Source: Longimicrobiales bacterium (GTDB lineage Bacteria > Gemmatimonadota > Gemmatimonadetes > Longimicrobiales > Gaopeijiaceae). From it: a stretch of DNA of 64,000 nt. The stretch is taken from the NCBI GenBank assembly GCA_963664435.2, contig CAXXKM010000003.1, positions 1,088,001 through 1,152,000 of the forward strand. Reading direction: 5' to 3'. Shown here in pieces: positions 1 to 64,000 of the stretch. The notes beneath the pieces were generated by a model. The model was given only the letters and a program-made list of their open reading frames with translations, was not told the origin of the DNA and ran no database searches. A program made the position numbers and the translations under genes. Positions within the stretch are counted from its first letter, which is position 1; each line of letters begins with the position of its first letter.

Positions 1-1151
1 CAGGCGACCAGCGGGAAGGTGGCTGCGGTGGCGGCGATCCCGGAGGCAAGGCCCATGCGCAGCGCGGCGGGAAGGCGGGCGAGCCGGCCTGTGCGCAGGA
101 CCCGGCTCACGGGCGGCGAGAGCAGGACCAGACCCGCGGCGCCCGCGAAGGAGAGCTGGAACGCCACCGAGACGATGGCGTCCGGACGGGCCGCGAGCAG
201 CGCGATGAAAGCCGTGGCGAGCGCCCCCAGCGACGAGACCCGGCGCCCGAGCAGGCGACCCGCGGCGAGCGCCGCCAGGATGAACGCCGCGCGGGTGGCC
301 GCGACCGGTGACCCGATGGCGAGCACATAGGCCCAGCTTCCGGCGGCGGCCGCCAGCGGGGCCCGGCCGGGACCGAGCCCGAGGCGGCGCGCGAGCAGGT
401 AGAGAATGCCCGCGATCACCCCCACGTGGAAGCCGGAGATCGCGAGCAGGTGGGCGATGCCGGCCCGCGCCCACTGGTCGCGCACCTCGCGCGGGAGACG
501 CTCGCGGCGGGCCAGGATGAGCGCCTCGCCGAGGCCGGCGCGGGCCGGGTAGAGGGCGTCGAGGCGTTCGCGCACCACGGCCCGCAGGCGGACGGCGAGC
601 GGGACGGCCGGGGCCCGGGCGTCCACTTCGAGCGAGCGCACCACCAGGGTGCCCGCGTACTCGGGGGGCATGCCGCGGCGCAGCGGGCGCGCCAGCCACT
701 GGCCGCGGACCACCAGCGAGGCGGCGGCGGGCGGAACGGCAACGCCGTCGCGGACGACCGCGCGCACCCGGGCGCGGCATCCGCCGGGAAGCCCGGAGCG
801 GGCAAGAAAGGGTGCCGCGCCCTCCCCGGGCACTCCTTCGAAGTAGCCGTGAAGCTCCAGGGTGGCGCCGTACGGGATCGCGAGCTGGCAACTCCGGGCG
901 CGCGCCCCGGCCGAGGCCGTGCCGTGAAGCACGCCGCCGCACAGGGCGAGCAACAGACCGGTCGGAAGGGTCCGCAGTCGGAAGCGCCCCATGCGGCCGG
1001 GCCGGCGCGCAGGTGGCCGCGGGCGCTCCCATGAAAATATGGGCAGCGCGAGCAGCGATCCGCCCAACACCGCCGGCGTGAGCCACGCCGGCAAGTGAAC
1101 CACGGCCGTCCCCAGCCCGAAGGCCAGGGCCAGCCAGGTTACCGGCGGAAT
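1..1151 (-). CDS. comEC: ComEC/Rec2 DNA-uptake competence protein (5' part; runs off the window)
   Basis: Manual translation: GIAHLLAISGFHVG motif (~420-460) and hydrophobic segments. Frame is bounded by an upstream TAA at 1182-1184. Start uncertain (ATT 1151, GTG 1103 or ATG 992). Confidence 0.85.
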   Translation of the reverse strand, partial: MPPVTWLALAFGLGTAVVHLPAWLTPAVLGGSLLALPIFSWERPRPPARRPGRMGRFRLRTLPTGLLLALCGGVLHGTASAGARARSCQLAIPYGATLELHGYFEGVPGEGAAPFLARSGLPGGCRARVRAVVRDGVAVPPAAASLVVRGQWLARPLRRGMPPEYAGTLVVRSLEVDARAPAVPLAVRLRAVVRERLDALYPARAGLGEALILARRERLPREVRDQWARAGIAHLLAISGFHVGVIAGILYLLARRLGLGPGRAPLAAAAGSWAYVLAIGSPVAATRAAFILAALAAGRLLGRRVSSLGALATAFIALLAARPDAIVSVAFQLSFAGAAGLVLLSPPVSRVLRTGRLARLPAALRMGLASGIAATAATFPLVA

Positions 1152-1181
1152 CCAGGTGTTGCGCTTCCCTCCTCGGCCAAA

Positions 1182-1208
1182 TTACGCATTTTACGCAATT
1201 TACGTATT
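1182..1208. repeat. 3x 9-bp AT-rich tandem repeat (TTACGCATT/TTACGCAAT/TTACGTATT)
   Basis: Directly visible; the same unit occurs in reverse complement at 24635-24670. Confidence 0.85.
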
Positions 1209-1520
1209 CTCGCCGCCATCAGCTTCCTCCGCGTCGAAGAGGTCGTGCTGGGTCAGGTCCGAGCCACCTTCCGCCCGAGCCTCTTCGATGAGCCGGTCGC
1301 GCAGGATCTTGCGTACGCGCAGATCGGTGTGGAGCCCGGCCAGGAGCATCACCAGCATGCCCACCAGGAGCGCCGCGAAGGCCACCATCGTGACCGGGAA
1401 CCGGTAGAACCGGGCGAATCCCAGGTCGAGCGTGATGCGCTGGCCGCCATTATGCACGGTAAACCAGATCACCAGCCCGACAAAGGCCGCTACCCCGGCA
1501 AACGCCAGCCATCTGGTCAA
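1200..1520 (-). CDS. LapA/DUF1049-family small membrane protein
   Basis: Two TM segments around HNGGQRITLDLGF; TTG start overlaps the miaB stop (TTGA). Confidence 0.7.
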   Translation of the reverse strand: MTRWLAFAGVAAFVGLVIWFTVHNGGQRITLDLGFARFYRFPVTMVAFAALLVGMLVMLLAGLHTDLRVRKILRDRLIEEARAEGGSDLTQHDLFDAEEADGGENT

Positions 1521-3022
1521 GTCGGCTCCGGGGGCTGGAATCCATTCGCCAGCTGGCGGCCCGTGAAGGTGGCGCCGGTCGTCCCGGTGAGCTCCACGGT
1601 CGCGTACGCCCCCTCGAGGCTCGGGGACGCGGCGAAAGCGACTACCTTCCCGCGCCGGGTGCGCCCCAGCATCTGCCCCGGACCGCGCGCCTCCCTTTCG
1701 ACCAGCACCTCCTCGACCCGTCCCACCTCGGAGCGGTTGATCGCGGTCTGGATGGATCGCGCCACCCCGATCAGCTCGCTCAGACGGGCCGCCGCCTCGC
1801 CGTCCTCGATGAACCAGTGCGCCGGCATGCGGGTCGCGGGGGTGCCCTCGCGGGGCGAATAGCGATAGGTGTAGACGTCGTCGAAGCGAACCGTGCGCAG
1901 CAGATCCAGGGTGTCCTCGAAGTCGCTTCGGGTCTCTCCCGGAAAGGCGCAGATGATGTCGGTGGACAGCGCGATGTCGGGGATCGCCTCGCGCACCATC
2001 TCCACCCGCTCGAGGAAGCTCTCCACCGTGTAACGGCGCAGCATGCGCTTCAGGGTGCGGTCGTTCCCGGACTGCGCGGGAAGGTGCAATTGCTCGCACA
2101 CCGCGGGCTCGGAGGCCATCACCTCCACGAGTTCGGGGGTGACGTCGTTCGGGTGCGGCGAGGTGAAGCGCACGCGGCGGATGCCGGGAATGCGGGCCAC
2201 GCCGGCGAGCAGGCGGGCGAAGCTCCATTCGCCGCTTGCGTACGAGTTCACCGTCTGGCCCAGCAGGGTGACCTCGGTGACGCCGGTGGCGGCGATGCCC
2301 CGGATCTCCGCCAGGACCTCCTCGGGACGGCGGTTCTTCTCGGGCCCGCGGACGTAGGGGACGATGCAGAAGGTGCAGCGGTGATCGCACCCCCGCTGGA
2401 TCGGGACCCACGCCGAGATGCGCGACGTGCGGCGCTGCTCGAGGCCCTCGTAGTTCTCGGACAGGTCCAGGGAAAGGACAGAGAGGCGCCGGCCGGGCTC
2501 GGAGAGGGCGTCGAGCCGCTCGGGCAGCTCCCGGTATCCGTCGGGGCCCATCACCAGGTCGACGTAGGGAGCCTGCTCCAGAAGCGTGTCGCCCATGCGC
2601 TGGGCCATGCAGCCGGTGACGCCGATCACCAGATCGGGGTTGTCCCGCTTCAGGCCGTTCAGCTGCGACACCCGTCCGAGGACGCGCCGTTCCGCGTGTT
2701 CCCGGATGGCGCAGGTGTTGACCAGCACCACGTCCGCCTGTCCCGGGGTATCGGCCACGGCATAGCCCCGGCGCTCGAGAATGCCGGCCATCAGCTCGCC
2801 GTCGCTGATGTTCATCTGGCAGCCGTAGGTCTCGACGTAGACGCGTTTCCGGGCCGGCGCCGGGCGTTCGTCGGCGGGGACGGACGCCATGCCGGGGGCG
2901 GATGCGACGCCGGGGGCCGAGGCCGGGTTCGCCCCGGTCGCCGGGAGATGCTCGCCGGACGTCACCGGCAGTCTGACGGTGGAACCGGACGCCGCCGGAG
3001 CGGTTTCGGCCCGTGCGCCCAT
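1517..3022 (-). CDS. miaB: tRNA-2-methylthio-N6-dimethylallyladenosine synthase MiaB
   Basis: ETYGCQMN, NTCAIRE, GCMAQ, radical-SAM CDHRCTFC and a C-terminal TRAM-like region; ATG overlaps the upstream TGA. Confidence 0.95.
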   Translation of the reverse strand: MGARAETAPAASGSTVRLPVTSGEHLPATGANPASAPGVASAPGMASVPADERPAPARKRVYVETYGCQMNISDGELMAGILERRGYAVADTPGQADVVLVNTCAIREHAERRVLGRVSQLNGLKRDNPDLVIGVTGCMAQRMGDTLLEQAPYVDLVMGPDGYRELPERLDALSEPGRRLSVLSLDLSENYEGLEQRRTSRISAWVPIQRGCDHRCTFCIVPYVRGPEKNRRPEEVLAEIRGIAATGVTEVTLLGQTVNSYASGEWSFARLLAGVARIPGIRRVRFTSPHPNDVTPELVEVMASEPAVCEQLHLPAQSGNDRTLKRMLRRYTVESFLERVEMVREAIPDIALSTDIICAFPGETRSDFEDTLDLLRTVRFDDVYTYRYSPREGTPATRMPAHWFIEDGEAAARLSELIGVARSIQTAINRSEVGRVEEVLVEREARGPGQMLGRTRRGKVVAFAASPSLEGAYATVELTGTTGATFTGRQLANGFQPPEPT

Positions 3023-4242
3023 CAGAAACTCGATGCCCGGAAGGAGAAGGTGTAGCGCGAGAAAGACTCCGAAATCGAGTCCGTCGCGCGCGTGCCTCTC
3101 TCGTACGAGAAGTCGAAGGCGGCGATGATGAGGGTTTCGGTCTCGATCAGGTTCCAGCCGAAGCCGGCGGCGAAACCGCTCTCGGTGGGGGTCGAGGCGT
3201 CGATGGAGAAAGGCAGTCCGGCGCTGCGGTAGCCGACGCGGACCGGGAGGCTGCGGCCGAACAGGCCCATCCCCGACCACTCCATCCCTCCTCCGAAAGT
3301 GGTGACGGCGCCCCGCGCGGACGCGCCCGCGCCCGATTCGCTCGGTGTCCAGTTGGAACGCCCGAAACCGAAGGTGGCCGCCACCACGGGGGTGAGCATC
3401 GCGCTCGCGCCGACGCGGAATTCAGTGGGGAGCTCGAAGCGGGCTTCCCCGCCCTCGGTCTGCCCCACAGGGGTCGCCCGCAGGTCGCCGGACCAGGTCA
3501 GGCTGCCGGAGATGCGCAGGAAGTCGCGAAAATCCCACATGGCGCCCAGCCCGAAGGTGGTGCCCGTCATTTCCCAGCGCCCGCGCTCCCGGAAACGGTC
3601 GCTGGACTCCTGTTCCTCGTCCTCGACGACGCCGATGGTGCGCGAGAAGCTCCGCACCTGGGTCCCGGTGTGGAAACCGAGGTTCGCCGCGACCGAAAGG
3701 CTTCCGGACAGGGCGCGCGCGAAGCCGATGCGGGCCGCGCCCACGCTGCCATCGGACTCGTAGGTGTCGGCGACGTCGATCGAGTCCTGCTCCTGGGCGA
3801 GACGAAGGGTCCGTTCGGCCTTCCAGTTCTGTTCCAGGAGGCCCCCGTAGGACAAGGTGGCGACCCCGTAGTTCCGCACCGGGTAGGACAACGCCAGCAG
3901 GGGGAAGCGGGTGCCTTCGATCGGGATGATCTCGTCGCCGATGGTGGCCGCGCCGCGGCTGGGCTGGATGGTGACGGAGACGCTGGGGACGGTGATCCGG
4001 CTGGCGCGGGCCGGGTCCGTGGGAAGCACGGCGCCGCCGAAGAGACCGACCCCCACCGAGCCGAGCGCGCGCGATCGCCCGTCGAGCGCCTCCAGGGGAA
4101 TGCCCAGGCCCTGGCTGCCGATGAGCGACTGGGCGAGCAGCGGCCGGGGTGCTGCGAAGGCGAGGAGCGCGAGGGTGGCGGCCGCGAAGGGAGCCGCGGC
4201 CGCCAACCGGCAGGCGATGCGGGAACGGGCACGGGTGTTCAT
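3022..4242 (-). CDS. Secreted outer-membrane beta-barrel protein (FadL/PorV-like, hypothetical)
   Basis: Signal peptide ending in LLA-QS, DGRSRALG motif, amphipathic beta strands, terminal Phe. Confidence 0.65.
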   Translation of the reverse strand: MNTRARSRIACRLAAAAPFAAATLALLAFAAPRPLLAQSLIGSQGLGIPLEALDGRSRALGSVGVGLFGGAVLPTDPARASRITVPSVSVTIQPSRGAATIGDEIIPIEGTRFPLLALSYPVRNYGVATLSYGGLLEQNWKAERTLRLAQEQDSIDVADTYESDGSVGAARIGFARALSGSLSVAANLGFHTGTQVRSFSRTIGVVEDEEQESSDRFRERGRWEMTGTTFGLGAMWDFRDFLRISGSLTWSGDLRATPVGQTEGGEARFELPTEFRVGASAMLTPVVAATFGFGRSNWTPSESGAGASARGAVTTFGGGMEWSGMGLFGRSLPVRVGYRSAGLPFSIDASTPTESGFAAGFGWNLIETETLIIAAFDFSYERGTRATDSISESFSRYTFSFRASSF

Positions 4243-5915
4243 CTCATGCTCATCCCGGAAAGCTGGCTGATGAGGATGCGCAGCAGCGGCGGCGAACTGG
4301 AGTCGGGCCCCAGGAACCGCATCAGCTCGAAGCTCTGCGGTTCGATGGCGGCCAGCAGCGCCAGCGTGTTGGGCGCCGGAACGCTGTCTTCGGTGATGCC
4401 CCGCGCCAGGTCCTTGACGAAGCTGGTGATGGGTATCTCGAGCACGCGCCCCTCCTCGCCGGCGAAGATCTCCGGGGGCACCTGCAGGACGGGGACCTGG
4501 ATCGAGTTGCCCAGAGGCGCGCGCGGCAGGTGCTCGGGCGACGGAATCGGGCGGGCGTCGACGAAGAGCGTATCGGTGGGGCGCAGCGCCGCGTCGGCGG
4601 AACCCGGGGTCAGGATGAGCGCCGCCTGGGTAATGCCGTCGGCGCTGAGTGGCAGGGTGCACGCGCCCGAGGGACAGGAGTCGTCGCGGATGCGCAGCGA
4701 GGACGGCAATTGCACCTCGAAGACGGTGCGCCACGCGGGGGCGCCGCCGATCTGCAGCGCGCCCTCGGGCAGCGAGGGCACCGGGTCGTAGACGAAGGTC
4801 AGTTGTTCGGCAAAGGTGTCCGTGGTGACCATCGTGTCCGACCGGATCGACGGTAGCGCGTCCATCACCAGATTGGCCGAACGCACCTTTACGCGCTGGC
4901 CGGGCGTGACCATCCGCACAAGCATGCCGCGGGCTTCGTCGTCGGTGTCCCACGCCTCGATGACCAGGGTGTCGATGGCGAAGAAGACGGAGTCGGATTC
5001 CGCCGGATCCCACACCGCCGTGGCGATCGGCGTGGCGTCCCCGCCGCCGGCGTTGGCCCAGGGGACCTGTTCCCCGAGGGTGTCCACGGCGTGGACGAAG
5101 GTGGCGGAGGACGGATGCCATCTTTCGCTGATGAGCGATGCGGACAACGTCACCGGTCCGGAGGGGGCGGCGAGGGTATCGAAACGGAGGACCGCGCGCC
5201 CGCCGATCAGCGTCAGGTTCGGGTCGGTCACCGTGGTGCCGGCAGTGTCGCGAATGCTCGCGGAGCGCGGTATGGGACCGAACCGCACCAGCGTGCGCGC
5301 CTCGAGGCCGTCTTCGCCGAACTCGCTGGCGACCAGGGGAAAGGCCACGTCCGACGCCCGGCCGAAGCCACCGAACACCTGAACGCCGCGGGCGAACTCG
5401 TCGTGGGAGAGATAGACCTCCGAGGTGACCACCGTCACGGGAAAGGTCAGCCCTTCGACCGCGGTGGGCGTGTCGTATCCGCAGGCACCGGCGAGGAGCG
5501 CGGCCACCGCGGCGAGCGTGCGGGCGGCGCGGTTCAGCCGGAAGGGCGCGGGCAGGAGCGTGGCCAGGCTCCAGTCGGCGGTTCCCTCGGGGGACTCGGA
5601 GCGGACCGGGAGTCCGGGCGCAAATTCGGCGAGGGCCTGGCGGCAAAGTCCGCACGGCGAAGCGGGCGGACCGGACGAGGTGCTGACGGCGATTCGGGTG
5701 AACGACCGGTGTCCACCAGCCACGGCCGCGGCCAGCGCCGAGCGCTCGGCGCACAGGGTGAGGCCGTAGGAGGCGTTCTCCACGTTGCATCCCGAGAACA
5801 CCGCGCCATCCGCCGTCTCCAGTGCGGCGCCGACCTGGAACCCGGAATAGGGAGCATAGGCGCGCTCGCGCGCGGCGCGCGCATCACTCAGAAGTCGCTC
5901 GAAGGCGTCCGTCAT
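4239..5915 (-). CDS. cdd: Cytidine deaminase N-terminus fused in frame to a putative lipoprotein
   Basis: AYAPYS, NVENASYGLTLCAE and PCGLCRQ motifs in aa 1-127; lipobox LAGAC at Cys145, then ~410 aa of unknown function. Confidence 0.8.
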   Translation of the reverse strand: MTDAFERLLSDARAARERAYAPYSGFQVGAALETADGAVFSGCNVENASYGLTLCAERSALAAAVAGGHRSFTRIAVSTSSGPPASPCGLCRQALAEFAPGLPVRSESPEGTADWSLATLLPAPFRLNRAARTLAAVAALLAGACGYDTPTAVEGLTFPVTVVTSEVYLSHDEFARGVQVFGGFGRASDVAFPLVASEFGEDGLEARTLVRFGPIPRSASIRDTAGTTVTDPNLTLIGGRAVLRFDTLAAPSGPVTLSASLISERWHPSSATFVHAVDTLGEQVPWANAGGGDATPIATAVWDPAESDSVFFAIDTLVIEAWDTDDEARGMLVRMVTPGQRVKVRSANLVMDALPSIRSDTMVTTDTFAEQLTFVYDPVPSLPEGALQIGGAPAWRTVFEVQLPSSLRIRDDSCPSGACTLPLSADGITQAALILTPGSADAALRPTDTLFVDARPIPSPEHLPRAPLGNSIQVPVLQVPPEIFAGEEGRVLEIPITSFVKDLARGITEDSVPAPNTLALLAAIEPQSFELMRFLGPDSSSPPLLRILISQLSGMSMR

Positions 5916-7018
5916 GCTTGCCAGATCCGCGGAAGTCGGCCGGTCAGGCCGGTGAGGACCTCGTAGTTGATGGTGCCGGCCTGATCCGCCACCTCTTCGA
6001 CCGTGATCTCCTCATCCCGGTCGGAACCGATAAATGTAACGATATCGCCGGCGCGCGCGTCGGGGACGCGCGAGATCTCTACCACCGTGACGTCCATGGA
6101 GATCCTTCCGACCAGGGGAACCCGCCGCCCGCGCACCAGGGCGTGCCCGCGGTTTCCCAGAGCGCGCGGCAGGCCGTCGCCGTACCCGATCGCGACGGTG
6201 GCCCAGCGCTCGGGCGCCCGCGCGACATGGGTGGCGCCGTAGCCCAGGGAGCTGCCGGCGGGGACGTCGCGCACCAGAGTGATGCGGGCGCGCACGGCCA
6301 CCACCGGAGCCGGGCGGGGCAGGTCGAGGGCGGAGCGCCCTCCGAACAGGAAGATGCCGGGACGTACCGCACTGCCGGCGTACTGCGGGCGGCGCAGGAC
6401 CCCCGCTGAGTTGCAGGCGTGGACCCACGCATCCGCGGGCAGGGACAGGCGGTCGACGACGTCCTGCAGGCGCGCCCACTGCCGGTCGATGGTGCCGGCG
6501 TCCTCGTCGGCCGAGTGGAAGTGGGTGTAGCATCCGCCCCAGCGGAGCGGGGGAGCGGCCAGCGCCGCCGCTTCCCTTCCCCAGGTCTCCGCCGAGCGCC
6601 AGTCGAGACCGGCCCTGCCCATCCCCGTGTCCACTTCCATGTGGAAGGTGGCGCGGCGCCCGCGGCGGGCGGCTTCCGCGGCGAGGGCCCGCAGGCTGTC
6701 CAGGTCGGACAAACACAGGGTCAGGCCGGCATCAACGGCCGCCGGGTGGGAGGAAGCGGGGGCCGGGGTCATCACCAGCACCGGGCGCCCGACCCCGAGC
6801 GCCCGCAGCTCCAGCCCCTCCTCCACCGTCGCCACCCCGTAGCCGTCCGGCTCCGCGGCCTCAAGAGCCGCTACCGCGTCGCGCACGCCCAGCCCGTACG
6901 CGTTTGCCTTGATCATCGGGACGACGGCGGCGGCCCGGGCAGCCTGCCGGATGTGCGCGAGGTTGGCGCGCAACGCCGCGGCATCGACCTCCACCCAGGC
7001 GCGTGACCGGAGATCCAC
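5912..7018 (-). CDS. alr: Alanine racemase
   Basis: IKANAYGLG PLP-lysine motif, DTGMGRAG, GYGDG, GRISMD, TINYE; start uncertain (GTG 7018 or TTG 7057). Confidence 0.95.
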   Translation of the reverse strand: MDLRSRAWVEVDAAALRANLAHIRQAARAAAVVPMIKANAYGLGVRDAVAALEAAEPDGYGVATVEEGLELRALGVGRPVLVMTPAPASSHPAAVDAGLTLCLSDLDSLRALAAEAARRGRRATFHMEVDTGMGRAGLDWRSAETWGREAAALAAPPLRWGGCYTHFHSADEDAGTIDRQWARLQDVVDRLSLPADAWVHACNSAGVLRRPQYAGSAVRPGIFLFGGRSALDLPRPAPVVAVRARITLVRDVPAGSSLGYGATHVARAPERWATVAIGYGDGLPRALGNRGHALVRGRRVPLVGRISMDVTVVEISRVPDARAGDIVTFIGSDRDEEITVEEVADQAGTINYEVLTGLTGRLPRIWQA

Positions 7019-7332
7019 GGGGGTTCCCGCGGAGGATGAAGATGGACGATCAGCCAATGCTATCCTGGAGCTAGGGAATCCCGGGTCCCCGACGATCCGG
7101 CCAAAGGTGCCGATGCCGGAGTCGAGGGGCAACAATTCGCCGCGCGACCGCTACACGGCGTCTGGACTTCTCCCCAAAGGTCCGGAATACTACTCCCGGC
7201 AACATCGTCCGGGTGCGCCGCCGTGGGCATCCGAGCCCCGGTGCGCCGCGACGCGCAAGCGGCCATCCATGACTGGCCCATCCCCCATTCCCCATTCCGA
7301 TCCCCAGCCCCAGGCGACCCCGCCCCGATATC

Positions 7333-8229
7333 GTGACAGCCAGCGACCATCGCATCGCGCATTCAGCCGACGGCACGGCATCCGACGCCACGGAATCCGA
7401 CAACACGGCTTCCGACGGCACGGCTTCCGACGGCATCGGCCCTTCAGAGGGCGCTCTCGACCGCGCGCTCGCCATCGTGGAGTTCCTGCGCGCGAACTGT
7501 CCCTGGGACCGGGCTCAAACGGCCGAGTCGCTCATCCCGTACCTCATCGAGGAAAGCCAGGAGGTGGTGGACGCGATTCGCTCCGAGGATGCCCGGGAAC
7601 TCGAGGGCGAACTCGGCGACCTGCTTCTCAACGTCGCCTTTCAGATCGTGCTCGCCGAGGAGGCGGAGGCCTTCGACCGGAATGCGGTGGTGGATCGGCT
7701 GGAGGCGAAGATGAAGCGACGCCATCCGCATCTCTTCGGCGAAGGGGAGAGGGAGAACTGGGAGGCGCTCAAGGCCAGGGAACTCCCGGGCGGTGAGAGC
7801 GTCCTCTCCGGGCTTCCCGCCGGGCTGGACCCCTTGCTGCGCGCACATCGCATACAGGAAAAGCTGAGCGGCGTCGGCTTCGACTGGGAAGACGCGGAGG
7901 GAGCCCGCCTCAAGGTGGCCGAGGAGCTGGAGGAGATGCGGGCCGCGCTCGACGGCGGAGATCCCCGGGAGGTGATGGACGAGGCAGGCGATCTCCTCTT
8001 CACGGCGGTCAACCTCGCGCGCCTCGCGGGCGTGCATGCGAGCAACGCGCTCGCGCGCACCAACCAGAAGGTCGAGGCCCGTTTCCGGCGTGTGGAGGAA
8101 CTCGCCCGCGACGGCGGCAGGCGGGTGGCGGAGATGTCGCTCGAAGAACTTGACGCGCTCTGGGACGCGGTGAAGGCGGAGGCGCGGGTCAGGGCGTCAG
8201 GCGATTCATCAGCCGGGGGAACGGAATGA
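7333..8229 (+). CDS. mazG: Nucleoside triphosphate pyrophosphohydrolase MazG
   Basis: CPWDRAQT, ELGDLL, RRHPHLF, GFDW and EAGDLLF tandem MazG domains. Confidence 0.93.
   Translation: MTASDHRIAHSADGTASDATESDNTASDGTASDGIGPSEGALDRALAIVEFLRANCPWDRAQTAESLIPYLIEESQEVVDAIRSEDARELEGELGDLLLNVAFQIVLAEEAEAFDRNAVVDRLEAKMKRRHPHLFGEGERENWEALKARELPGGESVLSGLPAGLDPLLRAHRIQEKLSGVGFDWEDAEGARLKVAEELEEMRAALDGGDPREVMDEAGDLLFTAVNLARLAGVHASNALARTNQKVEARFRRVEELARDGGRRVAEMSLEELDALWDAVKAEARVRASGDSSAGGTE
7367..7440 (+). repeat. ~5x 15-bp tandem repeat in the mazG 5' end (SDGTA-like)
   Basis: (t/g)ccgacggcacggc(a/t)-like units are visible. Confidence 0.75.
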
Positions 8230-9487
8230 GCTCGCGGATGTGCGGGCGCCCGGTCATCCACGCCGTGAAGCGCTCGATCCCGAGACCGAATCCCGAGTGC
8301 GGGAAGGTGCCGTAGCGGCGCAGGTCCAGATACCAGCCGTAGGCCTCCGCGGGCAGCTTTTCCTCGTCGATGCGCGCCTCGAGCCTGTCGAGATCGTCCT
8401 CGCGCTGGCTCCCGCCGATGATTTCGCCGTAGCCCTCGGGGGCGATGAGGTCGTTGCACAGCACGGTTCGGGGGTCGTCGGGGTTTTCCTTCATGTAGAA
8501 GGCCTTCGCCCCCTTGGGATAGTTGTAGACGAAGACCGGGCGGTCGAAGTGCTCCGCGATGCGGGTCTCGTCGGCGCCGCCAAGGTCCGCGCCCCATTGG
8601 GTGTCGCTGCCGGCCGCGCGCACGATCTCGACCGCCTCCGTATAGCTGACCCGCGGGAAGGGCGCCTGGATGCGCTCGAGGGCCGAGAGGTCGCGGCCGA
8701 GCACCTCCAGCTCGCCGGCGCACCGCTCCAGCGTGCGACCGACCAGGTAGACCACCAGATCCTCCTGGAGGCGCATGTTGTCCTCGGAGTCTGCGAACGC
8801 GACCTCGGGCTCGAGCATCCAGAACTCGGTCAGATGGCGCCGGGTCTTGGATTTCTCGGCGCGGAAGGTGGGACCGAAGCAGTACACCTTGCGGAATGCG
8901 GGACACGCCGCCTCCACGTACAGCTGCCCGGTCTGCGCCAGGAAGGCGCGCTCGCCGAAGTATTCGGTCTCGAACAGGGTGCCCGCGGATTCGCCGATGG
9001 CGCCGGTGAGGATGGGGGTGTCGATGCGGACGAAATCGCGCTCGTGCAGGAAGTCGTGGATGCCCTTCTCCACCTCGGAGCGGATGCGCAGGCCGGCGCG
9101 CTGGGCCGAGGAACGCAGCCAGAGATGCCGGTAATCGAGCAGGAACTCGACGCCGTGCTCCTTGGGCTGGATGGGGAAGTCCACGGACGCGCCCAGCAGC
9201 CGCACGTCTTCCACAAGAAGCTCGTAGCCGCCCGGAGAGCGTGCGTCCTCCTGCACCGCGCCGGTGACCGCCACGCAGGATTCCTGCGAGAGTGCGCAGC
9301 CGAGCTCCCAGGCGTCGGGAGAGAGCTGCTTGCGCAGCATGACGCCCTGTGCCACGCCGGTGCCGTCGCGCACCACCAGGAAGGCAACCCGGCCGTGGAC
9401 GCGCACGTGCTCCACCCAGCCGCGTATCGTGACGCTCCGGCCGGCGCTGGCGCCGAGTTCGCGTACGACGGTTTCGGCGGAAGCCAT
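8189..9487 (-). CDS. asnS: Asparagine--tRNA ligase
   Basis: OB-fold N-terminus, FGPTFRAEKSKTRRHLTEFWM, GEIIGGSQRE, GFGLGIER. Confidence 0.95.
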   Translation of the reverse strand: MASAETVVRELGASAGRSVTIRGWVEHVRVHGRVAFLVVRDGTGVAQGVMLRKQLSPDAWELGCALSQESCVAVTGAVQEDARSPGGYELLVEDVRLLGASVDFPIQPKEHGVEFLLDYRHLWLRSSAQRAGLRIRSEVEKGIHDFLHERDFVRIDTPILTGAIGESAGTLFETEYFGERAFLAQTGQLYVEAACPAFRKVYCFGPTFRAEKSKTRRHLTEFWMLEPEVAFADSEDNMRLQEDLVVYLVGRTLERCAGELEVLGRDLSALERIQAPFPRVSYTEAVEIVRAAGSDTQWGADLGGADETRIAEHFDRPVFVYNYPKGAKAFYMKENPDDPRTVLCNDLIAPEGYGEIIGGSQREDDLDRLEARIDEEKLPAEAYGWYLDLRRYGTFPHSGFGLGIERFTAWMTGRPHIRELIPFPRLMNRLTP

Positions 9488-9684
9488 GGTGGTCTCCTGA
9501 GGTGGAATCGACGGGATCGACGGTCCCCGGGCGCGGGCCGTCGGCGGCTGGCAGCCTGCGGACTGCTAGTCTGTCATGGTCCGGGCGTCAAGTCCAACCC
9601 GCCGGGCCCTGTCGACAGAGGATGAACCCGGTCAGGTTCGTCGCCCGGCGCGGTCGACATCCGGCTGGATCACCCGGTCGTGTT

Positions 9685-11787
9685 CTAGCCGACGGAGCGG
9701 AGCTGCAGGCGGTCGCCGAAGCGGGTGGTGAACAGATGGCGCCGCATCTCGTTCCCGGGAGCCAGCAGATCGGGGTCGCGGTCGATGGTCGCGCGGGCAT
9801 GTTCGCGGGCGGTTCGCATGAGGTCCTGGTCGAGGGCGAGGTCGGCGAAACGCAGGACGGGCCGCCCATGCTGCTGCGCGCCGAAGAAGTCGCCTTCCCC
9901 GCGCATGGCCAGATCGGCCTGCGCGATCGCGAACCCGTCGTGCGTGTCGCGGAAGACCTTCAGGCGTTCCGCGGCGGCCTCCTCCGCGGCGGCGATGGCG
10001 ACGCAGTAGCTCCGGTCGGCCCCGCGCCCGACCCGGCCGCGGAGCTGGTGCAGCTGCGAGAGGCCGAAGCGCTCGGCGTTCTCGATGAGCATCACGGTGG
10101 CGTTCGACACGTCGATGCCCACCTCCACGACCGAGGTTGCCACCAGCACGTCCAGGTCGCCGGCCAGGAAGGTGCGCATCACCGCGTCCCGCTCCTCGCC
10201 GGGAAGCTGGCCGTGGAGGAGGCCGACCCGGAAGTCCGGAAACTCCTCCGCGCGCAGGCGCTCCCGCTCCTCGGTGGCCGACCGCAGCTGCAGCTTGTCG
10301 GACTCGCCCACCAGGGGGTAGACGATGTAGACCTGGCGCCCCTGCGCCACCTCGTCCCGCACCAGCCGGTACGCCTCGGCACGGCGGGAGGGCCGCAGCC
10401 AGCGGGTTTCCACCGGCTTGCGCCCCGGGGGAAGCTCGTCCAGCACGCTCAGATCGAGATCTCCGTACAGGGCGAGCGCCAGCGAGCGCGGAATGGGGGT
10501 CGCCGACATGATCAGGGTGTCGGGAGTGGGGTCGCGCTGGCTCAGCACCATGCGCTGGCGCACCCCGAAACGGTGCTGCTCGTCCACCACCACCAGCCCC
10601 AGGCAGGCGAATTCGACCGACTCCTGAATGAGCGCATGAGTGCCGGTCACCACCTTGCAGCTGCCATCGGCCAGGGCGGCGAGCACGCGGGCGCGCTCGC
10701 CGGCGTCGGTGCGCCCGGTGAGCAGCGCCGTCTCGACCCCGAGCGGGCCGAGCAGGCGCTTCAGGCTGCGGGCGTGCTGTTCGGCGAGCAACTCGGTGGG
10801 CGCCATCAGGGCGGCCTGGCGCCCGCCCTCCACCGCGAGCAGCATGGCGAAGACGGCGACGATGGTCTTCCCCGACCCGACATCCCCCTGAAGCATGCGG
10901 TTCATGCGGCGGTCCGTGGTCATGTCCGCGTAAATCTCGCGCAGCACCCGGGCCTGGGCTTCGGTCAGGCGAAACCCCAGCGACTGGTGCAGGGGGCGGA
11001 TGAGCCGGTTGGTGCGGCGAAACCGGAGACCGTTGACGGCGCCGGTGCTCCGGAAGCGGACGTGCGCGTGCATGAGCTGCAGGAAATACAGTTCGTCCCA
11101 GGCGAGACGTTTCCGGCCCCGCTCGGCGTCCTCGAGGCTCTTCGGCGCGTGAAGGCTGGAGAGCGCCCGGGCCAGACCCGGCACGCCGATCTCCCGGCGC
11201 TCCCCGGGGGAGAGATACTCCTCCTCCTCCACCTGCCGCAGGAGGGCGGGCAGGTTGCGGTCCAGCAGCTGGCGCAGCACCCACTGGGGCACGGACTCGG
11301 ACGCCGGATAGACGACGAAGATGGTGCCGCGGGCCTCGGCATCGCCGCCCTCGGAGGCGCCGCCGCGTCGGCGGCCGGATTCCAGAATGGCGAACTCGCG
11401 GGGCTGAATCTGGCGGCCGTGAAAGAAGCGCACCGTTCCGGCGGCGAGCAGAAGGTCTCCCTTGTGGATTCTGCGATCGAGCCAGGGCTGTCCGGGCCAG
11501 GCGCAGGTGATGTGTCCGGTTTCGTCCTCGATCACCGCCTGGAAGATGCGCAGGCCCTTGCGCGTGGGGATGACCCCGGAGCTGCGGACCCGCCCGACGA
11601 CGACGGCGGAGTCCCCCACCTGGAGCCCGGCCACGGGCTGAACCGTGGAGGCGTCCTCGTAGCGCCGGGGCACGTGGTAGAGCAGATCGCGCGCCTTGCG
11701 GATGTCCAGCCCGGCCAGGTTCTCCGCGCGCCTGGGACCGACGCCCTTGAGATACTGGACCGGCGAGTCGAGCCTCGAGAAGCTCAT
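9685..11787 (-). CDS. recG: ATP-dependent DNA helicase RecG
   Basis: QGDVGSGKT, DEQHRFGV, SATPIPRSL, QLRGRVGRG. Confidence 0.97.
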   Translation of the reverse strand: MSFSRLDSPVQYLKGVGPRRAENLAGLDIRKARDLLYHVPRRYEDASTVQPVAGLQVGDSAVVVGRVRSSGVIPTRKGLRIFQAVIEDETGHITCAWPGQPWLDRRIHKGDLLLAAGTVRFFHGRQIQPREFAILESGRRRGGASEGGDAEARGTIFVVYPASESVPQWVLRQLLDRNLPALLRQVEEEEYLSPGERREIGVPGLARALSSLHAPKSLEDAERGRKRLAWDELYFLQLMHAHVRFRSTGAVNGLRFRRTNRLIRPLHQSLGFRLTEAQARVLREIYADMTTDRRMNRMLQGDVGSGKTIVAVFAMLLAVEGGRQAALMAPTELLAEQHARSLKRLLGPLGVETALLTGRTDAGERARVLAALADGSCKVVTGTHALIQESVEFACLGLVVVDEQHRFGVRQRMVLSQRDPTPDTLIMSATPIPRSLALALYGDLDLSVLDELPPGRKPVETRWLRPSRRAEAYRLVRDEVAQGRQVYIVYPLVGESDKLQLRSATEERERLRAEEFPDFRVGLLHGQLPGEERDAVMRTFLAGDLDVLVATSVVEVGIDVSNATVMLIENAERFGLSQLHQLRGRVGRGADRSYCVAIAAAEEAAAERLKVFRDTHDGFAIAQADLAMRGEGDFFGAQQHGRPVLRFADLALDQDLMRTAREHARATIDRDPDLLAPGNEMRRHLFTTRFGDRLQLRSVG

Positions 11788-12809
11788 GCCGGGGATCCGA
11801 AGACGCCCTCCAGAAACGCGTTCGCGTCGAAGGGCTCGAGGTCTCCGGGGCCTTCGCCGACCCCGACCAGCTTGACCGGCAACCCGAACTCCTGCCTGAG
11901 GGCGACGACGATGCCGCCGCGCGCACTGGAATCCATCTTGGCGAGCAGGATCCCGCTGGGACTCACCGCGTCGCGGAAGGCCCGCACCTGGGCGAGCGCG
12001 TTCTGCCCCACGGTTGCGTCGAGCACGATCAGGGTCTCGTGGGGCGCCCCCGGAAGCTTGCGGGCGATGACCCGCCGCACCTTGGCGAGTTCGTCCATCA
12101 GCCCGGTCCGGGTGTGGAGGCGCCCGGCGGTGTCGACGATCACGACGTCAACGCGGCGCGCTTGGGCCGCATCGATGGCGTCGAAGGCGACCGCGGCCGG
12201 ATCTCCCCCCGGCTGTCCGGCAACGAAGTCGGCACCGGTGCGCTCCGCCCAGATGCGGAGCTGGGAGATCGCGCCGGCCCGATAGGTGTCCGCACCGGCG
12301 AGCAGGACTTTCCTGCCCCGGGCGGCCAGCACGTGCGCCAGCTTTCCGGCGGAGGTGGTCTTCCCGACCCCGTTGACCCCGACCATGAGGTAGGCGGCGA
12401 TTCCCCGGGGGGGCTCCCGGAGAGGGAAGCCGGTCTCCATTGGGGTGCCTGCCGGGGTCGCCTCCGGGGGTGCCTCGGGCACCAGGATCTCCGCCACTTC
12501 GGCGCGCAGGGCGATGCGCAGCGCGTCCGGGCCGCGGATCCTTCCGCGCCGCTGGAGCGCCGCGACGCGGTCCACCAGCCGCAGCGCGGCCTCAACCCCG
12601 AAGTCGGCGGCCAGCAGGCGGTCCTCGAGGTCCTCGAGCGTGTCGGCGTCCAGCCCGCGCGCGGACGGCCGGAGATCCGGGAGAGCGAAGCCCACGACCC
12701 TCCGCCACAGCGACCCGCGAGTACCGCGCCCCTTGCGGGTCAACCGCCGCGGGGGCGTCACAGGCGCTACCGGAGCCCCTGGCGCCTGCGACCGATCCAC
12801 TCTCCGCAC
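11784..12809 (-). CDS. ftsY: Signal recognition particle receptor FtsY
   Basis: GVNGVGKTT, DTAGRLHT, DATVGQN, GVGE. Confidence 0.95.
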   Translation of the reverse strand: MRRVDRSQAPGAPVAPVTPPRRLTRKGRGTRGSLWRRVVGFALPDLRPSARGLDADTLEDLEDRLLAADFGVEAALRLVDRVAALQRRGRIRGPDALRIALRAEVAEILVPEAPPEATPAGTPMETGFPLREPPRGIAAYLMVGVNGVGKTTSAGKLAHVLAARGRKVLLAGADTYRAGAISQLRIWAERTGADFVAGQPGGDPAAVAFDAIDAAQARRVDVVIVDTAGRLHTRTGLMDELAKVRRVIARKLPGAPHETLIVLDATVGQNALAQVRAFRDAVSPSGILLAKMDSSARGGIVVALRQEFGLPVKLVGVGEGPGDLEPFDANAFLEGVFGSPA

Positions 12810-14722
12810 AGCACCGCGAGGACGAGGATGAAGGGCGCCGGATGGGTGCGCAGCGGACGGCCCGGGGCCGCACGCGCGCCGGCATCCGCTGCATCTCCGC
12901 TCACCGCGTCGGCGACGGGGGGCAGCCGGAGGTCGCCGGTGTAGCGCTCGACGTCGAAACGTCCACTCGTTTGCTCGTCCCCGGCCTCCGGAGAGAGCGC
13001 AAACTCGTAGGCTCCCGGCTCCAGCGGCGCGGTGGTGAAGGTCTCGGTGGAGTCAACCGCCACCGTGCGCTCGAGGACGCTCTCGCCATCGCGGACGAGG
13101 CTCAGACCGAGGCTCTGTCCGGCCATTCCGGGGGCCTGCCAGTGCACCGGGCTCCCGCGCGCGATCACCGGCTCGGCCGGACCGGGCGGGCCGGCGGTCG
13201 CAAGCCGCTCCCCGGCGAACAGCCAGTTCGCCACTCCGGCCCACAGCGACCGGTAGGCGCGGCGCGGCGTTCCTTCGCGGGCGGCCCAACGCCAGTAGCC
13301 TTCGGCCAGGCCGACCCCCACGCGTCTGCCCTCCTCGGCGATCAGGACAAGGGCGGCCTCTCCGGTGCCGCGTCCGCCGAGGTGCACCTGGAGCGCGACC
13401 GCTCCGGAGGGCGCCGTGGCAGGGTGGAGGGCGGTGAGGGGCGGCAGGGCCCGCAGGTCGAGGCCGGCGAACTGCCCCGCCAGCGGCGAGGCCGGCAGGT
13501 CGGCGGAGACGTACCACTCCCCCTCGACATCTCCCGCCACCGCCACCCCGCCCAGCGACGCCCCCGCCCGGTCGGCCGGGAAGATGAGCAGGCGCGGTGC
13601 GCTCCGGGCGGCGTCCCGCACCCACCCGGGAGCGGTCGCGCCGACGCCGTGCAGCACCACGATGTCGGCTCCCGCGAGCATCGTGCCGAGTTCAGCCTCG
13701 GTGACCTCGTCCGCGACCTCCTCGCCGCGGCCGATCGGCAGGTACCGCGACCCCGTTACGCCGAGGTAGCCGCGCGCCGGCAGCCCGGTCACGTCCTCCA
13801 GCACGGGGAGCAGGTAGCGGGGTTCCCAGTCCGGACGCAGGGAGAGCAGGACGAGCCCGGCCTGCGGGGGCGCCACGCGCACATAGCGCACGCGCCGGTC
13901 GTCGTCGGCAAACCCGTCTTCGTCGACAACGACGGCGGCGGTGTAGCGCACCAGCCCCTCGGTCGAGGGGGCGGGGAGGTCCACCGGCGTGCGGGCGACC
14001 TCGCCGGGCGGGGGGATCTCCACCGGAACCGAGGCGACCAGGCGCTCTTCCTCGTGCACTTCGATGCGAGCCGCGGTCCCGGGCGCGGCCTCGCCGAACA
14101 CCGTGACCTCGGCGGCAAGGGGCGTCCCCCGTTCGGCACGCGCGGGCGTGGCGAAGTCGGCGACCCCGGCATTCGTCACCGCCGGGTCCACCACCTCCAG
14201 CCGCGCCTGCAGCCCGGGCACGACCGGCAGACTTCCGAAGTCGGCATCGGTCAGGCGCCCGTCGCTCACCACCGTGACCGCGCGTGCGCCCGACTCGGCC
14301 GCGGCGCGCAGGGCCGGGAGGAGCCGGGAGGAGGTGGCCGTCGGCGCGCTCCCCTCCAGCTGGTCGCCGGCGCTCGCCGCCACGGCATTCCCAAAGACCA
14401 GGATCCGGCCTCCACCGCCCGCGAGGCGCCGCGCTTCGCGAACCGCGTCCGACCACGCCGTTTCTCCGCCGGGAGGGCCGGCCGACATGCTCAGGGAGCC
14501 GTCCAGCAGCACGACGGCGCCCTGGCCGATGCCGTCACCCGCGCCAGCCGGCAGGCGGGGATTCCAGATGAGCAGCAGCACGAGGAAGATCGCCAGCGCC
14601 CTTCCCAGGGCCAGCAACCGGCGACCCGCCACCGGCAGTTCCCGGCGATGGTAGACCCAGAAGGAAAACCCGCATGCCGCCACCAGCAGAAGGGGCAGCG
14701 CGATCCAGGAAAACAGGCTCAC
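12767..14722 (-). CDS. Membrane-anchored protein with a VWA-like (DGSLSM...SDG) domain
   Basis: Two N-terminal TM helices, MIDAS-like DxSxS, C-terminal TM ending EWIGRRRQGL. Confidence 0.7.
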   Translation of the reverse strand: MSLFSWIALPLLLVAACGFSFWVYHRRELPVAGRRLLALGRALAIFLVLLLIWNPRLPAGAGDGIGQGAVVLLDGSLSMSAGPPGGETAWSDAVREARRLAGGGGRILVFGNAVAASAGDQLEGSAPTATSSRLLPALRAAAESGARAVTVVSDGRLTDADFGSLPVVPGLQARLEVVDPAVTNAGVADFATPARAERGTPLAAEVTVFGEAAPGTAARIEVHEEERLVASVPVEIPPPGEVARTPVDLPAPSTEGLVRYTAAVVVDEDGFADDDRRVRYVRVAPPQAGLVLLSLRPDWEPRYLLPVLEDVTGLPARGYLGVTGSRYLPIGRGEEVADEVTEAELGTMLAGADIVVLHGVGATAPGWVRDAARSAPRLLIFPADRAGASLGGVAVAGDVEGEWYVSADLPASPLAGQFAGLDLRALPPLTALHPATAPSGAVALQVHLGGRGTGEAALVLIAEEGRRVGVGLAEGYWRWAAREGTPRRAYRSLWAGVANWLFAGERLATAGPPGPAEPVIARGSPVHWQAPGMAGQSLGLSLVRDGESVLERTVAVDSTETFTTAPLEPGAYEFALSPEAGDEQTSGRFDVERYTGDLRLPPVADAVSGDAADAGARAAPGRPLRTHPAPFILVLAVLCGEWIGRRRQGLR

Positions 14723-14753
14723 TCTTTCGACCCGGCGTATGCGCCGGACGGGA

Positions 14754-16094
14754 TCACTGCTCGTCCTGGGGCTCGACCCCGCCCTCGGCTGCTTCGGCGA
14801 CGACCGAGGCGCCCGGCATGCCCTGGCGCGGCACGAACGCGGGGCTGGCGAGAAGCGCTCGTCCTTGCGCGAGCCGCTCCTCCCACCGGGACCACATGGC
14901 TTCCGAAATCGCCTCGCCGGGAGGGATGCGGATGTCGAGGGGATCCTCGACCCGGCCGTTCCGCCGCAGCTCGTAGTGCAGATGCGGTCCGGTCGCCATC
15001 CCTGTCATGCCTACGAAGCCGATGGTCTGCCCCTGCCTCACCCGAGCCCCGGCCGCCACGCCGGAGCCGAAGCCGCTCAGATGCGCGTAGCGGGTCACGA
15101 AGCCGTTGCCGTGCCGGATCTCCACGAGGTTGCCGTAGCTGCCTCTCCAGCCACGGTGGGTGACGACCCCGTTGGCGGTCGCCATGACCGGAACGCCGGT
15201 GTCGGCGGCGTAGTCGACGCCGTTGTGGGCGCGCCATGTCCGCAGGACGGGGTGGAAGCGGGCGCTCTGCACCCGCGAGGAGATGCGGCGGTACTCGAGC
15301 GGCTTCAGCAGGAACTGCCGCTGAACCGACCTGCCCCCGGCATCATAGTAGGCTCCCTCGCCATCCCCGGAGGCGTCGAACCAGAAGGCCCGAAAGGGGG
15401 TTTCCCGGTTGACGAACTCCGCCGCCAGGATGCGTCCGTTGCCTCTCATGGACCCGTCAGGGCGGACGGCGCGCTCGAGAACCACGCGATAGGCATCGCC
15501 CGGCTGAACCTGCCGGTGGAAGTCCACCTCCCACTGGAAGATCTTGTCGAGGCCGTCCATGAGCCTGGCCCGGTCGCCGGAGGGCATGAACTGCAGCGAC
15601 GGGTTCCCCATCACGGCCATCCAGAGACTGTTGCGGATGGTTCCGTCGACGAAAACCGTGTCGGCCACGACCGGAGTTCGCACCATCCGCGATGTCCAGC
15701 CGTTCATGGCGCGGTCCAGGTACACCGTCGAATCCGGACTCAGCCCCACTTCCACAGCCGTCAGCTCACCGTCCCGGCGGTCTCTCCAATACCGTACCGG
15801 GGTGCCCGCAACGAGTCGGCGGGGATTGGCTCGCTCCCCGAAGGCGGCCAGCAGGGCGACCCGTTGGTCGGCCGGGAGGTCGGCGGCGAAGAATAGCGCC
15901 CCCAGGGTCTGGCCGCGCCGCAGGCTGACCTGCTCCGCGACTTCCGGGGGCGTGGCCGCGACGGCAGCCAGCGTACCGGCATCGTAGGTAACGGACCTGC
16001 CGGGGACGAGCCAGGCGGTTGCCCCCAACCCGAGGACGCCCAACACGATGGCCGCAGCCGACGCGAGCCTGCGATCCCCCGCCATGCGCCTCAT
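14754..16094 (-). CDS. M23-family peptidoglycan DD-metalloendopeptidase (MepM-like)
   Basis: HNGVDYAA, YAHL and GPHLHYE M23 motifs; N-terminal TM segment. Confidence 0.9.
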   Translation of the reverse strand: MRRMAGDRRLASAAAIVLGVLGLGATAWLVPGRSVTYDAGTLAAVAATPPEVAEQVSLRRGQTLGALFFAADLPADQRVALLAAFGERANPRRLVAGTPVRYWRDRRDGELTAVEVGLSPDSTVYLDRAMNGWTSRMVRTPVVADTVFVDGTIRNSLWMAVMGNPSLQFMPSGDRARLMDGLDKIFQWEVDFHRQVQPGDAYRVVLERAVRPDGSMRGNGRILAAEFVNRETPFRAFWFDASGDGEGAYYDAGGRSVQRQFLLKPLEYRRISSRVQSARFHPVLRTWRAHNGVDYAADTGVPVMATANGVVTHRGWRGSYGNLVEIRHGNGFVTRYAHLSGFGSGVAAGARVRQGQTIGFVGMTGMATGPHLHYELRRNGRVEDPLDIRIPPGEAISEAMWSRWEERLAQGRALLASPAFVPRQGMPGASVVAEAAEGGVEPQDEQ

Positions 16095-16173
16095 CCCGCC
16101 CCCGGCTCCAGGGCGCCCGGCGCCATGGCCATCCGGCGCCTCAAATCCGCTCCGATCCGCTCCCTCCACAACC

Positions 16174-17403
16174 TCACCGGGCAAGCGTCACGAAGGTCGG
16201 CAGATCGAGGACATCGACCGGGCCGCGGACGATGACGCGTTTCCGCTTCCGGGGCTGCGCGGGCCTGGGGGTACTGGGAGTCATGTTCATGCTCGCTGTA
16301 CTTCTGCCTGTGGCCGCCGCCGTCTGCAGGGCGGCCGCCCTTGCCGGGCGCGAGGACGGGAACGGCGACGCCCTCCCGTCCAATCCGGATGAAGAACCGT
16401 TGCTCGTCATCTCCGACCGCAGCGCACGGGGCGCCTCGGACCCATTGCCGAACCCCGTGCCGATGACCGTGACCCTCACGCTCTCGTTCAGCTTGGGATC
16501 GTGGACCGCGCCGAAGATGATCTCGGCTTCGTCGCCGGCCTCTTCCTGAATGATACTAGAGATCCTGGTCACGTCGTCAATGGCGAGATCCATTCCGCCG
16601 GTGATGTTGATCAGGACTCCGTGGGCGCCCTTGAGGGATACGTCGCCCAGAAGCGGAGAGGAGATGGCCTTGCGGGCGGCTTCCTCGGCCCTGTGTTCCC
16701 CCTCCCCGAAACCGGAACCCATGAGCGCGCCGCCGCCGCAGGCCATCACGGTGCGCACATCCGCGAAGTCGACGTTGACCTCGCCGGCGACCCGGATGAG
16801 GTCGCTGATGCCCTGTGTGGCGTGCAGGAGGATTTCGTCGGCCTTCTTGAGGGCGTCCTGGAAGCTGGTTCCCTTGCCGACCACCGTCATGATGCGGTCG
16901 TTGGGGACGACGATCACCGTGTCCACCGCCTTGCGCAGCTCATCGAGGCCCTGCTCGGCCTGCCGGAGGCGCTTCCTGCCCTCGAACGAGAAGGGCCGGG
17001 TGACGATGCCGATGGTCAGCGCACCCATCTCCCTGGCGAAGCGACCGATGATGGGAGCGGCACCCGTCCCCGTCCCGCCGCCCATGCCCGCGGTAATGAA
17101 GACCAGGTCCGCCCCCTGTATCGCCTTGGTCACCTCGTCGGCGTTCTCGTGGATGGCCTGGCGTCCGATCTCGGGACGGGCGCCCGCCCCAAGGCCGCGG
17201 GTCAGCTTCTTTCCGATCTGGATGCAGATCGACGCCCTGGACTGACGCAGCGCCTGGGCATCCGTGTTCGTGGCGATGAGCTCCACGCCCTGGAGGTTCT
17301 CATCGACCATCCGGTTGACCGCGTTGCCGCCGGCTCCGCCGCAGCCGACCACCTTCATGCAGGCGCTGGGGGCCGCGCTTTCGTCGTAGTCGAAGATCGT
17401 CAT
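16174..17403 (-). CDS. ftsZ: Cell division protein FtsZ
   Basis: [18 protein letters not shown] tubulin signature, NVDFADV, C-terminal LDLPTF. Confidence 0.97.
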
Positions 17404-17492
17404 CTTTCCCTTCCTTTCTGGATGGATGTCTTCCCATTCCCGTTCCTCGCGCCGGCCAGGGGACCCGCCCCCCACCCGCTACCGCCGTCCGC

Positions 17493-18728
17493 TCAGAAAA
17501 ACTCCTTGAGCCAGGATCCAACCCTTCCGACCATTCCGGGCGTATGAGCCAGCGCCCCCTGCCCCGTCTTGGCAAAGCGGTCGGCTCCGTATTGCGCCAC
17601 GCCGACAACCGTGGAGAGGCGAGAGCGGTTCAGCGAATCGGCCAACCCGCTGACGCCTGCGCCGGGCGTGCCGATGCGAACCGGCGTGCCCAGCGTCCTC
17701 TGTACCAGCTCGCCGATCCCGTCGAGGGCGGCGACTCCGCCGGTCAGAACCACTCCCGTACCCAGCGGGGCGATCAGCTCCCGCGCATTCAGCTCCCGCT
17801 GATACCAGGCGACAATTGCCGTCAACCGGTTCTCGAGGGCGTCCGCGACCGCCGCCCGGCCGATGCGTCGAGGTCGCGACGCCGTGGGCCCGGGGATCTC
17901 GACCATGTCCCTGGAATCCACGAGCTCCGCCAGGGCGCAACCGTGTTTCTCCAGCACCCGGCGCGCCTCCTCGTGCTGGATGTGAAGATGCTGGACCAGG
18001 TCCCAGGTCAGCGCGACCCCCCCGGTCGGCAGCATGTCCGTGTGGTACGGCCTGCCGTCGACGAAAATCGCCATCTGGCTCGTGGCCCCGCCCAGATCCA
18101 GAAGCGCGACGCCGATCTCCCGTTCGTCTTCCCGCAGCACGGCGCGGGCGGCGGCCAGGGGCTCCAGGATGAGCTTTTCCACCCGGTAGCCCGCCCGGGA
18201 AACGGCGCTGCGGATGTTGTTGGCGATCGCCGAGGCGCCCGTCACCAGGTAGACTTCCGACTCGAGGCGCGTGCCCGGCATGCCAACCGGGTGCAGGATC
18301 CCCGTGTTGCCGTCCACCGTGTAGCTCTGAGGCACCGTGTGCAGCAGTTCGCGGTCGTGGGGCAGCGCGACGGCGCGCGCCACCACGTGCAGCCGCGCCA
18401 TGTCGTCCGCCGACACCTCGGTTGAAGAGATGGCGACCACGCCGTTCGAGGGGAAGGTCTGCACCTGGTCGCCGCTGATGCCGACATAGATGTCGGAAAC
18501 GGTGCAGCCCGCCATGAGCTCGGCTTCGCGCACCGCCTTGGCGACGCGCTCGGACATCTCCTCGACATCCTGCACGACATCCCGATGCACGCCGTTCGTA
18601 TACACCTGCCCGACACCCAGGACCTCGATCCAGTGTGCCGGATACTGCCCTCTCACCTCCGCGATTAGGGCGGTGGTGCGCGTAGCGCCGATATCCAGTC
18701 CCGCAACCAGATGGGAAGCCATCTTCAT
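17493..18728 (-). CDS. ftsA: Cell division protein FtsA
   Basis: GLDIG, DLGGAT, VLTGG; dcw position. Confidence 0.95.
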   Translation of the reverse strand: MKMASHLVAGLDIGATRTTALIAEVRGQYPAHWIEVLGVGQVYTNGVHRDVVQDVEEMSERVAKAVREAELMAGCTVSDIYVGISGDQVQTFPSNGVVAISSTEVSADDMARLHVVARAVALPHDRELLHTVPQSYTVDGNTGILHPVGMPGTRLESEVYLVTGASAIANNIRSAVSRAGYRVEKLILEPLAAARAVLREDEREIGVALLDLGGATSQMAIFVDGRPYHTDMLPTGGVALTWDLVQHLHIQHEEARRVLEKHGCALAELVDSRDMVEIPGPTASRPRRIGRAAVADALENRLTAIVAWYQRELNARELIAPLGTGVVLTGGVAALDGIGELVQRTLGTPVRIGTPGAGVSGLADSLNRSRLSTVVGVAQYGADRFAKTGQGALAHTPGMVGRVGSWLKEFF

Positions 18729-19480
18729 CGCCTCCCGTCGCCCGGCCCAACCGCGGACGCGTGCCTCACGACCACCTGATCGCGGAAGCGGAGGTCGGCC
18801 ACGGTGACGGTTCGGTCCGGGGCTCGCGAGACCGCGTCGGCCAGGGCCGCGATTCCTTCGCGCAGACGGCGCGCGCTCAGCGGAGGTTGGAAATGCAGGA
18901 CGGCCGCGGTCTCCGAGAAGCGCGCCGTCAGGGCGCCCTCCGTGGTCCACGCGATTTCCGAGACGGAGCGCGCGAAGTCGGGATGCAGCTCGCCCAGCCG
19001 ATGCACCTCCGCGGCCATGGCCCGGATCTGCTGGTGTTCCGTCACCGTCAGCGTGCCGGTCTGCGGCTCCAGGGGACGAAGGATGGGCAGGTCGAGGCGA
19101 TGCAGGGCGGGATCGATGGGGATGTACTCCCCCCCGGGATCGACGGGATTCAGGGCCGGGGTCGCCACCAGGGCGACCGGCCGGCGCTCCCGGATGACGA
19201 TCACCACGGTGTCGCCCGGCAGGGTTCGAACAGTGGCCTCTTCAATCAGCCGGTGGGTGCGCAGCCGCCCTTCGAGAGACCGTGCCCCCCCGCGCTCGTC
19301 CTCGTAGACCGGAATCCACTGGCGGATTTCCTCGGGGTCGAGATAGCGGGCACCCCGCACTTCCACGGTCGAGACGTGGAATCTCGCAAAGCGCGCGAGA
19401 ATGTCGGGACCGTCGCCCAGCGCAGCCAGCGTGGCAGCCGCGAGCAAGAGGGGAACGGTCAACGCAAACACCTTACGCAT
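18725..19480 (-). CDS. ftsQ: Cell division protein FtsQ/DivIB
   Basis: N-terminal TM, POTRA-like region, ERRPVA, DLRFRDQVVV; between murC and ftsA. Confidence 0.88.
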   Translation of the reverse strand: MRKVFALTVPLLLAAATLAALGDGPDILARFARFHVSTVEVRGARYLDPEEIRQWIPVYEDERGGARSLEGRLRTHRLIEEATVRTLPGDTVVIVIRERRPVALVATPALNPVDPGGEYIPIDPALHRLDLPILRPLEPQTGTLTVTEHQQIRAMAAEVHRLGELHPDFARSVSEIAWTTEGALTARFSETAAVLHFQPPLSARRLREGIAALADAVSRAPDRTVTVADLRFRDQVVVRHASAVGPGDGRR

Positions 19481-20876
19481 CGTGTCCTCCCAGGCAGCGA
19501 AGGAGCGCGGGACCGGTGGACTCGATCGATCCGGCGCCCAGGGTCAGGCATACGTCCCCGGCGCGAAGGCTGTCGGCCAGGGCAGCGGGGAGCGTGGTCA
19601 TTTCCGGGTGGTAGCGCGTGTCCCGTCCCCCCGCCGCGGTTACCGCCTCGGACACGAGTTCGCCCGTGATGCCGGGGATGGGCGCCTCGCGCGCGGGGTA
19701 GACGTCGGCAACCCAGGCCTGGTCCGCCGCCGCGAGAGCCCCGCCGAGCTGGCCGGCGAAGTCCCGGGTACGCGAAAACAGGTGAGGCTGGAAGACGGCC
19801 ACCAGGCGGGCTCCGGGGAAGCTTCCGCGCGCGGCCGCGAGCGCCGCCGCGATCTCGGTGGGATGGTGGGCGTAGTCGTCCACCACGATCACCCCGCGCT
19901 CGCGGCCGAGCTGCTCGAAGCGGCGGCGCACCCCGCTGAAGCCCGCCAGCGATCGGCGGATGTCGCTCCACTCGACGCCCATCCGGCGCGCCGCCGCGGC
20001 CGCGCCCAGGGCATTGAGCAGGTTGTGCCTGCCGGGGATGGGGATCGACACGTCGCCCCGGTCCCGCCCACCCTCGAGGATGCGCGCGCGGGTCCCGCCG
20101 GAGCCGGTGCGCACCCGCGTCGCCCGCAACTGCGCGCCCGCACTGAAGCCAAAGGTGCAGGTGCGGGCGCCGAGACCGGCAAGCAGTCTCGAGGCCCCGG
20201 GGTCGTCGGCGCAGACGCATACCGTGCCGTCGGCGGGCACCGCGCCCACGAAGGTGAGGAACGCCTGGCGCAGATGCGCGAGGTCGCCGTAGGTGTCGAG
20301 GTGATCCGCCTCCAGGTTGGTGACCACGGCCGTGCGCGGCGCGATGTGGTGGAAGGAACGGTCGTACTCGTCGGCCTCGACCACGTACAGGTCGCCGCGC
20401 CCGTAGCGCAGATTGCCCTCCCACCCCGCGACCCGCCCCCCGACCAGCCCGGTGGGGTCCCGGCCGGCCGCCGCCAGGATCTCGGTGGCGAACGCGGTAG
20501 TGGTGGTCTTGCCGTGGGTCCCGGCCACCGCCACGACCGTGCCCGCATTGACCCACTGCCCGAGCGCCTCCGCCCGCTTGACCACCGGGATGCCCCGCTC
20601 GCGCGCCGCGCGCACCTCCGGGTTGGACGGGCTGATGGCGGAGGAGACCACGACCGCGGAGACGTCATCCAGGTGATCGGGCGCGTGGCCGGTGGCGACG
20701 GGAATGCCCAGCGCTTCGAGCGACCGCGCGCTCAGATCGCGTCGCAGGTCGCAGCCGGTCACCCGGTAGCCGGAGCGGTGGAAGAGCTCGGCCAGCGCGC
20801 ACATTCCCGCGCCGCCGATGCCCATGAAGTGCACCGTGCCCTCGCGGGCGCGGTCGCGCAGACCCCGGGCGCTCAT
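19473..20876 (-). CDS. murC: UDP-N-acetylmuramate--L-alanine ligase
   Basis: HFMGIGGAGM, GTHGKTTTT, EADEYD, DDYAHHPTEI. Confidence 0.96.
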   Translation of the reverse strand: MSARGLRDRAREGTVHFMGIGGAGMCALAELFHRSGYRVTGCDLRRDLSARSLEALGIPVATGHAPDHLDDVSAVVVSSAISPSNPEVRAARERGIPVVKRAEALGQWVNAGTVVAVAGTHGKTTTTAFATEILAAAGRDPTGLVGGRVAGWEGNLRYGRGDLYVVEADEYDRSFHHIAPRTAVVTNLEADHLDTYGDLAHLRQAFLTFVGAVPADGTVCVCADDPGASRLLAGLGARTCTFGFSAGAQLRATRVRTGSGGTRARILEGGRDRGDVSIPIPGRHNLLNALGAAAAARRMGVEWSDIRRSLAGFSGVRRRFEQLGRERGVIVVDDYAHHPTEIAAALAAARGSFPGARLVAVFQPHLFSRTRDFAGQLGGALAAADQAWVADVYPAREAPIPGITGELVSEAVTAAGGRDTRYHPEMTTLPAALADSLRAGDVCLTLGAGSIESTGPALLRCLGGHDA

Positions 20877-22033
20877 GCGGCCTCCCCGGAAACGGTCATC
20901 GATCGCGGCCCGCGCGGGAGCAGCTCGGTCAGCGCGGCGGCGATGTTGGCGGCCGCGTCCGGCCGCGCCCGCTCGCGGGCCGCCCGAGCCATCGACGCCA
21001 CGCGGTGGTCGTCGCCCGCGAGCTTCACCATGGCGGCCCAGAGGGCGCGCGCATCCGTTCCGGCCTCGGGGAGGTGCAGCGCCACGCCCGCGTCGGCGAG
21101 CGCGCTGGCGTTGCGGGTCTGGTGATCCTCGGCCGCGGTGGGAAGCGGAAGCAGGATCGCCGGCAGCCCGTGGACGAGGAACTCCGAGGTGGCCATCGCC
21201 CCCGCCCGGCTCACCGCCAGGTCCGCCGCGGCGAGTGCGCCCGGCATGTCGTGGATGTACGGCACCAGCCGCACCCAGTCCGGAGAGCCGGCCCGGGCCA
21301 ATTCCCGCGACATCCCGGAAAAGTGCGCAGGGCCGCTGGCCCAGAGCAGTTGAAAGCCCTCCGGGCGCTCCGGCGTACCGAGCAGGGCCTCCGCAATCCG
21401 GCGGTTGAGCACCGCGGAGCCCTGGCTGCCTCCCACAACGAGACCGACCCGCCCCTCCGGCGCCAGGCCGAAGCGACGGCGTGCCTCGCCGCGCCCGATG
21501 CCCGCGGGGGAGCGCACGGGATTCCCGCTCACCACCACCCGGTCGCGGGCCCGGCGCGCAATCACCTGCTTCGCTTCGGGCCAGGCGAGATGGATCTGGG
21601 CCGCGTGGCGGCTGAGCAGCCGCGTGGTGACGCCCGGCAGGCTGTTTTGCTCCTGGAGCGCCAGCGGAATGCCCATGCAGGCGGCCGCCAGCCCCGACGG
21701 CGCGCACGCGTATCCGCCGGTGACCACCACCAGTTCGGGGCGCAATCGCCGGAAGGTCTCGAAGACTTCGAGGACGCTGCCCAGAAGCGACTGCATCACC
21801 ATGGCGTTGTTCCACAGGTGCCGGCGGTCGAGCCCCTCGACCTCCACCAGCTTGTAGTCGAGGCCGCATTCCGGGAGCACGCCCGCCTCCACGCCGCGGC
21901 GCGAGCCGATGAAATAGGGACGGGTATCGGGTCTCAGCGCCGCGAGTTCACGGGCAAGCGCGAGCGCGGGGTAGAAATGCCCCCCGGTGCCGCCGCCGGA
22001 GAAGACGACTACGCTCGGCTCGCGCCTAACCAT
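20873..22033 (-). CDS. murG: Lipid II GlcNAc transferase MurG
   Basis: GGGTGGHFYP, GNPVR, GGSQG, SRAGA, HQTRNA. Confidence 0.96.
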   Translation of the reverse strand: MVRREPSVVVFSGGGTGGHFYPALALARELAALRPDTRPYFIGSRRGVEAGVLPECGLDYKLVEVEGLDRRHLWNNAMVMQSLLGSVLEVFETFRRLRPELVVVTGGYACAPSGLAAACMGIPLALQEQNSLPGVTTRLLSRHAAQIHLAWPEAKQVIARRARDRVVVSGNPVRSPAGIGRGEARRRFGLAPEGRVGLVVGGSQGSAVLNRRIAEALLGTPERPEGFQLLWASGPAHFSGMSRELARAGSPDWVRLVPYIHDMPGALAAADLAVSRAGAMATSEFLVHGLPAILLPLPTAAEDHQTRNASALADAGVALHLPEAGTDARALWAAMVKLAGDDHRVASMARAARERARPDAAANIAAALTELLPRGPRSMTVSGEAA

Positions 22034-23219
22034 GACTCGGTCTCGGATTCCGAGGGATGCCTCGGGCCACGGACAGCAGGATGCCGATCGCGGCCAGGGT
22101 GACCATCAGGTTGGAACGCCCGTCCGAAATCAGGGGAAGCGGGAGCCCCGTCGCCGGCAGCAGACTCAGGTTGACGCCCATGTGGAGGAACGCGTGCAGG
22201 GCGATGAGGCTGGTGCAGCCGACCGCCAGCAGCTCCCCGAGCAGATCGGCCGCGCGACGGGCGATGCGGAAGCCGATCACGATCAGGGCTACGTAGGCGC
22301 AGACCAGGAGAGCGACGCCGATCAGACCCCATTCCTCCCCGATCAGGGCGAAGATGAAGTCGTTGTGCGCCTCGGGAAGGAAGCCGAACTTCTGCTGCCC
22401 CTCCCCGAACCCGACGCCCCCGATCCCCCCCGAGCCGATCGCGATCAGCGACTGATGCACCTGATAGCCGGCGCCGGAGGTGTGCGCTTCCGGGTTGAGA
22501 AAGGCCCCGAGACGCATCTCGCGGAAATCGGTCGCGAACTGGTGCAGCACGAGCGGCGCGGCGAGCACGCTGAGGAAGATGAAGTGCGCCGGACGCGCGC
22601 CCGCGGCGAAAACGATGATGCAGCCGAGCATCCCGATCAGAGCCGCCGTTGAGAAGTCCGGCTCGAGAAGAACGGGCACCAGCATGGCGGTCCAGACCAC
22701 GAGGAAGGGGCCGAGCCCGCGTGTGAGGCTTCGGAACAGCTCCTGTTTTTTCACCGCCAGGACCGCTGTCCACACCAGGACCGCCAGTTTGGCCGCCTCC
22801 GACGGCTGGAAGCCCACCGGACCCAGCTGAAGCCAGCGGCGCGCCCCGTTCCGCTCCGGGGCGAAGGACTCGGTGCCCGGGAGGATGATGAAGACCAGCA
22901 GCAGCCAGGCCGCCAGCATCATGGGCCACGCCAGCGACCGCCACGTGCTGTATGGAATCCGCGAGAAGATCAGCAGGAGGACCAGCCCCGCGCCGGCGCC
23001 CACGGCCTGACGGACGACGAAATGGTAGTCGGGCAGCCCCTGACGCTGTGCAAGGAAGGAGCTTGCGCTGTAGAGGGTCACCAGCCCGAACGAGAGCAGG
23101 AGGAGCGTCAGCATCATGACGGCGGCGCCTTCCCACCCGCCGCCGAAACGCGTAGCCGCGAGCGGCGTGGCGCCGTGCACTGCGGGCGGGGAATAGGCGG
23201 GGGCGGCCGTAGCGGACAT
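22026..23219 (-). CDS. ftsW: SEDS peptidoglycan glycosyltransferase FtsW
   Basis: GARRW, QPSEAAK, LPEAHNDFIF, GLPLPLIS. Confidence 0.95.
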   Translation of the reverse strand: MSATAAPAYSPPAVHGATPLAATRFGGGWEGAAVMMLTLLLLSFGLVTLYSASSFLAQRQGLPDYHFVVRQAVGAGAGLVLLLIFSRIPYSTWRSLAWPMMLAAWLLLVFIILPGTESFAPERNGARRWLQLGPVGFQPSEAAKLAVLVWTAVLAVKKQELFRSLTRGLGPFLVVWTAMLVPVLLEPDFSTAALIGMLGCIIVFAAGARPAHFIFLSVLAAPLVLHQFATDFREMRLGAFLNPEAHTSGAGYQVHQSLIAIGSGGIGGVGFGEGQQKFGFLPEAHNDFIFALIGEEWGLIGVALLVCAYVALIVIGFRIARRAADLLGELLAVGCTSLIALHAFLHMGVNLSLLPATGLPLPLISDGRSNLMVTLAAIGILLSVARGIPRNPRPSHG

Positions 23220-23221
23220 CC

Positions 23222-24616
23222 TCAGACCTCCCCTCGCGCGAGCGCGGCGAAGCGGTGCCCTCGCGCCTCGTAGTCGGAGAACAGGTCGAAGCTCGCGCAG
23301 GCTGGAGAGAGCAGGACGACGTCGCCGGGCCGGGCCCGCCGGGCGGCCGCATCGACCGCCGCATCGAAGTCGGCGTCGATGCGAACCAGGGACGCGGTTC
23401 CCCCCAGCGCCTCCGCGAGGCGTAAGTGGGCGTCGCCGTACACGATCGCGCAGCGGACCCGCCCTCGGATGGCCTCCGCGAGCGGTGCGAGGTCCTCTCC
23501 CTTGTCCTGGCCGCCGGCCAGCAGCACGATCGGCCGGTCGAAACTCCGGACCGCGGCGGCGGCGGCGGCCACGTTGGTCGCCTTCGAGTCGTTCACCCAG
23601 AGGATGCCGTCGCGCTCGACCACCCGCTCCAGCCGGTGTGGCAGCGGACGGAAGTCCCGCGCCGCCCGGGCGATCGCTTCCGGCCCGGCGCCCGCCAGGC
23701 GGGCCGCTAGCCCGGCCGCCATGGTGTTGGCGAGTCCGGCGCGGCCGGCCAGGGGCACATCCGCGACCGGCATTACCCGCTCCTCGCCGCCGCCGGTCGC
23801 GAACATCAGCCAGCCGCCGCGCGCGTACGCCGCCGGCGCGCCATCCGGGCCCCCGGACCGCTGCCGGGCGGACTCTTCGGCGTCGAAGAGGTAGCGCGCG
23901 CCCGGCACCTCGTCGTCCAGAGGCAAGGCGGCCGGCACCTCGCTCTCGAGCACCCAGCGGCTGTCCCGGCGGGCGTTGGCGAAGAGACGCGCCTTGTCGG
24001 CGTAGTAGGCGGCACGGCTCGGATAGCGGTCGAGGTGGTCGGGCGCCAGGTTGGTGACCACGCCGATGTCCGGGCGAAAACGCGAGATGGCGCCCAGCTG
24101 GTACGAGCTCATCTCGACCACCAGCCATTCGGGAGCCGGGGCGCGCAGCGCCAGCCCCGAGGCGGGCGGACCCAGACCGCCGCCGATGTTGCCCCCCAGG
24201 CCGACCGACATCCCCGCCGCCTCAAGCATGCGGGCCGCCAGCGCCGAAGCGGTGGTCTTGCCGTTCGTGCCGGTCACGGCGATCAGCGAGCTGCGGAAGA
24301 AGCGAAACGCGAACTCGGGCTCGGAGATCCAGCGCTTCCCCGCCCTCGCCAGGCGGGAAAGCACCCGCGACCCCGGCGGGATGCCCGGGCTGGCCACGAC
24401 CAGCTCGGACGCCGCGATGCGGTCCGTATCGTGGCCGCCGAGCCGGACGCGCGCACCCATGGCCTCCAGTTCCCTTGCGTGCGCGCGCAGCGCGGGCGTG
24501 TCGGCATCGTCCGACACGTGCACTTCCCCGCCGTGCCCGAGCGCCAGCCGGGCGGCGGCCCGGCCGCTCGCTCCGAGGCCGACGATCGCGATGCGCTGCC
24601 CGCTCAGTGCCGCCAT
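23222..24616 (-). CDS. murD: UDP-MurNAc-L-Ala--D-Glu ligase
   Basis: GTNGKTT, GGNIG, NDSKATN, SPACASFD. Confidence 0.96.
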   Translation of the reverse strand: MAALSGQRIAIVGLGASGRAAARLALGHGGEVHVSDDADTPALRAHARELEAMGARVRLGGHDTDRIAASELVVASPGIPPGSRVLSRLARAGKRWISEPEFAFRFFRSSLIAVTGTNGKTTASALAARMLEAAGMSVGLGGNIGGGLGPPASGLALRAPAPEWLVVEMSSYQLGAISRFRPDIGVVTNLAPDHLDRYPSRAAYYADKARLFANARRDSRWVLESEVPAALPLDDEVPGARYLFDAEESARQRSGGPDGAPAAYARGGWLMFATGGGEERVMPVADVPLAGRAGLANTMAAGLAARLAGAGPEAIARAARDFRPLPHRLERVVERDGILWVNDSKATNVAAAAAAVRSFDRPIVLLAGGQDKGEDLAPLAEAIRGRVRCAIVYGDAHLRLAEALGGTASLVRIDADFDAAVDAAARRARPGDVVLLSPACASFDLFSDYEARGHRFAALARGEV

Positions 24617-24634
24617 GAGATTCCGCCGTGCCGG

Positions 24635-24670
24635 AATGCGTAAAATACGTAAAATACGTAATCTGCGTAG
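24635..24670. repeat. 4x 9-bp AT-rich tandem repeat (AATGCGTAA/AATACGTAA x2/degenerate) between mraY and murD
   Basis: Directly visible; reverse complement of the 1182-1208 unit. Confidence 0.85.
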
Positions 24671-24683
24671 AATCCATCGTGAT

Positions 24684-25790
24684 CTATCGGATCTTGAGGG
24701 TGCTCAGGGCGACCATCGCGCAGAGCACGCCGACGATCCAGAAGCGCGTGACGACCTTGCTTTCCGGCCATCCGAGCTTCTCGAAGTGGTGGTGGATGGG
24801 GGCCATGAGAAAGATCCTCCGCCCCTCGCCGTAACGCCGTGCCGTGAACTTGAAGTACCCCACCTGCGCGATGACCGAGAGCGCCTCCGCCACGAATACC
24901 CCGCCCACGATGACCAGCAGGAACTCGGACTTGAGGAGGATGGCCATGACGCCGATGGCGCCTCCCAGCGACAGGGAACCCGTGTCCCCCATGATCACCT
25001 GCGCGGGATGCGCGTTGAACCAGAGGAACCCGATCGCCGCCCCGGCCAGGGCGCCGGCGAACACCGTCAGCTCCCCCACCCCGGGCAGGTAGAGGACGCC
25101 CAGGTACGCGGAGGTGTCCACGCGCCCGATCAGGTAGGCGAAAATGCCGAAGGTGGCGGCGGCGATCCCGCACAGCCCCGCGGCCAGGCCGTCGAGCCCG
25201 TCCGTCAGGTTCACCGCGTTCGAGGTGCCGGACACCACCGTCGCCACGAACAGCACGTACACCGGCGGGAAGAAGACCGCCACCACCTCGGCGAAGAACG
25301 GGACGCCGGTCCAGGTCGCCGGAACGGGCCACACCGGATAGAGCAGCAGGAACAGCCCCAGGGCCAGCCCCAGAACCCATTGCCCGATCATCTTGTAGCG
25401 CCCCGCCAGCCCCGCGCTCGTCTTCTTGACGACCTTCAGATAGTCGTCGAGAAAGCCGATCGCCCCGGTCCAGAGAAAGGTCGCGAGGACGACGAGGATC
25501 GTCACGTTGGTGAGTTCGGCCCAGAGCAGCGTGGAGACGGTCGCGGCGGTGATGATCAGCGTCCCGCCCATGGTCGGCGTGCCGGCCTTCTTCCGATGAC
25601 TCTCCGGACCCGTCTCGCGCACGACCTGTCCGAAGCGCAAGCGGGTGAGCCAGCGGATCATCGCCGGTCCGAGGAGAAAGGTGAGCAACAGCGCGGTCAC
25701 CACCGCCCCGGCGGTGCGGAAGGTGATGTACGTGAACAGGTTGAAGCCGATATGCACATCGGTGAATCGGGGCAGGAGATGGTACAGCAT
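24684..25790 (-). CDS. mraY: Phospho-N-acetylmuramoyl-pentapeptide transferase
   Basis: GTPTMGG, DDYLK, NLTDGLDGL, MGDTGSL, APIHHHFE. Confidence 0.97.
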   Translation of the reverse strand: MLYHLLPRFTDVHIGFNLFTYITFRTAGAVVTALLLTFLLGPAMIRWLTRLRFGQVVRETGPESHRKKAGTPTMGGTLIITAATVSTLLWAELTNVTILVVLATFLWTGAIGFLDDYLKVVKKTSAGLAGRYKMIGQWVLGLALGLFLLLYPVWPVPATWTGVPFFAEVVAVFFPPVYVLFVATVVSGTSNAVNLTDGLDGLAAGLCGIAAATFGIFAYLIGRVDTSAYLGVLYLPGVGELTVFAGALAGAAIGFLWFNAHPAQVIMGDTGSLSLGGAIGVMAILLKSEFLLVIVGGVFVAEALSVIAQVGYFKFTARRYGEGRRIFLMAPIHHHFEKLGWPESKVVTRFWIVGVLCAMVALSTLKIR

Positions 25791-25793
25791 GGT

Positions 25794-27203
25794 TCACCTC
25801 GCCCCGTTGCGAACCGCTGGTCCGAAGTCGGCCTCGATGAGCGGGACCAGACGCTCCAGCGCAACGCCGCGGGATCCCTTGAGGAGGATCAGCTCGTTGC
25901 CCTGCAGGTACTCGCGAAGCAGCGCATACCCCCCGGCCGCGTCCGTGCTGGCGATGAGCGCCGTCTCCCTGCCCTGCCGCCCCGTCACGCGCAGACGCTC
26001 GGCGGCGGCCGCGAACTCGCCCAACGCCAGCACCACGTCCACCGCCCGGGACAGGGCTTCGCTCAGGAGCTCGTCGTGTAGCGCCGCGCTCCGGTCGCCC
26101 AGCTCGAGCATGCTCCCCAGTACCGCGACCCTGCGCCCGGCGGACGGAATCAGCCCAAGCAGGTCGAGGGCGGCGCGGACGCTTTGCGGGTTGGCGTTGT
26201 AGCAGTCGAGCAGGAGGGTGAGATCACCCGCATGCAGCTGTTCGCCCCGCATGCCCTGTGGCCTGTATCGCTCGAGCCCGCGCACGGCCGGCCCGTGGGG
26301 CGCCTGCAGCAGGTCGGAGATCGCAAGCGCGATGAGGGCGTCGTAGACCGCGTGCCGCCCCGGCACCTGGAGGTGAACGCGCTGATTGCGCCAGTCGAAG
26401 AAGTAGCGCCCCTCGGGGTCCGGATGCGGATTCTGGGGTCTCAGGTTGGCGTCGGCGGAGGCAGACCACCCGGCGACGCGCACGTTGGGATGAAGCTCGC
26501 GAGCCCGTTCGGGGAGGGCTGGCGGCTGGTCGCCCACCACCACCGCGCCGCGCCGGTTCAACCCGGCGACCAGCGCCAGCTTCTCGCGAAACACCCCCTC
26601 CAGCGAGCCGAGCTTCTCCAGGTGGGCGTCGGAGACGGTCGTCACCGACGCGATGTCGGGCTCCGCGATGGCGGTGAGGGTCTCGATCTCGCCCGGCTCG
26701 TTGGTGCCCATCTCCAGCACGAGCACCTCCGCCGCACCCGGGGCGTCCAGAATCGTCAGGGGAAGCCCGATGCGGTTGTTGAGGTTGCCGGGATTGGCGT
26801 GCACCCGATAGCTGCGCTGGAGGGCTCCCCGGAGGAATTCCTTGGTCGTGGTCTTGCCGGAGGATCCGGTGATGGCGACGACCTGGGCCGCGTGGCGGCG
26901 GCGGCGATAGCGGGCCAGTCGTCCGAGCGCGACCAGGGTGTCGGGCACACGGTACACCGGAACCGGGGCCTCGAGGGTGACCGCCCGCGAGACCACCAGC
27001 CCGGCCGCGCCCGACGAGACCGCATCGGCCACGAAGTCGTGTCCATCGAAGTTCTCTCCCGCGATGGCCACGAAGAGTTCGCCCCCGGCCAGGGCGCGCG
27101 TATCGGTGGAGACGCCCGCGAACGTGGTTCCGGCAGACGCCCGCACATCCCGCAGCGAGAGCGCCGCCTGCACGCGCTGGTGCGTCCAGCCGAACACGGT
27201 CAT
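25794..27203 (-). CDS. murF: UDP-MurNAc-tripeptide--D-Ala-D-Ala ligase
   Basis: TGSSGKTTTK, NNRIGLP, YNANPQS, KGSRG. Confidence 0.95.
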   Translation of the reverse strand: MTVFGWTHQRVQAALSLRDVRASAGTTFAGVSTDTRALAGGELFVAIAGENFDGHDFVADAVSSGAAGLVVSRAVTLEAPVPVYRVPDTLVALGRLARYRRRRHAAQVVAITGSSGKTTTKEFLRGALQRSYRVHANPGNLNNRIGLPLTILDAPGAAEVLVLEMGTNEPGEIETLTAIAEPDIASVTTVSDAHLEKLGSLEGVFREKLALVAGLNRRGAVVVGDQPPALPERARELHPNVRVAGWSASADANLRPQNPHPDPEGRYFFDWRNQRVHLQVPGRHAVYDALIALAISDLLQAPHGPAVRGLERYRPQGMRGEQLHAGDLTLLLDCYNANPQSVRAALDLLGLIPSAGRRVAVLGSMLELGDRSAALHDELLSEALSRAVDVVLALGEFAAAAERLRVTGRQGRETALIASTDAAGGYALLREYLQGNELILLKGSRGVALERLVPLIEADFGPAVRNGAR

Positions 27204-28707
27204 GCGCTCATCCCTCCACCGGCGAGGTGAGCGAGCACGATCCGGCGCTCGTCGAAGGGCAGTTCCTCGCTGCCGATGACCTGGCAGGTCTCGTGTCCCT
27301 TGCCCGCGAGGACCACCAGGTCCCCGGGCGCGGCCAGGTCGAGCGCCCGCTCGATGGCGGCGCGGCGGTCCGAATCCCGCTCGTACTCGGCCCCGGCCAT
27401 CCCCGCGACCACCTGGTCGATAATCGCTTCCGGGTCCTCGGTGCGAGGGTTGTCCGAGGTGACGATGGCCAGATCCGCCCTCTCCGCCACCGCCCTCCCC
27501 ATCAGGGGACGCTTGGCGGCATCGCGATCCCCTCCCGCCCCGAAGAGAACGATCAGCCGGCCGCCGGTGAGGTGCCGCAGGGTGTCGAGGAGGCAGACCA
27601 GCGCGTCGGGGGTGTGCGCGTAGTCGATGACCACCGGGCACGGGCGGCTGGCGACGAGTTCCATGCGTCCCGGGACCGCGGGCGCGCTGCCGAGCCCGTC
27701 GACGACCTCGTCCACGCGGCGGCCGGCGGCCAGGGCAATGCCCGCCGCCGCCAGGGCGTTCTCCACGTTGAAGCGACCCAGCAGCGGCATCGACACCGGC
27801 AGGGCGCTCCCCTCCCAGGTCAGTTCGAAACGTGTGCCCGCAGGCCCGAGTTCAAGGGAGGTGGCGGTCAGGGCGGCATCGGAGTCCACGCCGTAGGACA
27901 GCCGGTTTCGCGAGCCGCTCTCAAGTCGAATCCAGGCGGGTTCGTCCGCGTTCACGACCACGGTGCCCTCCGGCGCCACCAGCCCGACCGCGCGCGCCTT
28001 GGCGGCCCGGTAGCCATCCATGTCGGGGTGGTAGTCGAGATGGTCGCGAGACAGGTTCGTGTACGCGACGGCGTCGAGTTGAACTCCGTCGAGACGGCGC
28101 TGGTCGAGGGCGTGGGAAGATGCCTCCAGTCCGACATGGCGAACCCCCTCATCCGCGAGCGAACGGATCCACGCGGAGAGTTGCACCGGTCCCGGCGTTG
28201 TGAGACCCGCCGTGCTCGGGCGCACTTCCCGCCGGCGTCCACGAGGCCCAGCGTCCCGATCGCGGCCGAAGGTCCGCCGGCCCTCAGCAGATGACGCGCC
28301 AGCAACGTGGTCGTAGTCTTGCCGTTGGTACCCGTGACCGCGTAGACGAAGAGGTCCCGGCACGGATTGCCGAAGAACTCGTCGGCGGCGAGCGCGCCGG
28401 CCAGGCGGCCGTCAAGCACCACCACCTGGGGCACGGGCACGCCGGGCAGCGGCGTCTCCACCAGCGCGGCCACCGCCCCCCGCCTCACCGCCTGCCCGAC
28501 GAAGTCGTGGCCGTCGTGCTCCGCGCCCCGCCACGCGACGAAGAGGTCGCCCTCGCCGACCCGCCGTGAATCGTGGCTCACCCCGCGCACCCCGACTTCC
28601 CCCGGGACATCCGCCCCGGGAGCGAGCGCGCCGGCGGCCACCAGCCGCTCGACGACGCGAGCGAGCGGAAAGCTAGGGGCTTTGTCCACGTTCGATTCTC
28701 CCGACAT
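27200..28707 (-). CDS. murE: UDP-MurNAc-dipeptide ligase MurE, interrupted by a 1-nt frameshift at ~28228-28230
   Basis: N-half (SHDSR, TGTNGKTT) and C-half (LTTPGP, EASSHAL, DYAHTPDA, DNPR, AGKGHE) lie in different frames. Confidence 0.92.
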
Positions 28708-30646
28708 CGATCGACACGGTGTCGCCCTGCATGAGCAACGTGCCCGCGGTGGGCCATGTACCGAGCACGGGTCCGGGCGCGTCCCAGACCACGCGCAGCC
28801 CGGCGGTGTGCAGCCGGCGCACCGCGGAGCGGGCCGACAGGCCACTGACGTCCGGCACCACCACCTCGGTCCCCTCCCCGCCCGCCCAGCGCGCAGGCTC
28901 GGCGCCGGAGCCCGGGGTCTCCGCGGCCGCGAAGCGAATCACGGGGTTCTGGGGCGCGGGGCGGCGCGCGGCGTGGGCGAGCACCCGCCGGTCCACGGGC
29001 GGCTGCTGGGCGGCCAGGATGGCCTCCATGGTGGCGCGGATGACCGGAGCGGCCGTGGCTCCGCCGTAGTAGACGCCCTCGGGGCCGTTCAGCTTCACGT
29101 ACGCCAGCAATTGCGGATCCTCCGCCGGGAAGAAGCCGACGAAAGTGGCGAAATACTCGCCCCGGGCATAGCCGCCATCCGCGCGATACGCGCGGCTCGT
29201 GCCGCTCTTGCCCGCCACTGCGAAGGACGTCAGGCGCGCCCGCCTTCCGGTGCCCGATTCGGTAACCTCGACCAGCACCCGGCTGATGTCATGCGCCAAC
29301 CCGCCGTCGATCACCTGCCGAATCAGGCGCGGTTCGCGACGTTCGATCAGCGAGCCGTCCACGGCCCGGACTTCGCGGACCAGCTTCGGCGCCATCAGCC
29401 GGCCGCCGTTGGCCAGCGCGCCATATGCCATCGCGAGCTGCAGCGGGCTTACCGAGATTTCGTATCCGATGGCCAGGGAGGCGGGCGACTGCCCGGACCA
29501 ATCCTCCGGCTTGCGCAGGATGCCCGAGGTTTCGCCGGGGATCCCCAGCCCGGTGGGCATGCCGAAGCCGAAGTCGCGCAACATTTCGTACTGCTGGCGA
29601 TGGGACAGGCGCTCGGCCATCTTGGCGACCCCCACGTTGGACGATACCCGCAGCGCGTCCGCCAGGGTCAGGATGCTGGCCTTGGGATACACGTCGTGCA
29701 GGGTGCGCCCGGCGACGTGCCAGGTGCCGTTGCCGATGTCGACGAGGTCGTCCAGCGTTCCCACCCCATTGGAGAGAATCCCCGCGACCGTGAAGGGCTT
29801 GAGCGTCGACCCGGGTTCGTTGGCGGTGTTGATCGCCGCGAGACCGGCCGCGTCGCCCTCCCGGATCGAGACCACTGCAAGGATCTCGCCGGTAGCCGGA
29901 TCCGTGACCAGGATGTCCCCTCCCTTGGACCCGGTCATTTCGATGGCTTCCTGGAGCTCCTCGCGTGCGATTTCCTGCAGATCCACGTCGATGGTGAGCG
30001 AAACGTTTCCGCCGGGCACGGGCGGCTTCACCGGCACCGCCCGACCCGGGAGTTCGACGCCGCGCGCGTCCCGAAGCGTCATCTCCTCGCCGGGCCGGCC
30101 GGTAAGGACCTGGTCGTAGGACTCCTCAATGCCCCCCGCGCCCCTCTCCTCCAGGATGGTGCCCAGTAGCCCCGCCACCAGGTCTCCGTGCGGCCGAAAG
30201 CGCTCGTACCCGCGCCCCATGTATACGCCCCGGATGTCCTCCAGTCCGGCGCGCACGGTGGTCGGATAGCGACCCGGAATGACGACCCACGCGTCATCGG
30301 AACTCGTGCGCCGCCGCGCCTCGGAGGGCGACAGGCCCAGGACGGACTGGAGCGCGGCCGCCGCCTCGACCGCGAAGCCGTTCTCGTCGCGCCTGAGCTC
30401 GCGCGGCGCCAGACCCACTTCGACCACCTCCCGGCTCTGGGCCAGCAGCACGCCGTCCCGGTCGAGGATGGAACCGCGGATCGACGGAACCGGACGGGAC
30501 ATCCGGTGCTGCTCGGCGGACCGCTCGCGCCATACCGTGTTCTCCACCTGCAGCATGGCCGCCCGCCCGACGACGGCTCCCGCCGTTACCAGCCAGGCGA
30601 TGAGGATCAGCCGGCGCGGCCAGTGCAATCTTCGCGGAAGTCTCAT
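28673..30646 (-). CDS. ftsI: Class B penicillin-binding protein FtsI with C-terminal PASTA domain
   Basis: RGSILDR, EPGSTLK, SSN, KSGT motifs; VPDVSGLS PASTA-like tail. Confidence 0.93.
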   Translation of the reverse strand: MRLPRRLHWPRRLILIAWLVTAGAVVGRAAMLQVENTVWRERSAEQHRMSRPVPSIRGSILDRDGVLLAQSREVVEVGLAPRELRRDENGFAVEAAAALQSVLGLSPSEARRRTSSDDAWVVIPGRYPTTVRAGLEDIRGVYMGRGYERFRPHGDLVAGLLGTILEERGAGGIEESYDQVLTGRPGEEMTLRDARGVELPGRAVPVKPPVPGGNVSLTIDVDLQEIAREELQEAIEMTGSKGGDILVTDPATGEILAVVSIREGDAAGLAAINTANEPGSTLKPFTVAGILSNGVGTLDDLVDIGNGTWHVAGRTLHDVYPKASILTLADALRVSSNVGVAKMAERLSHRQQYEMLRDFGFGMPTGLGIPGETSGILRKPEDWSGQSPASLAIGYEISVSPLQLAMAYGALANGGRLMAPKLVREVRAVDGSLIERREPRLIRQVIDGGLAHDISRVLVEVTESGTGRRARLTSFAVAGKSGTSRAYRADGGYARGEYFATFVGFFPAEDPQLLAYVKLNGPEGVYYGGATAAPVIRATMEAILAAQQPPVDRRVLAHAARRPAPQNPVIRFAAAETPGSGAEPARWAGGEGTEVVVPDVSGLSARSAVRRLHTAGLRVVWDAPGPVLGTWPTAGTLLMQGDTVSIDVGRIERGQSP

Positions 30647-30927
30647 GGGTTCACTCCCGACAGGTAGACGATTTCATCGGCGGCCGGATTGTGCATGCCC
30701 AGGCGCTCGCGGGCCTCCGGGACCACGCGGCCCCGGCTTTCCAGGTACTGGATCTCCCCCAGCAGGTCCTTTCTGACCGCCGACACCACCTCGATCTCCT
30801 GACCCAGGTCGTGCAGCTCCTCCAGCACCTCCAGGGTTCGCATCTGGCGCCATGTGACCACGCTGAGGGAGACCAGCAGGGCCCCCAACGCGATCGCCAC
30901 CCGCTTCGAGTCGCTCATCCGTCTCAC
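30643..30927 (-). CDS. ftsL: Cell division protein FtsL
   Basis: TM plus coiled coil plus ARERLGM; between rsmH and ftsI; GTG start overlaps the rsmH stop. Confidence 0.82.
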   Translation of the reverse strand: MRRMSDSKRVAIALGALLVSLSVVTWRQMRTLEVLEELHDLGQEIEVVSAVRKDLLGEIQYLESRGRVVPEARERLGMHNPAADEIVYLSGVNP

Positions 30928-31883
30928 GATGCCTTCCTCCACGCGCGCAGCCGCGCACTGCGGGCACGCGGATTCGCCGCGGTTTCCTCGGGCGCGGGCC
31001 GCACCGGACGGCGTACGAGCGTCGCTCCCGCGGCCCGGCCGGCGCAGACGCATACCGGCAACGCGGGGGGACATGTGCAGTCGCGGCTCCAATCCCGAAA
31101 CCGGTTCTTGACTTCGCGATCCTCGAGCGAGTGATAGGAGATCACCGCCATTCTTCCGCCCGCGGCCAGGGTGTGGCGCAGGGTGTCGAGGCCCTCCCGC
31201 AACGCTCCCCGCTCGTCGTTCACCTCCATGCGCAACGCCTGGAAGACACGCGCCTTGTCCCTTGGTGCCGGCGATCGTCGCATCGTGGCGCGCAGCGCAC
31301 CCATCAGGTCGTCGCTTACGGCGAACGGCCGCGTCCTCCGCCGGCGCACGATCCGGCGGGCCAGCCTGTGCGCCCCGCGGTGTTCGCCCAGCTCCCGAAA
31401 GACGCGCGCGAGGCGCCCTTCGTCGTACGTGTTGAGCACGTCGGCCGCGCTCCGGGTGTGCGCGTCGCTTCCGTCCATGCGCATGTCCAGCGGAACCCCG
31501 CGGCGGAAGGCGAACCCCCGCCGGTCGCGATCCAGCTGGCGAGAACTCACACCCAGGTCGAGCAGCACCCCGCTCACGGCGCCCTCCTCCAGTTCAGGGG
31601 CGCGCGCGGCGTTGCGGAAGTCGGAGAGAAGGAAGCGAACCCGGTCGCCGAAGGATTCGAGCGTCCGTTGCGCTTGCGCGAGCGCGCCCGGATCGCGGTC
31701 CACCGCGACCAGGTGGAGCCCGGGAGCCCGCTCCAGCATCGCGCGCGCGTGTCCTCCGCCTCCCACGGTGCCGTCCACGAACAGCCCCCCGCGCTCGGGT
31801 TCGAGAAGCGCGAGCACTTCCCGCACCAGCACCGGCGTGTGATAGCCCTGGGCGCCGGCATCATCGTCCGCTCGCCTCTGCAC
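30924..31883 (-). CDS. rsmH: 16S rRNA m4C1402 methyltransferase RsmH
   Basis: HTPVL, DGTVGGGGH, DLGVSS, HSLEDR, NPRARSA. Confidence 0.96.
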   Translation of the reverse strand: MQRRADDDAGAQGYHTPVLVREVLALLEPERGGLFVDGTVGGGGHARAMLERAPGLHLVAVDRDPGALAQAQRTLESFGDRVRFLLSDFRNAARAPELEEGAVSGVLLDLGVSSRQLDRDRRGFAFRRGVPLDMRMDGSDAHTRSAADVLNTYDEGRLARVFRELGEHRGAHRLARRIVRRRRTRPFAVSDDLMGALRATMRRSPAPRDKARVFQALRMEVNDERGALREGLDTLRHTLAAGGRMAVISYHSLEDREVKNRFRDWSRDCTCPPALPVCVCAGRAAGATLVRRPVRPAPEETAANPRARSARLRAWRKAS

Positions 31884-31890
31884 GCGCCGC

Positions 31891-32322
31891 TCATCCGAAG
31901 ATCTTGTGCATGAACTCGGAGGCGTCGGGCGCGCCGTCCTCGAGATGCGAATCGAAGAGTCCGGGATTCCAGATCTCGATCCGGTCCAGCGAGCCCACTA
32001 CGAGCACATCGCCTTCCAGTGAAGCCGCCTCCTGCAGCCATCCGGGAATCAGGAACCGGCCGACCTTGTCGGGCGTAACCTCGACCGCAAACGAGGTGAT
32101 TCGGCGAACGTACGCCGCCGCGCTGCGATCCGAGCGTCGGTATTCCATCAGGCGCTCCTGAATCTTCCCCCACGCCGTCCCGGGAAACAGGGTCAACGCG
32201 GAAGCCTGGTACTGGAGCAGCACGAGAGGTCCGTCCGCCGCCGCACGCCGGAACGGAACCGGCAGGCTCAGACGACCCTTGTCGTCGAGACGTTTCTCGT
32301 AGCGCCCCAGAAAACCGCTCAT
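31891..32322 (-). CDS. mraZ: Transcriptional regulator MraZ
   Basis: DDKGRL and DKVGRF repeats, IEIW; heads the dcw cluster. Confidence 0.95.
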   Translation of the reverse strand: MSGFLGRYEKRLDDKGRLSLPVPFRRAAADGPLVLLQYQASALTLFPGTAWGKIQERLMEYRRSDRSAAAYVRRITSFAVEVTPDKVGRFLIPGWLQEAASLEGDVLVVGSLDRIEIWNPGLFDSHLEDGAPDASEFMHKIFG

Positions 32323-32325
32323 CAG

Positions 32326-32370
32326 GTGGTCGATTGTGGGTTAAAGTGGACGATTGTGGAGAATAGGGGA
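32326..32370. promoter_or_regulatory. Putative MraZ operator: five G(T/G)GGN boxes at 10-bp spacing
   Basis: GTGGT, GTGGG, GTGGA, GTGGA, GGGGA at 32326/36/46/56/66, directly upstream of mraZ; resembles known MraZ direct repeats. Confidence 0.8.
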
Positions 32371-32515
32371 GAACATAAGGAAGGCAATGGCCAACGCGCA
32401 AGCCCGGGGGGCGGACCAAATCGGACGGGGGTCGGAGCGGCTGTGGAGTGTGCCTCGCAGCTCGCCAGGAGCGGCCGGTACCGTGCGCAGTGAGGCACCG
32501 TCCTGAATTCCGGGC

Positions 32516-32550
32516 AAAAGAAAAGCGCCGCGGACGCATCCGCGGCGCTT
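32516..32550 (-). terminator. Rho-independent terminator after the TPR gene
   Basis: 12-bp stem AAGCGCCGCGGA/TCCGCGGCGCTT followed by a U-rich tract on the minus strand. Confidence 0.8.
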
Positions 32551-32574
32551 CGGCTACCGAGGGTGGGACTGGCG

Positions 32575-34311
32575 CTACTCGCCGCCCCCGCGCCTGATGA
32601 TGGCGTCCTGGATCTCGACGTAGGTCTGCGCCGCCCCGAGAATCTCGGCGAGGTTGATCGACTCCACCGTAGCGGCGTAAGCACGGCCGAGCTCAAACAG
32701 CTGGAGGGCTTGCTGGAAGATCGGCAGTGACTGGCGGGCGGAATCGATGGTGCTGGGTGCCTGAAGCGCAAGGCCGTGGTTGTAGAGCGACCATCCGTGC
32801 CAGAAGTTCAACTGCGAACTCATGGTCTCCGAGACTTCGAACTCGTTCTTGGTCCTCTCCAGCAGCGAGATGGCGTAGGTCCAGTTGGTGTTCTGAACGC
32901 CGTCATTGTACGCCTTGCCGAACACCAGGCCCGCCATAATGTCGGCGGGCTGTTCGCCGCGCTCCACGGCCTCCTTCAGGAACCCGATGGCCGCATCGAC
33001 CTCATCGGCCTCAAGAAGCCAGCTTCCCTGGCGGGCGGACAGGTTCGCGTAGTCGGGGTCGACTCTCTTCGCGCTCTCGATCGCCGCAATCGCCTCTTCC
33101 AGACGATCGTTGCGCTGCAGAGCGTCGGCCAGCTGCGACCATAGCGCGGCTTCCTCGGGATGGACCTCCACCGCGCGCTGCGCGAAGTCGATGGCCGTCG
33201 GATCGCCGAGCTGCATGTAGGCCCTGATGACGTTGATCAGCTGGGCGGGGGTGGTCTCCGCGCCACGGGTGTCCAGGACGCGCGTATAGGCTTCGATGGC
33301 CCTCCGGTACAGCCGCTCGACTTCCGGAGTGGGCTCACTCTGGCCCTCCATGGCCTGTCCGGCCGCAGTGAAGGCGAACCCTCCGAGCTGCTCCCAGAGG
33401 TCGTCGTTGGTATCATCCATCGCGACGCCTTCCTCGATCAGGATCATCGCGCCCTCGGCGTTTCCGGCGGTCGCGAGGTCATACGCCACGCGCATGCGCA
33501 CGGCGGCGCTTCCCGGGTTGAGTTCGAGGTAGGCGGTGTAGTGTCGCAGGGACTCCTCTTTCATGCCGAATTCGGCGGAGAGCATCCCGGCGAACTGGAG
33601 CGCGTTCTCGTTGAACGGGTTGAGGTCGAGGACCCGCAGCATTTCGTCGAGCCCCTCCTGACGATCCCCCAGCTCCATCACGGACCGGGCGCGGGCGTAG
33701 CGCGACCCCTCGGAACCGGGGTTCCCCTCGATCGCCCGGTTGCAGTTCTCGAGGGCGTTGGCCCACTGCTGGCTGCCGAAGTACTCCTGGCAGATGGCCG
33801 CAAAGCGCAACTGTTCCACGTACTCGTCGAAAACGTCGAAGATGTGTTCCGCGGCGAGCTCGTCGCCGTCGTCATCCGGAACGGTGAAGTCGTCTACCGT
33901 GAACGTCTCCCCCGACGCGACGCTCACGAACGAGATGTTGGTCAGGGTCCAGTCGTCCTGCCCCTCCGTGTAGTTCGCGCACATGACCAGCTCGGCGTTG
34001 ATCTGGGTCGCGAGCTGGCGCGAGCGGATGCAGTTCAGGTCGTCGCGATCGATGTCGAACTGACGCATCGCGTCGCGGATGTCGTTGCGCTCGACCGGCT
34101 CGTGGGTGGGCAGCTGGTTGATGAGGTCCCGAAGCTCCTCGGCCACGTCCTCTCCGAAGCCCCGGCCGGTGTCCTCCCCCGGGAAGAGGTCGGGGATCAT
34201 GACCCTGAAGCGTCCCTGCACTTCCTGTTGCGCCGACGCGAGCGCCGGCAGGAACAGGAACGTCACAAGCAACGCGACTCCCAGCCGGGGAATTGCCAAC
34301 CTGAAGAACAT
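32575..34311 (-). CDS. Secreted tetratricopeptide-repeat protein
   Basis: Signal peptide (ASA-QQ), multiple TPR-like helical repeats, GGAG RBS. Confidence 0.8.
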   Translation of the reverse strand: MFFRLAIPRLGVALLVTFLFLPALASAQQEVQGRFRVMIPDLFPGEDTGRGFGEDVAEELRDLINQLPTHEPVERNDIRDAMRQFDIDRDDLNCIRSRQLATQINAELVMCANYTEGQDDWTLTNISFVSVASGETFTVDDFTVPDDDGDELAAEHIFDVFDEYVEQLRFAAICQEYFGSQQWANALENCNRAIEGNPGSEGSRYARARSVMELGDRQEGLDEMLRVLDLNPFNENALQFAGMLSAEFGMKEESLRHYTAYLELNPGSAAVRMRVAYDLATAGNAEGAMILIEEGVAMDDTNDDLWEQLGGFAFTAAGQAMEGQSEPTPEVERLYRRAIEAYTRVLDTRGAETTPAQLINVIRAYMQLGDPTAIDFAQRAVEVHPEEAALWSQLADALQRNDRLEEAIAAIESAKRVDPDYANLSARQGSWLLEADEVDAAIGFLKEAVERGEQPADIMAGLVFGKAYNDGVQNTNWTYAISLLERTKNEFEVSETMSSQLNFWHGWSLYNHGLALQAPSTIDSARQSLPIFQQALQLFELGRAYAATVESINLAEILGAAQTYVEIQDAIIRRGGGE

Positions 34312-34495
34312 CGCTCCTAACTCCGCCAAGGTTACCGGGAAAGCTATGCAAACTATACCCACGCGCGGGACACGGTCAACCGACCCCGGAATACAATGGG
34401 GGCGGCGACCCGCAACGCGTCAAGAGCGAGCCGGGTTGGCCATGGAGCGCTGTAAGCTCGGCGTCCGGTTTTTCCTCGTAACCCGGGCGGACGGG

Positions 34496-34918
34496 TCAGG
34501 ATCCCCGACGCGCGGGAAGCGGGCCTTCATGGGCGCGGATGCGTTCCGCGAGGTCGGGCGAAATCCGCTGGCTGACGCCGGCGGCATAGTCGTACATCAC
34601 CTGCACGGTGCTGCCCGACACCAGCAGCCGTCCCTCGCCCGATCTCACTTCGTACTCCATTACGAAATGCTTCTTGCCGAGAACGGATACTCGAGTGCCC
34701 ACGGTGAGGCGGTCGGGGTACAGAACCCGCGCGTGATATCGGATGCGGGCCTCGGCCAGGATGTAGTCCACCTCCTCCGGCGTCCGGCGCCCGGCAACCT
34801 CCTGCCAGTAGGCGGCGCGTGCCTCCTCGAGGTAGCAGAGCGCCTTGGAGTGATGGGCATGGCCGCCCACGTCGATGTCCTGGAATCGGACCTGGACCGG
34901 GTGCTGGAAGCGAAACAC
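34496..34918 (-). CDS. Acyl-CoA thioesterase (4HBT/YbgC family)
   Basis: VRFQDIDVGGHAHH...YLEEAR hot-dog motif. Confidence 0.85.
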   Translation of the reverse strand: MFRFQHPVQVRFQDIDVGGHAHHSKALCYLEEARAAYWQEVAGRRTPEEVDYILAEARIRYHARVLYPDRLTVGTRVSVLGKKHFVMEYEVRSGEGRLLVSGSTVQVMYDYAAGVSQRISPDLAERIRAHEGPLPARRGS

Positions 34919-34952
34919 TCGGCGTCAGCGGCTCCGGCGGACCGCGGACGCG

Positions 34953-34987
34953 AAAATCCCCGGCCCGGCGACCTTCCGGGCCGGGGA
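34953..34987 (-). terminator. GC hairpin, probable terminator after the DUF4097 gene
   Basis: TCCCCGGCCCGG/CCGGGCCGGGGA stem followed by TTTT on the minus strand. Confidence 0.6.
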
Positions 34988-35000
34988 CGGCACTTCGGTG

Positions 35001-36089
35001 TCAGCGACCCAGAACGCGGATGGATCCCGAACCCGTGTCGACCACGATGCTGCCCTGGCCGTCACCGATGGTGCCGCGCACATAGGACCGCCTCCGGGTG
35101 CTATCATCGATCGGAACCTCCACGTCGATCGAGCCACTGCCCGTGTCCGCCTCGAACCGCGCGCCCAGGTCGCCAGGGACGCGCAGTGTCACGCCGCCGG
35201 ATCCGGTGTCCACCTCCAGACGCTCGACGTCGGCGGCCAGATCCACTTCCACGCTGCCGCTGCCGGTGTCCACCATGATGTCCGGCGCCTCCACGGCCAG
35301 CAAGGTAATGCGACCCGACCCGGTGTCCACCTCCACCGATTCCGACCGGACGTCCGAGACGCGCACGCTGCCGCTGCCGGTGTCGACGAGGACGCGGTCA
35401 CCGGCCACCCCGTCCACTGTGACATTTCCGGAGCCGGTATCGACGTTCAGATCCCCGATCGCGCCCGCGACCCGCACCGATCCCGACCCGGTGTCTATGA
35501 TCAGCGCCCCGGAGGTGCCCGCGGACTCGACCGATCCCGACTGGGTATCGAGTACCAGGCTTCCTTCGACATCGCGCACATCCGTCGCGCCCGCTCCCAG
35601 GTACAGCGAGAAGCGTTGGCCGGGGGGCACTGCGATCGTCAGGTCGGCCCAGGCCTCGAGCCCGCTTCCCGAACTGCGGATGTCCACCCTGTCGCCCCGC
35701 AGGAACGAGCCGTGGCCGAAGGTCCCGTCGCTCCGGACCCGGACTCCGGTTCGGGAGTTTCCGCCCATGTCCCCGTAGACGATGCGGTCGGAGGGATAGC
35801 GCACGCGGAGGGTCTGGGCGCCTCGAATCTCCCCGGACTCGACGCTCAGGCTCTGCGCGTCCGCGCCCCTCGGCTCGACGCTCACGACCACCTCGCTGCC
35901 GGTTCCCGGCACGACGCTCACCGTGCCCGCCAGGTTGTACACCGCGACATGGTCGCCCGCAATCCGGTATTCCTGTGGTGGCGCCTGCACCGCCGTTCCT
36001 TCCATCGCCGACAGGGCGACCACGGCCGCCAGCATCGCCCCTCCGGCCCAGATGAGCCCCGTTTTCCTCTGCATCGCTGTTCCCGTCAT
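35001..36089 (-). CDS. Secreted DUF4097-like beta-strand repeat protein
   Basis: Signal peptide, repeated VDTGSG(S/N/R/G) units, GGAGG RBS. Confidence 0.8.
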   Translation of the reverse strand: MTGTAMQRKTGLIWAGGAMLAAVVALSAMEGTAVQAPPQEYRIAGDHVAVYNLAGTVSVVPGTGSEVVVSVEPRGADAQSLSVESGEIRGAQTLRVRYPSDRIVYGDMGGNSRTGVRVRSDGTFGHGSFLRGDRVDIRSSGSGLEAWADLTIAVPPGQRFSLYLGAGATDVRDVEGSLVLDTQSGSVESAGTSGALIIDTGSGSVRVAGAIGDLNVDTGSGNVTVDGVAGDRVLVDTGSGSVRVSDVRSESVEVDTGSGRITLLAVEAPDIMVDTGSGSVEVDLAADVERLEVDTGSGGVTLRVPGDLGARFEADTGSGSIDVEVPIDDSTRRRSYVRGTIGDGQGSIVVDTGSGSIRVLGR

Positions 36090-36295
36090 CGATGTCCTCC
36101 GTGGTTTCAATGCCGGCGGCTTCTGAAGCGACCGGCAGCTGCACAAGGGATGGCCGCGCGTCCGACATGGCGCGGCGCGCACATGCGCCCGTCCCGTCGA
36201 AGCGCATGGGCCCCTACGCGCGAGACGGCGGGAAGTTTTGCCGCGCGGGGATTCATCCTGATAGCCGGCCGGCCGACCGGTGACCCAGCCGTCCG

Positions 36296-37882
36296 TCAGT
36301 CGTCCGCGAGCGTCAGCGGCCCGGACTTCGGGGGCGTCCAGGCGAAGACGCGCCGCATGAGCTTCTCCGCGTGCGGCGGGATCCCGTCGAAGCGTGTTTC
36401 CACCCCCGCGTCGCGCGCCTGCTGGATGATGCGCTCGATGAGGAGGGCGCCGGTAAAGTCCAGGCGGCCCACCCCGTTCAGGTGGAAGACGAGTTCACGC
36501 AGGTCCCCCACCTCCGCGAAGGCGCGGGCTACCGCCTTCTCCAGGATGGGGGCCGATCCGAACCAGAGCACGCCCCGCGGCGCCAGGTGCAGCGCGCCGT
36601 CCGCGGTCCACAGGGACAGCCTCATCTTGCGTTCCCGCCAGAGGTGGACCGCAAGCGAAAGCACCACGCCCACCAGCACGGCTTCCTCGACCCGGGGAAC
36701 CAGGAGGAGGGTCAGGACGAAGGTCGCCCATCCGACCATCGCCTGCAGGCGTGAGAATCTCCAGATCCGAACCAGGTCTCCCACCCGAACCAGGGTCGCC
36801 ACCGCGGTGATGACGATGGCGGCCAGCACCGCCCGTGGAAGCGGCGCCAGCACCGAGGCGAACGGCAGGAAGAGCAGCACCGCCACCCCGCTCGCCGCCC
36901 CGCTCCAGCGCGTGCGCGCGCCGGCGGAGCGGTTGAGGCTGGAGCGGCTGAAGGAACCCTCGACGGGGAATCCGCCGGAGAGTCCGGAGATGACGTTGGC
37001 AACCCCCTGGCTGACGAATTCCCGGTTCGGATCCCAGGGCGTGCGATCCTGCGCCGCAAACGTCTGGCTGATGGAGGTGGTCTCGGCGAAGCCCACCACC
37101 GCAATCACCAGCCCGGGAACGAGCAGAGACGGCAGCTGCAGCCAGGGAAGCTCCTGCGCGCCCGGAATGCCGCCACCGGGGATCTCCCCCAGCACGGATC
37201 CTCCGTACTGGGTGGCCGTCGAGATGAACAGCGCCAGCGCGGTCGCGAAGAGGACGCCCGGCAGGCTGGGGTTGATTCGGCGCGCGCCCATGATGACCAC
37301 CACGGCCATCGCGGCGAAACCGATGCTCGAGGGCTGCCACAGGCCGGGTTGGGTCACCGCCCGGAGCGCCTGGCCCACCACCCCCTCCCCGGGCCCGCTC
37401 ACGCCGAGAGCGGTCGGCACCTGGGAGAGGACGATGAGGATCGCCGCCGCCGAGGTGAAGCCCTGGATGACGGGCTGGGACATCAGGTAGGCGACGCCGC
37501 CCGCGCGCAGGAGGCCGATCAGGAGACGTGCCGCCCCCACGACCAGGGCCAGCAGCGCGGCGAGCCCCACGTATTCGACGCTGCCGCGCTCGGCCATGGG
37601 GATCAGAGCGCCGAAGGTGAGCAGCGCGCTCAAGGCGACCGGACCGGTATGCAGGTACGGCGAGGAGGCGAAGAGCGCGGCGCCGATGGGCGGGAGGGCC
37701 GCGGCGTAGAGGCCGTAGTGGGCGGGCAACCCGGCCAGCTCCGCGTACGCCATCGACTGGGGGATCAGGATGAGCGCGACGCTGACCCCCGCGATCACGT
37801 CGCGCCGCAGGACCTCGCCACGCGTCTCCCCGGCCTTCTGCCCCGGGTGTGCCCGAGGTTTCGGTTGCCCCGGGCGGCTCAC
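36296..37882 (-). CDS. SulP-family anion permease with STAS domain
   Basis: DVIAGVSVALILIPQSMAYA, GSFSRS, C-terminal STAS (LDFTG). Confidence 0.92.
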   Translation of the reverse strand: MSRPGQPKPRAHPGQKAGETRGEVLRRDVIAGVSVALILIPQSMAYAELAGLPAHYGLYAAALPPIGAALFASSPYLHTGPVALSALLTFGALIPMAERGSVEYVGLAALLALVVGAARLLIGLLRAGGVAYLMSQPVIQGFTSAAAILIVLSQVPTALGVSGPGEGVVGQALRAVTQPGLWQPSSIGFAAMAVVVIMGARRINPSLPGVLFATALALFISTATQYGGSVLGEIPGGGIPGAQELPWLQLPSLLVPGLVIAVVGFAETTSISQTFAAQDRTPWDPNREFVSQGVANVISGLSGGFPVEGSFSRSSLNRSAGARTRWSGAASGVAVLLFLPFASVLAPLPRAVLAAIVITAVATLVRVGDLVRIWRFSRLQAMVGWATFVLTLLLVPRVEEAVLVGVVLSLAVHLWRERKMRLSLWTADGALHLAPRGVLWFGSAPILEKAVARAFAEVGDLRELVFHLNGVGRLDFTGALLIERIIQQARDAGVETRFDGIPPHAEKLMRRVFAWTPPKSGPLTLADD

Positions 37883-38805
37883 CTGGACCCTGCCGCGGTC
37901 GGGCGCGCCGGCGGCTCCCCGCCGCGCGAGGACGGGGCGACCCGGTCGCCCTCCCGGGCTTCACGTGCCAGCTCGACCAGGAGCCGGTGGGCGGCATCCG
38001 CCCTGGACGTCCAGAAGCGGGAAACGACTTCGGCCTCCGCGCGGTAGCGCTCGTGCACTCCGCGCCAGCGCGCCGCCTCCTGGCCCAGCCAGTCGAGCGC
38101 GGCGTCGGGATTCGAGGAGAGCAGCGCCTTCAGGACGAACCGGCGCTCGCCCGCGCGTCGCCCGAGCCCCAGTTCGTCGGCGCAACGCGCCAGATCGGCG
38201 CGCGTGAGGAGCATGCCGGTGCGCACGGGCGCAGTCAGCTGACGCAGGAAGACATCTCCCCCGCTGGTGCGCGGATCTTCGAGGAGAGGCGCCTCGCGCA
38301 GGTGCAGCGGCAGTCGGTCCGGCGGTCCCAGTTCGGCGGCTTCCGAGACAAGGGCGGCGCGCAGGAGCTCGGACCAGCGCCGATAGAAGAGAGGAGCGAC
38401 TTCGGACACGGCGTGCAGGTAGGGCAGCAGCCACGGGAGCAGATGTTCCCAGAGGAGGGCCTTGCGGCTCTCCCGGCGCAGCACCCGGCCCGGCCCGGCC
38501 GGCTCCCGGGCCTCGGCGTCCGAGAGCCCCGCGTACAGGCCCAGCAACGCCGTCAGGTGATCCGGTTCGTCGGGAGCCTCCCGGCCCAGCGCGCGCCAGA
38601 AGCCCGCCACCCGGTCGGCGGCCTCACCACCCAGCATTCCGTCCGCGCCGACGTGGAACGAGGCGAACGGGTACAGCTGGAAGAGGAAGAGTCCGGTGTG
38701 GTCGGCTGGCCGCGGGGGATCCGGCAGGCCGAGGGCGCGGGCGATGGGGGCGTGCGCGGGGTGCGGAGGCTCGGCCAGCGTCGCCAGCGCGCGGATGAGC
38801 TCCAC
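37879..38805 (-). CDS. TorD/DmsD-family molybdoenzyme maturation chaperone
   Basis: YPFAS, EPDHLTALL and EHLLPW motifs; adjacent to the Mo enzyme gene. Confidence 0.8.
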   Translation of the reverse strand: MELIRALATLAEPPHPAHAPIARALGLPDPPRPADHTGLFLFQLYPFASFHVGADGMLGGEAADRVAGFWRALGREAPDEPDHLTALLGLYAGLSDAEAREPAGPGRVLRRESRKALLWEHLLPWLLPYLHAVSEVAPLFYRRWSELLRAALVSEAAELGPPDRLPLHLREAPLLEDPRTSGGDVFLRQLTAPVRTGMLLTRADLARCADELGLGRRAGERRFVLKALLSSNPDAALDWLGQEAARWRGVHERYRAEAEVVSRFWTSRADAAHRLLVELAREAREGDRVAPSSRGGEPPARPTAAGSR

Positions 38806-38811
38806 AGGCTG

Positions 38812-41742
38812 CTAGCCTCCCGCAGAATCGTCCGCGGGCAGCTGGTACGCTTCGCGCGAGGGGCGCACCGGCCTGAGCAGCCAGTAGGGGCGCCGGGTAC
38901 CATCGGGGGAGACGCGCCCCGCCGGGCGCGTGTAGCCGAGCCAGGTGCGGAAGACCCGGCCGGAGCGATCGGCGTTGACGACGATGTCGCCGTAGACATC
39001 CCCCGGGCCGGCCGCGCTCACGCGCACCGCCTGGTGCCAGCAGTGCGATCCGGAAATCGGGTCTGGATGGACCGGGAAAGTCAGGTTCTGGTGCACGCCC
39101 ACGTCGGTCCACCAGATGCGGCTCGTGTCGGCATCCGCGGACTTGTACGGCCCTCCTCCCTTGCGGCGCCTGAGCGACCAGTCTTCCTCGCCGCGCTCCA
39201 GGTCCACCGTCGCCATCGCCTGGTTCTGGCCGTGGTCGGTCACCTTCCAGCGGCCCATGTGGTGGCTGCACGCGACCACCCCGGGGCGAATCCCCTCGGT
39301 TACCCAGGCGCGCACCACGAAATGACCGATCTCGGTCTCCACGCGCACCAGGTCGCCGGTGCCGACGCCGATCCCCCGCGCGTCGCCCGGGTGGATCCAG
39401 AGCGGGTTGGTGTGGGCGATCTCGTCGAGCCACTTGGCGTTGGCGCTTCGGGTGTGGATCTGTATCGGAACCCGGAAGGTCGAGATCAGCACCATCTGGT
39501 CGTCTTCCAGGCTCTCGCGGTGGATGTGGCTGCGGGTGTACCCGGGGGTGGCCAGTTCGGGCCAGCCCCACTCCGCGAGGGTGCGCGACCAGAACTCCAG
39601 CCGTCCCGAGGGCGTGGGGAAGCCTCTCAGGATGCGACCGTCCACCTCCACCCCGAGCCGCCGGCGTCCGTCCGCGTCGCCGTCGACCACGGGGAGGGGG
39701 ACCACGTTGGGGGAGTCGGGCTTCGGAGCGCGGGTGAAGGCGCGCCCGTCCGCATCGACACGGACATCCTCGTGCTCGGCGTCGGGAACCGGGTCCTCGT
39801 GCAGCGCGCCCGTCCTGGAAGCCACCTCGAACGCCCCGTAACGGCGCATGTACTCAAGGGGCGTGATGCCCTCCCGGGCGGCGGCGGCGGGCAGTCCCGG
39901 GACGGAGTTCTCGAACATCCATCCGTAGTACTCGTCGATGCCGAGCTTCGTCCCCGGGCGCGCGCGCGACTCGAAGAACGAGCGGATACCGAGGTCGCCG
40001 TCGGGATCGATGCGCCAGGTGAGGTCGATCCAGAACTCGTTCTCCTCCCACACCTCGCCCGGATTGGCCTCGCGGGTATCGGAGACGCTCTCGCCCAGGC
40101 GCTCGCGCGCGGCGCGCAGCACGGGCTGCCGGAAACCCACCCACTGGCCCGCGTACTGCTCGTAGGAGTGCACGTCGTGGCGCTCGGAGCCGAGCCCCAT
40201 CGGGAGCACGTAGTCGGCGAAGTGGGCGGTCTCGTTCCAGGTGGGCGTCAGGGCAACGTGCAGGCCGATCCGCTCCGGATCCGTCAGCATTTCGATCCAG
40301 GAGAATCCGTCCGGGTTGGTCCACACCGGGTTGTACACGCGGGTGAAGTAGACATCGAGGAAGTCGCCGCTCCTCTTCTGGAGATGCGGCAGGAGGAAGG
40401 ACATCTCCATCACCGCGAGCGGATACTCGGCGGGCCAGGTGAGCTCGTTCCAGTGATCGGGATGGCGCGGAAGATGGATGGGGCGCGGCACAAACTTGTT
40501 CCACGAGTTGGGATGGGTGCCCCCCTCGGTCGCGACCGCTCCCGTGAGCGCGTTCAGGAGGAAGAGCGTGCGGGCCACCTGCCAGCCGCCGAGGTTGCCC
40601 GCCGCCGCGCTGCGCCAGTTGTGGGTCGAGAGGCGGGTTCCGGCCCCGGCCACGAGGCGGGCCACCGCTTCGATCGCTCCCGCCTCCACGCCGGATTCGC
40701 GCGCCGCGTAGTCGAAGGTGTACTCGGAGTACATCTCCTCGAGTTTCTCCTCGAACCGCTCGAAGTCTGGCGGAAGATCGGGATGCGCCTCGGCCATGAA
40801 CTCCCGCCAGTTCCACCAGCGGCGCACGAAGTCGCGATTGTGGAGCCGGTTCGCGACCAGCCAGCGCGCAATGGACAGGAAGATGGCGGCCTCCGAGCCC
40901 GGATAGGGAGACAGCCAGTGGTCGGCGTGGGTGGCGGTGTTGGAGAGGCGGGTGTCGAGGACGACGAGCTTCGCTCCGCCGGCCTTGGCGTCGATGATGC
41001 GCTGGGCGTGCGGGTTGAAGTAGTGCCCGGTCTCCAGGTGGCTCGACACCAGGAGGATGACGCGCGCGTGGGCGTGGTCGGGGCTCGGGCGGTCCATCCC
41101 CATCCAGAGGTGGTAGCCGGCCCTCGCGCCGGACGAGCAGATGTTGGTGTGCGAGTTGTGGCCGTCCACGCCCCACGCCGCCAGCATGCGCTCGGTGAAA
41201 CCGTCCTCTCCCGGGCGGCCCACATGGTACATGATCTCCTTCTGGCGGTCCTCCTCGAGCGCCCGGCGAATGCGTCCGGCGATGTCGTCCAGGGCCTCGT
41301 CCCAGCCGACCCGGGTCCACTGCCCGGCACCGCGCTCGCCGGCGCGCTTCAGCGGATACAGGATCCGGTCCGGGTCGGTGATCTGGTTGGCGGTCGCCGG
41401 CCCCTTGGCGCAGTTGCGGCCCCGCGATCCCGGGTGCTCGGGATTGCCCTCGAACTTGCGTACCTCGAGCGTGTCGCGGTCCACGTAGGCCAGCAGCCCG
41501 CAGGCGGATTCGCAGTTGAAGCAGGTCGTCGGCACCAGCATGAAGCGCTTCTCGACCCGCCGGGGCCACGCGCGCGAGTCCAGCTCCACCCAGTCGTCCC
41601 AGCGCTCCTTCGGCGGAAACGAGGCCAGGTGCACCCGGCTGGGCCCTGGGTAGAAGCTCTCGCCCCGGCCCTCCGCTTCCCGGCGGGCGGCGGACACCCG
41701 CTCGTTCAGGCGCTTCAGCTCCTCGCGGCCGCCGTTCTTCAC
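38812..41742 (-). CDS. Mo-bisPGD (DMSO reductase family) oxidoreductase catalytic subunit
   Basis: CFNCESAC...CAKG FS0 motif, DPDRILYPLKR, HTNICS, C-terminal molydop-binding domain; no twin-arginine signal seen. Confidence 0.92.
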   Translation of the reverse strand: MKNGGREELKRLNERVSAARREAEGRGESFYPGPSRVHLASFPPKERWDDWVELDSRAWPRRVEKRFMLVPTTCFNCESACGLLAYVDRDTLEVRKFEGNPEHPGSRGRNCAKGPATANQITDPDRILYPLKRAGERGAGQWTRVGWDEALDDIAGRIRRALEEDRQKEIMYHVGRPGEDGFTERMLAAWGVDGHNSHTNICSSGARAGYHLWMGMDRPSPDHAHARVILLVSSHLETGHYFNPHAQRIIDAKAGGAKLVVLDTRLSNTATHADHWLSPYPGSEAAIFLSIARWLVANRLHNRDFVRRWWNWREFMAEAHPDLPPDFERFEEKLEEMYSEYTFDYAARESGVEAGAIEAVARLVAGAGTRLSTHNWRSAAAGNLGGWQVARTLFLLNALTGAVATEGGTHPNSWNKFVPRPIHLPRHPDHWNELTWPAEYPLAVMEMSFLLPHLQKRSGDFLDVYFTRVYNPVWTNPDGFSWIEMLTDPERIGLHVALTPTWNETAHFADYVLPMGLGSERHDVHSYEQYAGQWVGFRQPVLRAARERLGESVSDTREANPGEVWEENEFWIDLTWRIDPDGDLGIRSFFESRARPGTKLGIDEYYGWMFENSVPGLPAAAAREGITPLEYMRRYGAFEVASRTGALHEDPVPDAEHEDVRVDADGRAFTRAPKPDSPNVVPLPVVDGDADGRRRLGVEVDGRILRGFPTPSGRLEFWSRTLAEWGWPELATPGYTRSHIHRESLEDDQMVLISTFRVPIQIHTRSANAKWLDEIAHTNPLWIHPGDARGIGVGTGDLVRVETEIGHFVVRAWVTEGIRPGVVACSHHMGRWKVTDHGQNQAMATVDLERGEEDWSLRRRKGGGPYKSADADTSRIWWTDVGVHQNLTFPVHPDPISGSHCWHQAVRVSAAGPGDVYGDIVVNADRSGRVFRTWLGYTRPAGRVSPDGTRRPYWLLRPVRPSREAYQLPADDSAGG

Positions 41743-41781
41743 GATGCGATCCTGTGGCCGACGTTGTTCATGACCCGATCC

Positions 41782-43347
41782 TCATGACAGGGGGACGGCC
41801 TGTCCCGCCTGCACGTAGGCGTGCTCGTAGGCGAGCAGTCCAAGGAGCCCGGCCACCAGCGCCGGCAGCCCGATCCAGGGTGCGGCGAGCCCGACCGCGC
41901 TCAGGAGGATGCCGACCCGGAACCACGCGGCGAAGCGTCCCCGGGTCAGCTCACGGACGGCCAGGTGCGCGTGCGCGGTGCCGTGCGTGATGGTGATCTC
42001 GCCCAGGACCAGCAGGAGGTGGGCGGCGGTGAGGGCCGCGAAGGCTCCCGCCAGCAACGGACGCTGCCCCGGCGCCGCCAGAGGATGGACGGCGGCCGCT
42101 CCCGCGAGCAGCGCCTGGACCAGGAAGTGGGGCGGAAGCAGGGGATTCTGCCACAGGTCGCGGGCTTTCGCCTGGGCGAACAGGTAGGCCGTATACACCG
42201 CCGTCATCGCGGCCAGCGGTCCTCCGGCCAGGGCCAGCACGCGGGCGATCCCGGGGGCTCCCGCCCAGGCCGCCCCCAGATGGGCCGCCAGCACGGCCCC
42301 GAAGCCCGTCAGCACCACGCCCCCGCGCACCAGCCAACTTCGCCACTGCGGCCGCAGGAGGATGTAGTGAAAGCGGCCGGGATGCTCCAGGTCCCAGATC
42401 AGAAGGCCCGTGGTCAGCACCAGGAACACCATCGCCAGCAGCGGGGCGCCGAAGAGCCAGAGCGGGTCCGTCCACGAGAGCGCCCCGAAGAGGATCAGCA
42501 GCAGGGGCGCCAGATAGGCTCCGGCGGCGATCGACTTCGTCCAGGTGTAGAGGCTGACGCGCGCGTCCCAGGGAGCGCTGTGGGGCACGTCGTAGCTCAG
42601 GATCGCGCCCGCGGAGGAGTTGCTCCGGCCCGGGTGGCCCGATGTCACCTGGTCGGCCCCGCTTCCCTGCTCGCTCCACATGAAGAGCCCCCCCTCGGGC
42701 CGTGCCGCCGCCAGCGGGTCCAGAGTCACCTGGCGCGCGTCCTTGTAGAAGAGCTTCGGGCGGGTCTCCTTCTCGGGGCGCCGGACCGTGAGCGCGTCCT
42801 CGTGCACCATCCGGGTCACCTTGGCAAGCGGATCGCCCAGGTCCCCGACCAGAATCGCTTCCGTGGGACACACCACGACGCAAGCCGGCTCGAGCCCCAT
42901 GTCCAGCCGGTGCGCGCAGAAGTTGCACTTCTCCGCGGAATGGTCTTCGGGGTTGATGAAGATGGCGTCGTAGGGGCAGGCGGCGATGCAGGCCTTGCAG
43001 CCGATGCACGCCTCCTTGTCGAAGTCCACGATCCCGTCGGACCGGCGGTACATGGCCGAGGTGGGACAGGCCGTCACGCACGGCGCGTCCTCGCACTGGT
43101 TGCACCGGGTTACCTGGAAGGCCCGGCGGGTCCGCGGGAACTCGCCGGCATCGACGTACTTGACGTAGGTGCGGGTAACGCCCAGCGGGACTTCGTTTTC
43201 GGACTTGCAGGCGGTGGTGCAGGCATGACAGCCGATGCACCGGGAATGGTCGATGACCTTGGCCCAGCGGGTGACCCCGCTCGCCGGCGGCTCGTTGGCG
43301 CGCGAATCGCCCGCGGACTCGACCGGCGAGGGGGCGGAGGGATTCAC
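41782..43347 (-). CDS. Fused 4Fe-4S (NrfC/PsrB-like) and NrfD/PsrC-like membrane anchor
   Basis: CIGCHACTTAC, CNQCEDAPCVTACP, CIGCKACIAACP, KCNFC; then DLEHPGRF and multiple TM helices. Confidence 0.9.
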   Translation of the reverse strand: MNPSAPSPVESAGDSRANEPPASGVTRWAKVIDHSRCIGCHACTTACKSENEVPLGVTRTYVKYVDAGEFPRTRRAFQVTRCNQCEDAPCVTACPTSAMYRRSDGIVDFDKEACIGCKACIAACPYDAIFINPEDHSAEKCNFCAHRLDMGLEPACVVVCPTEAILVGDLGDPLAKVTRMVHEDALTVRRPEKETRPKLFYKDARQVTLDPLAAARPEGGLFMWSEQGSGADQVTSGHPGRSNSSAGAILSYDVPHSAPWDARVSLYTWTKSIAAGAYLAPLLLILFGALSWTDPLWLFGAPLLAMVFLVLTTGLLIWDLEHPGRFHYILLRPQWRSWLVRGGVVLTGFGAVLAAHLGAAWAGAPGIARVLALAGGPLAAMTAVYTAYLFAQAKARDLWQNPLLPPHFLVQALLAGAAAVHPLAAPGQRPLLAGAFAALTAAHLLLVLGEITITHGTAHAHLAVRELTRGRFAAWFRVGILLSAVGLAAPWIGLPALVAGLLGLLAYEHAYVQAGQAVPLS

Positions 43348-43523
43348 GTTTCGGTCGACCAGGGTCCTGAGCGTTGAGGAGTGGGAGTGAGCATCCGGCG
43401 CGCCGGCGGGTTATGGATCAGGCCACCTGGGCACGGGTCGGCCGGAATCGCGGGCCCCGCGGCCCGGCCACGCCCGGGCGCGCCGGAATGCTCTCCGTAC
43501 TGCGTACAGCTGCGTTCGAGGAT

Positions 43524-43820
43524 CTATCCCCCTGCGATGCGGTCCCGCAACGGCTTTCCGGGCTTGAAGTACGCGTACTTCTTCGCCGCGATGGTGATCT
43601 TTTCGCCGGTCGCCGGGTTGGTCCCGATACGCGCCGCACGCGACTTGACGCCGAAGCTGCCGAAGCCGGGGACCGTCACCTTGCCCCCCGCGTCGAGTTC
43701 GCCGGCGATAATGCCCGATCCGGCACTTGTGTCGAAGATGCAGTTGAGGACATCGGCTGCCTTCGCCTGGGAGAGGTTGGCCTGCTGCGCGAGAGCGGCC
43801 GCCATTTCCTTCTTGTTCAT
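43524..43820 (-). CDS. hup: HU-family DNA-binding protein
   Basis: MNKKE, GFGSF, RIGTNPATGE, FKPGK. Confidence 0.93.
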   Translation of the reverse strand: MNKKEMAAALAQQANLSQAKAADVLNCIFDTSAGSGIIAGELDAGGKVTVPGFGSFGVKSRAARIGTNPATGEKITIAAKKYAYFKPGKPLRDRIAGG

Positions 43821-43934
43821 TACATCTCCTGCGTTGTGGGTGCACGAGACTCCACCGGACTGCCCCATCCGACGGAACGACAAGACAGGATACACGGAAT
43901 GGAGCGATTGCGGAACCTCGTGCCCCCCCGGCCA

Positions 43935-43976
43935 TGGGCGCTGACGGATTCGAACCGCCGACCTCCTGCTTGTAAG
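43935..43976 (-). tRNA. 3' half of tRNA-Val(TAC): att-site remnant, not a full tRNA
   Basis: Minus strand CTTACAAGCAGGAGGTCGGCGGTTCGAATCCGTCAGCGCCCA = anticodon loop, T-arm and 3' acceptor strand; no D-arm or 5' acceptor strand upstream. Confidence 0.85.
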
Positions 43977-44552
43977 AGGAACTCTGGGGCCGGGTGATTC
44001 GCGGCAATAAATCGTCTAAGTTCAATCAGGACTGCACGATCTGCGCTTCTTGCCGAGACACCACATCTGCTTCCAGCGTACCGAAAAAGCCGGAAAATGG
44101 CAAACAAATGGCGAGCATCCGAACGGCGGCTACTTCGATTCTTGACCACCGGGTGTCGCGTCCCGGAACGCCGGTGCCGAAACGCGCATACGCTGTCGAC
44201 CTTTCTGGGCCGCAGGCGGAGGTCCGACGGGCCTAGGGTTAACGCAGGGATGAGGCGACGCGCTCGCCCGGCGTTCGCCACAAGAGAGCGGTCAAGGGTC
44301 CCGAATTCAGACCCCTGGCGTACAGCGCGGTCACCAGGCCGGAGTGGAAGGCCCTCGCCCGGCTCATCCTCGAGCCCGCGGATGAGAGCACCCCACTCGC
44401 CGGGGTGGCGTGATCCTTGCGCGCAGCATCCGTCCCAGTCGCGTTTGACGCTGGTGCGGTTCTTGCTCTTGGTGGCGGTAGCACCAGAAGGACTCTCTGA
44501 GGCCCTCCACTTTGGAGGCGAAGAGATCTCGGCAGACCGACGGGGAGGAAGC

Positions 44553-44765
44553 GTGAACACAAAGACCAGGGGAGCGCGCTACATGTTCATTGCGAAGGTG
44601 CTGGACCGAACCGGCTACCACGGTCTCCGCAAGAAAGAGAAGTCGAAGATCAAGGCACTGCTCCAACGGGGCACCGGGTTCTCCCGCGCCCAACTTACGC
44701 GGTTGATCGCACAGCATCGCACGACCGGGAGGATCGTAGACCGGCGACGGTGGTGGGAGGTCTAG
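44553..44765 (+). pseudogene. N-terminal fragment of an rve-type IS transposase
   Basis: RYMFIAKVL...GY..LRKKEK...TGFSRAQLTRLIAQHRTTGRI resembles an IS transposase HTH region; truncated. Confidence 0.55.
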
Positions 44766-44987
44766 GATGCGGCGCGCCCATGGCGTCCCCGACCGATTCC
44801 CAGGGACGGTGATCACACATGGAAGGCAATCAGCGCCATGGCGGCGGAACGGATCATCCGGGTGAGCATCGAATCGAGGCGCGAGCGCCTTGGGTTGACC
44901 CGCCTGGATGCCATGGTTTCCCTTGACGGACGGGGACCGTGTAGGGGCGGTCAATGCGCATGCGGGACGAAAGGAGCGAGATAAACA

Positions 44988-45335
44988 ATGAAGGACAGTT
45001 TCGCGATTCAGGAGCTGGGTGTCGCGCTGGTCAAGCTTGAGCGTCGCGTCGTCACCGGGTTCGATCAACTGAACGGACGGATCTCCGCATTGGAATCGAA
45101 GCTCGGCTCGCGGATCGACGACGTGGAGGCGCACGCGCACAAAGGGAACGTCGAGCTCGGGAGCAGGATTGAAATGGTGTCAGCCAAGTTCAAGCAGATT
45201 CGATACTCGCTCGACGGGCTGGAGGACCGCCTCGGCAAGAGGGTCGACGGATTGGACACCGAGGTCCACAAACAGCTCGGCGCTCTACAAGCCGCGGTCG
45301 ACGCGATCGGCGCGCACTTCGTCAGTTCGCAGTAG
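44988..45335 (+). CDS. Small coiled-coil hypothetical protein
   Basis: ATG preceded by an AAGGAG-containing purine-rich stretch; heptad-like repeats (LGSRID/LGSRIE/LGKRVD). Confidence 0.65.
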   Translation: MKDSFAIQELGVALVKLERRVVTGFDQLNGRISALESKLGSRIDDVEAHAHKGNVELGSRIEMVSAKFKQIRYSLDGLEDRLGKRVDGLDTEVHKQLGALQAAVDAIGAHFVSSQ

Positions 45336-46669
45336 TCGAGGTTCTCCTATCCTGATGATCGACCATTTGGCCAGGATGCGCGATCGGGACGAATGACGAG
45401 TTCCGCGACGTGAGCTATTGCCAGGTCCAGGCCGAGGCCGTGCAGTGCGCCGACTGCGGAGGTCCAACCACGGAGGTCTTCGGCAATTCCGGACGCCGGC
45501 GGCGCTGAGCGCGCTGTGTGCCCGCGTTGCCGCGAGGATGTGCCGCGCAAGAGATGGCAGCGGGACGCGCTTCTGCCGGAATGACGCGACGGGCCGCTGC
45601 CGCGAGTGCGGGGCGATCACTTGCACCCTTCATCGGCGCGGATGCGAGTTCGAGCACCATCGAGCGCGGGCGCGCGCCGAGCCCTCGAGTTGACAGGGGA
45701 AGAGGGGAGACTCGGCGTAGCTCTGGAAGGCGGCTCGATTGACCGCGTCGACACAATCGCATCCCTACTTCGTCCGTTCCGAATTGCGCACCATGTCTTT
45801 GGCAGCCCTCACGCGGGGTTCATATTGCGGCGCGATGCTGCGGGTCCACCGAAGAAGAAGTCGCAGCCGCGCGTGAGCGAACCCGCCAACGAGCGGTCGT
45901 CACCGCTCACGGTCGCGATGCCCGACGCGCACTGAATGAACCGCACGCGGATTCGAGTGACCCGCGAGCCCCGGAACGTCCTTGAAGGCATCCCGCACGG
46001 CACTACAGTAGTCCTCCAGAGCGTCGGGGACGGGGACGGGTTCCTCCCCTCCTGGAGGGGCCGGAGGCGGATCCGGCCAGCGAGGACGATGCAACCGTGC
46101 TGGCGGGATATCCGGTCTTTCGCATGGCGACTTGGAAGGTCGGCACCGATCCCCTATGGGCTTGGCGCGCCAATGTTTCCTCGGTCCTCGCCGTGCGCTG
46201 GTGACGTCACGAGCGGGATCTCCGCCTGACCTCCGCGAGGCGAACGACGAATCACGGATCGTTTTTCAACAACGCAGCGGAGGTTTCCCACGCCGTTGAC
46301 CCCATTTTTCCACGAATCGCCTTCGTGCCGGTCGCTTGACTCCCGCACTGTCGGCCATCAGGCGGGAACGCTTCGTGACTTGTCTCGCGGAGCAAACGTC
46401 TGGCGCTGGGAGAGACCAGGAAGTGGGCAGCCTTCGCGTGGGCACATACTTGAGCGGCACCCTCTCATCTGCCCCATCCCGTTCACATACTTGCTGAGCC
46501 GCTGCCCCCGCCGAGCACTGCTCGCGCATCGTCCACCCCCCGGGCCGTGCCTCCTCCCCGCCCTCTCCGCAGCCCGCCGGTCGGCCCCCGCGCCGCTTGC
46601 GCGACGGCATCGCGTCCCGGAGGTTGGACGGACGTGGCGCCTCCTCGGCCACGATAAGGAGGGCCGTTC

Positions 46670-46885
46670 ATGGCGAAACAGGCGATCGAAATCGAAGGGG
46701 CGGTCATCGAAGTCCTGCCCAACGCCACCTTTCGGGTCCGGCTGGAGAACGGCCACGAGATCCACACATATCTCTCCGGCAAGATGCGCCAGCACTACAT
46801 CCGGGTGTTGGAGGGCGACCGGGTGAGATGCGAGATGTCCCCCTACGATCTGTCGAAGGGCCGCATCACGTATCGGTACAAGTAA
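46670..46885 (+). CDS. infA: Translation initiation factor IF-1 (island-borne)
   Basis: [23 protein letters not shown]...[39 protein letters not shown]. Confidence 0.95.
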
Positions 46886-46899
46886 TTCGCTGTACACGC

Positions 46900-47150
46900 T
46901 CGCCCTGCGGTCGATGCCGACATCACAGAACCGGGCATGCTCACCGGCCGCGTGCCGCCAGCCTCGCCGGACTCGCCCCGGTCAGCCCGGGAGTCCGGAA
47001 ACTGAAGGGGACGGAGCTTCATCCAGGGCGGCAGGCATCGGGTGCGCCGGCTGCTTTGCATTGCGCGCGATGGCCTTGGTTCGGCACAATCCCGTCCTGA
47101 AGCACGAGTACGAGGCGTTCGTGGCCCGCGGGAAGCCGCCGAAGTTGACA
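46900..47150 (+). pseudogene. Frameshifted IS110-family transposase C-terminal remnant
   Basis: Across frames: ASLAGLAPV, FIQGGRHRVRRLL, VRHNPVLKHEYEAFVARGKPPK. Confidence 0.7.
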
Positions 47151-47214
47151 ACCCCAACGGCCCCGGTGCATTGTGGCCGCGCTGCACGACCCAGGGGACG
47201 GGGAGACGGCAATC

Positions 47215-47570
47215 ATGAGCAGATCGAATTCGTGGATGGCCGGGACGGCGTTGGGTCTTGCCATTGTAGCGGGACCAACGGTGGCGGCAGGCGAGGAACT
47301 CCCCCCCGACATCCGAAACGACCGCAACGTCGTGCGTGCCGATCGGCTGGTCCAAAACCAGGACCACGGTGCCGCGCTGGAATCCCTGGACGTGGTCTTG
47401 GCGCGGCAGCGCGGCAGGCCAGGAGCGGCATGAAGACCCCGGCAGAACTCTGGTTCAGGCACGCACGGACAGCTCCGGACGCCGGGTACGCCGAGACCGT
47501 GGCCACGTCGGTCGTCCGCTGCTTGGAGAAGGCGGGTCGGCGCGGAGCCTCCGCCGGGAAGACGGCGTGA
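47215..47570 (+). pseudogene. Frameshifted, truncated secreted protein (ELPP.I..DR...helical N-terminal domain)
   Basis: Signal peptide plus ELPPDIRNDR...GAALESLD, continuing in another frame as PAELWFRHA...SVVRCLEKAGR. Confidence 0.45.
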
Positions 47571-48071
47571 AGAAGTGGCGCCCACCCAAGGGACGGAAGC
47601 CGCCGAAGCGGAGGGTGGGGCAACGTCCGTCGCGCAAGCCACGGAAACAACGGCGGCGCCGCCGGGACAAGGGCCGGTGGGAGAAGGAAACAGACGACCG
47701 GATCGAGTGATCAGGTTCGGCACGTCGTCGGAACCACGCGTAGCGCGCCCAAACCTCTCTGCCGTATCGATCCGCCGGGGCCAACCGGAGCCGGTCGTAT
47801 GCTCCTGCCCGCGTCCAGCGACGTTGCCACTCCGGGGCGCGTGCGAGATGGGACCGTCGGAGGGCGGCGGGTCGATCACCCTGCGGGTCGCTGACTGCGT
47901 GGCTGACGGGCGCCGCACTTTGGTGTCCACGGTGGATCCGTGAACGTTCGGTAACCGCGCCACCCGGCCGGCGGGAAACTTCGAGAGCCGCGCCGCGCAG
48001 GTTGCGTGAGCCGGGGCTGGTGGGTGCCTCCTCGTCGTGGTGGTGGTCGCGCGGGACGGGCCGGTTGGGCC

Positions 48072-48232
48072 CGTCCGGCGGGTATTGAGTCGGTTCCGGC
48101 CTTCGGCGAACTCAAACTCTCCGGCCTTCGTTCGACGATTCGCGCTTCACGGACCGGACCGGAGTTACCGGTCTCCGCGCGCGTTCGGGGCGCTTGCGCG
48201 CCTCCGGTTCCGGCGGGCCTCGCCGTACCTGC
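48072..48232 (-). ncRNA. Putative omegaRNA/gRNA scaffold overlapping the 3' end of the tnpB-like gene
   Basis: Clear similarity to both 58.5-58.95 kb repeats; TnpB omegaRNAs are known to overlap the tnpB 3' end. Confidence 0.6.
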
Positions 48233-49194
48233 AGTTGGCGCCCGTGCCAACGGGCCTTGTACTCGAGCTGGCGCAGCATCTCGCTGCTGACGCCCTCGAC
48301 GATGATCGTGCCGGCGGCGAGGACGACGATGGTGGTGAGCTTGTGGTGGCGGTCGCGCTCGCGGTTCCTGATGTTCCTGGCGACATTGCGGAACCGTTCG
48401 AGAACGCGGGCCCGCCGCTTCGAGTCTTCGGTGCAGCGGCTCAAGCGGCGCTGGAGCCGCCTCATCCGCTGCCTGTCGGCGTCGGAGCGCTCGTCCGGTC
48501 CCGGGACTTCGATGGGCCTGCCGTCGAGTTCGACGGCGATGCCCGGGCCGTCCTGGCGCACCACGGCGACCTCCGCCGTGGGCGCGGCGGCATCGACCGG
48601 GCCGCACTCGAACACGCACGAGAACATCCAGCGCTCGCCGGCGTCGCGCCAGACCCGGCCGTACACCATGCCGAGCGTCGTGCGGCTCTTCGGGCCCTCG
48701 AGCCGGCCAGCGGGCAGGCTCCCGCCCAGCCAGCGCATCCAGCCGAACTTCGGCAAGCGGACGCGGTTGCCGTCGAAGCGGGTGCCGTGGCTGGCCACGT
48801 AGATCCCGGGGGCGCGTCCCTCGGGCTTGAACCTCGGCAGCCCCTGGCGCGCGCGTGGCTTGGTGTGCCAGTTGCGGAACGCTCCGTGCATGTCGGTCGC
48901 GATCTGGTAGATGGCGGTGGACGGGAACGGGTCGCGGTTCGGCCTGCGGCGCCACCAGTCCTGGGCGGCCGCGCGGAACTCCTTGCCGGTCATGTGCCGG
49001 CCCGTCTGGGAATACTGCAGGTTCGAGGCGCCGAGCAGGGCGTTCGACAGCTCGCGGAGCCCCTCCCGGCACAGGGCGAGCAGGCGCGCCTGCGGCCGGT
49101 TCGGGTACAGGCGGCACTGCCAGCCGACGTAGCGCGCTTCCCCGTTCGGCCGGGCCGCGCGCGCGCCGGGCGCGGTCGGCCGCTTGGTCGCCAT
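48112..49194 (-). CDS. TnpB-derived protein, truncated and apparently nuclease-dead (TldR-like)
   Basis: CRLYPNRPQ, PRFK, RVRLPKFGWMR, RRLQRRLSR, HHKLTT, IIVEG and QLEYKARWHGR match TnpB. RuvC-I G(I/V)D is absent (AVVRQ); zinc finger and RuvC-III are missing. Strong RBS, 16 bp after the upstream stop. Confidence 0.85.
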   Translation of the reverse strand: MATKRPTAPGARAARPNGEARYVGWQCRLYPNRPQARLLALCREGLRELSNALLGASNLQYSQTGRHMTGKEFRAAAQDWWRRRPNRDPFPSTAIYQIATDMHGAFRNWHTKPRARQGLPRFKPEGRAPGIYVASHGTRFDGNRVRLPKFGWMRWLGGSLPAGRLEGPKSRTTLGMVYGRVWRDAGERWMFSCVFECGPVDAAAPTAEVAVVRQDGPGIAVELDGRPIEVPGPDERSDADRQRMRRLQRRLSRCTEDSKRRARVLERFRNVARNIRNRERDRHHKLTTIVVLAAGTIIVEGVSSEMLRQLEYKARWHGRQLQVRRGPPEPEARKRPERARRPVTPVRSVKRESSNEGRRV

Positions 49195-49210
49195 GACGCT
49201 CCTCCCTCCC

Positions 49211-52200
49211 CTACCGGAGCTTGATCCGTCCGCGGACGCCCACCGAGTGCTGGGCCGCACCCAGCGCGCTCTCGCGCCGCGTGCCTTCCAGCCGCAGCCC
49301 GACCCCCGCGCCCAGATCGTAGCGCACGCCGCTCGAGAAGGCGCGCGTCCCGCTCTTGCCGAGGTAGAAGCCGCTGTAGGGCGTCCCCTGGAAGCCGGCG
49401 ATGCCGTAGGCCACTTCGCCGTCCACGTTGGGGCCCATGCCCAGGTCCTGGCCGCCCACCGCGTCGGACACCCCGCGCTCCCAGAGCTGGTTGACCCCGC
49501 TCCTGTGGTCGCCGTACGCGGGCGCCACCCGGACCTGCAGCCCCTGGCCCGGGGCCGCCGGGTCGAACATGAGCATGCCGCCGAGGCCCCATTCCTCGTA
49601 GCCTTGGCGCGCCGAGATGACGAACCGGCCGCGGCCCTCCGCGGTCAATCCCAGCCCGGAGTTCGTGTAGCGGAGCCCGCCGCCGACCTCCGCGCTGGTG
49701 CCGTTGATGCCGTCGCCGTTGTCGTAGCGCATCCCGCCCTCGAGCACGAACGCCATCTCCTGCCCCGTGTCGGTGCGGAAGCCTTGCGTCAACTCAAGGG
49801 CAAGCTTGGCGCGCTGCATGTCGAGCGTCACCGTGCCGATCTGCTCGGTGCCCTCGACCTCGAACCGGCCGCTCCAGCCCTCGGCCTTGAGGCTCACGCC
49901 ACCGATGCCGCTCGTGAACAGCTGGTAGCTCGCGCCTCCCGCCCCCGTCATCATGCTGGCGGGGCTGGTGCGGAGCCCTTCCCGCTCGTCGTCGACCTCG
50001 ATGTCGCCCCGGCCGATCCCGGCCGAACCCCACACCGAGGCGCCGCGCGCGCCGGGGAACCAGGCCACGTAAGGATGCGCGCTGGTCATGGTGGTGCCGT
50101 AGGTGCCGGCCACCGGTCGGGCGCCGGTCTTGTCGGTGAAGTCGAAGGAGCCCGAGTTGTACGAGCCCGCGACACCCGCCAGGATGTCCGGCCCCACGCG
50201 CATGTCCACGCCGACGTGGGCGCTCACCATGTTGCCCTTCCAGTCGAGCTCGCTCGCGCCGGGTTCGCCCATGTAGTGGTACTCGCCCGCACCCCAGCTC
50301 GCCATCTGCATGCCGGTCGCGGACTGCTGCGGCGCGTCCGGGGTGCCGAACGGCATCAGGAATGAGGTGCCGCCGAATAGGGCGGCCAAGCCGGCGCCGT
50401 CATTCTGGCCGAGGCCGAGGCCGCCCGGACCCGGCGCGGACAGGCTCGCGGCCATCGACGACAGTCCGTTCGTCTCCACGCTCTGCTCCATGCCCATCCC
50501 GTTGGCCACCGCGTTGACGCGGTTTGCGATCGCCGAGACGGTGCTCGAGGTCATCGCCGCGGCCACCTGCGGCAGGACGCGGGTGTTGAGCCGGCCCGCC
50601 CGCTGCACGGGGTCGTCGGTCGCCGCCGTTGCGCTCGCAGACGCCGCGCCGGTGCCCGCCCGGTTGATCGCCGACACCCGGTAGTGGCGCACGCTGCCCG
50701 GCTGCAGGGCGGTATGCGAAAAGGTGGCAACCGTGGACTCGGTGTTGGTGACCAGGTCCGCCCAGGCGGCGCCCGTCTCCGACACCTCGATGCGGTACCC
50801 GGTGATGGGCGCACCGCCATTGTAGTCGGGCGCGAGCCAGAACAGGTCGATCTGGGTGGGCGAGACATCGGTGGCGACCAGCCCGGTGGGCGCGTCGGGC
50901 ACCGTCGCGTCCGTGGTGGAGCCCGCGACCCGCGACGCGTTGCCCACGCCGATCCGGTTGATCGCCGAGACGCGGTAATGGCGCGTCGAGGCCGGCGCCA
51001 GCCCGCTGTGCGTGTAGACGGTGGCCGTGCTGCGCGTGGCGGCCACCAAGTCCTCCCAGCTCCCGCCCCCGTCGGCCGTGACCTCGATGCGGTAGCCGGT
51101 GATGCGGGCGCCCCCGTCGTCCGCGGGTGCCTGCCAGGAGAGGACGATCTGCGAGGTGCCGGCCGCATCGGCGTTGAGACGTCGCGGCACGCTCGGAACA
51201 GTCGCCTCGGTGGTCGCCCGCGCCACGTTCGAGAACGGCCCCACCCCCGCGAGGTTGATGGCGGCGACCCGGTAGTGGCGGGTGGTTGCGGGCCTCAGGT
51301 TCACGTCCGAGAACGCCGTCGTCGCCGAGTTCGTGTTGCGGCGGATGATGTTCCAGGTCGCGCCCTCGTCGTCGGAGGCCTCGACGCGGTAGCCGAAGAT
51401 CGAGACGCCGCCGGTGTAGCGCGGCGCGTTCCACGACAGGTCGATGCGCGAGGTGCCGACTGCCCGGGCCGTCAGCCCAGTCGGGGCCGCGGCGAAGTCC
51501 GCGTGCGTGAGGGCCGCCCCCGTGAGCGACCACTGCCCGGCGCCCACGCGGTTGATGGCCGCGACCTGGTACTGGTACCGGGTCACTGGGTCAAGCCCGG
51601 TGTGCGTAAAGGTCGTTGTCGTCTCCTCCGTGTTGGGACGGATGATGATCCAGGAGCGATCGTTGGGCCCGAGCATCCGGATGCTGTAGCCGGTGATGCG
51701 CGCCCCTCCGTCGCTCTCCGGCCGGTCCCAGACGAGGAGGACGCTGTTCGGTCCCGTTCCGCGGGCGCGTACGTTCTGCGGCTGCCCGGGAGGCGCCGCA
51801 TCGGTGGTGCCTTGGGCCACGTTGGAGGCGCGTCCCGTACCCACGCCGTTGATCGCGGACACGCGATAGAACCAGGTGGCGGCGGGGCCGAGATTGCTGT
51901 CGGTGTAGATGGTGGCCGTGCTGCCCGTGCCGGGCACATGGATGATCCAGCCGCCGCCGCCGGTGGCGGACCTCTCGATGCGGTAGCCGGTGATCGGGCT
52001 GCCGCCGTCGTCGGGCGGGGCGGACCAGGTGAGGAGGAGTTCGTCGGTTCTCCTCGCGCCCGGAACCACGCTCAGTGCTATGGGCGGGCTCGGAGGGGTG
52101 GCGTCGGTGGTCGCCTGGGCGGTGTTGGACCACGGGCCCAGACCCGCCCGGTTGATCGCTGCTACGCGGTAGTGGCGCGTGGTGGCGGGGCTGAGCTCGT

Positions 52201-53509
52201 CGTCGGTGTAGGTGGTGGCCGTGGACTCGGTGTCGGCCTCGAGCCGCGTCCAGGGGCTGCGTCCGGCCCGCGACCATTCGATGCGGTAGCCGGTGACCGG
52301 CGTCGAGCCGCTGGAGGAGGGGGCGCGCCACCTCAGTTCGATGGCGGACATCCCCCGGGCCTGCGCCGTCAACGACCGAGCCGCGTCCGGCAGGACATCC
52401 TCGGTGGTGGCGTCGGCGACGTTCGAGGGGTCACCCGCCCCGTTGAAGTTGATGGCCGACACCCTGTAGTGCCGCGTGACGCCCCCGGTGAGATCCTTGT
52501 CGTCGCGGTAGCTGGTGTCGGTGTTCCGGGTATTGCGCTCCAGAGTCGACCACGGGTCGCGGCCGTCTTCCGACCACTCGATGAGGTACCCGGTGATCTC
52601 GCGACCGCCATTCGAACTCGGCGCCTCCCACTCCAGTATGATCGCGTCGGGGCCGTCGGCCTCCGCCGTGAGCTTGCGCGGCTCTCCGGGCACCCCGGTG
52701 CGCGCCTCCCCGGTGACGTTTCGCACCGCCCTGTCGAAGCCGAACGCGCGATTGCCGGCCAGATCCCGAAGCGCGTCGGCGCCGCGGTCGTCGTAGAACA
52801 CCCGAACCGCGTCGAGCGTATCGACGGGGCTTGCCAGAAGCAGGAACACATCGCGGGTGGCCACTTCGACCCGGGACACGGTCTTGACGTCGTGTGACAC
52901 GGTGCTATTTCCGAAGGCGACTTGGAAATAGCTGGTCGATGGGACGAAATCCTCATCGAGGTCTTCGTCGAAGGCGATGACGACTTCGTCGCCGTTGACC
53001 TTCGCGTCGCTGACTACAGGGCCCCTGGTGTCCACGTTGATGTTGACCACTCTCGACGGGGTATTCCCCTCCTGCGAGCTGTTCTGCACCACGTTCCCAG
53101 GGATATGGAAGAACACCAGGCCGTCATATTGTTCCGGCATCCTCATCGTGACGACAAACCTCCTGCCTTCGTCACTGTCCAGCGGATCGGCCACTGCACA
53201 CGCCGCGGTCGGGTGCGTGCACGTGATGTTGATGTCGTCGACCGTGAAGCCGGTCACGCTCTGCGAGAAACGGATGACGACGCTGGCAGAGTTCTGTGTG
53301 GACCCGATCCAACTCCATGAAATCGAGGTCGTGGGGGGGACGGCCACGTCGCTCGCCACTGGGGATTCCACAACCGACGGGACGCCCGCACGCGAACCGC
53401 CCACATATGGCTCCTCAGCCTGTACGCCCGCAGATGGAACCAGGAGCGCGCAGACCACTGCGGCCGCCAAGAGGGAACGGACGGGTACGCCAGGCTGATT
53501 CGGAATCAT
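49211..53509 (-). CDS. Large surface protein: Ig-like and SwmB-like regions, 7 fibronectin-III repeats, autotransporter-like beta-barrel
   Basis: Signal peptide; 7 repeats of W.AP..GG..ITGY.IE...YRV.AIN..G.G; C-terminal beta-barrel-like region. Confidence 0.85.
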   Translation of the reverse strand: MIPNQPGVPVRSLLAAAVVCALLVPSAGVQAEEPYVGGSRAGVPSVVESPVASDVAVPPTTSISWSWIGSTQNSASVVIRFSQSVTGFTVDDINITCTHPTAACAVADPLDSDEGRRFVVTMRMPEQYDGLVFFHIPGNVVQNSSQEGNTPSRVVNINVDTRGPVVSDAKVNGDEVVIAFDEDLDEDFVPSTSYFQVAFGNSTVSHDVKTVSRVEVATRDVFLLLASPVDTLDAVRVFYDDRGADALRDLAGNRAFGFDRAVRNVTGEARTGVPGEPRKLTAEADGPDAIILEWEAPSSNGGREITGYLIEWSEDGRDPWSTLERNTRNTDTSYRDDKDLTGGVTRHYRVSAINFNGAGDPSNVADATTEDVLPDAARSLTAQARGMSAIELRWRAPSSSGSTPVTGYRIEWSRAGRSPWTRLEADTESTATTYTDDELSPATTRHYRVAAINRAGLGPWSNTAQATTDATPPSPPIALSVVPGARRTDELLLTWSAPPDDGGSPITGYRIERSATGGGGWIIHVPGTGSTATIYTDSNLGPAATWFYRVSAINGVGTGRASNVAQGTTDAAPPGQPQNVRARGTGPNSVLLVWDRPESDGGARITGYSIRMLGPNDRSWIIIRPNTEETTTTFTHTGLDPVTRYQYQVAAINRVGAGQWSLTGAALTHADFAAAPTGLTARAVGTSRIDLSWNAPRYTGGVSIFGYRVEASDDEGATWNIIRRNTNSATTAFSDVNLRPATTRHYRVAAINLAGVGPFSNVARATTEATVPSVPRRLNADAAGTSQIVLSWQAPADDGGARITGYRIEVTADGGGSWEDLVAATRSTATVYTHSGLAPASTRHYRVSAINRIGVGNASRVAGSTTDATVPDAPTGLVATDVSPTQIDLFWLAPDYNGGAPITGYRIEVSETGAAWADLVTNTESTVATFSHTALQPGSVRHYRVSAINRAGTGAASASATAATDDPVQRAGRLNTRVLPQVAAAMTSSTVSAIANRVNAVANGMGMEQSVETNGLSSMAASLSAPGPGGLGLGQNDGAGLAALFGGTSFLMPFGTPDAPQQSATGMQMASWGAGEYHYMGEPGASELDWKGNMVSAHVGVDMRVGPDILAGVAGSYNSGSFDFTDKTGARPVAGTYGTTMTSAHPYVAWFPGARGASVWGSAGIGRGDIEVDDEREGLRTSPASMMTGAGGASYQLFTSGIGGVSLKAEGWSGRFEVEGTEQIGTVTLDMQRAKLALELTQGFRTDTGQEMAFVLEGGMRYDNGDGINGTSAEVGGGLRYTNSGLGLTAEGRGRFVISARQGYEEWGLGGMLMFDPAAPGQGLQVRVAPAYGDHRSGVNQLWERGVSDAVGGQDLGMGPNVDGEVAYGIAGFQGTPYSGFYLGKSGTRAFSSGVRYDLGAGVGLRLEGTRRESALGAAQHSVGVRGRIKLR

Positions 53510-53574
53510 CGTGCCTTCTCCGCGTCAGGTGAAATGCGCGGTGGAATAGTCATTTGCTTACCGGTCGTCTGGTG

Positions 53575-53617
53575 AGCGTCACCCCCCGTTCGGGAGTCCC
53601 GAACGGGGGGTGACGCT
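53575..53617. terminator. Perfect ~20-bp-stem hairpin between the two surface-protein genes
   Basis: AGCGTCACCCCCCGTTCGGG / CCCGAACGGGGGGTGACGCT. Confidence 0.65.
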
Positions 53618-53632
53618 GTCCCGCGGCCTGCG

Positions 53633-53673
53633 ACCATCAGCCTGGCTGACGGTTAGTCAGCCAGGCTGATGGT
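53633..53673. terminator. Perfect 18-bp-stem hairpin just after the lipoprotein stop
   Basis: ACCATCAGCCTGGCTGAC-GGTTA-GTCAGCCAGGCTGATGGT. Confidence 0.65.
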
Positions 53674-53683
53674 GTTGAAGGGG

Positions 53684-56600
53684 TTATGGGACATCTACTG
53701 GCGTACCCTCGGTGAAGTCGCCAGCACTGCCCTGTCTCGAGTCGACGCGAACTCTGAACGGCTTGTTGAGTTCGACGTCCGTGATCGCAATCGCCGTTCC
53801 ACCCACCGTGTTCCAGCTCGCGGTGAAGTCATGAATCCACTCCAAGCTCCAACTCCTGGTGGTGCTTGCGATGGTGGCGGGCTCTCCACCTGAGGCGACG
53901 AGCCACAAAGTCGAACCAGTGTTTTCGGAGGCGACCTCAACCATGATCCGGAACTCGGAACTGGTGTTGCTATCGGCGTCCCAAGTGACGGTGAGGGTGT
54001 CGGCAACGGTGGTATCGGCAGTCGCCGCACGACTCGCAGTGACACCGCTGGTCGACGGATCGACCGCGCCGACCGTGACCGGATCGGATTCGATCGTGAA
54101 GGTAAGGTCCGAATCGGTGGGGTGTGCGACCGACGTCACCACTCGAACCATGAAGGTGGTATCGCCCGGCGACGTGAACGTGTAGCTGCCCGGGACATTG
54201 ACCGTAGTGCCGAGGCTGTCGCGCGTCACCAAGGTTGCGCTCGCATCCGTGAAGGTGCCGGTGTAGTTGTGCTGCACCTCGTGCGTGGCGGGGCTGGTGA
54301 ACCCTTCGGGCACGTCCGTGGCGCTGTCGACGAACTTCACGCTGATGTTGCCATCGTAGCGTTCGGATTCGTCGATGTCCTCGGTGGACTCGTCGTCCTC
54401 CGTGCGGGCACGCGATGCGCTGAGGTTCCTAGCCCCAGGCGACAGCGCCTCGATCGCGCCGAAGTTCAAGCTCTGACCCGGTGCGACGCTCACCCTCTGG
54501 TTGTCGTTCGGATACTTGAAGCTGTGGTTCGCCAACGACGCTTCGATGTCATAGGCGCCGAACGGTACGCTGAGCACGAAGGTGCCTCTCGCGTTGCTGG
54601 TGCTCAAGACGTCGTCCCCGGCTGCGCCTGCGACCACGTTCGTGGCCGTGACCGTAACGCCACCCATGGCGTTGCCGTCCGGACCTCTCACCCGGCCCGA
54701 AATCGTCGCATGCTGGAAGCCGGTGAAGTTGATGCCCGAGACCGCCGATCCGGCGTGGGCCGGAACAGACAGCGTCGCAGGCGCGAAGCTCATGCCGTCC
54801 TTCGACACGGTCACATCGGCGCTCTCGCCGAGGTCCTTGGCCGCGAATTCTGCCGTGTAGGTGCCGTCGGCGCCCGTCACGAGCTTGCCCCTGTTCGCAC
54901 CGGTCTTGGCCGCGTTGGTCGGGGCATTGCCGTCAACCTTGATCTCCGCACCGGCGATCGGCGCGCCGCTGCCGGACGCGGTGACCGTACCGCTGATCGA
55001 GGCGATCGTGCCTACGCCCGAAAGATCGACGTCCTGCCGGATCCGGCTGTTTGCGGCAAAGGCCTGGATGTTCCGCGTCTCCCCGCTTCCTCCATGGGCG
55101 GTCTCGACGAAGACGCTGTTCGTGTGCGTCACGGTGCCGATTTTGCGGCTCGCCACGTTCGGCACGTACTCCGCGATGTAGCGGCCGTGTACGTCGGACA
55201 TCGCTACAACACCGTTCACGTTCACGTTCACGCTGTCCACGGGGAAATCCTCCGCGTCCTTCACGTAGCCGTAGACGGTGGTCGTCGCCGGCGTGACGTC
55301 GAGTGAGACGTCACCCGCGAGCGGGTTGAAGGCGTTGCCGACCATGGCCGTGGCGCCCTTCGGACCCAGCCTCGCCCGCCAGCCGTCCGTCACGCTGGCC
55401 TTGTAGACGCCGGCCGCGATGTTGTTGAAGGCGAACTGGTGGGTCTCGTCGAGCACTTCATTGCCCTTGGCGGTCTCACCCGGCCCCCGGACCGGCTTCT
55501 CCGTAGTGGTGGCGGACTCCTCGTCACCCGCGAGATTCTTGCCCTCGACCGGGCTCAGGCTGACGGAAATGCCGGCTACGAACGTGGGGGGGGCACCCTC
55601 GGGATCATATACGTCGACTCCGTCGGTCTTGCCGAACGAGAATCTGTCATCGTTGGCAGTCTCGGTGCTCTTGACGACCACGTTCTTCCAGATCAGCCCG
55701 CTCACCGAGTGCGTGCTGACGTAGGCGAACGACGAGCAAGCGTCGTGGTCCTGCGGGTTCTCGTCCTGCAGCGGGCAGAGCGAAACCGTGTGGCTGTAGC
55801 CGCCCTGCGCACCGAAGTGGCCGCCGGTGATGCCGTTGGCATCCGTGCCGGTGTAGGCGGCGAGCTCATCGGCATGCCCGCCCTCATCGAGGATCATGAT
55901 GCTGAGGTCGGTGTTGTCGGCCTTCGACGCGTTGGCGATCACGTTCATGTCGGCCGGCACGTTGCTGAAGACCCACGCACCGCCGTCACCATTGTCTTTC
56001 GGTTCGCTGATGCTGTCCGCAGCCGTGAACGCGCGCGAGCGTCCGGAGTCGTCGATGTAGCGGAGGTCGACATCGACCTTGCGGTCGGCGCCCTTACCGT
56101 CCCTCTCGTCACCGCCGAGGATGTTGCCGGTGTAGCCTTCGACTTGATCAAGCTCGTGGTGCACGTAGACCTTGAGGGTCTGGGTCGTGAACGCCACCTC
56201 GATCATGTCGGCGTTCTGGGTGCCCGCCAGCATGAGGCCGGTGTGGGTGTACTCGACCGAGCCACCGTCGTAGCTCTCGCCGCCGTCCAGCGTGTTGGCC
56301 TGGTCGTCGTCGACGGCGATGGTGAAGGTCGCCGGCAGGTCGTCGGCTCCCACGGTGGTCGTGAACGCGGCGACGCCGGCTGTGTCCAGCTTCTCCGGCG
56401 CGCCTGCGACCGAGTCTTCGCCTGCCATGACGCTGATGGCCCAGTTGGCGAGCGTGTCGCCGCCACCGTACTCGGTGGTGACGGTGGCACCGCTGATGGC
56501 CACGTCGACGTTCAGGTTGACGATGTCGTTCTCGTTGGCGCCCGCGGCCATGTTGTACTGCGGGTTCCACGACACGACCGTCATGCCGTCGGCCACATGG

Positions 56601-58330
56601 TAGCCGTCGGCGGAGACGCTCGCGTGGACCATGTTGCCGCTGGTGCCGGCGCGCGCGACCCGGATCATCACCGAGCCTTCTTCGCCGGTCATGCCGCTGC
56701 CGATCTTGGTCTCACCGGCCGCGTCCGAGAAGAAATCGACGATCGCGCCGGGAAGCGCGGCACCCATCTCTTCACCGCTCCTCAGCGAGGCTGTGAAGTT
56801 GACCCTGGTGTGCGTGATGTCGAACGGAACCGACTGCGTCACAGCCTCGCCGACACCGAGGGCGACCGCGTAGCCCTCGCCGGGTCCGCCGTAAGCCAAG
56901 TCGTTGGCCGCGAGAGCCGCGGCGACCGTGGCGTTGATGGTCACGACCAACTGGTACGGGCCGGCGCGGAGGCCTGTGAAGGAGAACGCGCCGGTCGAGT
57001 CGGTGAGGCTCACCCGCTGCTCGTTGACGCCCGGGCCCACCAGCACCACCGGAAGACCGGCGTGCGCCAGCGGATGCTCGCCCTCGTCGAACATGTCGTT
57101 CTTGGTCGCCTCGTCAACGTACGCCATGCCGGACACGCTCGCGGTGCGCGCGTGCGCGCCCTCGAAGTTAATGATCGCCGACTCGTCGTCGCCGACCGTC
57201 ACGTCCGTGCTCATCGACTCGAAGACGTAGGCGTCGCTGTCGACCGCGATCGAGACCGTGTAGTCGCCGGCCGCCAAGCCCGCGAAGGAGTACTGGCCGC
57301 CCGCGTCGGTCATCGCGGTGCGGTCGTCCGCGCCCGCCAGCGTGACCGTGATCTCGCCGAGGCCCATGCCCTCGACGCTCACCCGGCCGCTGATGCCGGA
57401 GGTGCGGAGCAGGACGCCGGTGAACGACACGGTGCTGGTCTCATCGAGATCCACGTTCACGTCTTGGGACGTGGACGCGAACTCGTAGTCGCGCGCGTCG
57501 AAGTCAGAGATCGAGACCGTGTAGGCGCCGGGACGCAATTCCTCGAACCGGTACATGCCGTCGGCGTCGGTCATGATGGTGTAGCTCTCGTCGGCGGGAC
57601 CGCCGCTCAGGGTAACCGTCACCCCAGCAAGGCCCTCGCCTTCGATGATCACCTGGCCCTCGACCGCGGAGGTGCGGATGAAGTGGCCCGTGAAGTCGGC
57701 CTGGCCGACATCGCCGACCTCGACCGCTACCTCGACCATCACCGTCTCGAAGGAGACGTCCTCCGGATAGTCGCTGATCGTGACCGTGTAGGTGCCGGCC
57801 CGGAGCCCGGTGAACGCGAAGCCGCCGGTCTCGTCGGTCTCCATGGTCTCGCCCATGGCGTGCTCACCGCCCAGCGTGACCGTAACGCCTGCCAGCGTTT
57901 CGGGCTGGCCGTCGCCGCCGCTCATCATGGCGTCGGCCGCAACCACGTTGCCGACCACTGCGGACGAGCGGATATACTCGCCGGCGAAGTTGAGTTGGAC
58001 GTTCTGACCATCGGTCGCGATGGTCGCGGACTGCGTCACTTCGGCGAACGTCGCGTCCTCGGGGAAGCCGCTGATGGTGACCGTGTAGGTTCCCTCTTCC
58101 ACGCCCGAGAAGGCGAAGTTGCCGCCCGACCCGGTGGTCGTGGTCGCACCGGACGACAGGGTGGCGGTGACGCCGCTGGCGGCCGTGCCCTCGATCGTCA
58201 CCGCCCCGGAGATCGTCCCCACGGCAGCAGGCTCCGGCGGGGGCTCCACTATCGGTGGAGTGCCCTCGTCGCAGGCGGTAATGGTAACGGCCAGCAGCAG
58301 CGCCAGCCCGTGCTTGGTAAAACGGTTCAT
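53684..58330 (-). CDS. 1548-aa acidic surface lipoprotein with carboxypeptidase-regulatory/SdrD-B-like repeats
   Basis: Lipobox ITAC; repeats of G(I/V)TVTL.G....T...G.(F/Y).F.GL.AG.Y.V.IS; GGAGGG RBS. Confidence 0.85.
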   Translation of the reverse strand: MNRFTKHGLALLLAVTITACDEGTPPIVEPPPEPAAVGTISGAVTIEGTAASGVTATLSSGATTTTGSGGNFAFSGVEEGTYTVTISGFPEDATFAEVTQSATIATDGQNVQLNFAGEYIRSSAVVGNVVAADAMMSGGDGQPETLAGVTVTLGGEHAMGETMETDETGGFAFTGLRAGTYTVTISDYPEDVSFETVMVEVAVEVGDVGQADFTGHFIRTSAVEGQVIIEGEGLAGVTVTLSGGPADESYTIMTDADGMYRFEELRPGAYTVSISDFDARDYEFASTSQDVNVDLDETSTVSFTGVLLRTSGISGRVSVEGMGLGEITVTLAGADDRTAMTDAGGQYSFAGLAAGDYTVSIAVDSDAYVFESMSTDVTVGDDESAIINFEGAHARTASVSGMAYVDEATKNDMFDEGEHPLAHAGLPVVLVGPGVNEQRVSLTDSTGAFSFTGLRAGPYQLVVTINATVAAALAANDLAYGGPGEGYAVALGVGEAVTQSVPFDITHTRVNFTASLRSGEEMGAALPGAIVDFFSDAAGETKIGSGMTGEEGSVMIRVARAGTSGNMVHASVSADGYHVADGMTVVSWNPQYNMAAGANENDIVNLNVDVAISGATVTTEYGGGDTLANWAISVMAGEDSVAGAPEKLDTAGVAAFTTTVGADDLPATFTIAVDDDQANTLDGGESYDGGSVEYTHTGLMLAGTQNADMIEVAFTTQTLKVYVHHELDQVEGYTGNILGGDERDGKGADRKVDVDLRYIDDSGRSRAFTAADSISEPKDNGDGGAWVFSNVPADMNVIANASKADNTDLSIMILDEGGHADELAAYTGTDANGITGGHFGAQGGYSHTVSLCPLQDENPQDHDACSSFAYVSTHSVSGLIWKNVVVKSTETANDDRFSFGKTDGVDVYDPEGAPPTFVAGISVSLSPVEGKNLAGDEESATTTEKPVRGPGETAKGNEVLDETHQFAFNNIAAGVYKASVTDGWRARLGPKGATAMVGNAFNPLAGDVSLDVTPATTTVYGYVKDAEDFPVDSVNVNVNGVVAMSDVHGRYIAEYVPNVASRKIGTVTHTNSVFVETAHGGSGETRNIQAFAANSRIRQDVDLSGVGTIASISGTVTASGSGAPIAGAEIKVDGNAPTNAAKTGANRGKLVTGADGTYTAEFAAKDLGESADVTVSKDGMSFAPATLSVPAHAGSAVSGINFTGFQHATISGRVRGPDGNAMGGVTVTATNVVAGAAGDDVLSTSNARGTFVLSVPFGAYDIEASLANHSFKYPNDNQRVSVAPGQSLNFGAIEALSPGARNLSASRARTEDDESTEDIDESERYDGNISVKFVDSATDVPEGFTSPATHEVQHNYTGTFTDASATLVTRDSLGTTVNVPGSYTFTSPGDTTFMVRVVTSVAHPTDSDLTFTIESDPVTVGAVDPSTSGVTASRAATADTTVADTLTVTWDADSNTSSEFRIMVEVASENTGSTLWLVASGGEPATIASTTRSWSLEWIHDFTASWNTVGGTAIAITDVELNKPFRVRVDSRQGSAGDFTEGTPVDVP

Positions 58331-58549
58331 CTTTCCCTCCTGGGAGTGGGTTGCGGTCAGCGAGGAAACATGGAGCCTCGCGGCTCACGCTTACGGAGCA
58401 ACAACGGTGCCACCCGAGGAAGCCCGGTTTTACAGTGGGTTTCGGCCCGTACGCTCCGGCCTGGGACCGCCGCTCCCGGTTTTCTGACGGTCAAGACGTC
58501 AGAATTCTGGTGGCGCCCCGGGGCCGGGCCCCGCGTAGCGGTTAAAGCG

Positions 58550-58738
58550 ATTCCGGCAGTCGCTGGGTCGGTCCCGGGGGGTGCCCGGCTCTGTATCGCG
58601 ATTCACGGTTCAGCGACCGCCACGGTAGCCGAAGCCCCATGGTAACCCGGTCTCCGCGTGCGTTCGGGACGCCAAGGTCCCCGGTTCCGGCGTGCCTCGC
58701 CGTACCGTAACAGGGTTGCGCGCCGCGTTTGACGCCGC
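58550..58738 (-). ncRNA. omegaRNA-like scaffold copy A (putative guide follows at <=58549)
   Basis: 189-bp direct repeat of 58765-58952; homologous to the tnpB 3' end at 48072-48232. Confidence 0.7.
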
Positions 58739-58764
58739 CAAGCCGCACTATAGCGGCACACCAA

Positions 58765-58952
58765 ATTCCGGCAGTCGCTGGGGCGGTCCCGCGGGCCGCC
58801 CGACTCTGCATCGCGATTCACGGTTCAGCGACCGCCACGGCAGCCGAGGCCCCACGGTAACCCGGTCTCCGCGTGCGTTCGGGACGCCAAGGTCCCCGGT
58901 TCCGGCGTGCCTCGCCGTACCGTAACAGGTTGTGTGCCGCGTTTGACGCCGC
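58765..58952 (-). ncRNA. omegaRNA-like scaffold copy B (putative guide 58739-58764)
   Basis: 188-bp direct repeat; its 5' end translates as NAAHNLLRYGE, resembling the TnpB RuvC-III/C-terminal motif. Confidence 0.7.
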
Positions 58953-59794
58953 TCCCCATGGCGTCGCCCCTGCGGTCACCCCAGCCCTCTCTCGATCCTC
59001 CAGTTTCGCGATCCGGCGCTCGTTCGGGCCGAGGCCGCTGACAGGGCCTTCCGCAGGCCCGCGCGGGCGCGCCCCTTCGGCAGCCGCTCGCGGTATCGGT
59101 CGAACTCCCTCTGTCTCGTCCTCGGACAGCATGAAGAAGTCGGTCTCGTTCATTTCGGTTACTCAAGGACCCCAAGGGCCCCCGCTCCAGACCTACAATT
59201 GTGCGGAAAACGCGCAAGCGATGCTAGCTCCGTTGCAGTTCTCACCGCAACTTCGGGTCCTTCGGAAGAGGGGGCAGCGGAGAGTGCTCTTGGTCCGGCG
59301 ACGCAGAAGCCCTGGTGCCCAAGCCACCCGCCAACGATACAGCGGGCAGTACAAAGAACGCGGCAGGAGCCGGGGCTTGCTGGTTCTGGCTTCCGCTCAG
59401 CCATCGACGACCCTCCGGTAGAGGCCGCAGACGAATGGCGAATTCGAGGCCGGCCGCCTTCGCCGACTCCTGGAGGTCGGCGAACTTCTCGGCGTCGACG
59501 CGCTTCTCGCTGTACTCCTCGCCGGGAGCAGCCGAGGTATCGCAGTCCTTCCAGAATCCCTTGTTGAAGTCGCTTTGCCGCCCCTGCACCGGTAACCGTG
59601 CTCGCAAACGAGGGGTGGGGGAGTCTCCGACGGTCCAGTAAGCCCTCGCCGGGGCTGCCCGGACCTTGAACCGGTGGCGTCCGTGCGCAACGCCTCCGCC
59701 GACCTGCATCTCCGGTCCTCCCAAGCCCCCTACCGGAAGTCCCGGGCGTCCCGCCGAGGGCATTCAGACGCGCTGCTGGCGGCAGTGTCCTTTG

Positions 59795-60249
59795 GCTACT
59801 TTACGGTATCGACCATCCTCGAACGTTATCGGACATAGGGCGCCTCGCTACGAGTTGACTCGCCTGCAAGAGGCTTGTCACCGTTCCTTGCATGGCAAGG
59901 GGCGGCTCCGCCCCCCCGACCCCAAGGGCCTTCCGCGCCGGTGTCCGCCGAAACCCGGACAGGGCGGACGGCGCAGAGGTGAAGAGTGTCCTCGTCCCGA
60001 GACCGGCGCCATTGGTCGACGGGCAGGCGGGAAAGGGATGGTGCAGGACACCACCCAACTCTTCAAGCTGTTCGCCGACAACCCGGACTTCCGGCGGTGG
60101 CTGACGGACGCCGTTTTCCGGCTGGCCTACGAAGCGACGGGCTGACGAGCGCGGGCGGCGTTACGGGGGCGTGTTTCCGCCCCGTTGGCGACGACCGCCG
60201 CCTGCTACTTTACGTTATCGGACCTCCTCGGACGTTATCGGCCAATAGG
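59795..60249. repeat. Two ~45-bp imperfect direct repeats (59795-59839, 60204-60249) containing CGTTATCGG boxes
   Basis: GCTACTTTACG(G/T)TATCG...CCTCG(A/G)ACGTTATCGG...ATAGG occurs twice. Confidence 0.75.
60035..60145 (+). pseudogene. C-terminal remnant of a type I restriction endonuclease R subunit
   Basis: DTTQLFKLFADNPDFRRWLTDAVFRLAY resembles HsdR C-termini (recalled similarity). Confidence 0.55.
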
Positions 60250-60849
60250 AGATTTTCGACGGGTTGACTTGCCGGCGAGCGCCTCTTCAGCGTTCCAGGT
60301 ATGGAGACGCAGAAGTACCTGTTCAGCATGCGGGTCGGCACCTCCCTCGGGGACACCGGCGCGCCGTCCCCGAGGGCATTGGTGATGAAGGCCTCCGGTT
60401 CGGACCTCGGCGATGGCCCCGTCCCCGAAGCCCCCAAGGTGGACGCGGATCGGCTTCGGCGGCCTTCGTCCCCGCCGACTGGATTGAAACCAGTCGCGGA
60501 TGAACTCCGTCATATGCCGCCCTTCGGCTCACCGAAGCGTGGAGGGCAGCACGAGCAAACGAGGCGAAACACCGGAGGAGACGCACGTAGTCAGGTTGAT
60601 CCACGCCACGGCGGAACCGGTGCCCGCGCCCCTCGACAGGGACGCTGGGGGGATCGGTCGCCGCTTTGGCTTCGGGGGTACATGGACGGCGCGGCATTGC
60701 TGGCCACCATCCCACCGTTGGCCGCGCTTCGCGAGGCCCGTCTGAACGGGTTCCCCGGAGCGCGTGCGGTGGTGCGCCGCCACGGCATTGGCGGCAGCCG
60801 GCGACGGGTCTCGGACACGTCGCCGACGGGGTCGTTGGACGCGGCTAAG

Positions 60850-60890
60850 GGCGGTAAGCCAGCCTACCCGTTGTCATACAACGGGGCTGG
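60850..60890 (-). other. Putative oriT with a ColE1-type nic motif CTGG^CTTA
   Basis: TAAGCCAG at 60855-60862 next to the inverted repeat CCCGTTGT-CAT-ACAACGGG, ~130 bp upstream of mobC. Confidence 0.65.
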
Positions 60891-60994
60891 CGAGGGGATG
60901 GCTCCCGCCCCCCCTTCGAACCCCCCGCGCGTCGCGCTCCCGTGGAGGTCGCGCTTGGGGGCGCCGCCCCCATCCCCCGCGCCGGTGCGGCGTG

Positions 60995-61333
60995 ATGCCA
61001 GAGCGCCGCACCGCCGTCGTCACCGCCCGCGTATCGGCGACCGAGTTCGCCGACTGGCGGGCCAAAGCCGCAGCCGCAGGCGTGCCCCTGTCGGCGCTCA
61101 TCCGGCGAGCCATGGCCCGTACTCGGACCTGGACGGCCCGCGCGGCCGAGGTCGAGCGCGAGCGCACCCGGGAGGCCGGCCGCATCGGCAACAACCTCAA
61201 CCAGATCGCTCGGTGGGCAAACACCCACAAGGGGTCGGCCGAGGCCGTCGAGGTGATCGCCCGCCTTGTCGCCATAGAGCGGGCCCTCACGGCGCTTGCT
61301 CGCTTCGAGAGCCCGGACTCCGATGCACATTAA
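60995..61333 (+). CDS. mobC: Relaxosome accessory protein MobC (MbeC-like)
   Basis: RHH-like N-terminus plus RIGNNLNQIAR motif. Confidence 0.9.
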   Translation: MPERRTAVVTARVSATEFADWRAKAAAAGVPLSALIRRAMARTRTWTARAAEVERERTREAGRIGNNLNQIARWANTHKGSAEAVEVIARLVAIERALTALARFESPDSDAH

Positions 61334-62867
61334 GTTCCTGGCGCACGGGACCGGCTCGGCCGGCAAGGCGGCTGGCTACCTGTTGGGGGAGCGGGACGCC
61401 GCCGGGAAGCCGCGCGAGGGCGTCGAGGTGCTGCGCGGGAACCCGGACATGGTGGCCGCGGTGGCCGATTCGCTCGACTTCGAGCACAGGTACACGTCCG
61501 GCGTGATCGCCTGGGCGCCGGACGACCAACCCACCGACGAGCAGATCGAGGCGGTCCTGGACGCCTTCGAGAAGACGGCCTGGGCGGGACTGGAACCCGA
61601 CCGCTACGCATGGGCGGCCGTGCTCCACCGCGAGCGCGGCGGAGGGGCTCACGTCCACGTCCTTGCCGCACGGTGTGACCTCGAAACCGGCCGCAGCCTC
61701 AACATCGCGCCTCCGGGATGGCGGAGGGCGTTCGATCCGCTCCGCGACGCCTTCAACCACGAGCACGGCTGGAGCCGGCCGGACGATCCGGCCAGGGCCA
61801 GAGTGCAGCACCCCGGCCACCGCGCCTACGTCGAAGCGGCACAGCTGCGGGCCGGGCTCCGGCTCGAATCCTCCCCCCGCGACCTGATCCGGGACTACCT
61901 GTTTCAGAGGGTCGAGCACGGCACGGTGCGGAATCGCCACGATGTCGTGTACGCACTGCGGGAGGCGGGCCTCGAAGTGCCGCGCCAGGGCAAGGACTAC
62001 CTCACCGCGCTCGACCCCGAGACCGGGGACCGGTGGCGGCTGAAAGGAGAACTGTATGGAGAGAACTTCGACCGCGAACGATTTGACCGAACGGCTGCGG
62101 AGACGGCTGGAGAGCGAACGCAGGGAGATCGAGGAGTTGACCGCGAGCGAGCTCGCACAGCTCGCCGAGAACTCGCGGCGCGTCGTGAGGAACGCGCTGC
62201 GTACCATCGAGCGCGATACGGAGGAGGCGACCGGGCGGATGCGCGAGTTGCTGGTCAAGGCGTGGCTCCGGCCGCTGATCGTCGGCCTGAGTCTTTGGAT
62301 CGGTTTCTTCGGCGGAAGCTGGGCGACGATGCGCTGGTTGGCGGGCAGCATTCAGGACCGGATCGTGACCCGCGCCGAACTAAACCGGGACATCGAGGAC
62401 GCCCGGCGAACGCTGGCCCAACTGGAGGTGGATACCTGGGGGCTCGTGTTCCACGAGATCGAGGGCGAGCGGTTCGTGGTGGTGCCGGACGGGGTGCTGG
62501 CCGATCCGCCCTGGTGGGTGGACGGGGATCGTCCGGCGTTGAAGCTGTCGAACGAGTAAAGGAGGTCTATGACGCGTTAGAGGAGCAGTTGACGAGAGCC
62601 TTGCGGAGGCTGTGCGCGCAGTACGAAACGGAACAGCGGCGGCACTCCGGGCAGGTCGAAGCCTTGCAGCGGCAGGTCGAAGCCTTGCAAGGGCGCGTCG
62701 AGCGGCAAAGCGGGGAGAACGAAGCCTTGCGGCAGCACGTCGAGCGGCAGAGCGCGGAGAACGAAGCCTTGCAGATGCGAATCGAGCGGCTCGACGCGCT
62801 AGCGACACGCTTGGCCGAGTATTCCGGGACATCCGCCGTCGCGAGACCGCGCGGCCTCGGTATCTGA
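61323..62867 (+). CDS. mobA: Relaxase, ColE1 MbeA/MOBP5-like
   Basis: MHIKF...GTGS...YLL, RYTSGVIAW, HRE...HVHV, TGRSLNIAPP; coiled-coil tail. Confidence 0.9.
   Translation: MHIKFLAHGTGSAGKAAGYLLGERDAAGKPREGVEVLRGNPDMVAAVADSLDFEHRYTSGVIAWAPDDQPTDEQIEAVLDAFEKTAWAGLEPDRYAWAAVLHRERGGGAHVHVLAARCDLETGRSLNIAPPGWRRAFDPLRDAFNHEHGWSRPDDPARARVQHPGHRAYVEAAQLRAGLRLESSPRDLIRDYLFQRVEHGTVRNRHDVVYALREAGLEVPRQGKDYLTALDPETGDRWRLKGELYGENFDRERFDRTAAETAGERTQGDRGVDRERARTARRELAARREERAAYHRARYGGGDRADARVAGQGVAPAADRRPESLDRFLRRKLGDDALVGGQHSGPDRDPRRTKPGHRGRPANAGPTGGGYLGARVPRDRGRAVRGGAGRGAGRSALVGGRGSSGVEAVERVKEVYDALEEQLTRALRRLCAQYETEQRRHSGQVEALQRQVEALQGRVERQSGENEALRQHVERQSAENEALQMRIERLDALATRLAEYSGTSAVARPRGLGI
62056..62559 (+). 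CDS. MbeB-like mobilization protein nested in the relaxase gene (alternative frame)
   Basis: AAGGAG RBS, coiled coil plus TM helix, nested position as in ColE1 mbeB. Confidence 0.7.
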   Translation: MERTSTANDLTERLRRRLESERREIEELTASELAQLAENSRRVVRNALRTIERDTEEATGRMRELLVKAWLRPLIVGLSLWIGFFGGSWATMRWLAGSIQDRIVTRAELNRDIEDARRTLAQLEVDTWGLVFHEIEGERFVVVPDGVLADPPWWVDGDRPALKLSNE

Positions 62868-63048
62868 TGCGCCGCCCGGGACCGGACCGCGATCAGGGTC
62901 CGAGCCGCTGACGATGGCGTCCAGTCGCTTGCCACCCGAACGCCGCAGCGTCCGGCGCGCCGTCAACCGCCCGTCTGGCGGAGACGCCTTGCCGAAGCGA
63001 AGTTTCAAACGCGCAGATCGTGCGGTCCATCACGAGAGGAATCGAGTG

Positions 63049-64000
63049 ATGGCACGCACGAAACGAAGTCGGCGCTCGTACAGCGCCGGCGAATGGGGCC
63101 GGAATCGGGTCCGGGTCTTTACCGATCCCAGAACCGGCATCATCCAGGTCGACTGGCGCGAGAACGGGCGCAGGCTCACCCGGTCGCTGAAGCACCGCGA
63201 CTGGGCGCTGGCCAAGAAGCAGGCCGACGAGATCGCCGCCGGGCTCGCCGAGCCGGTGGCCGCGGGCCCGGCCGAAGCCGAGCTCGAGCCGCTCACCCTC
63301 AAGACGCTTTTTGACATCTACGTTGAAGAGGTGACGCCCACCAAGGCGGACTCGTCTCAGCAGTCCGACCGGGCCGCGATGCGGATGTTCCTCCGGTTCT
63401 TCGGGAAGCACCGAAAAGCCGCGACGCTCTCCCGGCGTGACTGGGATCGCTTCATCCGGGCGCGCCGCGCGGGAAAGGCCGGCGGCAGCCGTCGGCCCGT
63501 CGCCGGCCGGACCATTCAAAAGGACCTGAAGTTGCTGCTCGCGGTCCTCAATTGGGCCGCGAGATCGCGGGACGAGGAGGGAAGGCTCCTCCTCGCGTCG
63601 AATCCGCTCCGGGGCCTCAAGTCTCCGACCGAGAAGAACCCGCTCCGGGTGACGCTCACCCAAGCGGAGTACGAGGCGCTGCTTCGGGTGGCCGGGGACG
63701 TGGATTGGCGGTTCCGCGTGGCTCTGGTTCTTGCCCACGAGACGGGACACCGTATCGGGGCGATCTGCAAGCTTCGCTGGTCCGATGTCGACCTCGAGGC
63801 TAGGACCATCCGGTGGCGCAGCGAACACGAGAAGACCGGGTACGAACACCAAACGCCGATCACCTCCATGGCGCGGGCCATTCTGGTGGAGGCGCGCAGG
63901 CGCAACCCCGGGATCGGCGACGCGCCGGTGATGCCCGCGCCGAAGGACCCTTCGGCGTGCATGACCCGCTGGCTGGCGAGCGGTTGGTGGAAGAAGGCCG
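63049..64000 (+). CDS. Tyrosine recombinase/integrase (partial, runs off the window)
   Basis: Manual translation MARTKRSRRSYSAGEWGRNRVRVF...; box I LAHETGHRIGAICKLRWSDVDL and catalytic Lys region EHEKTG. Confidence 0.88.
   Translation, partial: MARTKRSRRSYSAGEWGRNRVRVFTDPRTGIIQVDWRENGRRLTRSLKHRDWALAKKQADEIAAGLAEPVAAGPAEAELEPLTLKTLFDIYVEEVTPTKADSSQQSDRAAMRMFLRFFGKHRKAATLSRRDWDRFIRARRAGKAGGSRRPVAGRTIQKDLKLLLAVLNWAARSRDEEGRLLLASNPLRGLKSPTEKNPLRVTLTQAEYEALLRVAGDVDWRFRVALVLAHETGHRIGAICKLRWSDVDLEARTIRWRSEHEKTGYEHQTPITSMARAILVEARRRNPGIGDAPVMPAPKDPSACMTRWLASGWWKKA

Follow-up and report, generated by a model that had tools for sequence, protein, structure and literature searches.

A nuclease-dead TnpB family tied to giant surface-protein genes in sponge-associated Gemmatimonadota: a candidate TldR-like clade

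TldR proteins are TnpB-like, nuclease-dead repressors, outlined in two preprints as fliC-, oppF- and csrA-associated clades (Wiegand et al., bioRxiv 10.1101/2023.11.30.569447; Xiao et al., bioRxiv 10.64898/2026.09.22.753285). According to these accounts, the guides of oppF-TldR are 9-11 nt long (bioRxiv 10.1101/2023.11.30.569447); its structure contains a 9-bp heteroduplex, with the lid and C-terminal domain disordered, and its target is bound downstream of the transcription start site (bioRxiv 10.64898/2026.09.22.753285). The 2023 preprint, whose supplementary lists cover 506 TldRs, never uses the stem 'Gemmatimon' in its main text.

The window analysed here, a stretch of 64,000 nucleotides from a sponge-associated Gemmatimonadota bacterium, carries on its minus strand two tandem omegaRNA-like scaffolds, the gene for a 1548-aa lipoprotein (LIPO, a shorthand also used for its homologs), an FN3/autotransporter gene and a TnpB-like gene whose 3' end forms a third scaffold (Table 1). 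An earlier note on this DNA had listed these elements in this order, and all were recovered in place, as was the 16-nt gap between the FN3 stop and the TnpB-like start; the latter gene has a ribosome-binding site of its own (GGGAGGGAGGAG). The absence of an adjacent tnpA or IS607 recombinase also held, and extends to the whole genome (96% complete), with 0 matches to tnpA (PF01797), serine recombinase (PF00239) or zinc-finger TnpB (PF07282).

Table 1. Coordinates of the locus features within the window
Feature	Position	Strand	Evidence
GC-rich hairpin after class-1 tail, GGACGGGCC-loop-GGCCCGTCC, without U-run	48054..48076	-	folding vs shuffles
Class-1 tail CCGACTCAAT, putative short guide	48084..48093	-	10 nt identical in 6/6 scaffold ends
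Class-1 omegaRNA-like scaffold, overlapping gene 3' end and running past stop codon, ends ...GGCCGGAA	48094..48229	-	alignment A3
Class-1 TnpB-like (TldR-like) gene, 360 aa	48112..49194	-	Pfam, PDB phmmer, NCBIfam, Foldseek, alignments A1 and A4
FN3-repeat protein, 1432 aa	49211..53509	-	fn3 E 6e-84, 7 domains
Perfect 21+21-nt palindrome between LIPO and FN3 genes	53575..53617	.	100% complementary (repeat search)
LIPO, 1548-aa lipoprotein, CarboxypepD_reg/SdrD_B/SpaA-like repeats	53684..58330	-	Pfam; lipobox VTITAC
Sigma54-type promoter TGGCACCGTTGTTGC, upstream of LIPO	58398..58412	-	motif TGGCAC-N5-TTGC
Tail A, TCGCTTTAAC	58541..58550	-	ATGAA+TCGCTTTAA once in genome
Orphan scaffold A, class-3 type	58551..58738	-	repeat family D6, alignments
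Tail B, TTTGGTGTGCC, then small hairpin GCCGC-TATAGT-GCGGC	58755..58765	-	sequence; folding for hairpin
Orphan scaffold B, class-3 type	58766..58952	-	repeats, alignments; TnpB C-terminus relic (…NAAHNLLRYGEARRNRG) precedes

The genome carries five LIPO paralogs, the window copy and four more. The promoter motif occurs six times in the genome, five of them upstream of the five LIPO paralogs, and rpoN is present. The FN3 protein has paralogs on C1 and C2; its C-terminal autotransporter beta-domain is marginal (PF03797, 26.9 bits vs a cut-off of 26), and the LIPO-FN3 intergenic palindrome is partly conserved at the C1 paralog locus. LIPO families are also abundant where the TnpB-like protein is missing (at least 20 copies in G006, about 8 in G008).

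Like the TldRs as those preprints outline them, this system combines a TnpB fold, a decayed RuvC triad, a lost zinc-finger/RuvC C-terminus and the absence of tnpA with a clade-specific link to non-transposon genes, a guide-RNA scaffold overlapping the gene's 3' end and a putative short fixed guide in the 9-11-nt range; the candidate target is likewise a paralog of the neighbouring gene (compare fliC and fliCP, or the oppA paralogs), at or downstream of its promoter. It differs in its hosts (Gemmatimonadota from sponge metagenomes), in its cargo (operons for a giant lipoprotein and an FN3/autotransporter protein, with sigma54 promoters), in the coexistence within one genus of three subclasses, each with its own position and guide and one paired with an AraC-like ORF, in the orphan scaffolds found here in tandem, and in its putative TAM (WTGAA vs TTTAA).

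ISDra2 TnpB (PDB 8h1j, 8exa, 8bf8), an active RNA-guided nuclease of the IS200/IS605 type, is the best structural and sequence match; it shares the N-terminal WED/REC architecture, the RuvC-II Glu and an omegaRNA from the gene's 3' end. The TAM of ISDra2 is TTGAT. Unlike ISDra2 TnpB, the window protein is missing the RuvC-I Asp, lid, zinc finger and RuvC-III, and its gene has no TnpA, no recognisable left end and no IS-like multi-copy distribution. TranC and early type V CRISPR arrays resemble the tandem scaffolds in repeating a unit of scaffold plus variable tail, and such a layout could precede a repeat-spacer array; the window has only two units, each 'repeat' being a full-length 165-nt scaffold, with no adaptation genes and no cognate protein in the genome, and any use as an array is putative. 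The published outline of dCas12f-sigmaE (Hoffmann et al., Nature 2026, PMC13472631) likewise presents a dead member of the TnpB/Cas12 lineage linked to a transcription protein and to outer-membrane-protein genes; here there is no sigma factor beside the genes, the partner, if any, is the AraC-like ORF, and the matched sites lie downstream of promoters.

HMM and structure comparisons, which the earlier note had suggested, support the prediction that the 360-aa protein has a TnpB fold and is nuclease-dead and C-terminally truncated. It matches Pfam OrfB_IS605 (E 3e-7) and, by PDB phmmer, ISDra2 TnpB (E 1e-10); NCBIfam guided_TnpB scores 75.5 bits, under its cut-off of 100, and an AF2 model (pLDDT 78) finds 8h1j by Foldseek (E 7e-21, TM 0.60), with the C-terminal 34 aa, encoded by the scaffold region, predicted to be disordered. 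The RuvC-I Asp is replaced (VAVVRQDG) and the RuvC-II Glu retained; the protein carries a 19-aa deletion of the lid and has neither zinc finger nor RuvC-III. In alignment A4 the nearest full-length relatives retain GxDxG, the Glu, DRDxNAA and the zinc finger. In class 3 the first motif reads VGVALG and the others are retained, and classes 1 and 2 have VRQxG and lack the 19 lid residues and the whole C-terminal domain. Classes 1 and 2 form one clade (100/100) with class 3 as its sister; judged from alignment and tree, the active site decayed stepwise, from full-length relatives through class 3 to classes 1 and 2.

By sequence searches the family is narrow and genus-restricted: of the genus's 18 other genomes 15 carry it, the 22 genomes searched from other genera gave no match, and only 11 representatives at E<=1e-30 occur among 1.84 billion proteins. 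Homologs of LIPO and/or FN3 accompany it in 26 of 33 fetched stretches and at 3/3 loci of this genome (six of the seven stretches without such a match are cut by a contig end); the association with surface-protein genes claimed earlier is thus tight synteny in many genomes. Class-2 genes are accompanied by an AraC-like ORF (ORF-X) and run divergently from other LIPO genes.

The class-1 scaffold belongs to a 21-scaffold alignment (A3) in which 98.5% of cells are paired in the RNAalifold structure; covariation amounts to one compensatory pair (GC:15 / AU:5), 14 of 22 pairs being invariant. Segments of the tandem scaffolds recur in the 3' end of the TnpB-like ORF (48168-48229; 92-96%, two 26-nt blocks). 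The hairpin after the tail reaches -25.3 kcal/mol (z -2.9), and 0 of 200 shuffles are as stable. Tails of 8-10 nt are conserved within each of classes 1 and 2 and match other LIPO paralogs, and the sequence that follows them is unrelated between loci and genomes. The class-1 tail, read from six scaffold ends of five genomes located by a scaffold-end regex, matches the start-codon region of the LIPO paralog at C1:913490 exactly over 9 nt, right behind ATGAA (ATGAA, then CCGACTCAA), the single non-self site of GAACCGACTCAA in the genome; both C2 LIPO starts match with one mismatch. The adjacent LIPO begins ATGAACCGTTTTACC, unlike the tail's target, and would therefore be spared. The putative TAM, WTGAA, was read post hoc from the first two matches; with it, random 9-mers of the same GC content find a site in 2.5-5% of trials. 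This match to a LIPO start lends support, at the level of sequence, to the repression of surface-protein paralogs that had been proposed.

The class-2 tail is CGAATCAG in 26 of 26 ends matching the regex. Its counterpart, TGAACGAATCAGG, lies antisense in the C2-type LIPO leader, 22-35 nt ahead of the ATG, and is kept in 14 of 19 genomes; in the same genome search the reversed pattern gave 0 matches. Where the tail reads CGAATCAGCG (G002, G004 and one of three G007 copies) only 8 nt match, and in G017 and G018, which have class 2, the exact 5'UTR site was not found.

On balance we lean towards a new TldR-like clade, a domesticated dead TnpB with fixed guides that would cross-regulate sigma54-driven giant surface-protein paralogs. 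The TnpB-like gene is probably co-transcribed with the operon, and its 3' end would yield an omegaRNA-like scaffold ending in a fixed 9-10-nt guide, CCGACUCAAU; no RNA run contains the locus. We infer that the protein-RNA complex binds DNA bearing the guide sequence behind a TGAA-type motif, here the start-codon region of another LIPO paralog rather than of the adjacent one; an R-loop there would block RNA polymerase, so that expression of one surface-protein locus would silence its rival. The putative guide of sister class 2, CGAAUCAGG, matches the 5'UTR of a third LIPO type. Guide matches at the starts of rival LIPO copies suggest that the genes are probably RNA-guided switches between copies.

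The tails could instead be the true right end of a former transposon and the LIPO 5' likeness a scar of old insertions or recombination, the domesticated, nuclease-dead protein having another role, such as binding to its own locus or working via the AraC-like partner. We regard this as unlikely, although the class-2 5'UTR site resembles the scaffold's own last 14 nt, beyond the tail (TGTGAAGGTTGAAC vs TGCGAAGGCCGGAAC), and a related 5'UTR occurs in G006, which has no TnpB-like gene, so that this match may reflect common descent and not targeting. The tails are also invariant across loci, like a transposon end, and the variable flanks behind them have no distinctive match in the genome. Against a scar, in two different classes the likeness to a LIPO 5' region falls precisely at the boundary of scaffold and tail, behind TGAA, it stops sharply after 9-10 nt without fading, and the known TldRs, as the preprints outline them, use guides of this length (bioRxiv 10.1101/2023.11.30.569447; 10.64898/2026.09.22.753285).

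The two upstream scaffolds (units 58550-58738 and 58765-58952, 95% identical over 165 nt, 93.7% over 189 nt, with different tails) were considered as copies of the TnpB-like gene's own scaffold; this was rejected, since they belong to another subclass and a TnpB relic lies upstream of unit B. A third, diverged scaffold at the gene's 3' end had been correctly reported. The two upstream units derive from the 3' end of a relative that is full-length and bears a zinc finger, and are best taken as remains of class 3, a full-length class that occupies the same position in related genomes; no cognate class-3 protein was found in a search of this genome. In G002 and G017 the same type of LIPO is preceded by a single-copy ortholog of scaffold A. 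In public short-read assemblies the contigs are broken at the array (58624 to 58893), which leaves its copy number without independent confirmation. Tail A has one candidate target in the genome, at C1:893433, where it matches the start codon of a gene of the SusC/RagA type (chance about 0.004-0.012); exact targets are missing for the orthologous A tails of G002, G017 and G005; tail B has no TAM-flanked match in the genome, nor genus-wide at <=1 mismatch, and no conserved targets were found for class-3 and array guides. Mapping with a shared 5' TAM placed the class-1 tail and tail A and not tail B. The 'multi-guide array' of the earlier note is weakly supported: its scaffold class lacks a protein here, the candidate target of one tail is confined to this genome, and the other tail has none in the genus. 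These scaffolds are more likely relics than working guides, and their continued use is doubtful.

Quite improbable, in our estimate, is that the whole family consists of decaying IS200/IS605-type remnants that once inserted preferentially at LIPO 5' ends, were carried along by LIPO-locus duplication and are now functionless. The orphan scaffolds without a cognate protein would fit, as would an internal deletion in scaffold A's ortholog in G005, the class-1 fragments, containing stop codons, that follow FN3 in the same genome, a TGA interrupting the G011 copy and the position of the window's own copy within a 16-kb segmental duplicate. Set against this, of the 31 ORFs extracted, which share 52-87% identity, 30 are intact, and dN/dS is 0.23-0.69 (median about 0.33, 14/15 pairs), mostly 0.23-0.49 and falling below 0.5 in 13 of 14 pairs; the neutral decay that the earlier note had weighed gave way to conservation under purifying selection, with values of 0.3-0.45 indicating moderate constraint only. 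Each class also keeps a stereotyped position relative to LIPO across 15 genomes, the two truncated classes share the same fixed inactivating changes, and the genome has no transposase that could have spread copies recently.

Activation, with the dead TnpB bringing ORF-X (class 2) or the sigma54 machinery to an RNA-chosen site in the manner of the published RNA-guided transcription by dCas12f with sigmaE (as outlined in PMC13472631), is very unlikely. In its favour, class-2 genes have ORF-X immediately upstream in more than 20 loci, and ORF-X occurs in the same 16 of 19 genomes; the LIPO promoters are all sigma54-type and therefore need an activator, and some 130 nt separate scaffold A from the promoter downstream of it. 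Against it, the neighbourhood of the genes yielded neither a sigma factor nor an AAA+ activator, the HTH_18 matches of ORF-X are weak (E 0.01-0.07), the window's class-1 gene has no ORF-X, and the matched sites lie downstream of promoters, in the 5'UTR or at the start codon, positions at which a bound complex should block transcription.

Of the earlier interpretation, the dead, conserved TnpB, its synteny and the lack of a transposase stand, whereas the array and the location 'on a mobilizable island' have weak support or none; the LIPO loci are chromosomal paralogs common to the whole genus. A relaxase and tyrosine-recombinase element adjoins the locus at 60.3-64 kb and is a separate, multi-copy element.

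The genome that holds the window comprises 4.51 Mb of DNA in three contigs (C1, C2, and C3) with a GC content of about 70%; the names of homologs assign it to Gemmatimonadota. Most of the locus is also present in several sponge-metagenome runs, and no RNA run is listed for it. The earlier note had proposed an RNA-guided regulatory system on the minus strand, and every element that it claimed was found in the window (see table): two tandem orphan omegaRNA-like scaffolds (units A and B), a lipoprotein gene (LIPO), an FN3-repeat/autotransporter gene (FN3), and a TnpB-like gene. Two 26-nt blocks are common to the 3' end of the TnpB-like gene and the upstream units (92-96% identity). The stretch from the LIPO stop to the FN3 start contains a perfect palindrome (53575-53617; 21+21 nt around a 1-nt centre), which is partly kept at the paralogous locus on C1 and might serve as an attenuator or as a processing site.

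Features of the locus and of its paralogs (window positions unless a contig is named)
Feature	Position	Strand	Remarks
Unit B	58765-58952	minus	From repeat comparison; own tail, unlike that of unit A
Unit A	58550-58738	minus	95% identity to unit B over 165 nt; own tail
Sigma54-type promoter TGGCACCGTTGTTGC	58412-58398	minus	Motif upstream of LIPO
LIPO, 1548 aa	53684-58330	minus	Lipobox VTITAC; CarboxypepD_reg/SdrD_B repeats
FN3, 1432 aa	49211-53509	minus	Seven fn3 domains; marginal autotransporter beta-domain (PF03797, 26.9 bits, cut-off 26)
TnpB-like gene, 360 aa	48112-49194	minus	16 nt past FN3; preceded by GGGAGGGAGGAG
Sigma54-type sites at LIPO paralogs	58398-58412; C1:913588; C1:1100473; C2:12889; C2:55083		
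ORF-X (AraC-like ORF; L185, L186)	C1:913963-914823; C1:1100899-1101750		Upstream of class-2 genes

The 360-aa protein is related to TnpB in both sequence and predicted fold, as the earlier note had supposed. It narrowly passes the Pfam OrfB_IS605 cut-off (31.1 bits; cut-off 30.5), scores 75.5 bits against NCBIfam guided_TnpB (under the cut-off of 100), and matches ISDra2 TnpB in the PDB (phmmer E 1e-10). An AlphaFold model built from 18 sequences has a mean pLDDT of 78, with residues 327-360 below 50; Foldseek comparison of the model ranks TnpB structures first (8h1j, E 7e-21, TM 0.60, followed by 8exa, 8iaz, and 8bf8) and dCas12f and Cas12f structures after them. Pairwise and multiple alignments give the RuvC-I motif as VAVVRQDG, compared with VGxDxG in relatives. 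The RuvC-II Glu is present, the 19 residues after it (the lid) are deleted, and from the zinc finger onward the protein is replaced by a short Arg/Pro-rich tail that is encoded by scaffold DNA. Among 16 truncated members aligned, the RuvC-I Asp is replaced in all and the RuvC-II Glu is present in 15; RuvC-III and the zinc finger are absent. The loss of the RuvC-I Asp, lid, zinc finger, and RuvC-III upholds the claim of a nuclease-dead TnpB. The gene does not fit an active IS200/IS605 TnpB: the D-E-D triad is broken, the zinc finger is absent, and there is no link to TnpA. The gene is very probably a domesticated nuclease-dead TnpB of the TldR (TnpB-like nuclease-dead repressor) kind, representing a new clade with a new gene association.

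Three stages of decay, with one residue lost and then truncation, survive side by side in this family. An exhaustive search of 1.84 billion representatives returned 437 proteins at E<=0.001, of which only 11 were at E<=1e-30. Full-length relatives of the first grade (390-423 aa; P0046, P0051, P0052, P0054, and others) have the D, the E, the zinc finger, and DRDxNAA intact; those of the second grade, here called class 3 (about 405-421 aa; P0036 and P0044, also in the related genomes G005 and G007), read VGVALG with all else intact; the third grade consists of the truncated classes 1 (that of the window) and 2. A maximum-likelihood tree of 37 rows (midpoint root only; one mis-extracted row, G011_c1, dropped) groups classes 1 and 2 together (100/100) as the sister of class 3 (100/99), and the group of all three is sister to intact TnpBs. 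The G011_c1 extract, from a copy that contains TGA, is 3 aa long and was excluded from the dN/dS range as well as from the tree.

The genome encodes four TnpB-like copies: that of the window, an identical one in a 16-kb duplicate, and two of class 2 on C1 at 53-54% identity. The lack of a neighbouring transposase or recombinase partner, as first reported for the locus, extends to the whole genome, where profile searches gave no match to Y1 transposase (PF01797), serine recombinase (PF00239), or a zinc-finger TnpB, and where the four copies are the only OrfB_IS605 matches. The conserved scaffold end could be a transposon right end. Among 40 related genomes, the family is found in 15 of 18 others of the same genus and in none of 22 from other genera, with 1-10 copies per genome. 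Open reading frames are kept over 326-360 aa in 30 of the 31 extracted, and Nei-Gojobori dN/dS is 0.23-0.69 (median about 0.33; 14 usable pairs, one pair unusable), the highest value (0.69) falling at a dS of 0.016. The family is thus under moderate purifying selection; the neutral decay that would count against the earlier proposal is not seen.

Linkage to the surface-protein genes, for which the earlier note had suggested a search of related genomes, recurs there. The three window proteins were used to search 33 stretches (some overlapping) around matches in 17 other genomes, a match being at least 150 aa aligned at E<=1e-20. Homologs of LIPO and/or FN3 are present in 26 of these 33 and at each of this genome's three loci; six of the seven stretches without a match end at a contig end on the relevant side, and in the seventh (L056) a LIPO-like start sequence is still present. 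Class-1 genes are found behind FN3 or beside LIPO, class-2 genes are divergent from LIPO and about 1-1.4 kb off, and class-3 genes are directly upstream of LIPO and co-directional. At one locus of G007, class 3, LIPO, FN3, and class 1 follow in that order, and the window is arranged likewise, except that two scaffolds are all that is left of the class-3 gene. G005 is the reverse case, with class 3 intact and class 1 behind FN3 in fragments with stops. Comparison of coordinates further places ORF-X (about 290 aa) directly upstream of class-2 genes at more than 20 loci within the genus; the 16 genomes (of 19) that encode the TnpB-like gene all have it, and the three that lack that gene do not. 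ORF-X has weak AraC-type HTH matches (HTH_18, E 0.01-0.07), and its look-alikes are hypothetical proteins of Gemmatimonadota. More distant ORF-X paralogs are found elsewhere.

Five LIPO N-termini were identified in the genome, and all five have TGGCAC-N5-TTGC, a sigma54-type motif, about 85 nt before the ATG. The motif has six sites in the genome, five of them upstream of LIPO; it is the placement and not the count that is telling, because the reversed control pattern occurs seven times. The genome contains rpoN; no activator (bEBP) was identified for the LIPO promoters. The two complete genomes that lack the TnpB-like gene have many LIPO paralogs (at least 20 in G006 and about 8 in G008; L143-L160), and the protein is therefore not needed for the existence of the LIPO family. 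The LIPO 5' regions of G006 are nearly identical among copies. At a class-2 locus of another genome (L142, G018:C23), the adjacent LIPO seems to be without 5'UTR and start, and the sigma54 promoter runs straight into sequence matching LIPO codons from about 20 onward.

Scaffolds of all classes end in CCGGAA, followed by sequence that is class-specific and then locus-specific; the short conserved stretch after the scaffold (the tail) is a putative guide. The class-1 tail CCGACTCAAT is present at all six scaffold ends found by regular expression (five genomes), and the class-2 tail CGAATCAG at all 26 ends caught by pattern, the ninth base being G in 21 and C in 5. Both tails match LIPO 5' regions behind a putative TAM, WTGAA; with the boundary set after GGAA, the guides would be CCGACTCAA behind ATGAA and CGAATCAGG behind TTGAA. 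Only one further site for the 12-mer GAACCGACTCAA exists in the genome, at the start of the C1a LIPO (AGGAGGTTCCATGAACCGACTCAAACTC), and both C2 LIPO starts have one mismatch to the class-1 tail site; the window's own LIPO starts with ATGAACCGTTTTACC and is not matched. The two C2 LIPO genes carry the class-2 string (T)GAACGAATCAGGG in antisense orientation, 22-35 nt ahead of the ATG and about 55-65 nt downstream of the sigma54 promoter. TGAACGAATCAGG occurs once per genome in 14 of the 19 genomes of the genus (twice here), always in the 5'UTR of a C2-type LIPO, and its reversed control has no match in any of them; the three genomes without the protein lack it, as do G017 and G018, in which the protein is present. 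A further string containing the class-2 tail, AGAACGAATCAGG (C3:1640626 of this genome and 11 other genomes; L097-L125), is at codons 4-8 of an unrelated conserved gene (MSTEERIRHLGR...) in the 12 genomes; it stands outside a TGAA context and is probably a chance match.

The tail of unit A (tail A), TCGCTTTAA, has one site in the genome, at the start codon of an outer-membrane SusC/RagA gene (1069 aa; C1:893433; TIGR04056, 514.7 bits). The SusC orthologs of G002 and G017 start with ATGAAGCAGAAC and the tails of these genomes are TCGCTTGACC, so that covariation is not seen there, and in G005 six of nine positions agree. For tail B, neither the genome nor the genus offers a target, and the class-3 tails (TCGTCACCG and TCGTGACTG) have scattered matches, none of them in genomes carrying those tails. 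Longer guides (16 nt with up to 2 mismatches, 20 nt, and 12 nt, with tails taken from GGAAC/GGAAT) and the sequence behind the conserved tails return only the loci themselves or chance-level matches. The mapping of guides with a shared TAM onto the host genome, a check proposed in the earlier note, gives candidate sites at LIPO 5' regions for the class-1 and class-2 tails and none for tail B; the candidate target of tail A is not mirrored in G002, G017, and G005.

There are 8,412 [AT]TGAA sites in the genome. A random 9-mer with five G+C finds a site so flanked in 2.5% (synthetic) to 4.9% (genome-drawn) of trials, and one with three G+C in 0.4-1.2%; these chance figures, 0.4-5% overall, are an empirical control with the TAM fixed, the TAM itself having been inferred after the fact. 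Because the TAM was read from the class-1 and class-2 matches, these two are not a fair test of it, and a search of the genome contigs with P0046 gave no relative, so that the TAM is not derivable independently from active relatives. What gives both matches weight is their position: they fall in two of the five LIPO 5' regions, and do so precisely at the boundary between scaffold and tail. The tails of the tandem units supply the fair test: one of the two has a match (p about 0.01), which is suggestive only.

The likeness between tails and LIPO may have come about partly by common descent. The likeness of the C2-type 5'UTR site to the scaffold extends past the tail (TGTGAAGGTTGAAC versus TGCGAAGGCCGGAAC), and G006, without the protein, has a related 5'UTR that lacks the GAAC insertion; part of the likeness may therefore be inherited. 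By origin, a TnpB guide is the flank of the element's right end. An element that once landed behind the ATGAA of a LIPO would have been born with a guide against intact LIPO starts, and descent and function are thus compatible readings. Present use of the tails is favoured because they are kept sharply to 9-10 nt with differing sequence behind them between loci, because the adjacent LIPO escapes the match, and because the parallels to oppF-TldR are close. For oppF-TldR, guides of 9-11 nt are described (bioRxiv 10.1101/2023.11.30.569447), and so are a 9-bp heteroduplex, disorder of the lid and of the C-terminal domain, binding to a target that lies downstream of the transcription start site, and regulation of paralogs (bioRxiv 10.64898/2026.09.22.753285). 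On balance, the sequence comparisons slightly favour a role for the 360-aa protein as an RNA-guided repressor of rival LIPO loci, acting through a 9-10-nt guide.

Alignment of 21 scaffolds of all classes reveals invariant blocks (GGTACGGCGAGGC, CGCCGGAACC, GGAGACCGG, CCGGTC, GAATCG, and GCCGGAA). In the 22-pair RNAalifold structure, 98.5% of cells pair, versus 18-35% when partners are slid; 14 of the pairs are invariant, and a double change is found in one only (GC in 15, AU in 5; class-3-type versus the rest). On visual inspection, pairing in the first hairpin is maintained with sequences that differ by class (GGGAC/GTCCC, GGCGC/GCGCC, and GGGGCC/GGCCCC). Single-sequence folding of the scaffolds is no better than that of shuffles (z -1.4 and -0.2), no Rfam family reaches its gathering score in the window (chance-level matches only at the two scaffold regions), and near both regions no sigma70 promoter was found and terminator-like sites are no commoner than in shuffles. 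Units A and B begin where a full-length gene would encode ...LNAARNxLRYGE, and ahead of unit B these residues can still be read. G002 and G017 each have one copy of a unit A ortholog upstream of a LIPO of the same type, and in G005 the ortholog has lost about 60 internal nt. Contigs of four metagenome runs carry both array flanks at 100% identity and break at the array, and so neither support nor contradict the count of two. Of the multi-guide array that had been proposed, two tandem scaffolds with different tails are real; they are more probably relics of a class-3 gene than a working array, and a function for them seems rather unlikely.

Among known systems, the locus shares with TldR the TnpB homology and fold, an inactivated RuvC triad with loss of the C-terminus, and a clade-specific link to a non-transposon gene. 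As TldRs demonstrate, transposon nucleases can turn into RNA-guided transcription factors. Linkage to an ECF sigma factor is a feature of dCas12f-sigmaE, whereas neighbouring ORFs here have no sigma-factor domain. A CRISPR-like array is unlike the locus, which has two units only and a 165-nt "repeat"; Pfam scans of selected window ORFs gave no cas-like gene. The earlier note knew of no description of the gene association, and none was found in the literature for a dead TnpB with LIPO-FN3; the TldR supplementary lists, which lay beyond this search, may include the proteins. The main text of the 2023 TldR preprint does not contain "Gemmatimon" (bioRxiv 10.1101/2023.11.30.569447), and the physiological part that most TldR clades play is described as unclear in bioRxiv 10.64898/2026.09.22.753285.

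The locus represents a third, independent setting for TldR-like proteins, in a little-studied sponge-dwelling phylum; giant surface proteins of a multigene family are linked to it, and its candidate targets are readable from the genome. Rather unlikely is a wider chromosomal network in sponge-associated Gemmatimonadota, in which each dead TnpB would have a hard-wired 9-10-nt guide against the 5' end of a different surface-operon paralog, with orphan scaffolds as trans guides. The window locus would then block the C1-type LIPO and the neighbouring module of the C1-type would block the C2-type, expression of one sigma54-driven locus silencing the next, in an RNA-guided choice among surface-protein variants. 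Orphan scaffolds serving a surviving protein in trans would be a natural step from a single omegaRNA to an array, and the tandem pair is relevant to the question of how arrays might arise from single guide RNAs. Should the matches be functional, they would amount to a natural RNA-guided switch among surface-protein paralogs, operated by very small DNA-binding proteins (core of about 325 aa) with 9-10-nt guides; if they are no more than scars, the locus is still a record of such guides being born when transposons insert at the starts of genes.

An inverted duplicate of 16,030 nt (99.87% identity) relates window positions 41957-57985 to C3:1778193-1794204 and reaches the end of contig C3. It contains the TnpB-like gene, FN3, and LIPO cut at about residue 115, and its junction adjoins an AT-rich stretch as well as the point where a recombinase-like ORF ends. 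Window positions 60301-63999 hold an ORF with a relaxase domain (61296-62867; PF03432, E 4e-7) beside a tyrosine recombinase (62803-63999); the relaxase part has about 8-10 copies in the genome (85-89% identity), the recombinase part is found in more than 25 places (about 74-82% identity), and one copy lies between FN3 and LIPO at the C1b locus. At positions 43400-48100 and 58950-60300 the coding signal is weak, no ORF showing the GC3 pattern that real genes have, and there is no Pfam match except for an HU-like gene (43524-44015). Upstream of unit B, the DNA of a short ORF starting MNETDFFMLSE... is kept in G002, and its reading frame is not. Positions 14700-32000 encode an ordinary cell-division/cell-wall cluster (mraW, a PBP transpeptidase, Mur ligases, mraY, murG, ftsA, ftsZ, and an M23 peptidase).

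Follow-up and report, generated by a model that had tools for sequence, protein, structure and literature searches.

What might a TnpB do once it has lost nuclease parts and kept both an open frame and its RNA? The question is raised by one gene in the 64,000-nucleotide stretch of a Longimicrobiales genome analysed here (the window, whose positions are used throughout). The answer that we consider likely is that a domesticated, nuclease-dead TnpB with a short guide RNA sits on the starts of rival lipoprotein genes and blocks their transcription, so that the protein pair of the carrier cassette is displayed. By sequence criteria the protein would belong to a TldR-like clade, of which the lineage, the target and a second RNA segment directed to the opposite strand appear to be new. 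The gene is made up as follows:

48112-49194, minus strand: tldR-like gene for a truncated TnpB of 360 aa, predicted to be nuclease-dead; open reading frame from ATG
48556-48558, minus strand: R213, at the RuvC-I Asp position by alignment; Asp in 0/34 truncated homologues
48286-48297, minus strand: retained RuvC-II Glu300, followed by the loss of 19 lid residues, by alignment
48228-48255, minus strand: junction region of a 152-nt deletion (zinc finger and RuvC-III gone, frame shifted)

An earlier note had placed the feature at 48112-48600; the gene reaches 49194, and the RNA 3' end and the guide lie within 48054-48228, partly outside that interval. The lesions that it read were borne out by alignment. 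The RuvC-I motif, EVAVVRQDG from residue 208, is not canonical, as R213 stands opposite the RuvC-I Asp of ISDra2 TnpB, a position that is D in 44/44 intact relatives aligned. The segment after the RuvC-II Glu, said to be shortened, reads IIVEGVS-SEMLRQLEYK and is 19 residues shorter than in the full-length kin P0036 and P0038 and in ISDra2. HGRQL is followed, as had been noticed, by the DNA GTACGGCGAGG, which encodes RYGEARRNR in another frame; this is the genuine C-terminal frame of full-length relatives, where it comes after the zinc finger and RuvC-III. Measured against locus L009 the deletion is 152 nt, hence the frameshift after HGRQL. The junction is without differences in short-read contigs from 4/4 runs and is therefore not a long-read error. 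The frame and the RNA scaffold, conserved from 48228 on, are indeed kept. The claim that the nuclease parts are lost holds for the RuvC-I Asp, the lid, the zinc finger and RuvC-III, but not for the RuvC-II Glu, E300 still being present.

In profile searches the 360-aa protein matches OrfB_IS605, and TnpB models score under cut-off. Structure prediction, a check that the earlier note had suggested, gave a TnpB-like fold for residues 21-326 (mean pLDDT 80.4), with 8h1j as the top Foldseek match (E 6.6e-21); in the AlphaFold model the core folds over about 21-326 and the frameshifted tail (327-360), whose coding DNA overlaps the RNA, is disordered. The protein shares its fold with ISDra2 TnpB (PDB 8h1j, 8exa, 8bf8; TM 0.50-0.54), where the RNA likewise overlaps the gene 3' end, whereas ISDra2 has the D-E-D triad, the lid, the zinc finger and an IS605/TnpA context. 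All this points to a truncated TnpB that is predicted to be nuclease-dead.

A first search found 37 proteins among 7,997 scored, and both deletions occur in 27/29 aligned proteins, the 8 partial proteins of the 37 being left out of that alignment. The 82-row set used for the tree, without fragments and ids above P0095, comprises 44 proteins with D-E-D, 34 truncated ones, all of them lacking the RuvC-I Asp, and 4 of full length in which Ala takes the place of this Asp (3/4 also without the RuvC-III Asp). In a quick tree the truncated homologues form a single clade (support 100), the full-length dead proteins are grouped (support 99) as its sister (support 99), and both groups are nested inside the D-E-D proteins. 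On this quick tree, nuclease loss by substitution, D to A in the full-length sister group, would have preceded truncation. The truncated proteins fall into two subclades about 53% identical (clade 1, that of the window, and clade 2). The case that would have spoken against the earlier note, a private deletion with intact IS TnpBs as closest homologues, did not hold: the proposed homologue alignment finds the same deletions fixed in 34 proteins of two subclades. Over residues 21-320, dN/dS is 0.25-0.60 in 14/14 comparisons; the WED/REC half is the best conserved part, and the frameshifted tail shows no constraint as protein. By these measures the truncated clade is under purifying selection and the window protein is not a private pseudogene. 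Streamlining, which had been preferred to random pseudogenization, fits the fixed deletions and the selection, with the qualification that substitution-type nuclease loss would have come first.

Named records with homologues are mostly MAGs of Gemmatimonadota, Longimicrobiales and Ca. Palauibacter, presumably from sponge-associated communities, going by the record names. Any match at all was found in 10/150 family genomes, and strong matches only in 3/4 same-genus genomes. The window's own genome (G000) carries two tldR paralogues at 52% identity plus a second identical copy, which lies inside a 16-kb inverted duplicate at a contig end (G000:C3:1778178-1794204, 99.87% to about 42-58 kb of the window); the duplicate begins inside the lipoprotein gene and is probably an assembly duplicate, because short-read depth is flat. 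The intact relatives (L304-L311; P0041, P0042, P0047, P0052) are 35-44% identical to the full-length dead P0036, and the closest retrievable intact loci include some borne on IS1595. As a separate observation, a more distant full-length TnpB (L170:6209-7400) has Ala at RuvC-I and no RuvC-III Asp; it lacks the family scaffold and has a lipoprotein gene as its neighbour.

The RNA that would go with the protein is laid out at the 3' end of the gene and just beyond:

48097-48228, minus strand: predicted omega/guide RNA scaffold, with a 5' hairpin (loop GGCC) at 48211-48228
48122-48129, minus strand: predicted pseudoknot 3' strand, copy one
48110-48121, minus strand: segment 1, complementary over 11/12 nt to the sense strand (codons 3-7) of paralogous lipoprotein genes
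48097-48104, minus strand: predicted pseudoknot 3' strand, copy two, immediately before the guide
48085-48096, minus strand: predicted guide of 12 nt (9 nt in an alternative register), following the last pseudoknot copy
48054-48076, minus strand: 9-bp hairpin immediately after the guide, possibly a 3' end signal

Close to the RNA 3' end lies a strand of 4 nt that can pair with the loop of the first hairpin; the pair takes the forms GGAA/TTCC, GGCA/TGCC and GGCC/GGCC across the intact, full-length dead and truncated groups. Such covariation is as expected of a TnpB-type pseudoknot; in the RNA of ISDra2 TnpB the pseudoknot stands just before the guide. In the truncated clade the 3' strand is duplicated. 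RNAalifold found two-sided change in only 1/32 pairs, with a method that cannot show a pseudoknot, and Rfam returned one sub-threshold hit only, at another place. The intact relatives share the scaffold plan and a YGEERRN C-terminus, but differ in their intact catalytic residues and, for L308 and L309, in being borne on IS1595: each of these two lies between inverted repeats and target-site duplications and has an IS1595 transposase upstream. Their target-site duplications begin immediately after TTCC+G, which places the guide start without reference to any target. In these IS1595-family elements the right inverted repeat provides the pseudoknot strand, and no paper on carriage of TnpB with IS1595 was found in the portion of the literature accessible to our search.

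The surroundings of the gene suggest what such an RNA could be directed to:

49211-53509, minus strand: FN3-repeat protein with a C-terminal autotransporter barrel, ending 16 bp before tldR
53684-58330, minus strand: predicted surface lipoprotein of 1548 aa with CarboxypepD_reg/SdrD_B repeats
58398-58412, minus strand: sigma-54-type box (-24/-12) upstream of the lipoprotein gene
58541-58920, minus strand: following what is left of a TnpB 3' end, a tandem pair of 215-bp orphan scaffolds; both are of the full-length dead type and both have a predicted guide of their own
60995-63999, plus strand: MobC/NikA, relaxase and integrase genes at the edge of an integrative mobile region (context)

The order lipoprotein gene, FN3/autotransporter gene, tldR forms a cassette. 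A giant-lipoprotein or FN3-autotransporter gene is present in 27/33 loci, full-length dead forms included, and 5/6 loci without one have under 1.8 kb of upstream sequence. Clade-2 tldR lies behind the gene of a 287-aa protein (L045:8964-9827 and kin), divergent from the lipoprotein gene; this protein has no Pfam hit and a weak AraC-like HTH lead. A sigma-54-type box stands 77-142 nt upstream of most lipoprotein genes (18/20 fetched and 5/5 own). Integrase, relaxase and conjugation-like genes lie beside the window's cassette, and no viral contig was found.

The protein is TldR-like by the following: (i) at least two of the D-E-D residues are lost (Arg at RuvC-I, RuvC-III deleted, E300 retained), (ii) the remaining TnpB fold is retained and under selection, (iii) a conserved guide-RNA scaffold lies downstream, (iv) no transposase is adjacent and the gene is linked to non-transposon genes and (v) the guide matches the 5' region of a related gene. 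The described linkage to fliC_P, oppF or csrA is not seen, the neighbours being lipoprotein and FN3-autotransporter genes. An active IS200/IS605 TnpB would have an intact triad, a zinc finger and TnpA; the first two are lacking, and no Y1 TnpA (Y1_Tnp match) was found in the window's genome, which is 96% complete. Nor does the locus resemble Cas12k, Cas12m or dCas12f: a tandem-repeat scan gave no CRISPR array, and there are no cas, Tn7 or sigma-factor neighbours.

In the 4.5 Mb of the genome the window's guide has a single non-self match of 12/12, at the start codon (ATG) of a lipoprotein paralogue (G000:C1:913503), a guide and target that the earlier note had not pointed out; the lipoprotein copies on C2 have 1 mismatch and C1:1100388 has 2. 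The start of the own-cassette lipoprotein (MNRFTK) matches at 8/12 nt, the initial 6 contiguous, and own-cassette lipoprotein genes begin MNRFTK, MSRFTK or MNRFLK. In 16 genomes, 27/30 guides match a paralogue 5' end at at least 11/12 nt, against 0.24% of random 12-mers, counts that overstate the case as the genomes are kin with about two independent guide origins. The pattern overlooked a single G113 guide, and the paralogue loci of G160-G168 were retrieved using guide-like patterns. Guides matching poorly are those of G153 (10/12) and G158 (8/12), and rival-gene starts were not found in the incomplete G154, G165 and G166. As expected beforehand, G152, the genome that carries the L006 guide variant, has a start variant that matches it; three loci (L124, L144, L145) have two tandem guide variants each. 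The matches suggest a candidate TAM of ..AT or ..TT in the homology register, in which the L005 and L006 guides are mismatched at the TAM-proximal base, or TGAA in a shorter one; the latter, with 9-10 nt, also fits these sites. Intact relatives have ..TA.

In 4/4 carriers the guide of clade 2 has its match in the leader of the likely resident lipoprotein copy, on the template strand, and the site was not found in the non-carrier G005; contrary to prediction, variant clade-2 guides (C for G near the 3' end) are without covarying targets in 4/4 genomes having the site. A collection-wide scan for this site gave chance matches in unrelated genomes. The guides that go with the full-length dead proteins gave no convincing target site. 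The guide of the second orphan scaffold matches 12/12 at the start codon of a TonB-dependent receptor gene, which we take to be SusC-like (G000:C1:893433); in 5 kin, which have other orphan guides or none, this match was not found. For the guide of the first scaffold, no site turned up even with one mismatch allowed.

These matches bear on a first alternative, which would make the gene a decaying hitch-hiker, its RNA ending at TCAA, the true guide being the variable flank and the start-codon match arising by chance. IS200/IS605 right ends carry TCAA, and in clade 1 this motif stands just before the divergence point and pairs with an upstream TTGA; besides, a 14-nt match at C3:1188112 includes flank bases, and dN/dS is below 1 only moderately. 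TCAA is however missing there in clade 2 and in the full-length dead group, while covariation of the pseudoknot strand extends to every group; those intact relatives whose ends can be seen are borne on IS1595 and not IS605, the C3:1188112 site was not found in G113, and two unrelated guides match one gene family. We regard this alternative as highly improbable. A guide placed after TCAA was tried and set aside, its flanks being unconserved and its target inconsistent; the 14-nt match, not found in G113, was treated as chance, and so was a 12-nt one at 1199778 (both to the guide 3' part plus flank, in a low-GC island).

The segments G000:C2:1-13363 and 54609-67971 are identical in inverted orientation; two lipoprotein genes that otherwise differ have their promoter and first ~360 nt within this identity, which would be either an invertible expression locus or an assembly artefact. 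In six genomes the third codon of lipoprotein genes, which falls within the clade-1 guide site, shows one and the same change from CGA to a TGA stop (G000:C2:13002 and 54970; L056, L111/L150, L155, L172, L174), the remaining frame being open where seen; an escape allele, a hot spot and shared ancestry are alternative accounts. That the allele tracks clade-1 carriage was dropped, as it is also found in genomes where only clade 2 was found. In another alternative the complex would not repress lipoprotein genes but mark their 5' ends for gene conversion, inversion or integration, an RNA-guided recombination or cassette exchange that would suit the position of both guide sites within the conserved 5' end, the common start and later divergence of the two C2 copies, the presence of 5'-truncated paralogues and the integrase and relaxase genes close by. 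Yet no recombinase or transposase was found consistently adjacent to tldR among the locus neighbours, assembly artefacts may account for the C2 and C3 duplications, and G005 has many lipoprotein paralogues (about 18) without a tldR match; we hold such an exchange to be quite improbable. The G005 set is possibly a repertoire for antigenic variation.

We return to repression at the rival-gene start. The RNA would be expressed with its 12-nt guide, an R-loop would form beside the TAM (..AT, or TGAA in the other register) at the paralogue start, and the complex would be a roadblock to RNA polymerase coming from the sigma-54-type promoter ~85 nt upstream. The surface coat would then switch, the cell showing the lipoprotein/FN3 pair of the carrying cassette, whose own gene would be spared through guide mismatch. 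In the same genomes clade 2 would target the 5' leader of the likely resident copy and clade 1 the start codon common to the resident copy and clade-2 cassettes, which may establish a hierarchy among cassettes. DNA binding and repression by the protein are what we infer here. In the accessible parts of two reports, 9-nt guides suffice (10.64898/2026.09.22.753285), and repression in 5'-UTR assays occurs with the guide TAM end facing the promoter, as it does in the window (10.1101/2023.11.30.569447). Besides the failed covariation of variant clade-2 guides and the poor matches of G153 and G158, two points speak against the proposal: the first 6 guide bases, as many as the reported TldR seed has, also match the own gene, and the orientation of the clade-2 guide is the one with poor repression in the 5'-UTR assays (10.1101/2023.11.30.569447, accessible part).

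Clade-1 RNA has staggered complementarity to both target strands. Segment 1, which follows the first pseudoknot copy and pairs with the guide over 6 nt, reaches further along the other strand of the target, at 10-11/12 nt in 6/8 clade-1 loci, and a one-base insertion in the segment 1 of one lineage preserves the match to that lineage's differing codons; in clade 2 the complementarity is weak (7-9/12, chance level). It could serve as a stem that pairs with the guide, as a guide in its own right, as an antisense arm or as a clamp for the displaced strand. Bridge RNA and TIGR provide examples in which two RNA segments pair with both target strands. A twin-guide RNA made by the duplicated pseudoknot strand, in which the last segment opens the DNA of the rival-gene start while segment 1 takes hold of the strand so displaced, or else acts as another guide or an antisense arm, is a tentative idea that we hold to be possible though unlikely. 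If true, a 305-residue TnpB core would read two strands of its target, and competing mobile cassettes would use this reading to decide which surface protein is displayed.

The same segment invites a purely RNA-level account, in which it is antisense to codons 3-7 of the paralogue mRNA and causes a translation block or decay, the protein being an RNA carrier. Its antisense match falls at the same site in the 6/8 loci, its DNA match has no adjoining ..AT motif, and the clade-2 guide is antisense to the lipoprotein leader; but the best conserved half of the protein is the one that reads the TAM and DNA, and the clade-1 guide, right after the last pseudoknot strand, is mRNA-sense and could pair with DNA only. 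Silencing at the RNA level seems to us rather improbable, and we keep to the DNA roadblock.

Most likely the system would work as the fliC_P-associated TldR does (Wiegand et al., 10.1101/2023.11.30.569447), with a surface protein supplied by the mobile cassette itself and rival copies silenced by an RNA-guided roadblock. As far as the accessible part of that report goes, these TldRs have lost the ZnF/RuvC C-terminus and end a few residues past the YKQEW motif, so that both are dead TnpBs truncated just after the RuvC-II helix, and both lie beside a surface-protein paralogue with a guide that matches the rival gene and mismatches the own one. They differ in the target (here a lipoprotein of ~1550-1800 aa plus an FN3 autotransporter), in the site (here the start codon or leader, there the promoter -10), in the carrier (here integrative/conjugative-looking, with no viral contig found) and in having here two subclades with different sites per genome, a duplicated pseudoknot strand and an opposite-strand segment. 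The oppF-TldR, in the accessible part of its description (10.64898/2026.09.22.753285), is alike in its 9-nt guide, its target within the transcribed region, its guide, which forms a stem-loop in the apo state, and its non-functional lid, but represses a gene of its own operon, retains RuvC-region residues and the C-terminal domain, and is host-encoded rather than cassette-borne. Host names and family motifs of the truncated clade were not found in the accessible supplements of 10.1101/2023.11.30.569447, nor was a description of the clade in literature searches of openly readable papers, bioRxiv supplements excepted.

Use as a compact CRISPRi-like tool, suggested in the earlier note, loses its point of compactness, which is not new, truncated dead TnpBs being a known kind (TldR): the protein is no smaller than fliC_P-TldR (~310 aa), and its worth would be a new TAM and RNA design. 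For the family, the finding would, if true, mean that TnpB has once more, and independently, been domesticated as a repressor; the stages can be seen in the intact relatives (some on IS1595), in a substituted but still full-length intermediate that lies beside the same cassette, and in the truncated form. For uncultured Gemmatimonadota, it would extend RNA-guided surface remodelling from flagellin to giant lipoproteins, and it suggests silencing of cassette by cassette.

Follow-up and report, generated by a model that had tools for sequence, protein, structure and literature searches.

Two tandem omegaRNA-like units with different predicted guides and a clade of nuclease-dead TnpB proteins in a sponge-associated Gemmatimonadota genus

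TldR proteins of the oppF/oppA clade have a decayed RuvC triad, have lost the zinc finger and lack a transposase, and they use a pseudoknotted scaffold with a guide of about 9 nt (9 nt in the oppF clade), according to the available parts of two preprints (10.1101/2023.11.30.569447; 10.64898/2026.09.22.753285). Their targets are paralogues of the linked cell-envelope gene and lie within the transcript, with the TAM towards the promoter; the linked copy itself escapes, as for fliC-P. TldR blocked elongation in the same orientation as is seen here for guides W and A (10.1101/2023.11.30.569447, in the part available). Sigma-TnpB and dCas12f-sigmaE systems combine a dead TnpB-like effector with tandem copies of the whole omegaRNA or gRNA (PMC10691335; PMC13472631, in their available parts); the former source reports arrays of whole omegaRNAs next to dead effectors as well as stand-alone omegaRNAs that act in trans, and the latter tandem gRNAs bound by dCas12f.

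Here we report a locus in a sponge-associated member of the Gemmatimonadota (genome G000) and its relatives, whose dead TnpB-like proteins share the above traits of TldR as far as these sources go, Y1 being the transposase that was searched for. Host and gene context (Gemmatimonadota; cassettes of surface lipoprotein and Fn3 protein; SusC) point to an origin separate from that of oppF/oppA TldR. An inferred TAM of TGAA and three coexisting subfamilies are further differences, and the units A and B described below have no adjacent tldR ORF. The available parts of the two preprints contained no ORF-free tandem scaffolds with different seeds for TldR. As in dCas12f-sigmaE, susC genes are among the targets and HTH genes lie nearby; those effectors, as described in the available text, are derived from Cas12f, coupled to a sigma factor and activate transcription from upstream sites, whereas here the predicted fold is that of an ISDra2-type TnpB, no sigma factor is linked and the targets lie within the transcript. 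The units resemble the trans-acting omegaRNAs of OMEGA systems in being scaffold plus guide without an effector gene, use in trans being a prediction here; the OMEGA examples in the available part of PMC10691335 are mobilised and serve active nucleases, while the present units occupy one locus and all their candidate effectors are dead. We found no published work on TldR in Gemmatimonadota or on TnpB in sponge symbionts, although the supplementary TldR lists of the preprints may include this clade, and one supplement of PMC10691335 gave no match for this taxon.

Layout, structure and RNA contigs of the units

The window (the whole stretch of DNA analysed, 64,000 nt) carries the two units on the minus strand with the following parts:

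58922..58952, minus strand: leader of unit B, a remnant of the tnpB RuvC-III codons (NAAHNLL)
58766..58921, minus strand: omegaRNA-like scaffold of unit B, 156 nt; 109 bits with covariance model R1, which includes it in its training set; 28/28 core pairs intact
58757..58765, minus strand: 9-nt sequence TTTGGTGTG, predicted guide B; the genome has no site with a TGAA flank
58743..58756, minus strand: hairpin 3' of guide B, CCGC-6 nt-GCGG, from sequence and fold
58707..58738, minus strand: leader of unit A, the same tnpB remnant as in unit B
58551..58706, minus strand: omegaRNA-like scaffold of unit A, 156 nt; 117 bits with covariance model R1, which includes it in its training set; 28/28 core pairs
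58542..58550, minus strand: 9-nt sequence TCGCTTTAA, predicted guide A; matches perfectly, behind TGAA, a SusC/RagA start codon (G000:C1:893428)
58531..58541, minus strand: hairpin 3' of guide A, CCGC-3 nt-GCGG, from sequence; after it a GC-rich stem with no U run

Each unit is a complete omegaRNA-like scaffold to which no protein gene is attached. The initial annotation had described two near-identical units of about 189 bp with a period of 215 bp, and this is correct: units A (58550-58738) and B (58765-58952) are 93.65% identical over 189 nt. The 62-nt core that it saw in common with 48168-48229 is real as well (82% identity), and the core is nearer to two other copies on contig C1 (87%). 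Both units end in GCGACTGCCGGAA, after which the sequences diverge, as had been claimed for the 3' tails; that claim needs narrowing, as CCGCTA and a CCGC-loop-GCGG hairpin follow the first 9 nt in both. The most probable start of the guide is the T after GGAA, one base before the position given there. The 5' end of unit B does read NAAHNLLRYGEARRNR, within an ORF at 58818-59153, and in relatives the full-length dead TnpBs have a matching C-terminus (NAARNFLRYGEARRNR); derivation from a tnpB 3' end thus stands, and what has been kept are whole stand-alone scaffolds with a coding remnant in their leaders. The small ORF (58818-59153, minus strand) that runs into unit B is frameshifted relative to G002 and G017 and may supply the transcript of the units. 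Just upstream of the array, at 60764-62867, an integrated mobilisable element carries MobC/NikA and relaxase genes.

The description as CRISPR-like could not be upheld. CRISPR arrays have short repeats, unique spacers, several units, a leader and cas genes; here there are two 189-bp units with homologous tails, no processed repeats and no acquisition genes, and growth is by 3'-end duplication and recombination. Rfam gave no family on the units, and the scan of 43000-64000 gave no CRISPR family. A sigma70 promoter scan found no promoter for the units, and no terminator was called at the hairpin 3' of guide A (58531..58541).

As proposed in the initial annotation, a covariance model was built and covariation was tested; a pseudoknotted structure is conserved, with compensatory changes, across 26 scaffolds. 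With a structure that was drawn by hand, pseudoknot included, from the same sequences on which pairing was counted, 98% of cells were paired in the alignment. Compensatory changes occur in the pseudoknot (A-U/C-G) and in P3, and the covariation score was reached by 0/500 shuffles, kinship among the sequences inflating the score. Between units A and B, 0/84 positions of the core and 9/72 of the insert differ (about 7e-4 by hand calculation, with core and insert regions drawn on an alignment that includes A and B), their differences being confined to variable insert hairpins with 28/28 pairs kept in both; A and the G002 unit differ at 7/84 core and 31/80 insert positions. Scaffolds of the sister systems end in GCCGGAA at the 3' end. 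The model found six scaffolds in G000, matches that are not independent tests because it was built from these sequences: units A and B, the W scaffold under 48112-49194, an identical W copy and two of type I on C1. The W copy sits in a 16-kb block duplicated at the end of contig C3, and the array lies outside that block. This block is an inverted duplicate (41957-57985 against G000:C3:1778193-1794204, 99.87%) which lies at a contig end, starts within the lipoprotein gene and is either a real duplication or an assembly artefact.

One sponge metatranscriptome run of a single study contained two relevant contigs, which indicate presence and not RNA ends, strand or level. A 152-nt contig at depth 22 is identical to 48083-48234, the W scaffold plus 11 nt; a 197-nt contig similar to unit A extends over 58546-58707 at depth 3.3 and is 96% identical, with 4 other letters and 2 gaps. 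The contigs end 11-12 nt past the scaffold. The W ORF is otherwise uncovered and no contig is specific for unit B, missing cover in run X1 not meaning silence for either.

Nuclease-dead TnpB proteins and the origin of the units

Downstream of the units in the direction of transcription lie surface-protein genes and a dead TnpB gene:

58480..58504, no strand: inverted repeat upstream of the lipoprotein promoter, from sequence; similar half-sites at paralogues
58397..58412, minus strand: motif of the lipoprotein gene which we take to be sigma54-like from the -24/-12 consensus; conserved at paralogues
53684..58330, minus strand: surface lipoprotein, 1548 aa, with CarboxypepD_reg repeats
49211..53509, minus strand: surface protein with fibronectin type III repeats, 1432 aa
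48112..49194, minus strand: nuclease-dead TnpB-like protein of type W, 360 aa, with Arg in place of the RuvC-I Asp and with loss of the zinc finger and of RuvC-III
48094..48229, minus strand: type W omegaRNA scaffold, overlapping the 3' end of the gene; covariance model match
48085..48093, minus strand: guide W, CCGACTCAA; matches perfectly a start codon in a lipoprotein paralogue (G000:C1:913498), conserved in relatives

The inverted repeat at 58480..58504 may be an activator site. A near-perfect palindrome of 43 nt (53575-53617) separates the lipoprotein and Fn3 genes, and a dispersed repeat of about 220 bp (46920-47144), with at least six further copies in the genome, lies downstream of infA.

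The initial annotation overlooked that the proteins of this clade are all nuclease-dead and that the family is aimed at host surface-protein genes. In G000 each of the four TnpB-like genes is without the RuvC-I Asp, the zinc finger and RuvC-III. A tree was built from 100 proteins of at least 300 aa (from 111 considered, shorter ones being left out), and one clade in it comprises 38 proteins (support 0.96), of which 38/38 have lost the RuvC-I Asp and 37 also the RuvC-III Asp; its sisters keep D-E-D. Five members are full length (type II, Asp to Ala) and 33 are truncated (types W and I). The predicted type II model matches ISDra2 TnpB best, and the closest sequences are ISDra2 and ISFba1 TnpB. 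The Y1 transposase (PF01797) was found in 0/5 genomes, against 6/14 in control rings. The family is present in 15/18 genomes of the genus, and among 42 genomes of other genera only one gave matches, at 26-27% identity; a plasmid search returned only distant TnpBs below 60% identity. Named relatives include Ca. Palauibacter and other Gemmatimonadota MAGs, which makes this sponge-associated group the likely source of the window. The units belong to a clade of RuvC-dead, transposase-less TnpB proteins in a sponge-associated Gemmatimonadota genus; we found no earlier description of this clade.

The family is linked to cassettes of a large CarboxypepD_reg lipoprotein and an Fn3 protein. The type I gene follows a gene for an AraC-like HTH protein, not a sigma factor. 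This HTH protein belongs to no named family and is translationally coupled to the type I protein (G000:C1, L001:4901-6870 and L002:4900-6803); both loci are divergent from a lipoprotein gene. W is a candidate loader of units A and B, as is type I.

The ancestor of the units is a full-length dead TnpB of type II, which the G000 assembly lacks, and not the protein 10 kb away. The evidence is that type II genes or scaffolds occupy the orthologous locus: in G005, in G007 and in three near-identical metagenome contigs, a type II gene is found immediately upstream of the lipoprotein orthologue. The metagenome locus carries three full scaffolds (upstream of, under and downstream of the gene), the downstream one being the orthologue of unit A, and G002 and G017 have one ORF-free unit at the same place. 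No type II gene was detected by tblastn in the G000 assembly, and none is present at the G002 and G017 loci either.

Unit number varies. In DNA run X5 a contig skips 215 nt (58640 to 58856) at full depth, which leaves one unit with tail A; assembly collapse could produce this, yet X5 is also poorer in the sampled words (0.79 against 0.91). Duplications of the 3' end with unchanged guides recur in G005, G007 and G009, and the G005 copy has a large internal deletion. We propose that the array grows and shrinks by 3'-end duplication and by recombination between scaffolds. Related arrangements were seen elsewhere: type I genes whose 3' end is duplicated in tandem or in part, the guide seed being the same (L067, L072, L073), a W scaffold whose 3' motif and guide are repeated twice, like a nascent short-repeat array (L085:5963-6133), and in G009 a minimal stand-alone scaffold of 80 nt, a compact natural form (L039:1374-1453, minus strand), divergent from a W-type gene whose own guide differs.

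Predicted guides and their targets

Among 48 distinct scaffolds, an identical stretch of 8 nt comes after 29/29 of type I and 9 near-identical nt after the 9 W-like ones, and the flanks diverge beyond that. The sister systems suggest a guide of about 9 nt (9-10 nt) and a TAM of 5'-TGAA, and the family would target paralogous genes for large surface lipoproteins, at the start codon or in the 5' UTR. G000 contains 20,917 TGAA sites. Guide W matches one of them at 9/9, where a lipoprotein paralogue has its start codon. The type I guide matches two at 10/10, both antisense and each in the 5' UTR of a further paralogue, so type I may act differently from W. In five relatives the W guide has 9 non-self matches, 8 of them at lipoprotein start codons, and guide and target covary in two genomes: with the minimal stand-alone scaffold of G009 and a W copy of G061, the target matches the variant base. 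The type I site occurs in 14/19 genomes, with 15/15 sites in a lipoprotein 5' UTR; the five genomes without it are three that are free of the family and two, both fragmented, in which the family is present. As for W, its target motif is conserved coding sequence: G006 has 8 sites though it lacks a dead TnpB, and G018, G062 and G064 have the W system and no W site. The core lipoprotein gene has a TGA at codon 3 inside the W seed in 5 genomes (6/15 sites: L223, L226, L228, L230, L233, L237), possibly an escape mutation with an alternative start or readthrough.

Other registers were considered. A guide start after GGAAT or after TCAA/TCAG gave no convincing targets. An AT TAM combined with a guide that begins at GAA suits W and A and not type I, and was replaced by TGAA with a 9-nt guide. 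A TCAA TAM for guides U and O7 within the lipoprotein gene was dropped, the sites being missing in G005 and G007, which hold those guides.

Guide A occurs once outside its unit as a 9-mer in 9 Mb (both strands), behind TGAA. The site is the ATG of a TIGR04056 SusC/RagA transporter of 1069 aa with a CarboxypepD_reg N-terminus (G000:C1:893428), in the same orientation of TAM and guide as for W. Shuffling gives P 0.007 for this match, and a codon model over 319 candidate starts gives an expectation of 0.0005. The 14-mer at this site is found in 1/61 genomes of the family (G000), 3 look-alike sites elsewhere not being gene starts, and among 15 orthologues only the G000 SusC/RagA start carries the site. 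In three relatives the genome offers no perfect target for the resident orthologue of unit A. Guide B has no TGAA-flanked site in G000, where the longest seed at a TGAA site is 4 nt, and AA plus guide B is absent from 18 relatives. The view that the units carry different 3' guides therefore holds in so far as the seeds differ and guide A has a plausible target; for guide B there is none. A perfect 9/9 TGAA site in the own genome was found for 1/7 type II-like guides (A; the others are B, D, G002/G017, U, O and O7): the best sites of D, G002, G017, O and O7 are of 7-8 nt, and U and B have no site, U not even one of 8 nt. The start of the lipoprotein gene adjoining the array mismatches guides W and A. 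Guide and TAM at relatives of the linked gene, as in TldR, were found for W and type I in many genomes and for unit A in G000 only, and not for unit B.

Several further candidates were discarded. Covariation of guides O and O7 with an internal site of the SusC orthologue did not hold, G007 having an 8-nt site and G005 no match. At L164 in G005, which has an intact type II gene, the start and the internal site of the SusC orthologue carry changes at seed positions compared with neighbours, possibly an escape. The end of an IS630-family element was rejected as a guide B target for its chance-level count and seed mismatches; nine near-identical copies exist (G000:C3:550010-551150 and 8 more), and their right end resembles tail B. 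Viral contigs gave one chance match, which is not a scaffold.

Interpretation and significance

The reading that we prefer, at a probability of roughly 0.55, is that the units are scaffolds from a lost dead TnpB gene, with unit A as a trans-loaded guide that represses the SusC gene and unit B as a recent copy without a target. Loss of a type II dead TnpB gene would have left its omegaRNA-type scaffolds standing alone. Unit A would be loaded in trans by a dead TnpB, whether W 10 kb downstream (as the initial annotation had it), type I on C1 or an unassembled type II, and would lead it to the SusC/RagA start codon, with the TAM facing the promoter and the guide pairing with the template strand. 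By analogy with TldR, binding without cutting would form a roadblock to RNA polymerase and repress the gene. Unit B, with its seed replaced, would be a recent extra copy. As guide A matches the start of an outer-membrane transporter gene exactly and guide B matches nothing, the units likely steer related dead TnpBs to switch off surface-protein genes.

The units might instead be a decaying relic: a type II gene would have been deleted except for its 3' end, which was duplicated neutrally; guide A would then have begun as the first codons of an M-N-R-F gene, and its SusC match would be ancestry or chance. The missing cognate type II protein, the orthologous guides without perfect targets, the unchanged-guide duplications in G005, G007 and G009, the internally deleted G005 copy and the one-unit allele in X5 would all agree with this. 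We nevertheless hold it to be unlikely, if a serious contender, since ORF-free units across species keep 25-28 of 27-28 core pairs, guides A and B differ at 7 of the guide positions 2-9 where their scaffolds differ by only 6%, an RNA contig lies on the scaffold and the match of guide A has an expectation of 0.0005-0.007. Seeds that change faster than scaffolds are not needed by a decoy either, and guide A has a perfect, well-placed target. It is therefore improbable that the stand-alone RNAs are decoys which titrate W or type I protein and so lift the repression of lipoprotein paralogues, even though B and most type II-like guides combine intact scaffolds with no target and the units lie directly upstream of a lipoprotein promoter.

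Silencing of mobile elements, be it the IS630-family end or a phage outside the assembly, has little in its favour beyond the match of tail B to the IS end at 15/19 nt, 10 of them contiguous: mismatches fall in the seed, the IS site has no TGAA flank, shuffled tails give 1-14 sites of equal quality and sister guides target host genes, which makes it very improbable. A true adaptive array with dedicated guide acquisition and repeat processing would account for the sharp boundary between scaffold and guide and for the replaced seed in B. There are, however, only two to three units, their tails are homologous to one another, they carry coding remnants and the compared loci have no conserved acquisition gene, so we regard this explanation as extremely unlikely. 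The locus is best read as a small TldR-like repressor module with several guides, not as a CRISPR array. The signal for regulation at the level of the family is strong; a function of the two-unit array is likely, and it depends on one match.

The exact predictions (TAM, 9-nt guides, named start codons) allow guide sharing in trans, and with it the origin of a multi-guide array before CRISPR, to be tested in reporter assays. The findings add a TldR-like clade with a new host, a new target class and a predicted TAM, in which the guide RNAs of a repressor appear to multiply without their gene. It is also conceivable, and put forward here only tentatively, that the sponge symbiont has a multiplexed natural CRISPRi network, in which the dead TnpBs of several surface-protein cassettes silence the lipoproteins of other cassettes at the start codon or 5' UTR, and omegaRNA mini-arrays add or swap targets by recombination, so that the surface coat is switched. 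If so, the mini-arrays would be an intermediate form, more than one omegaRNA and not yet a CRISPR array. The locus suggests that an uncultured sponge symbiont controls surface proteins by means of RNA guides.
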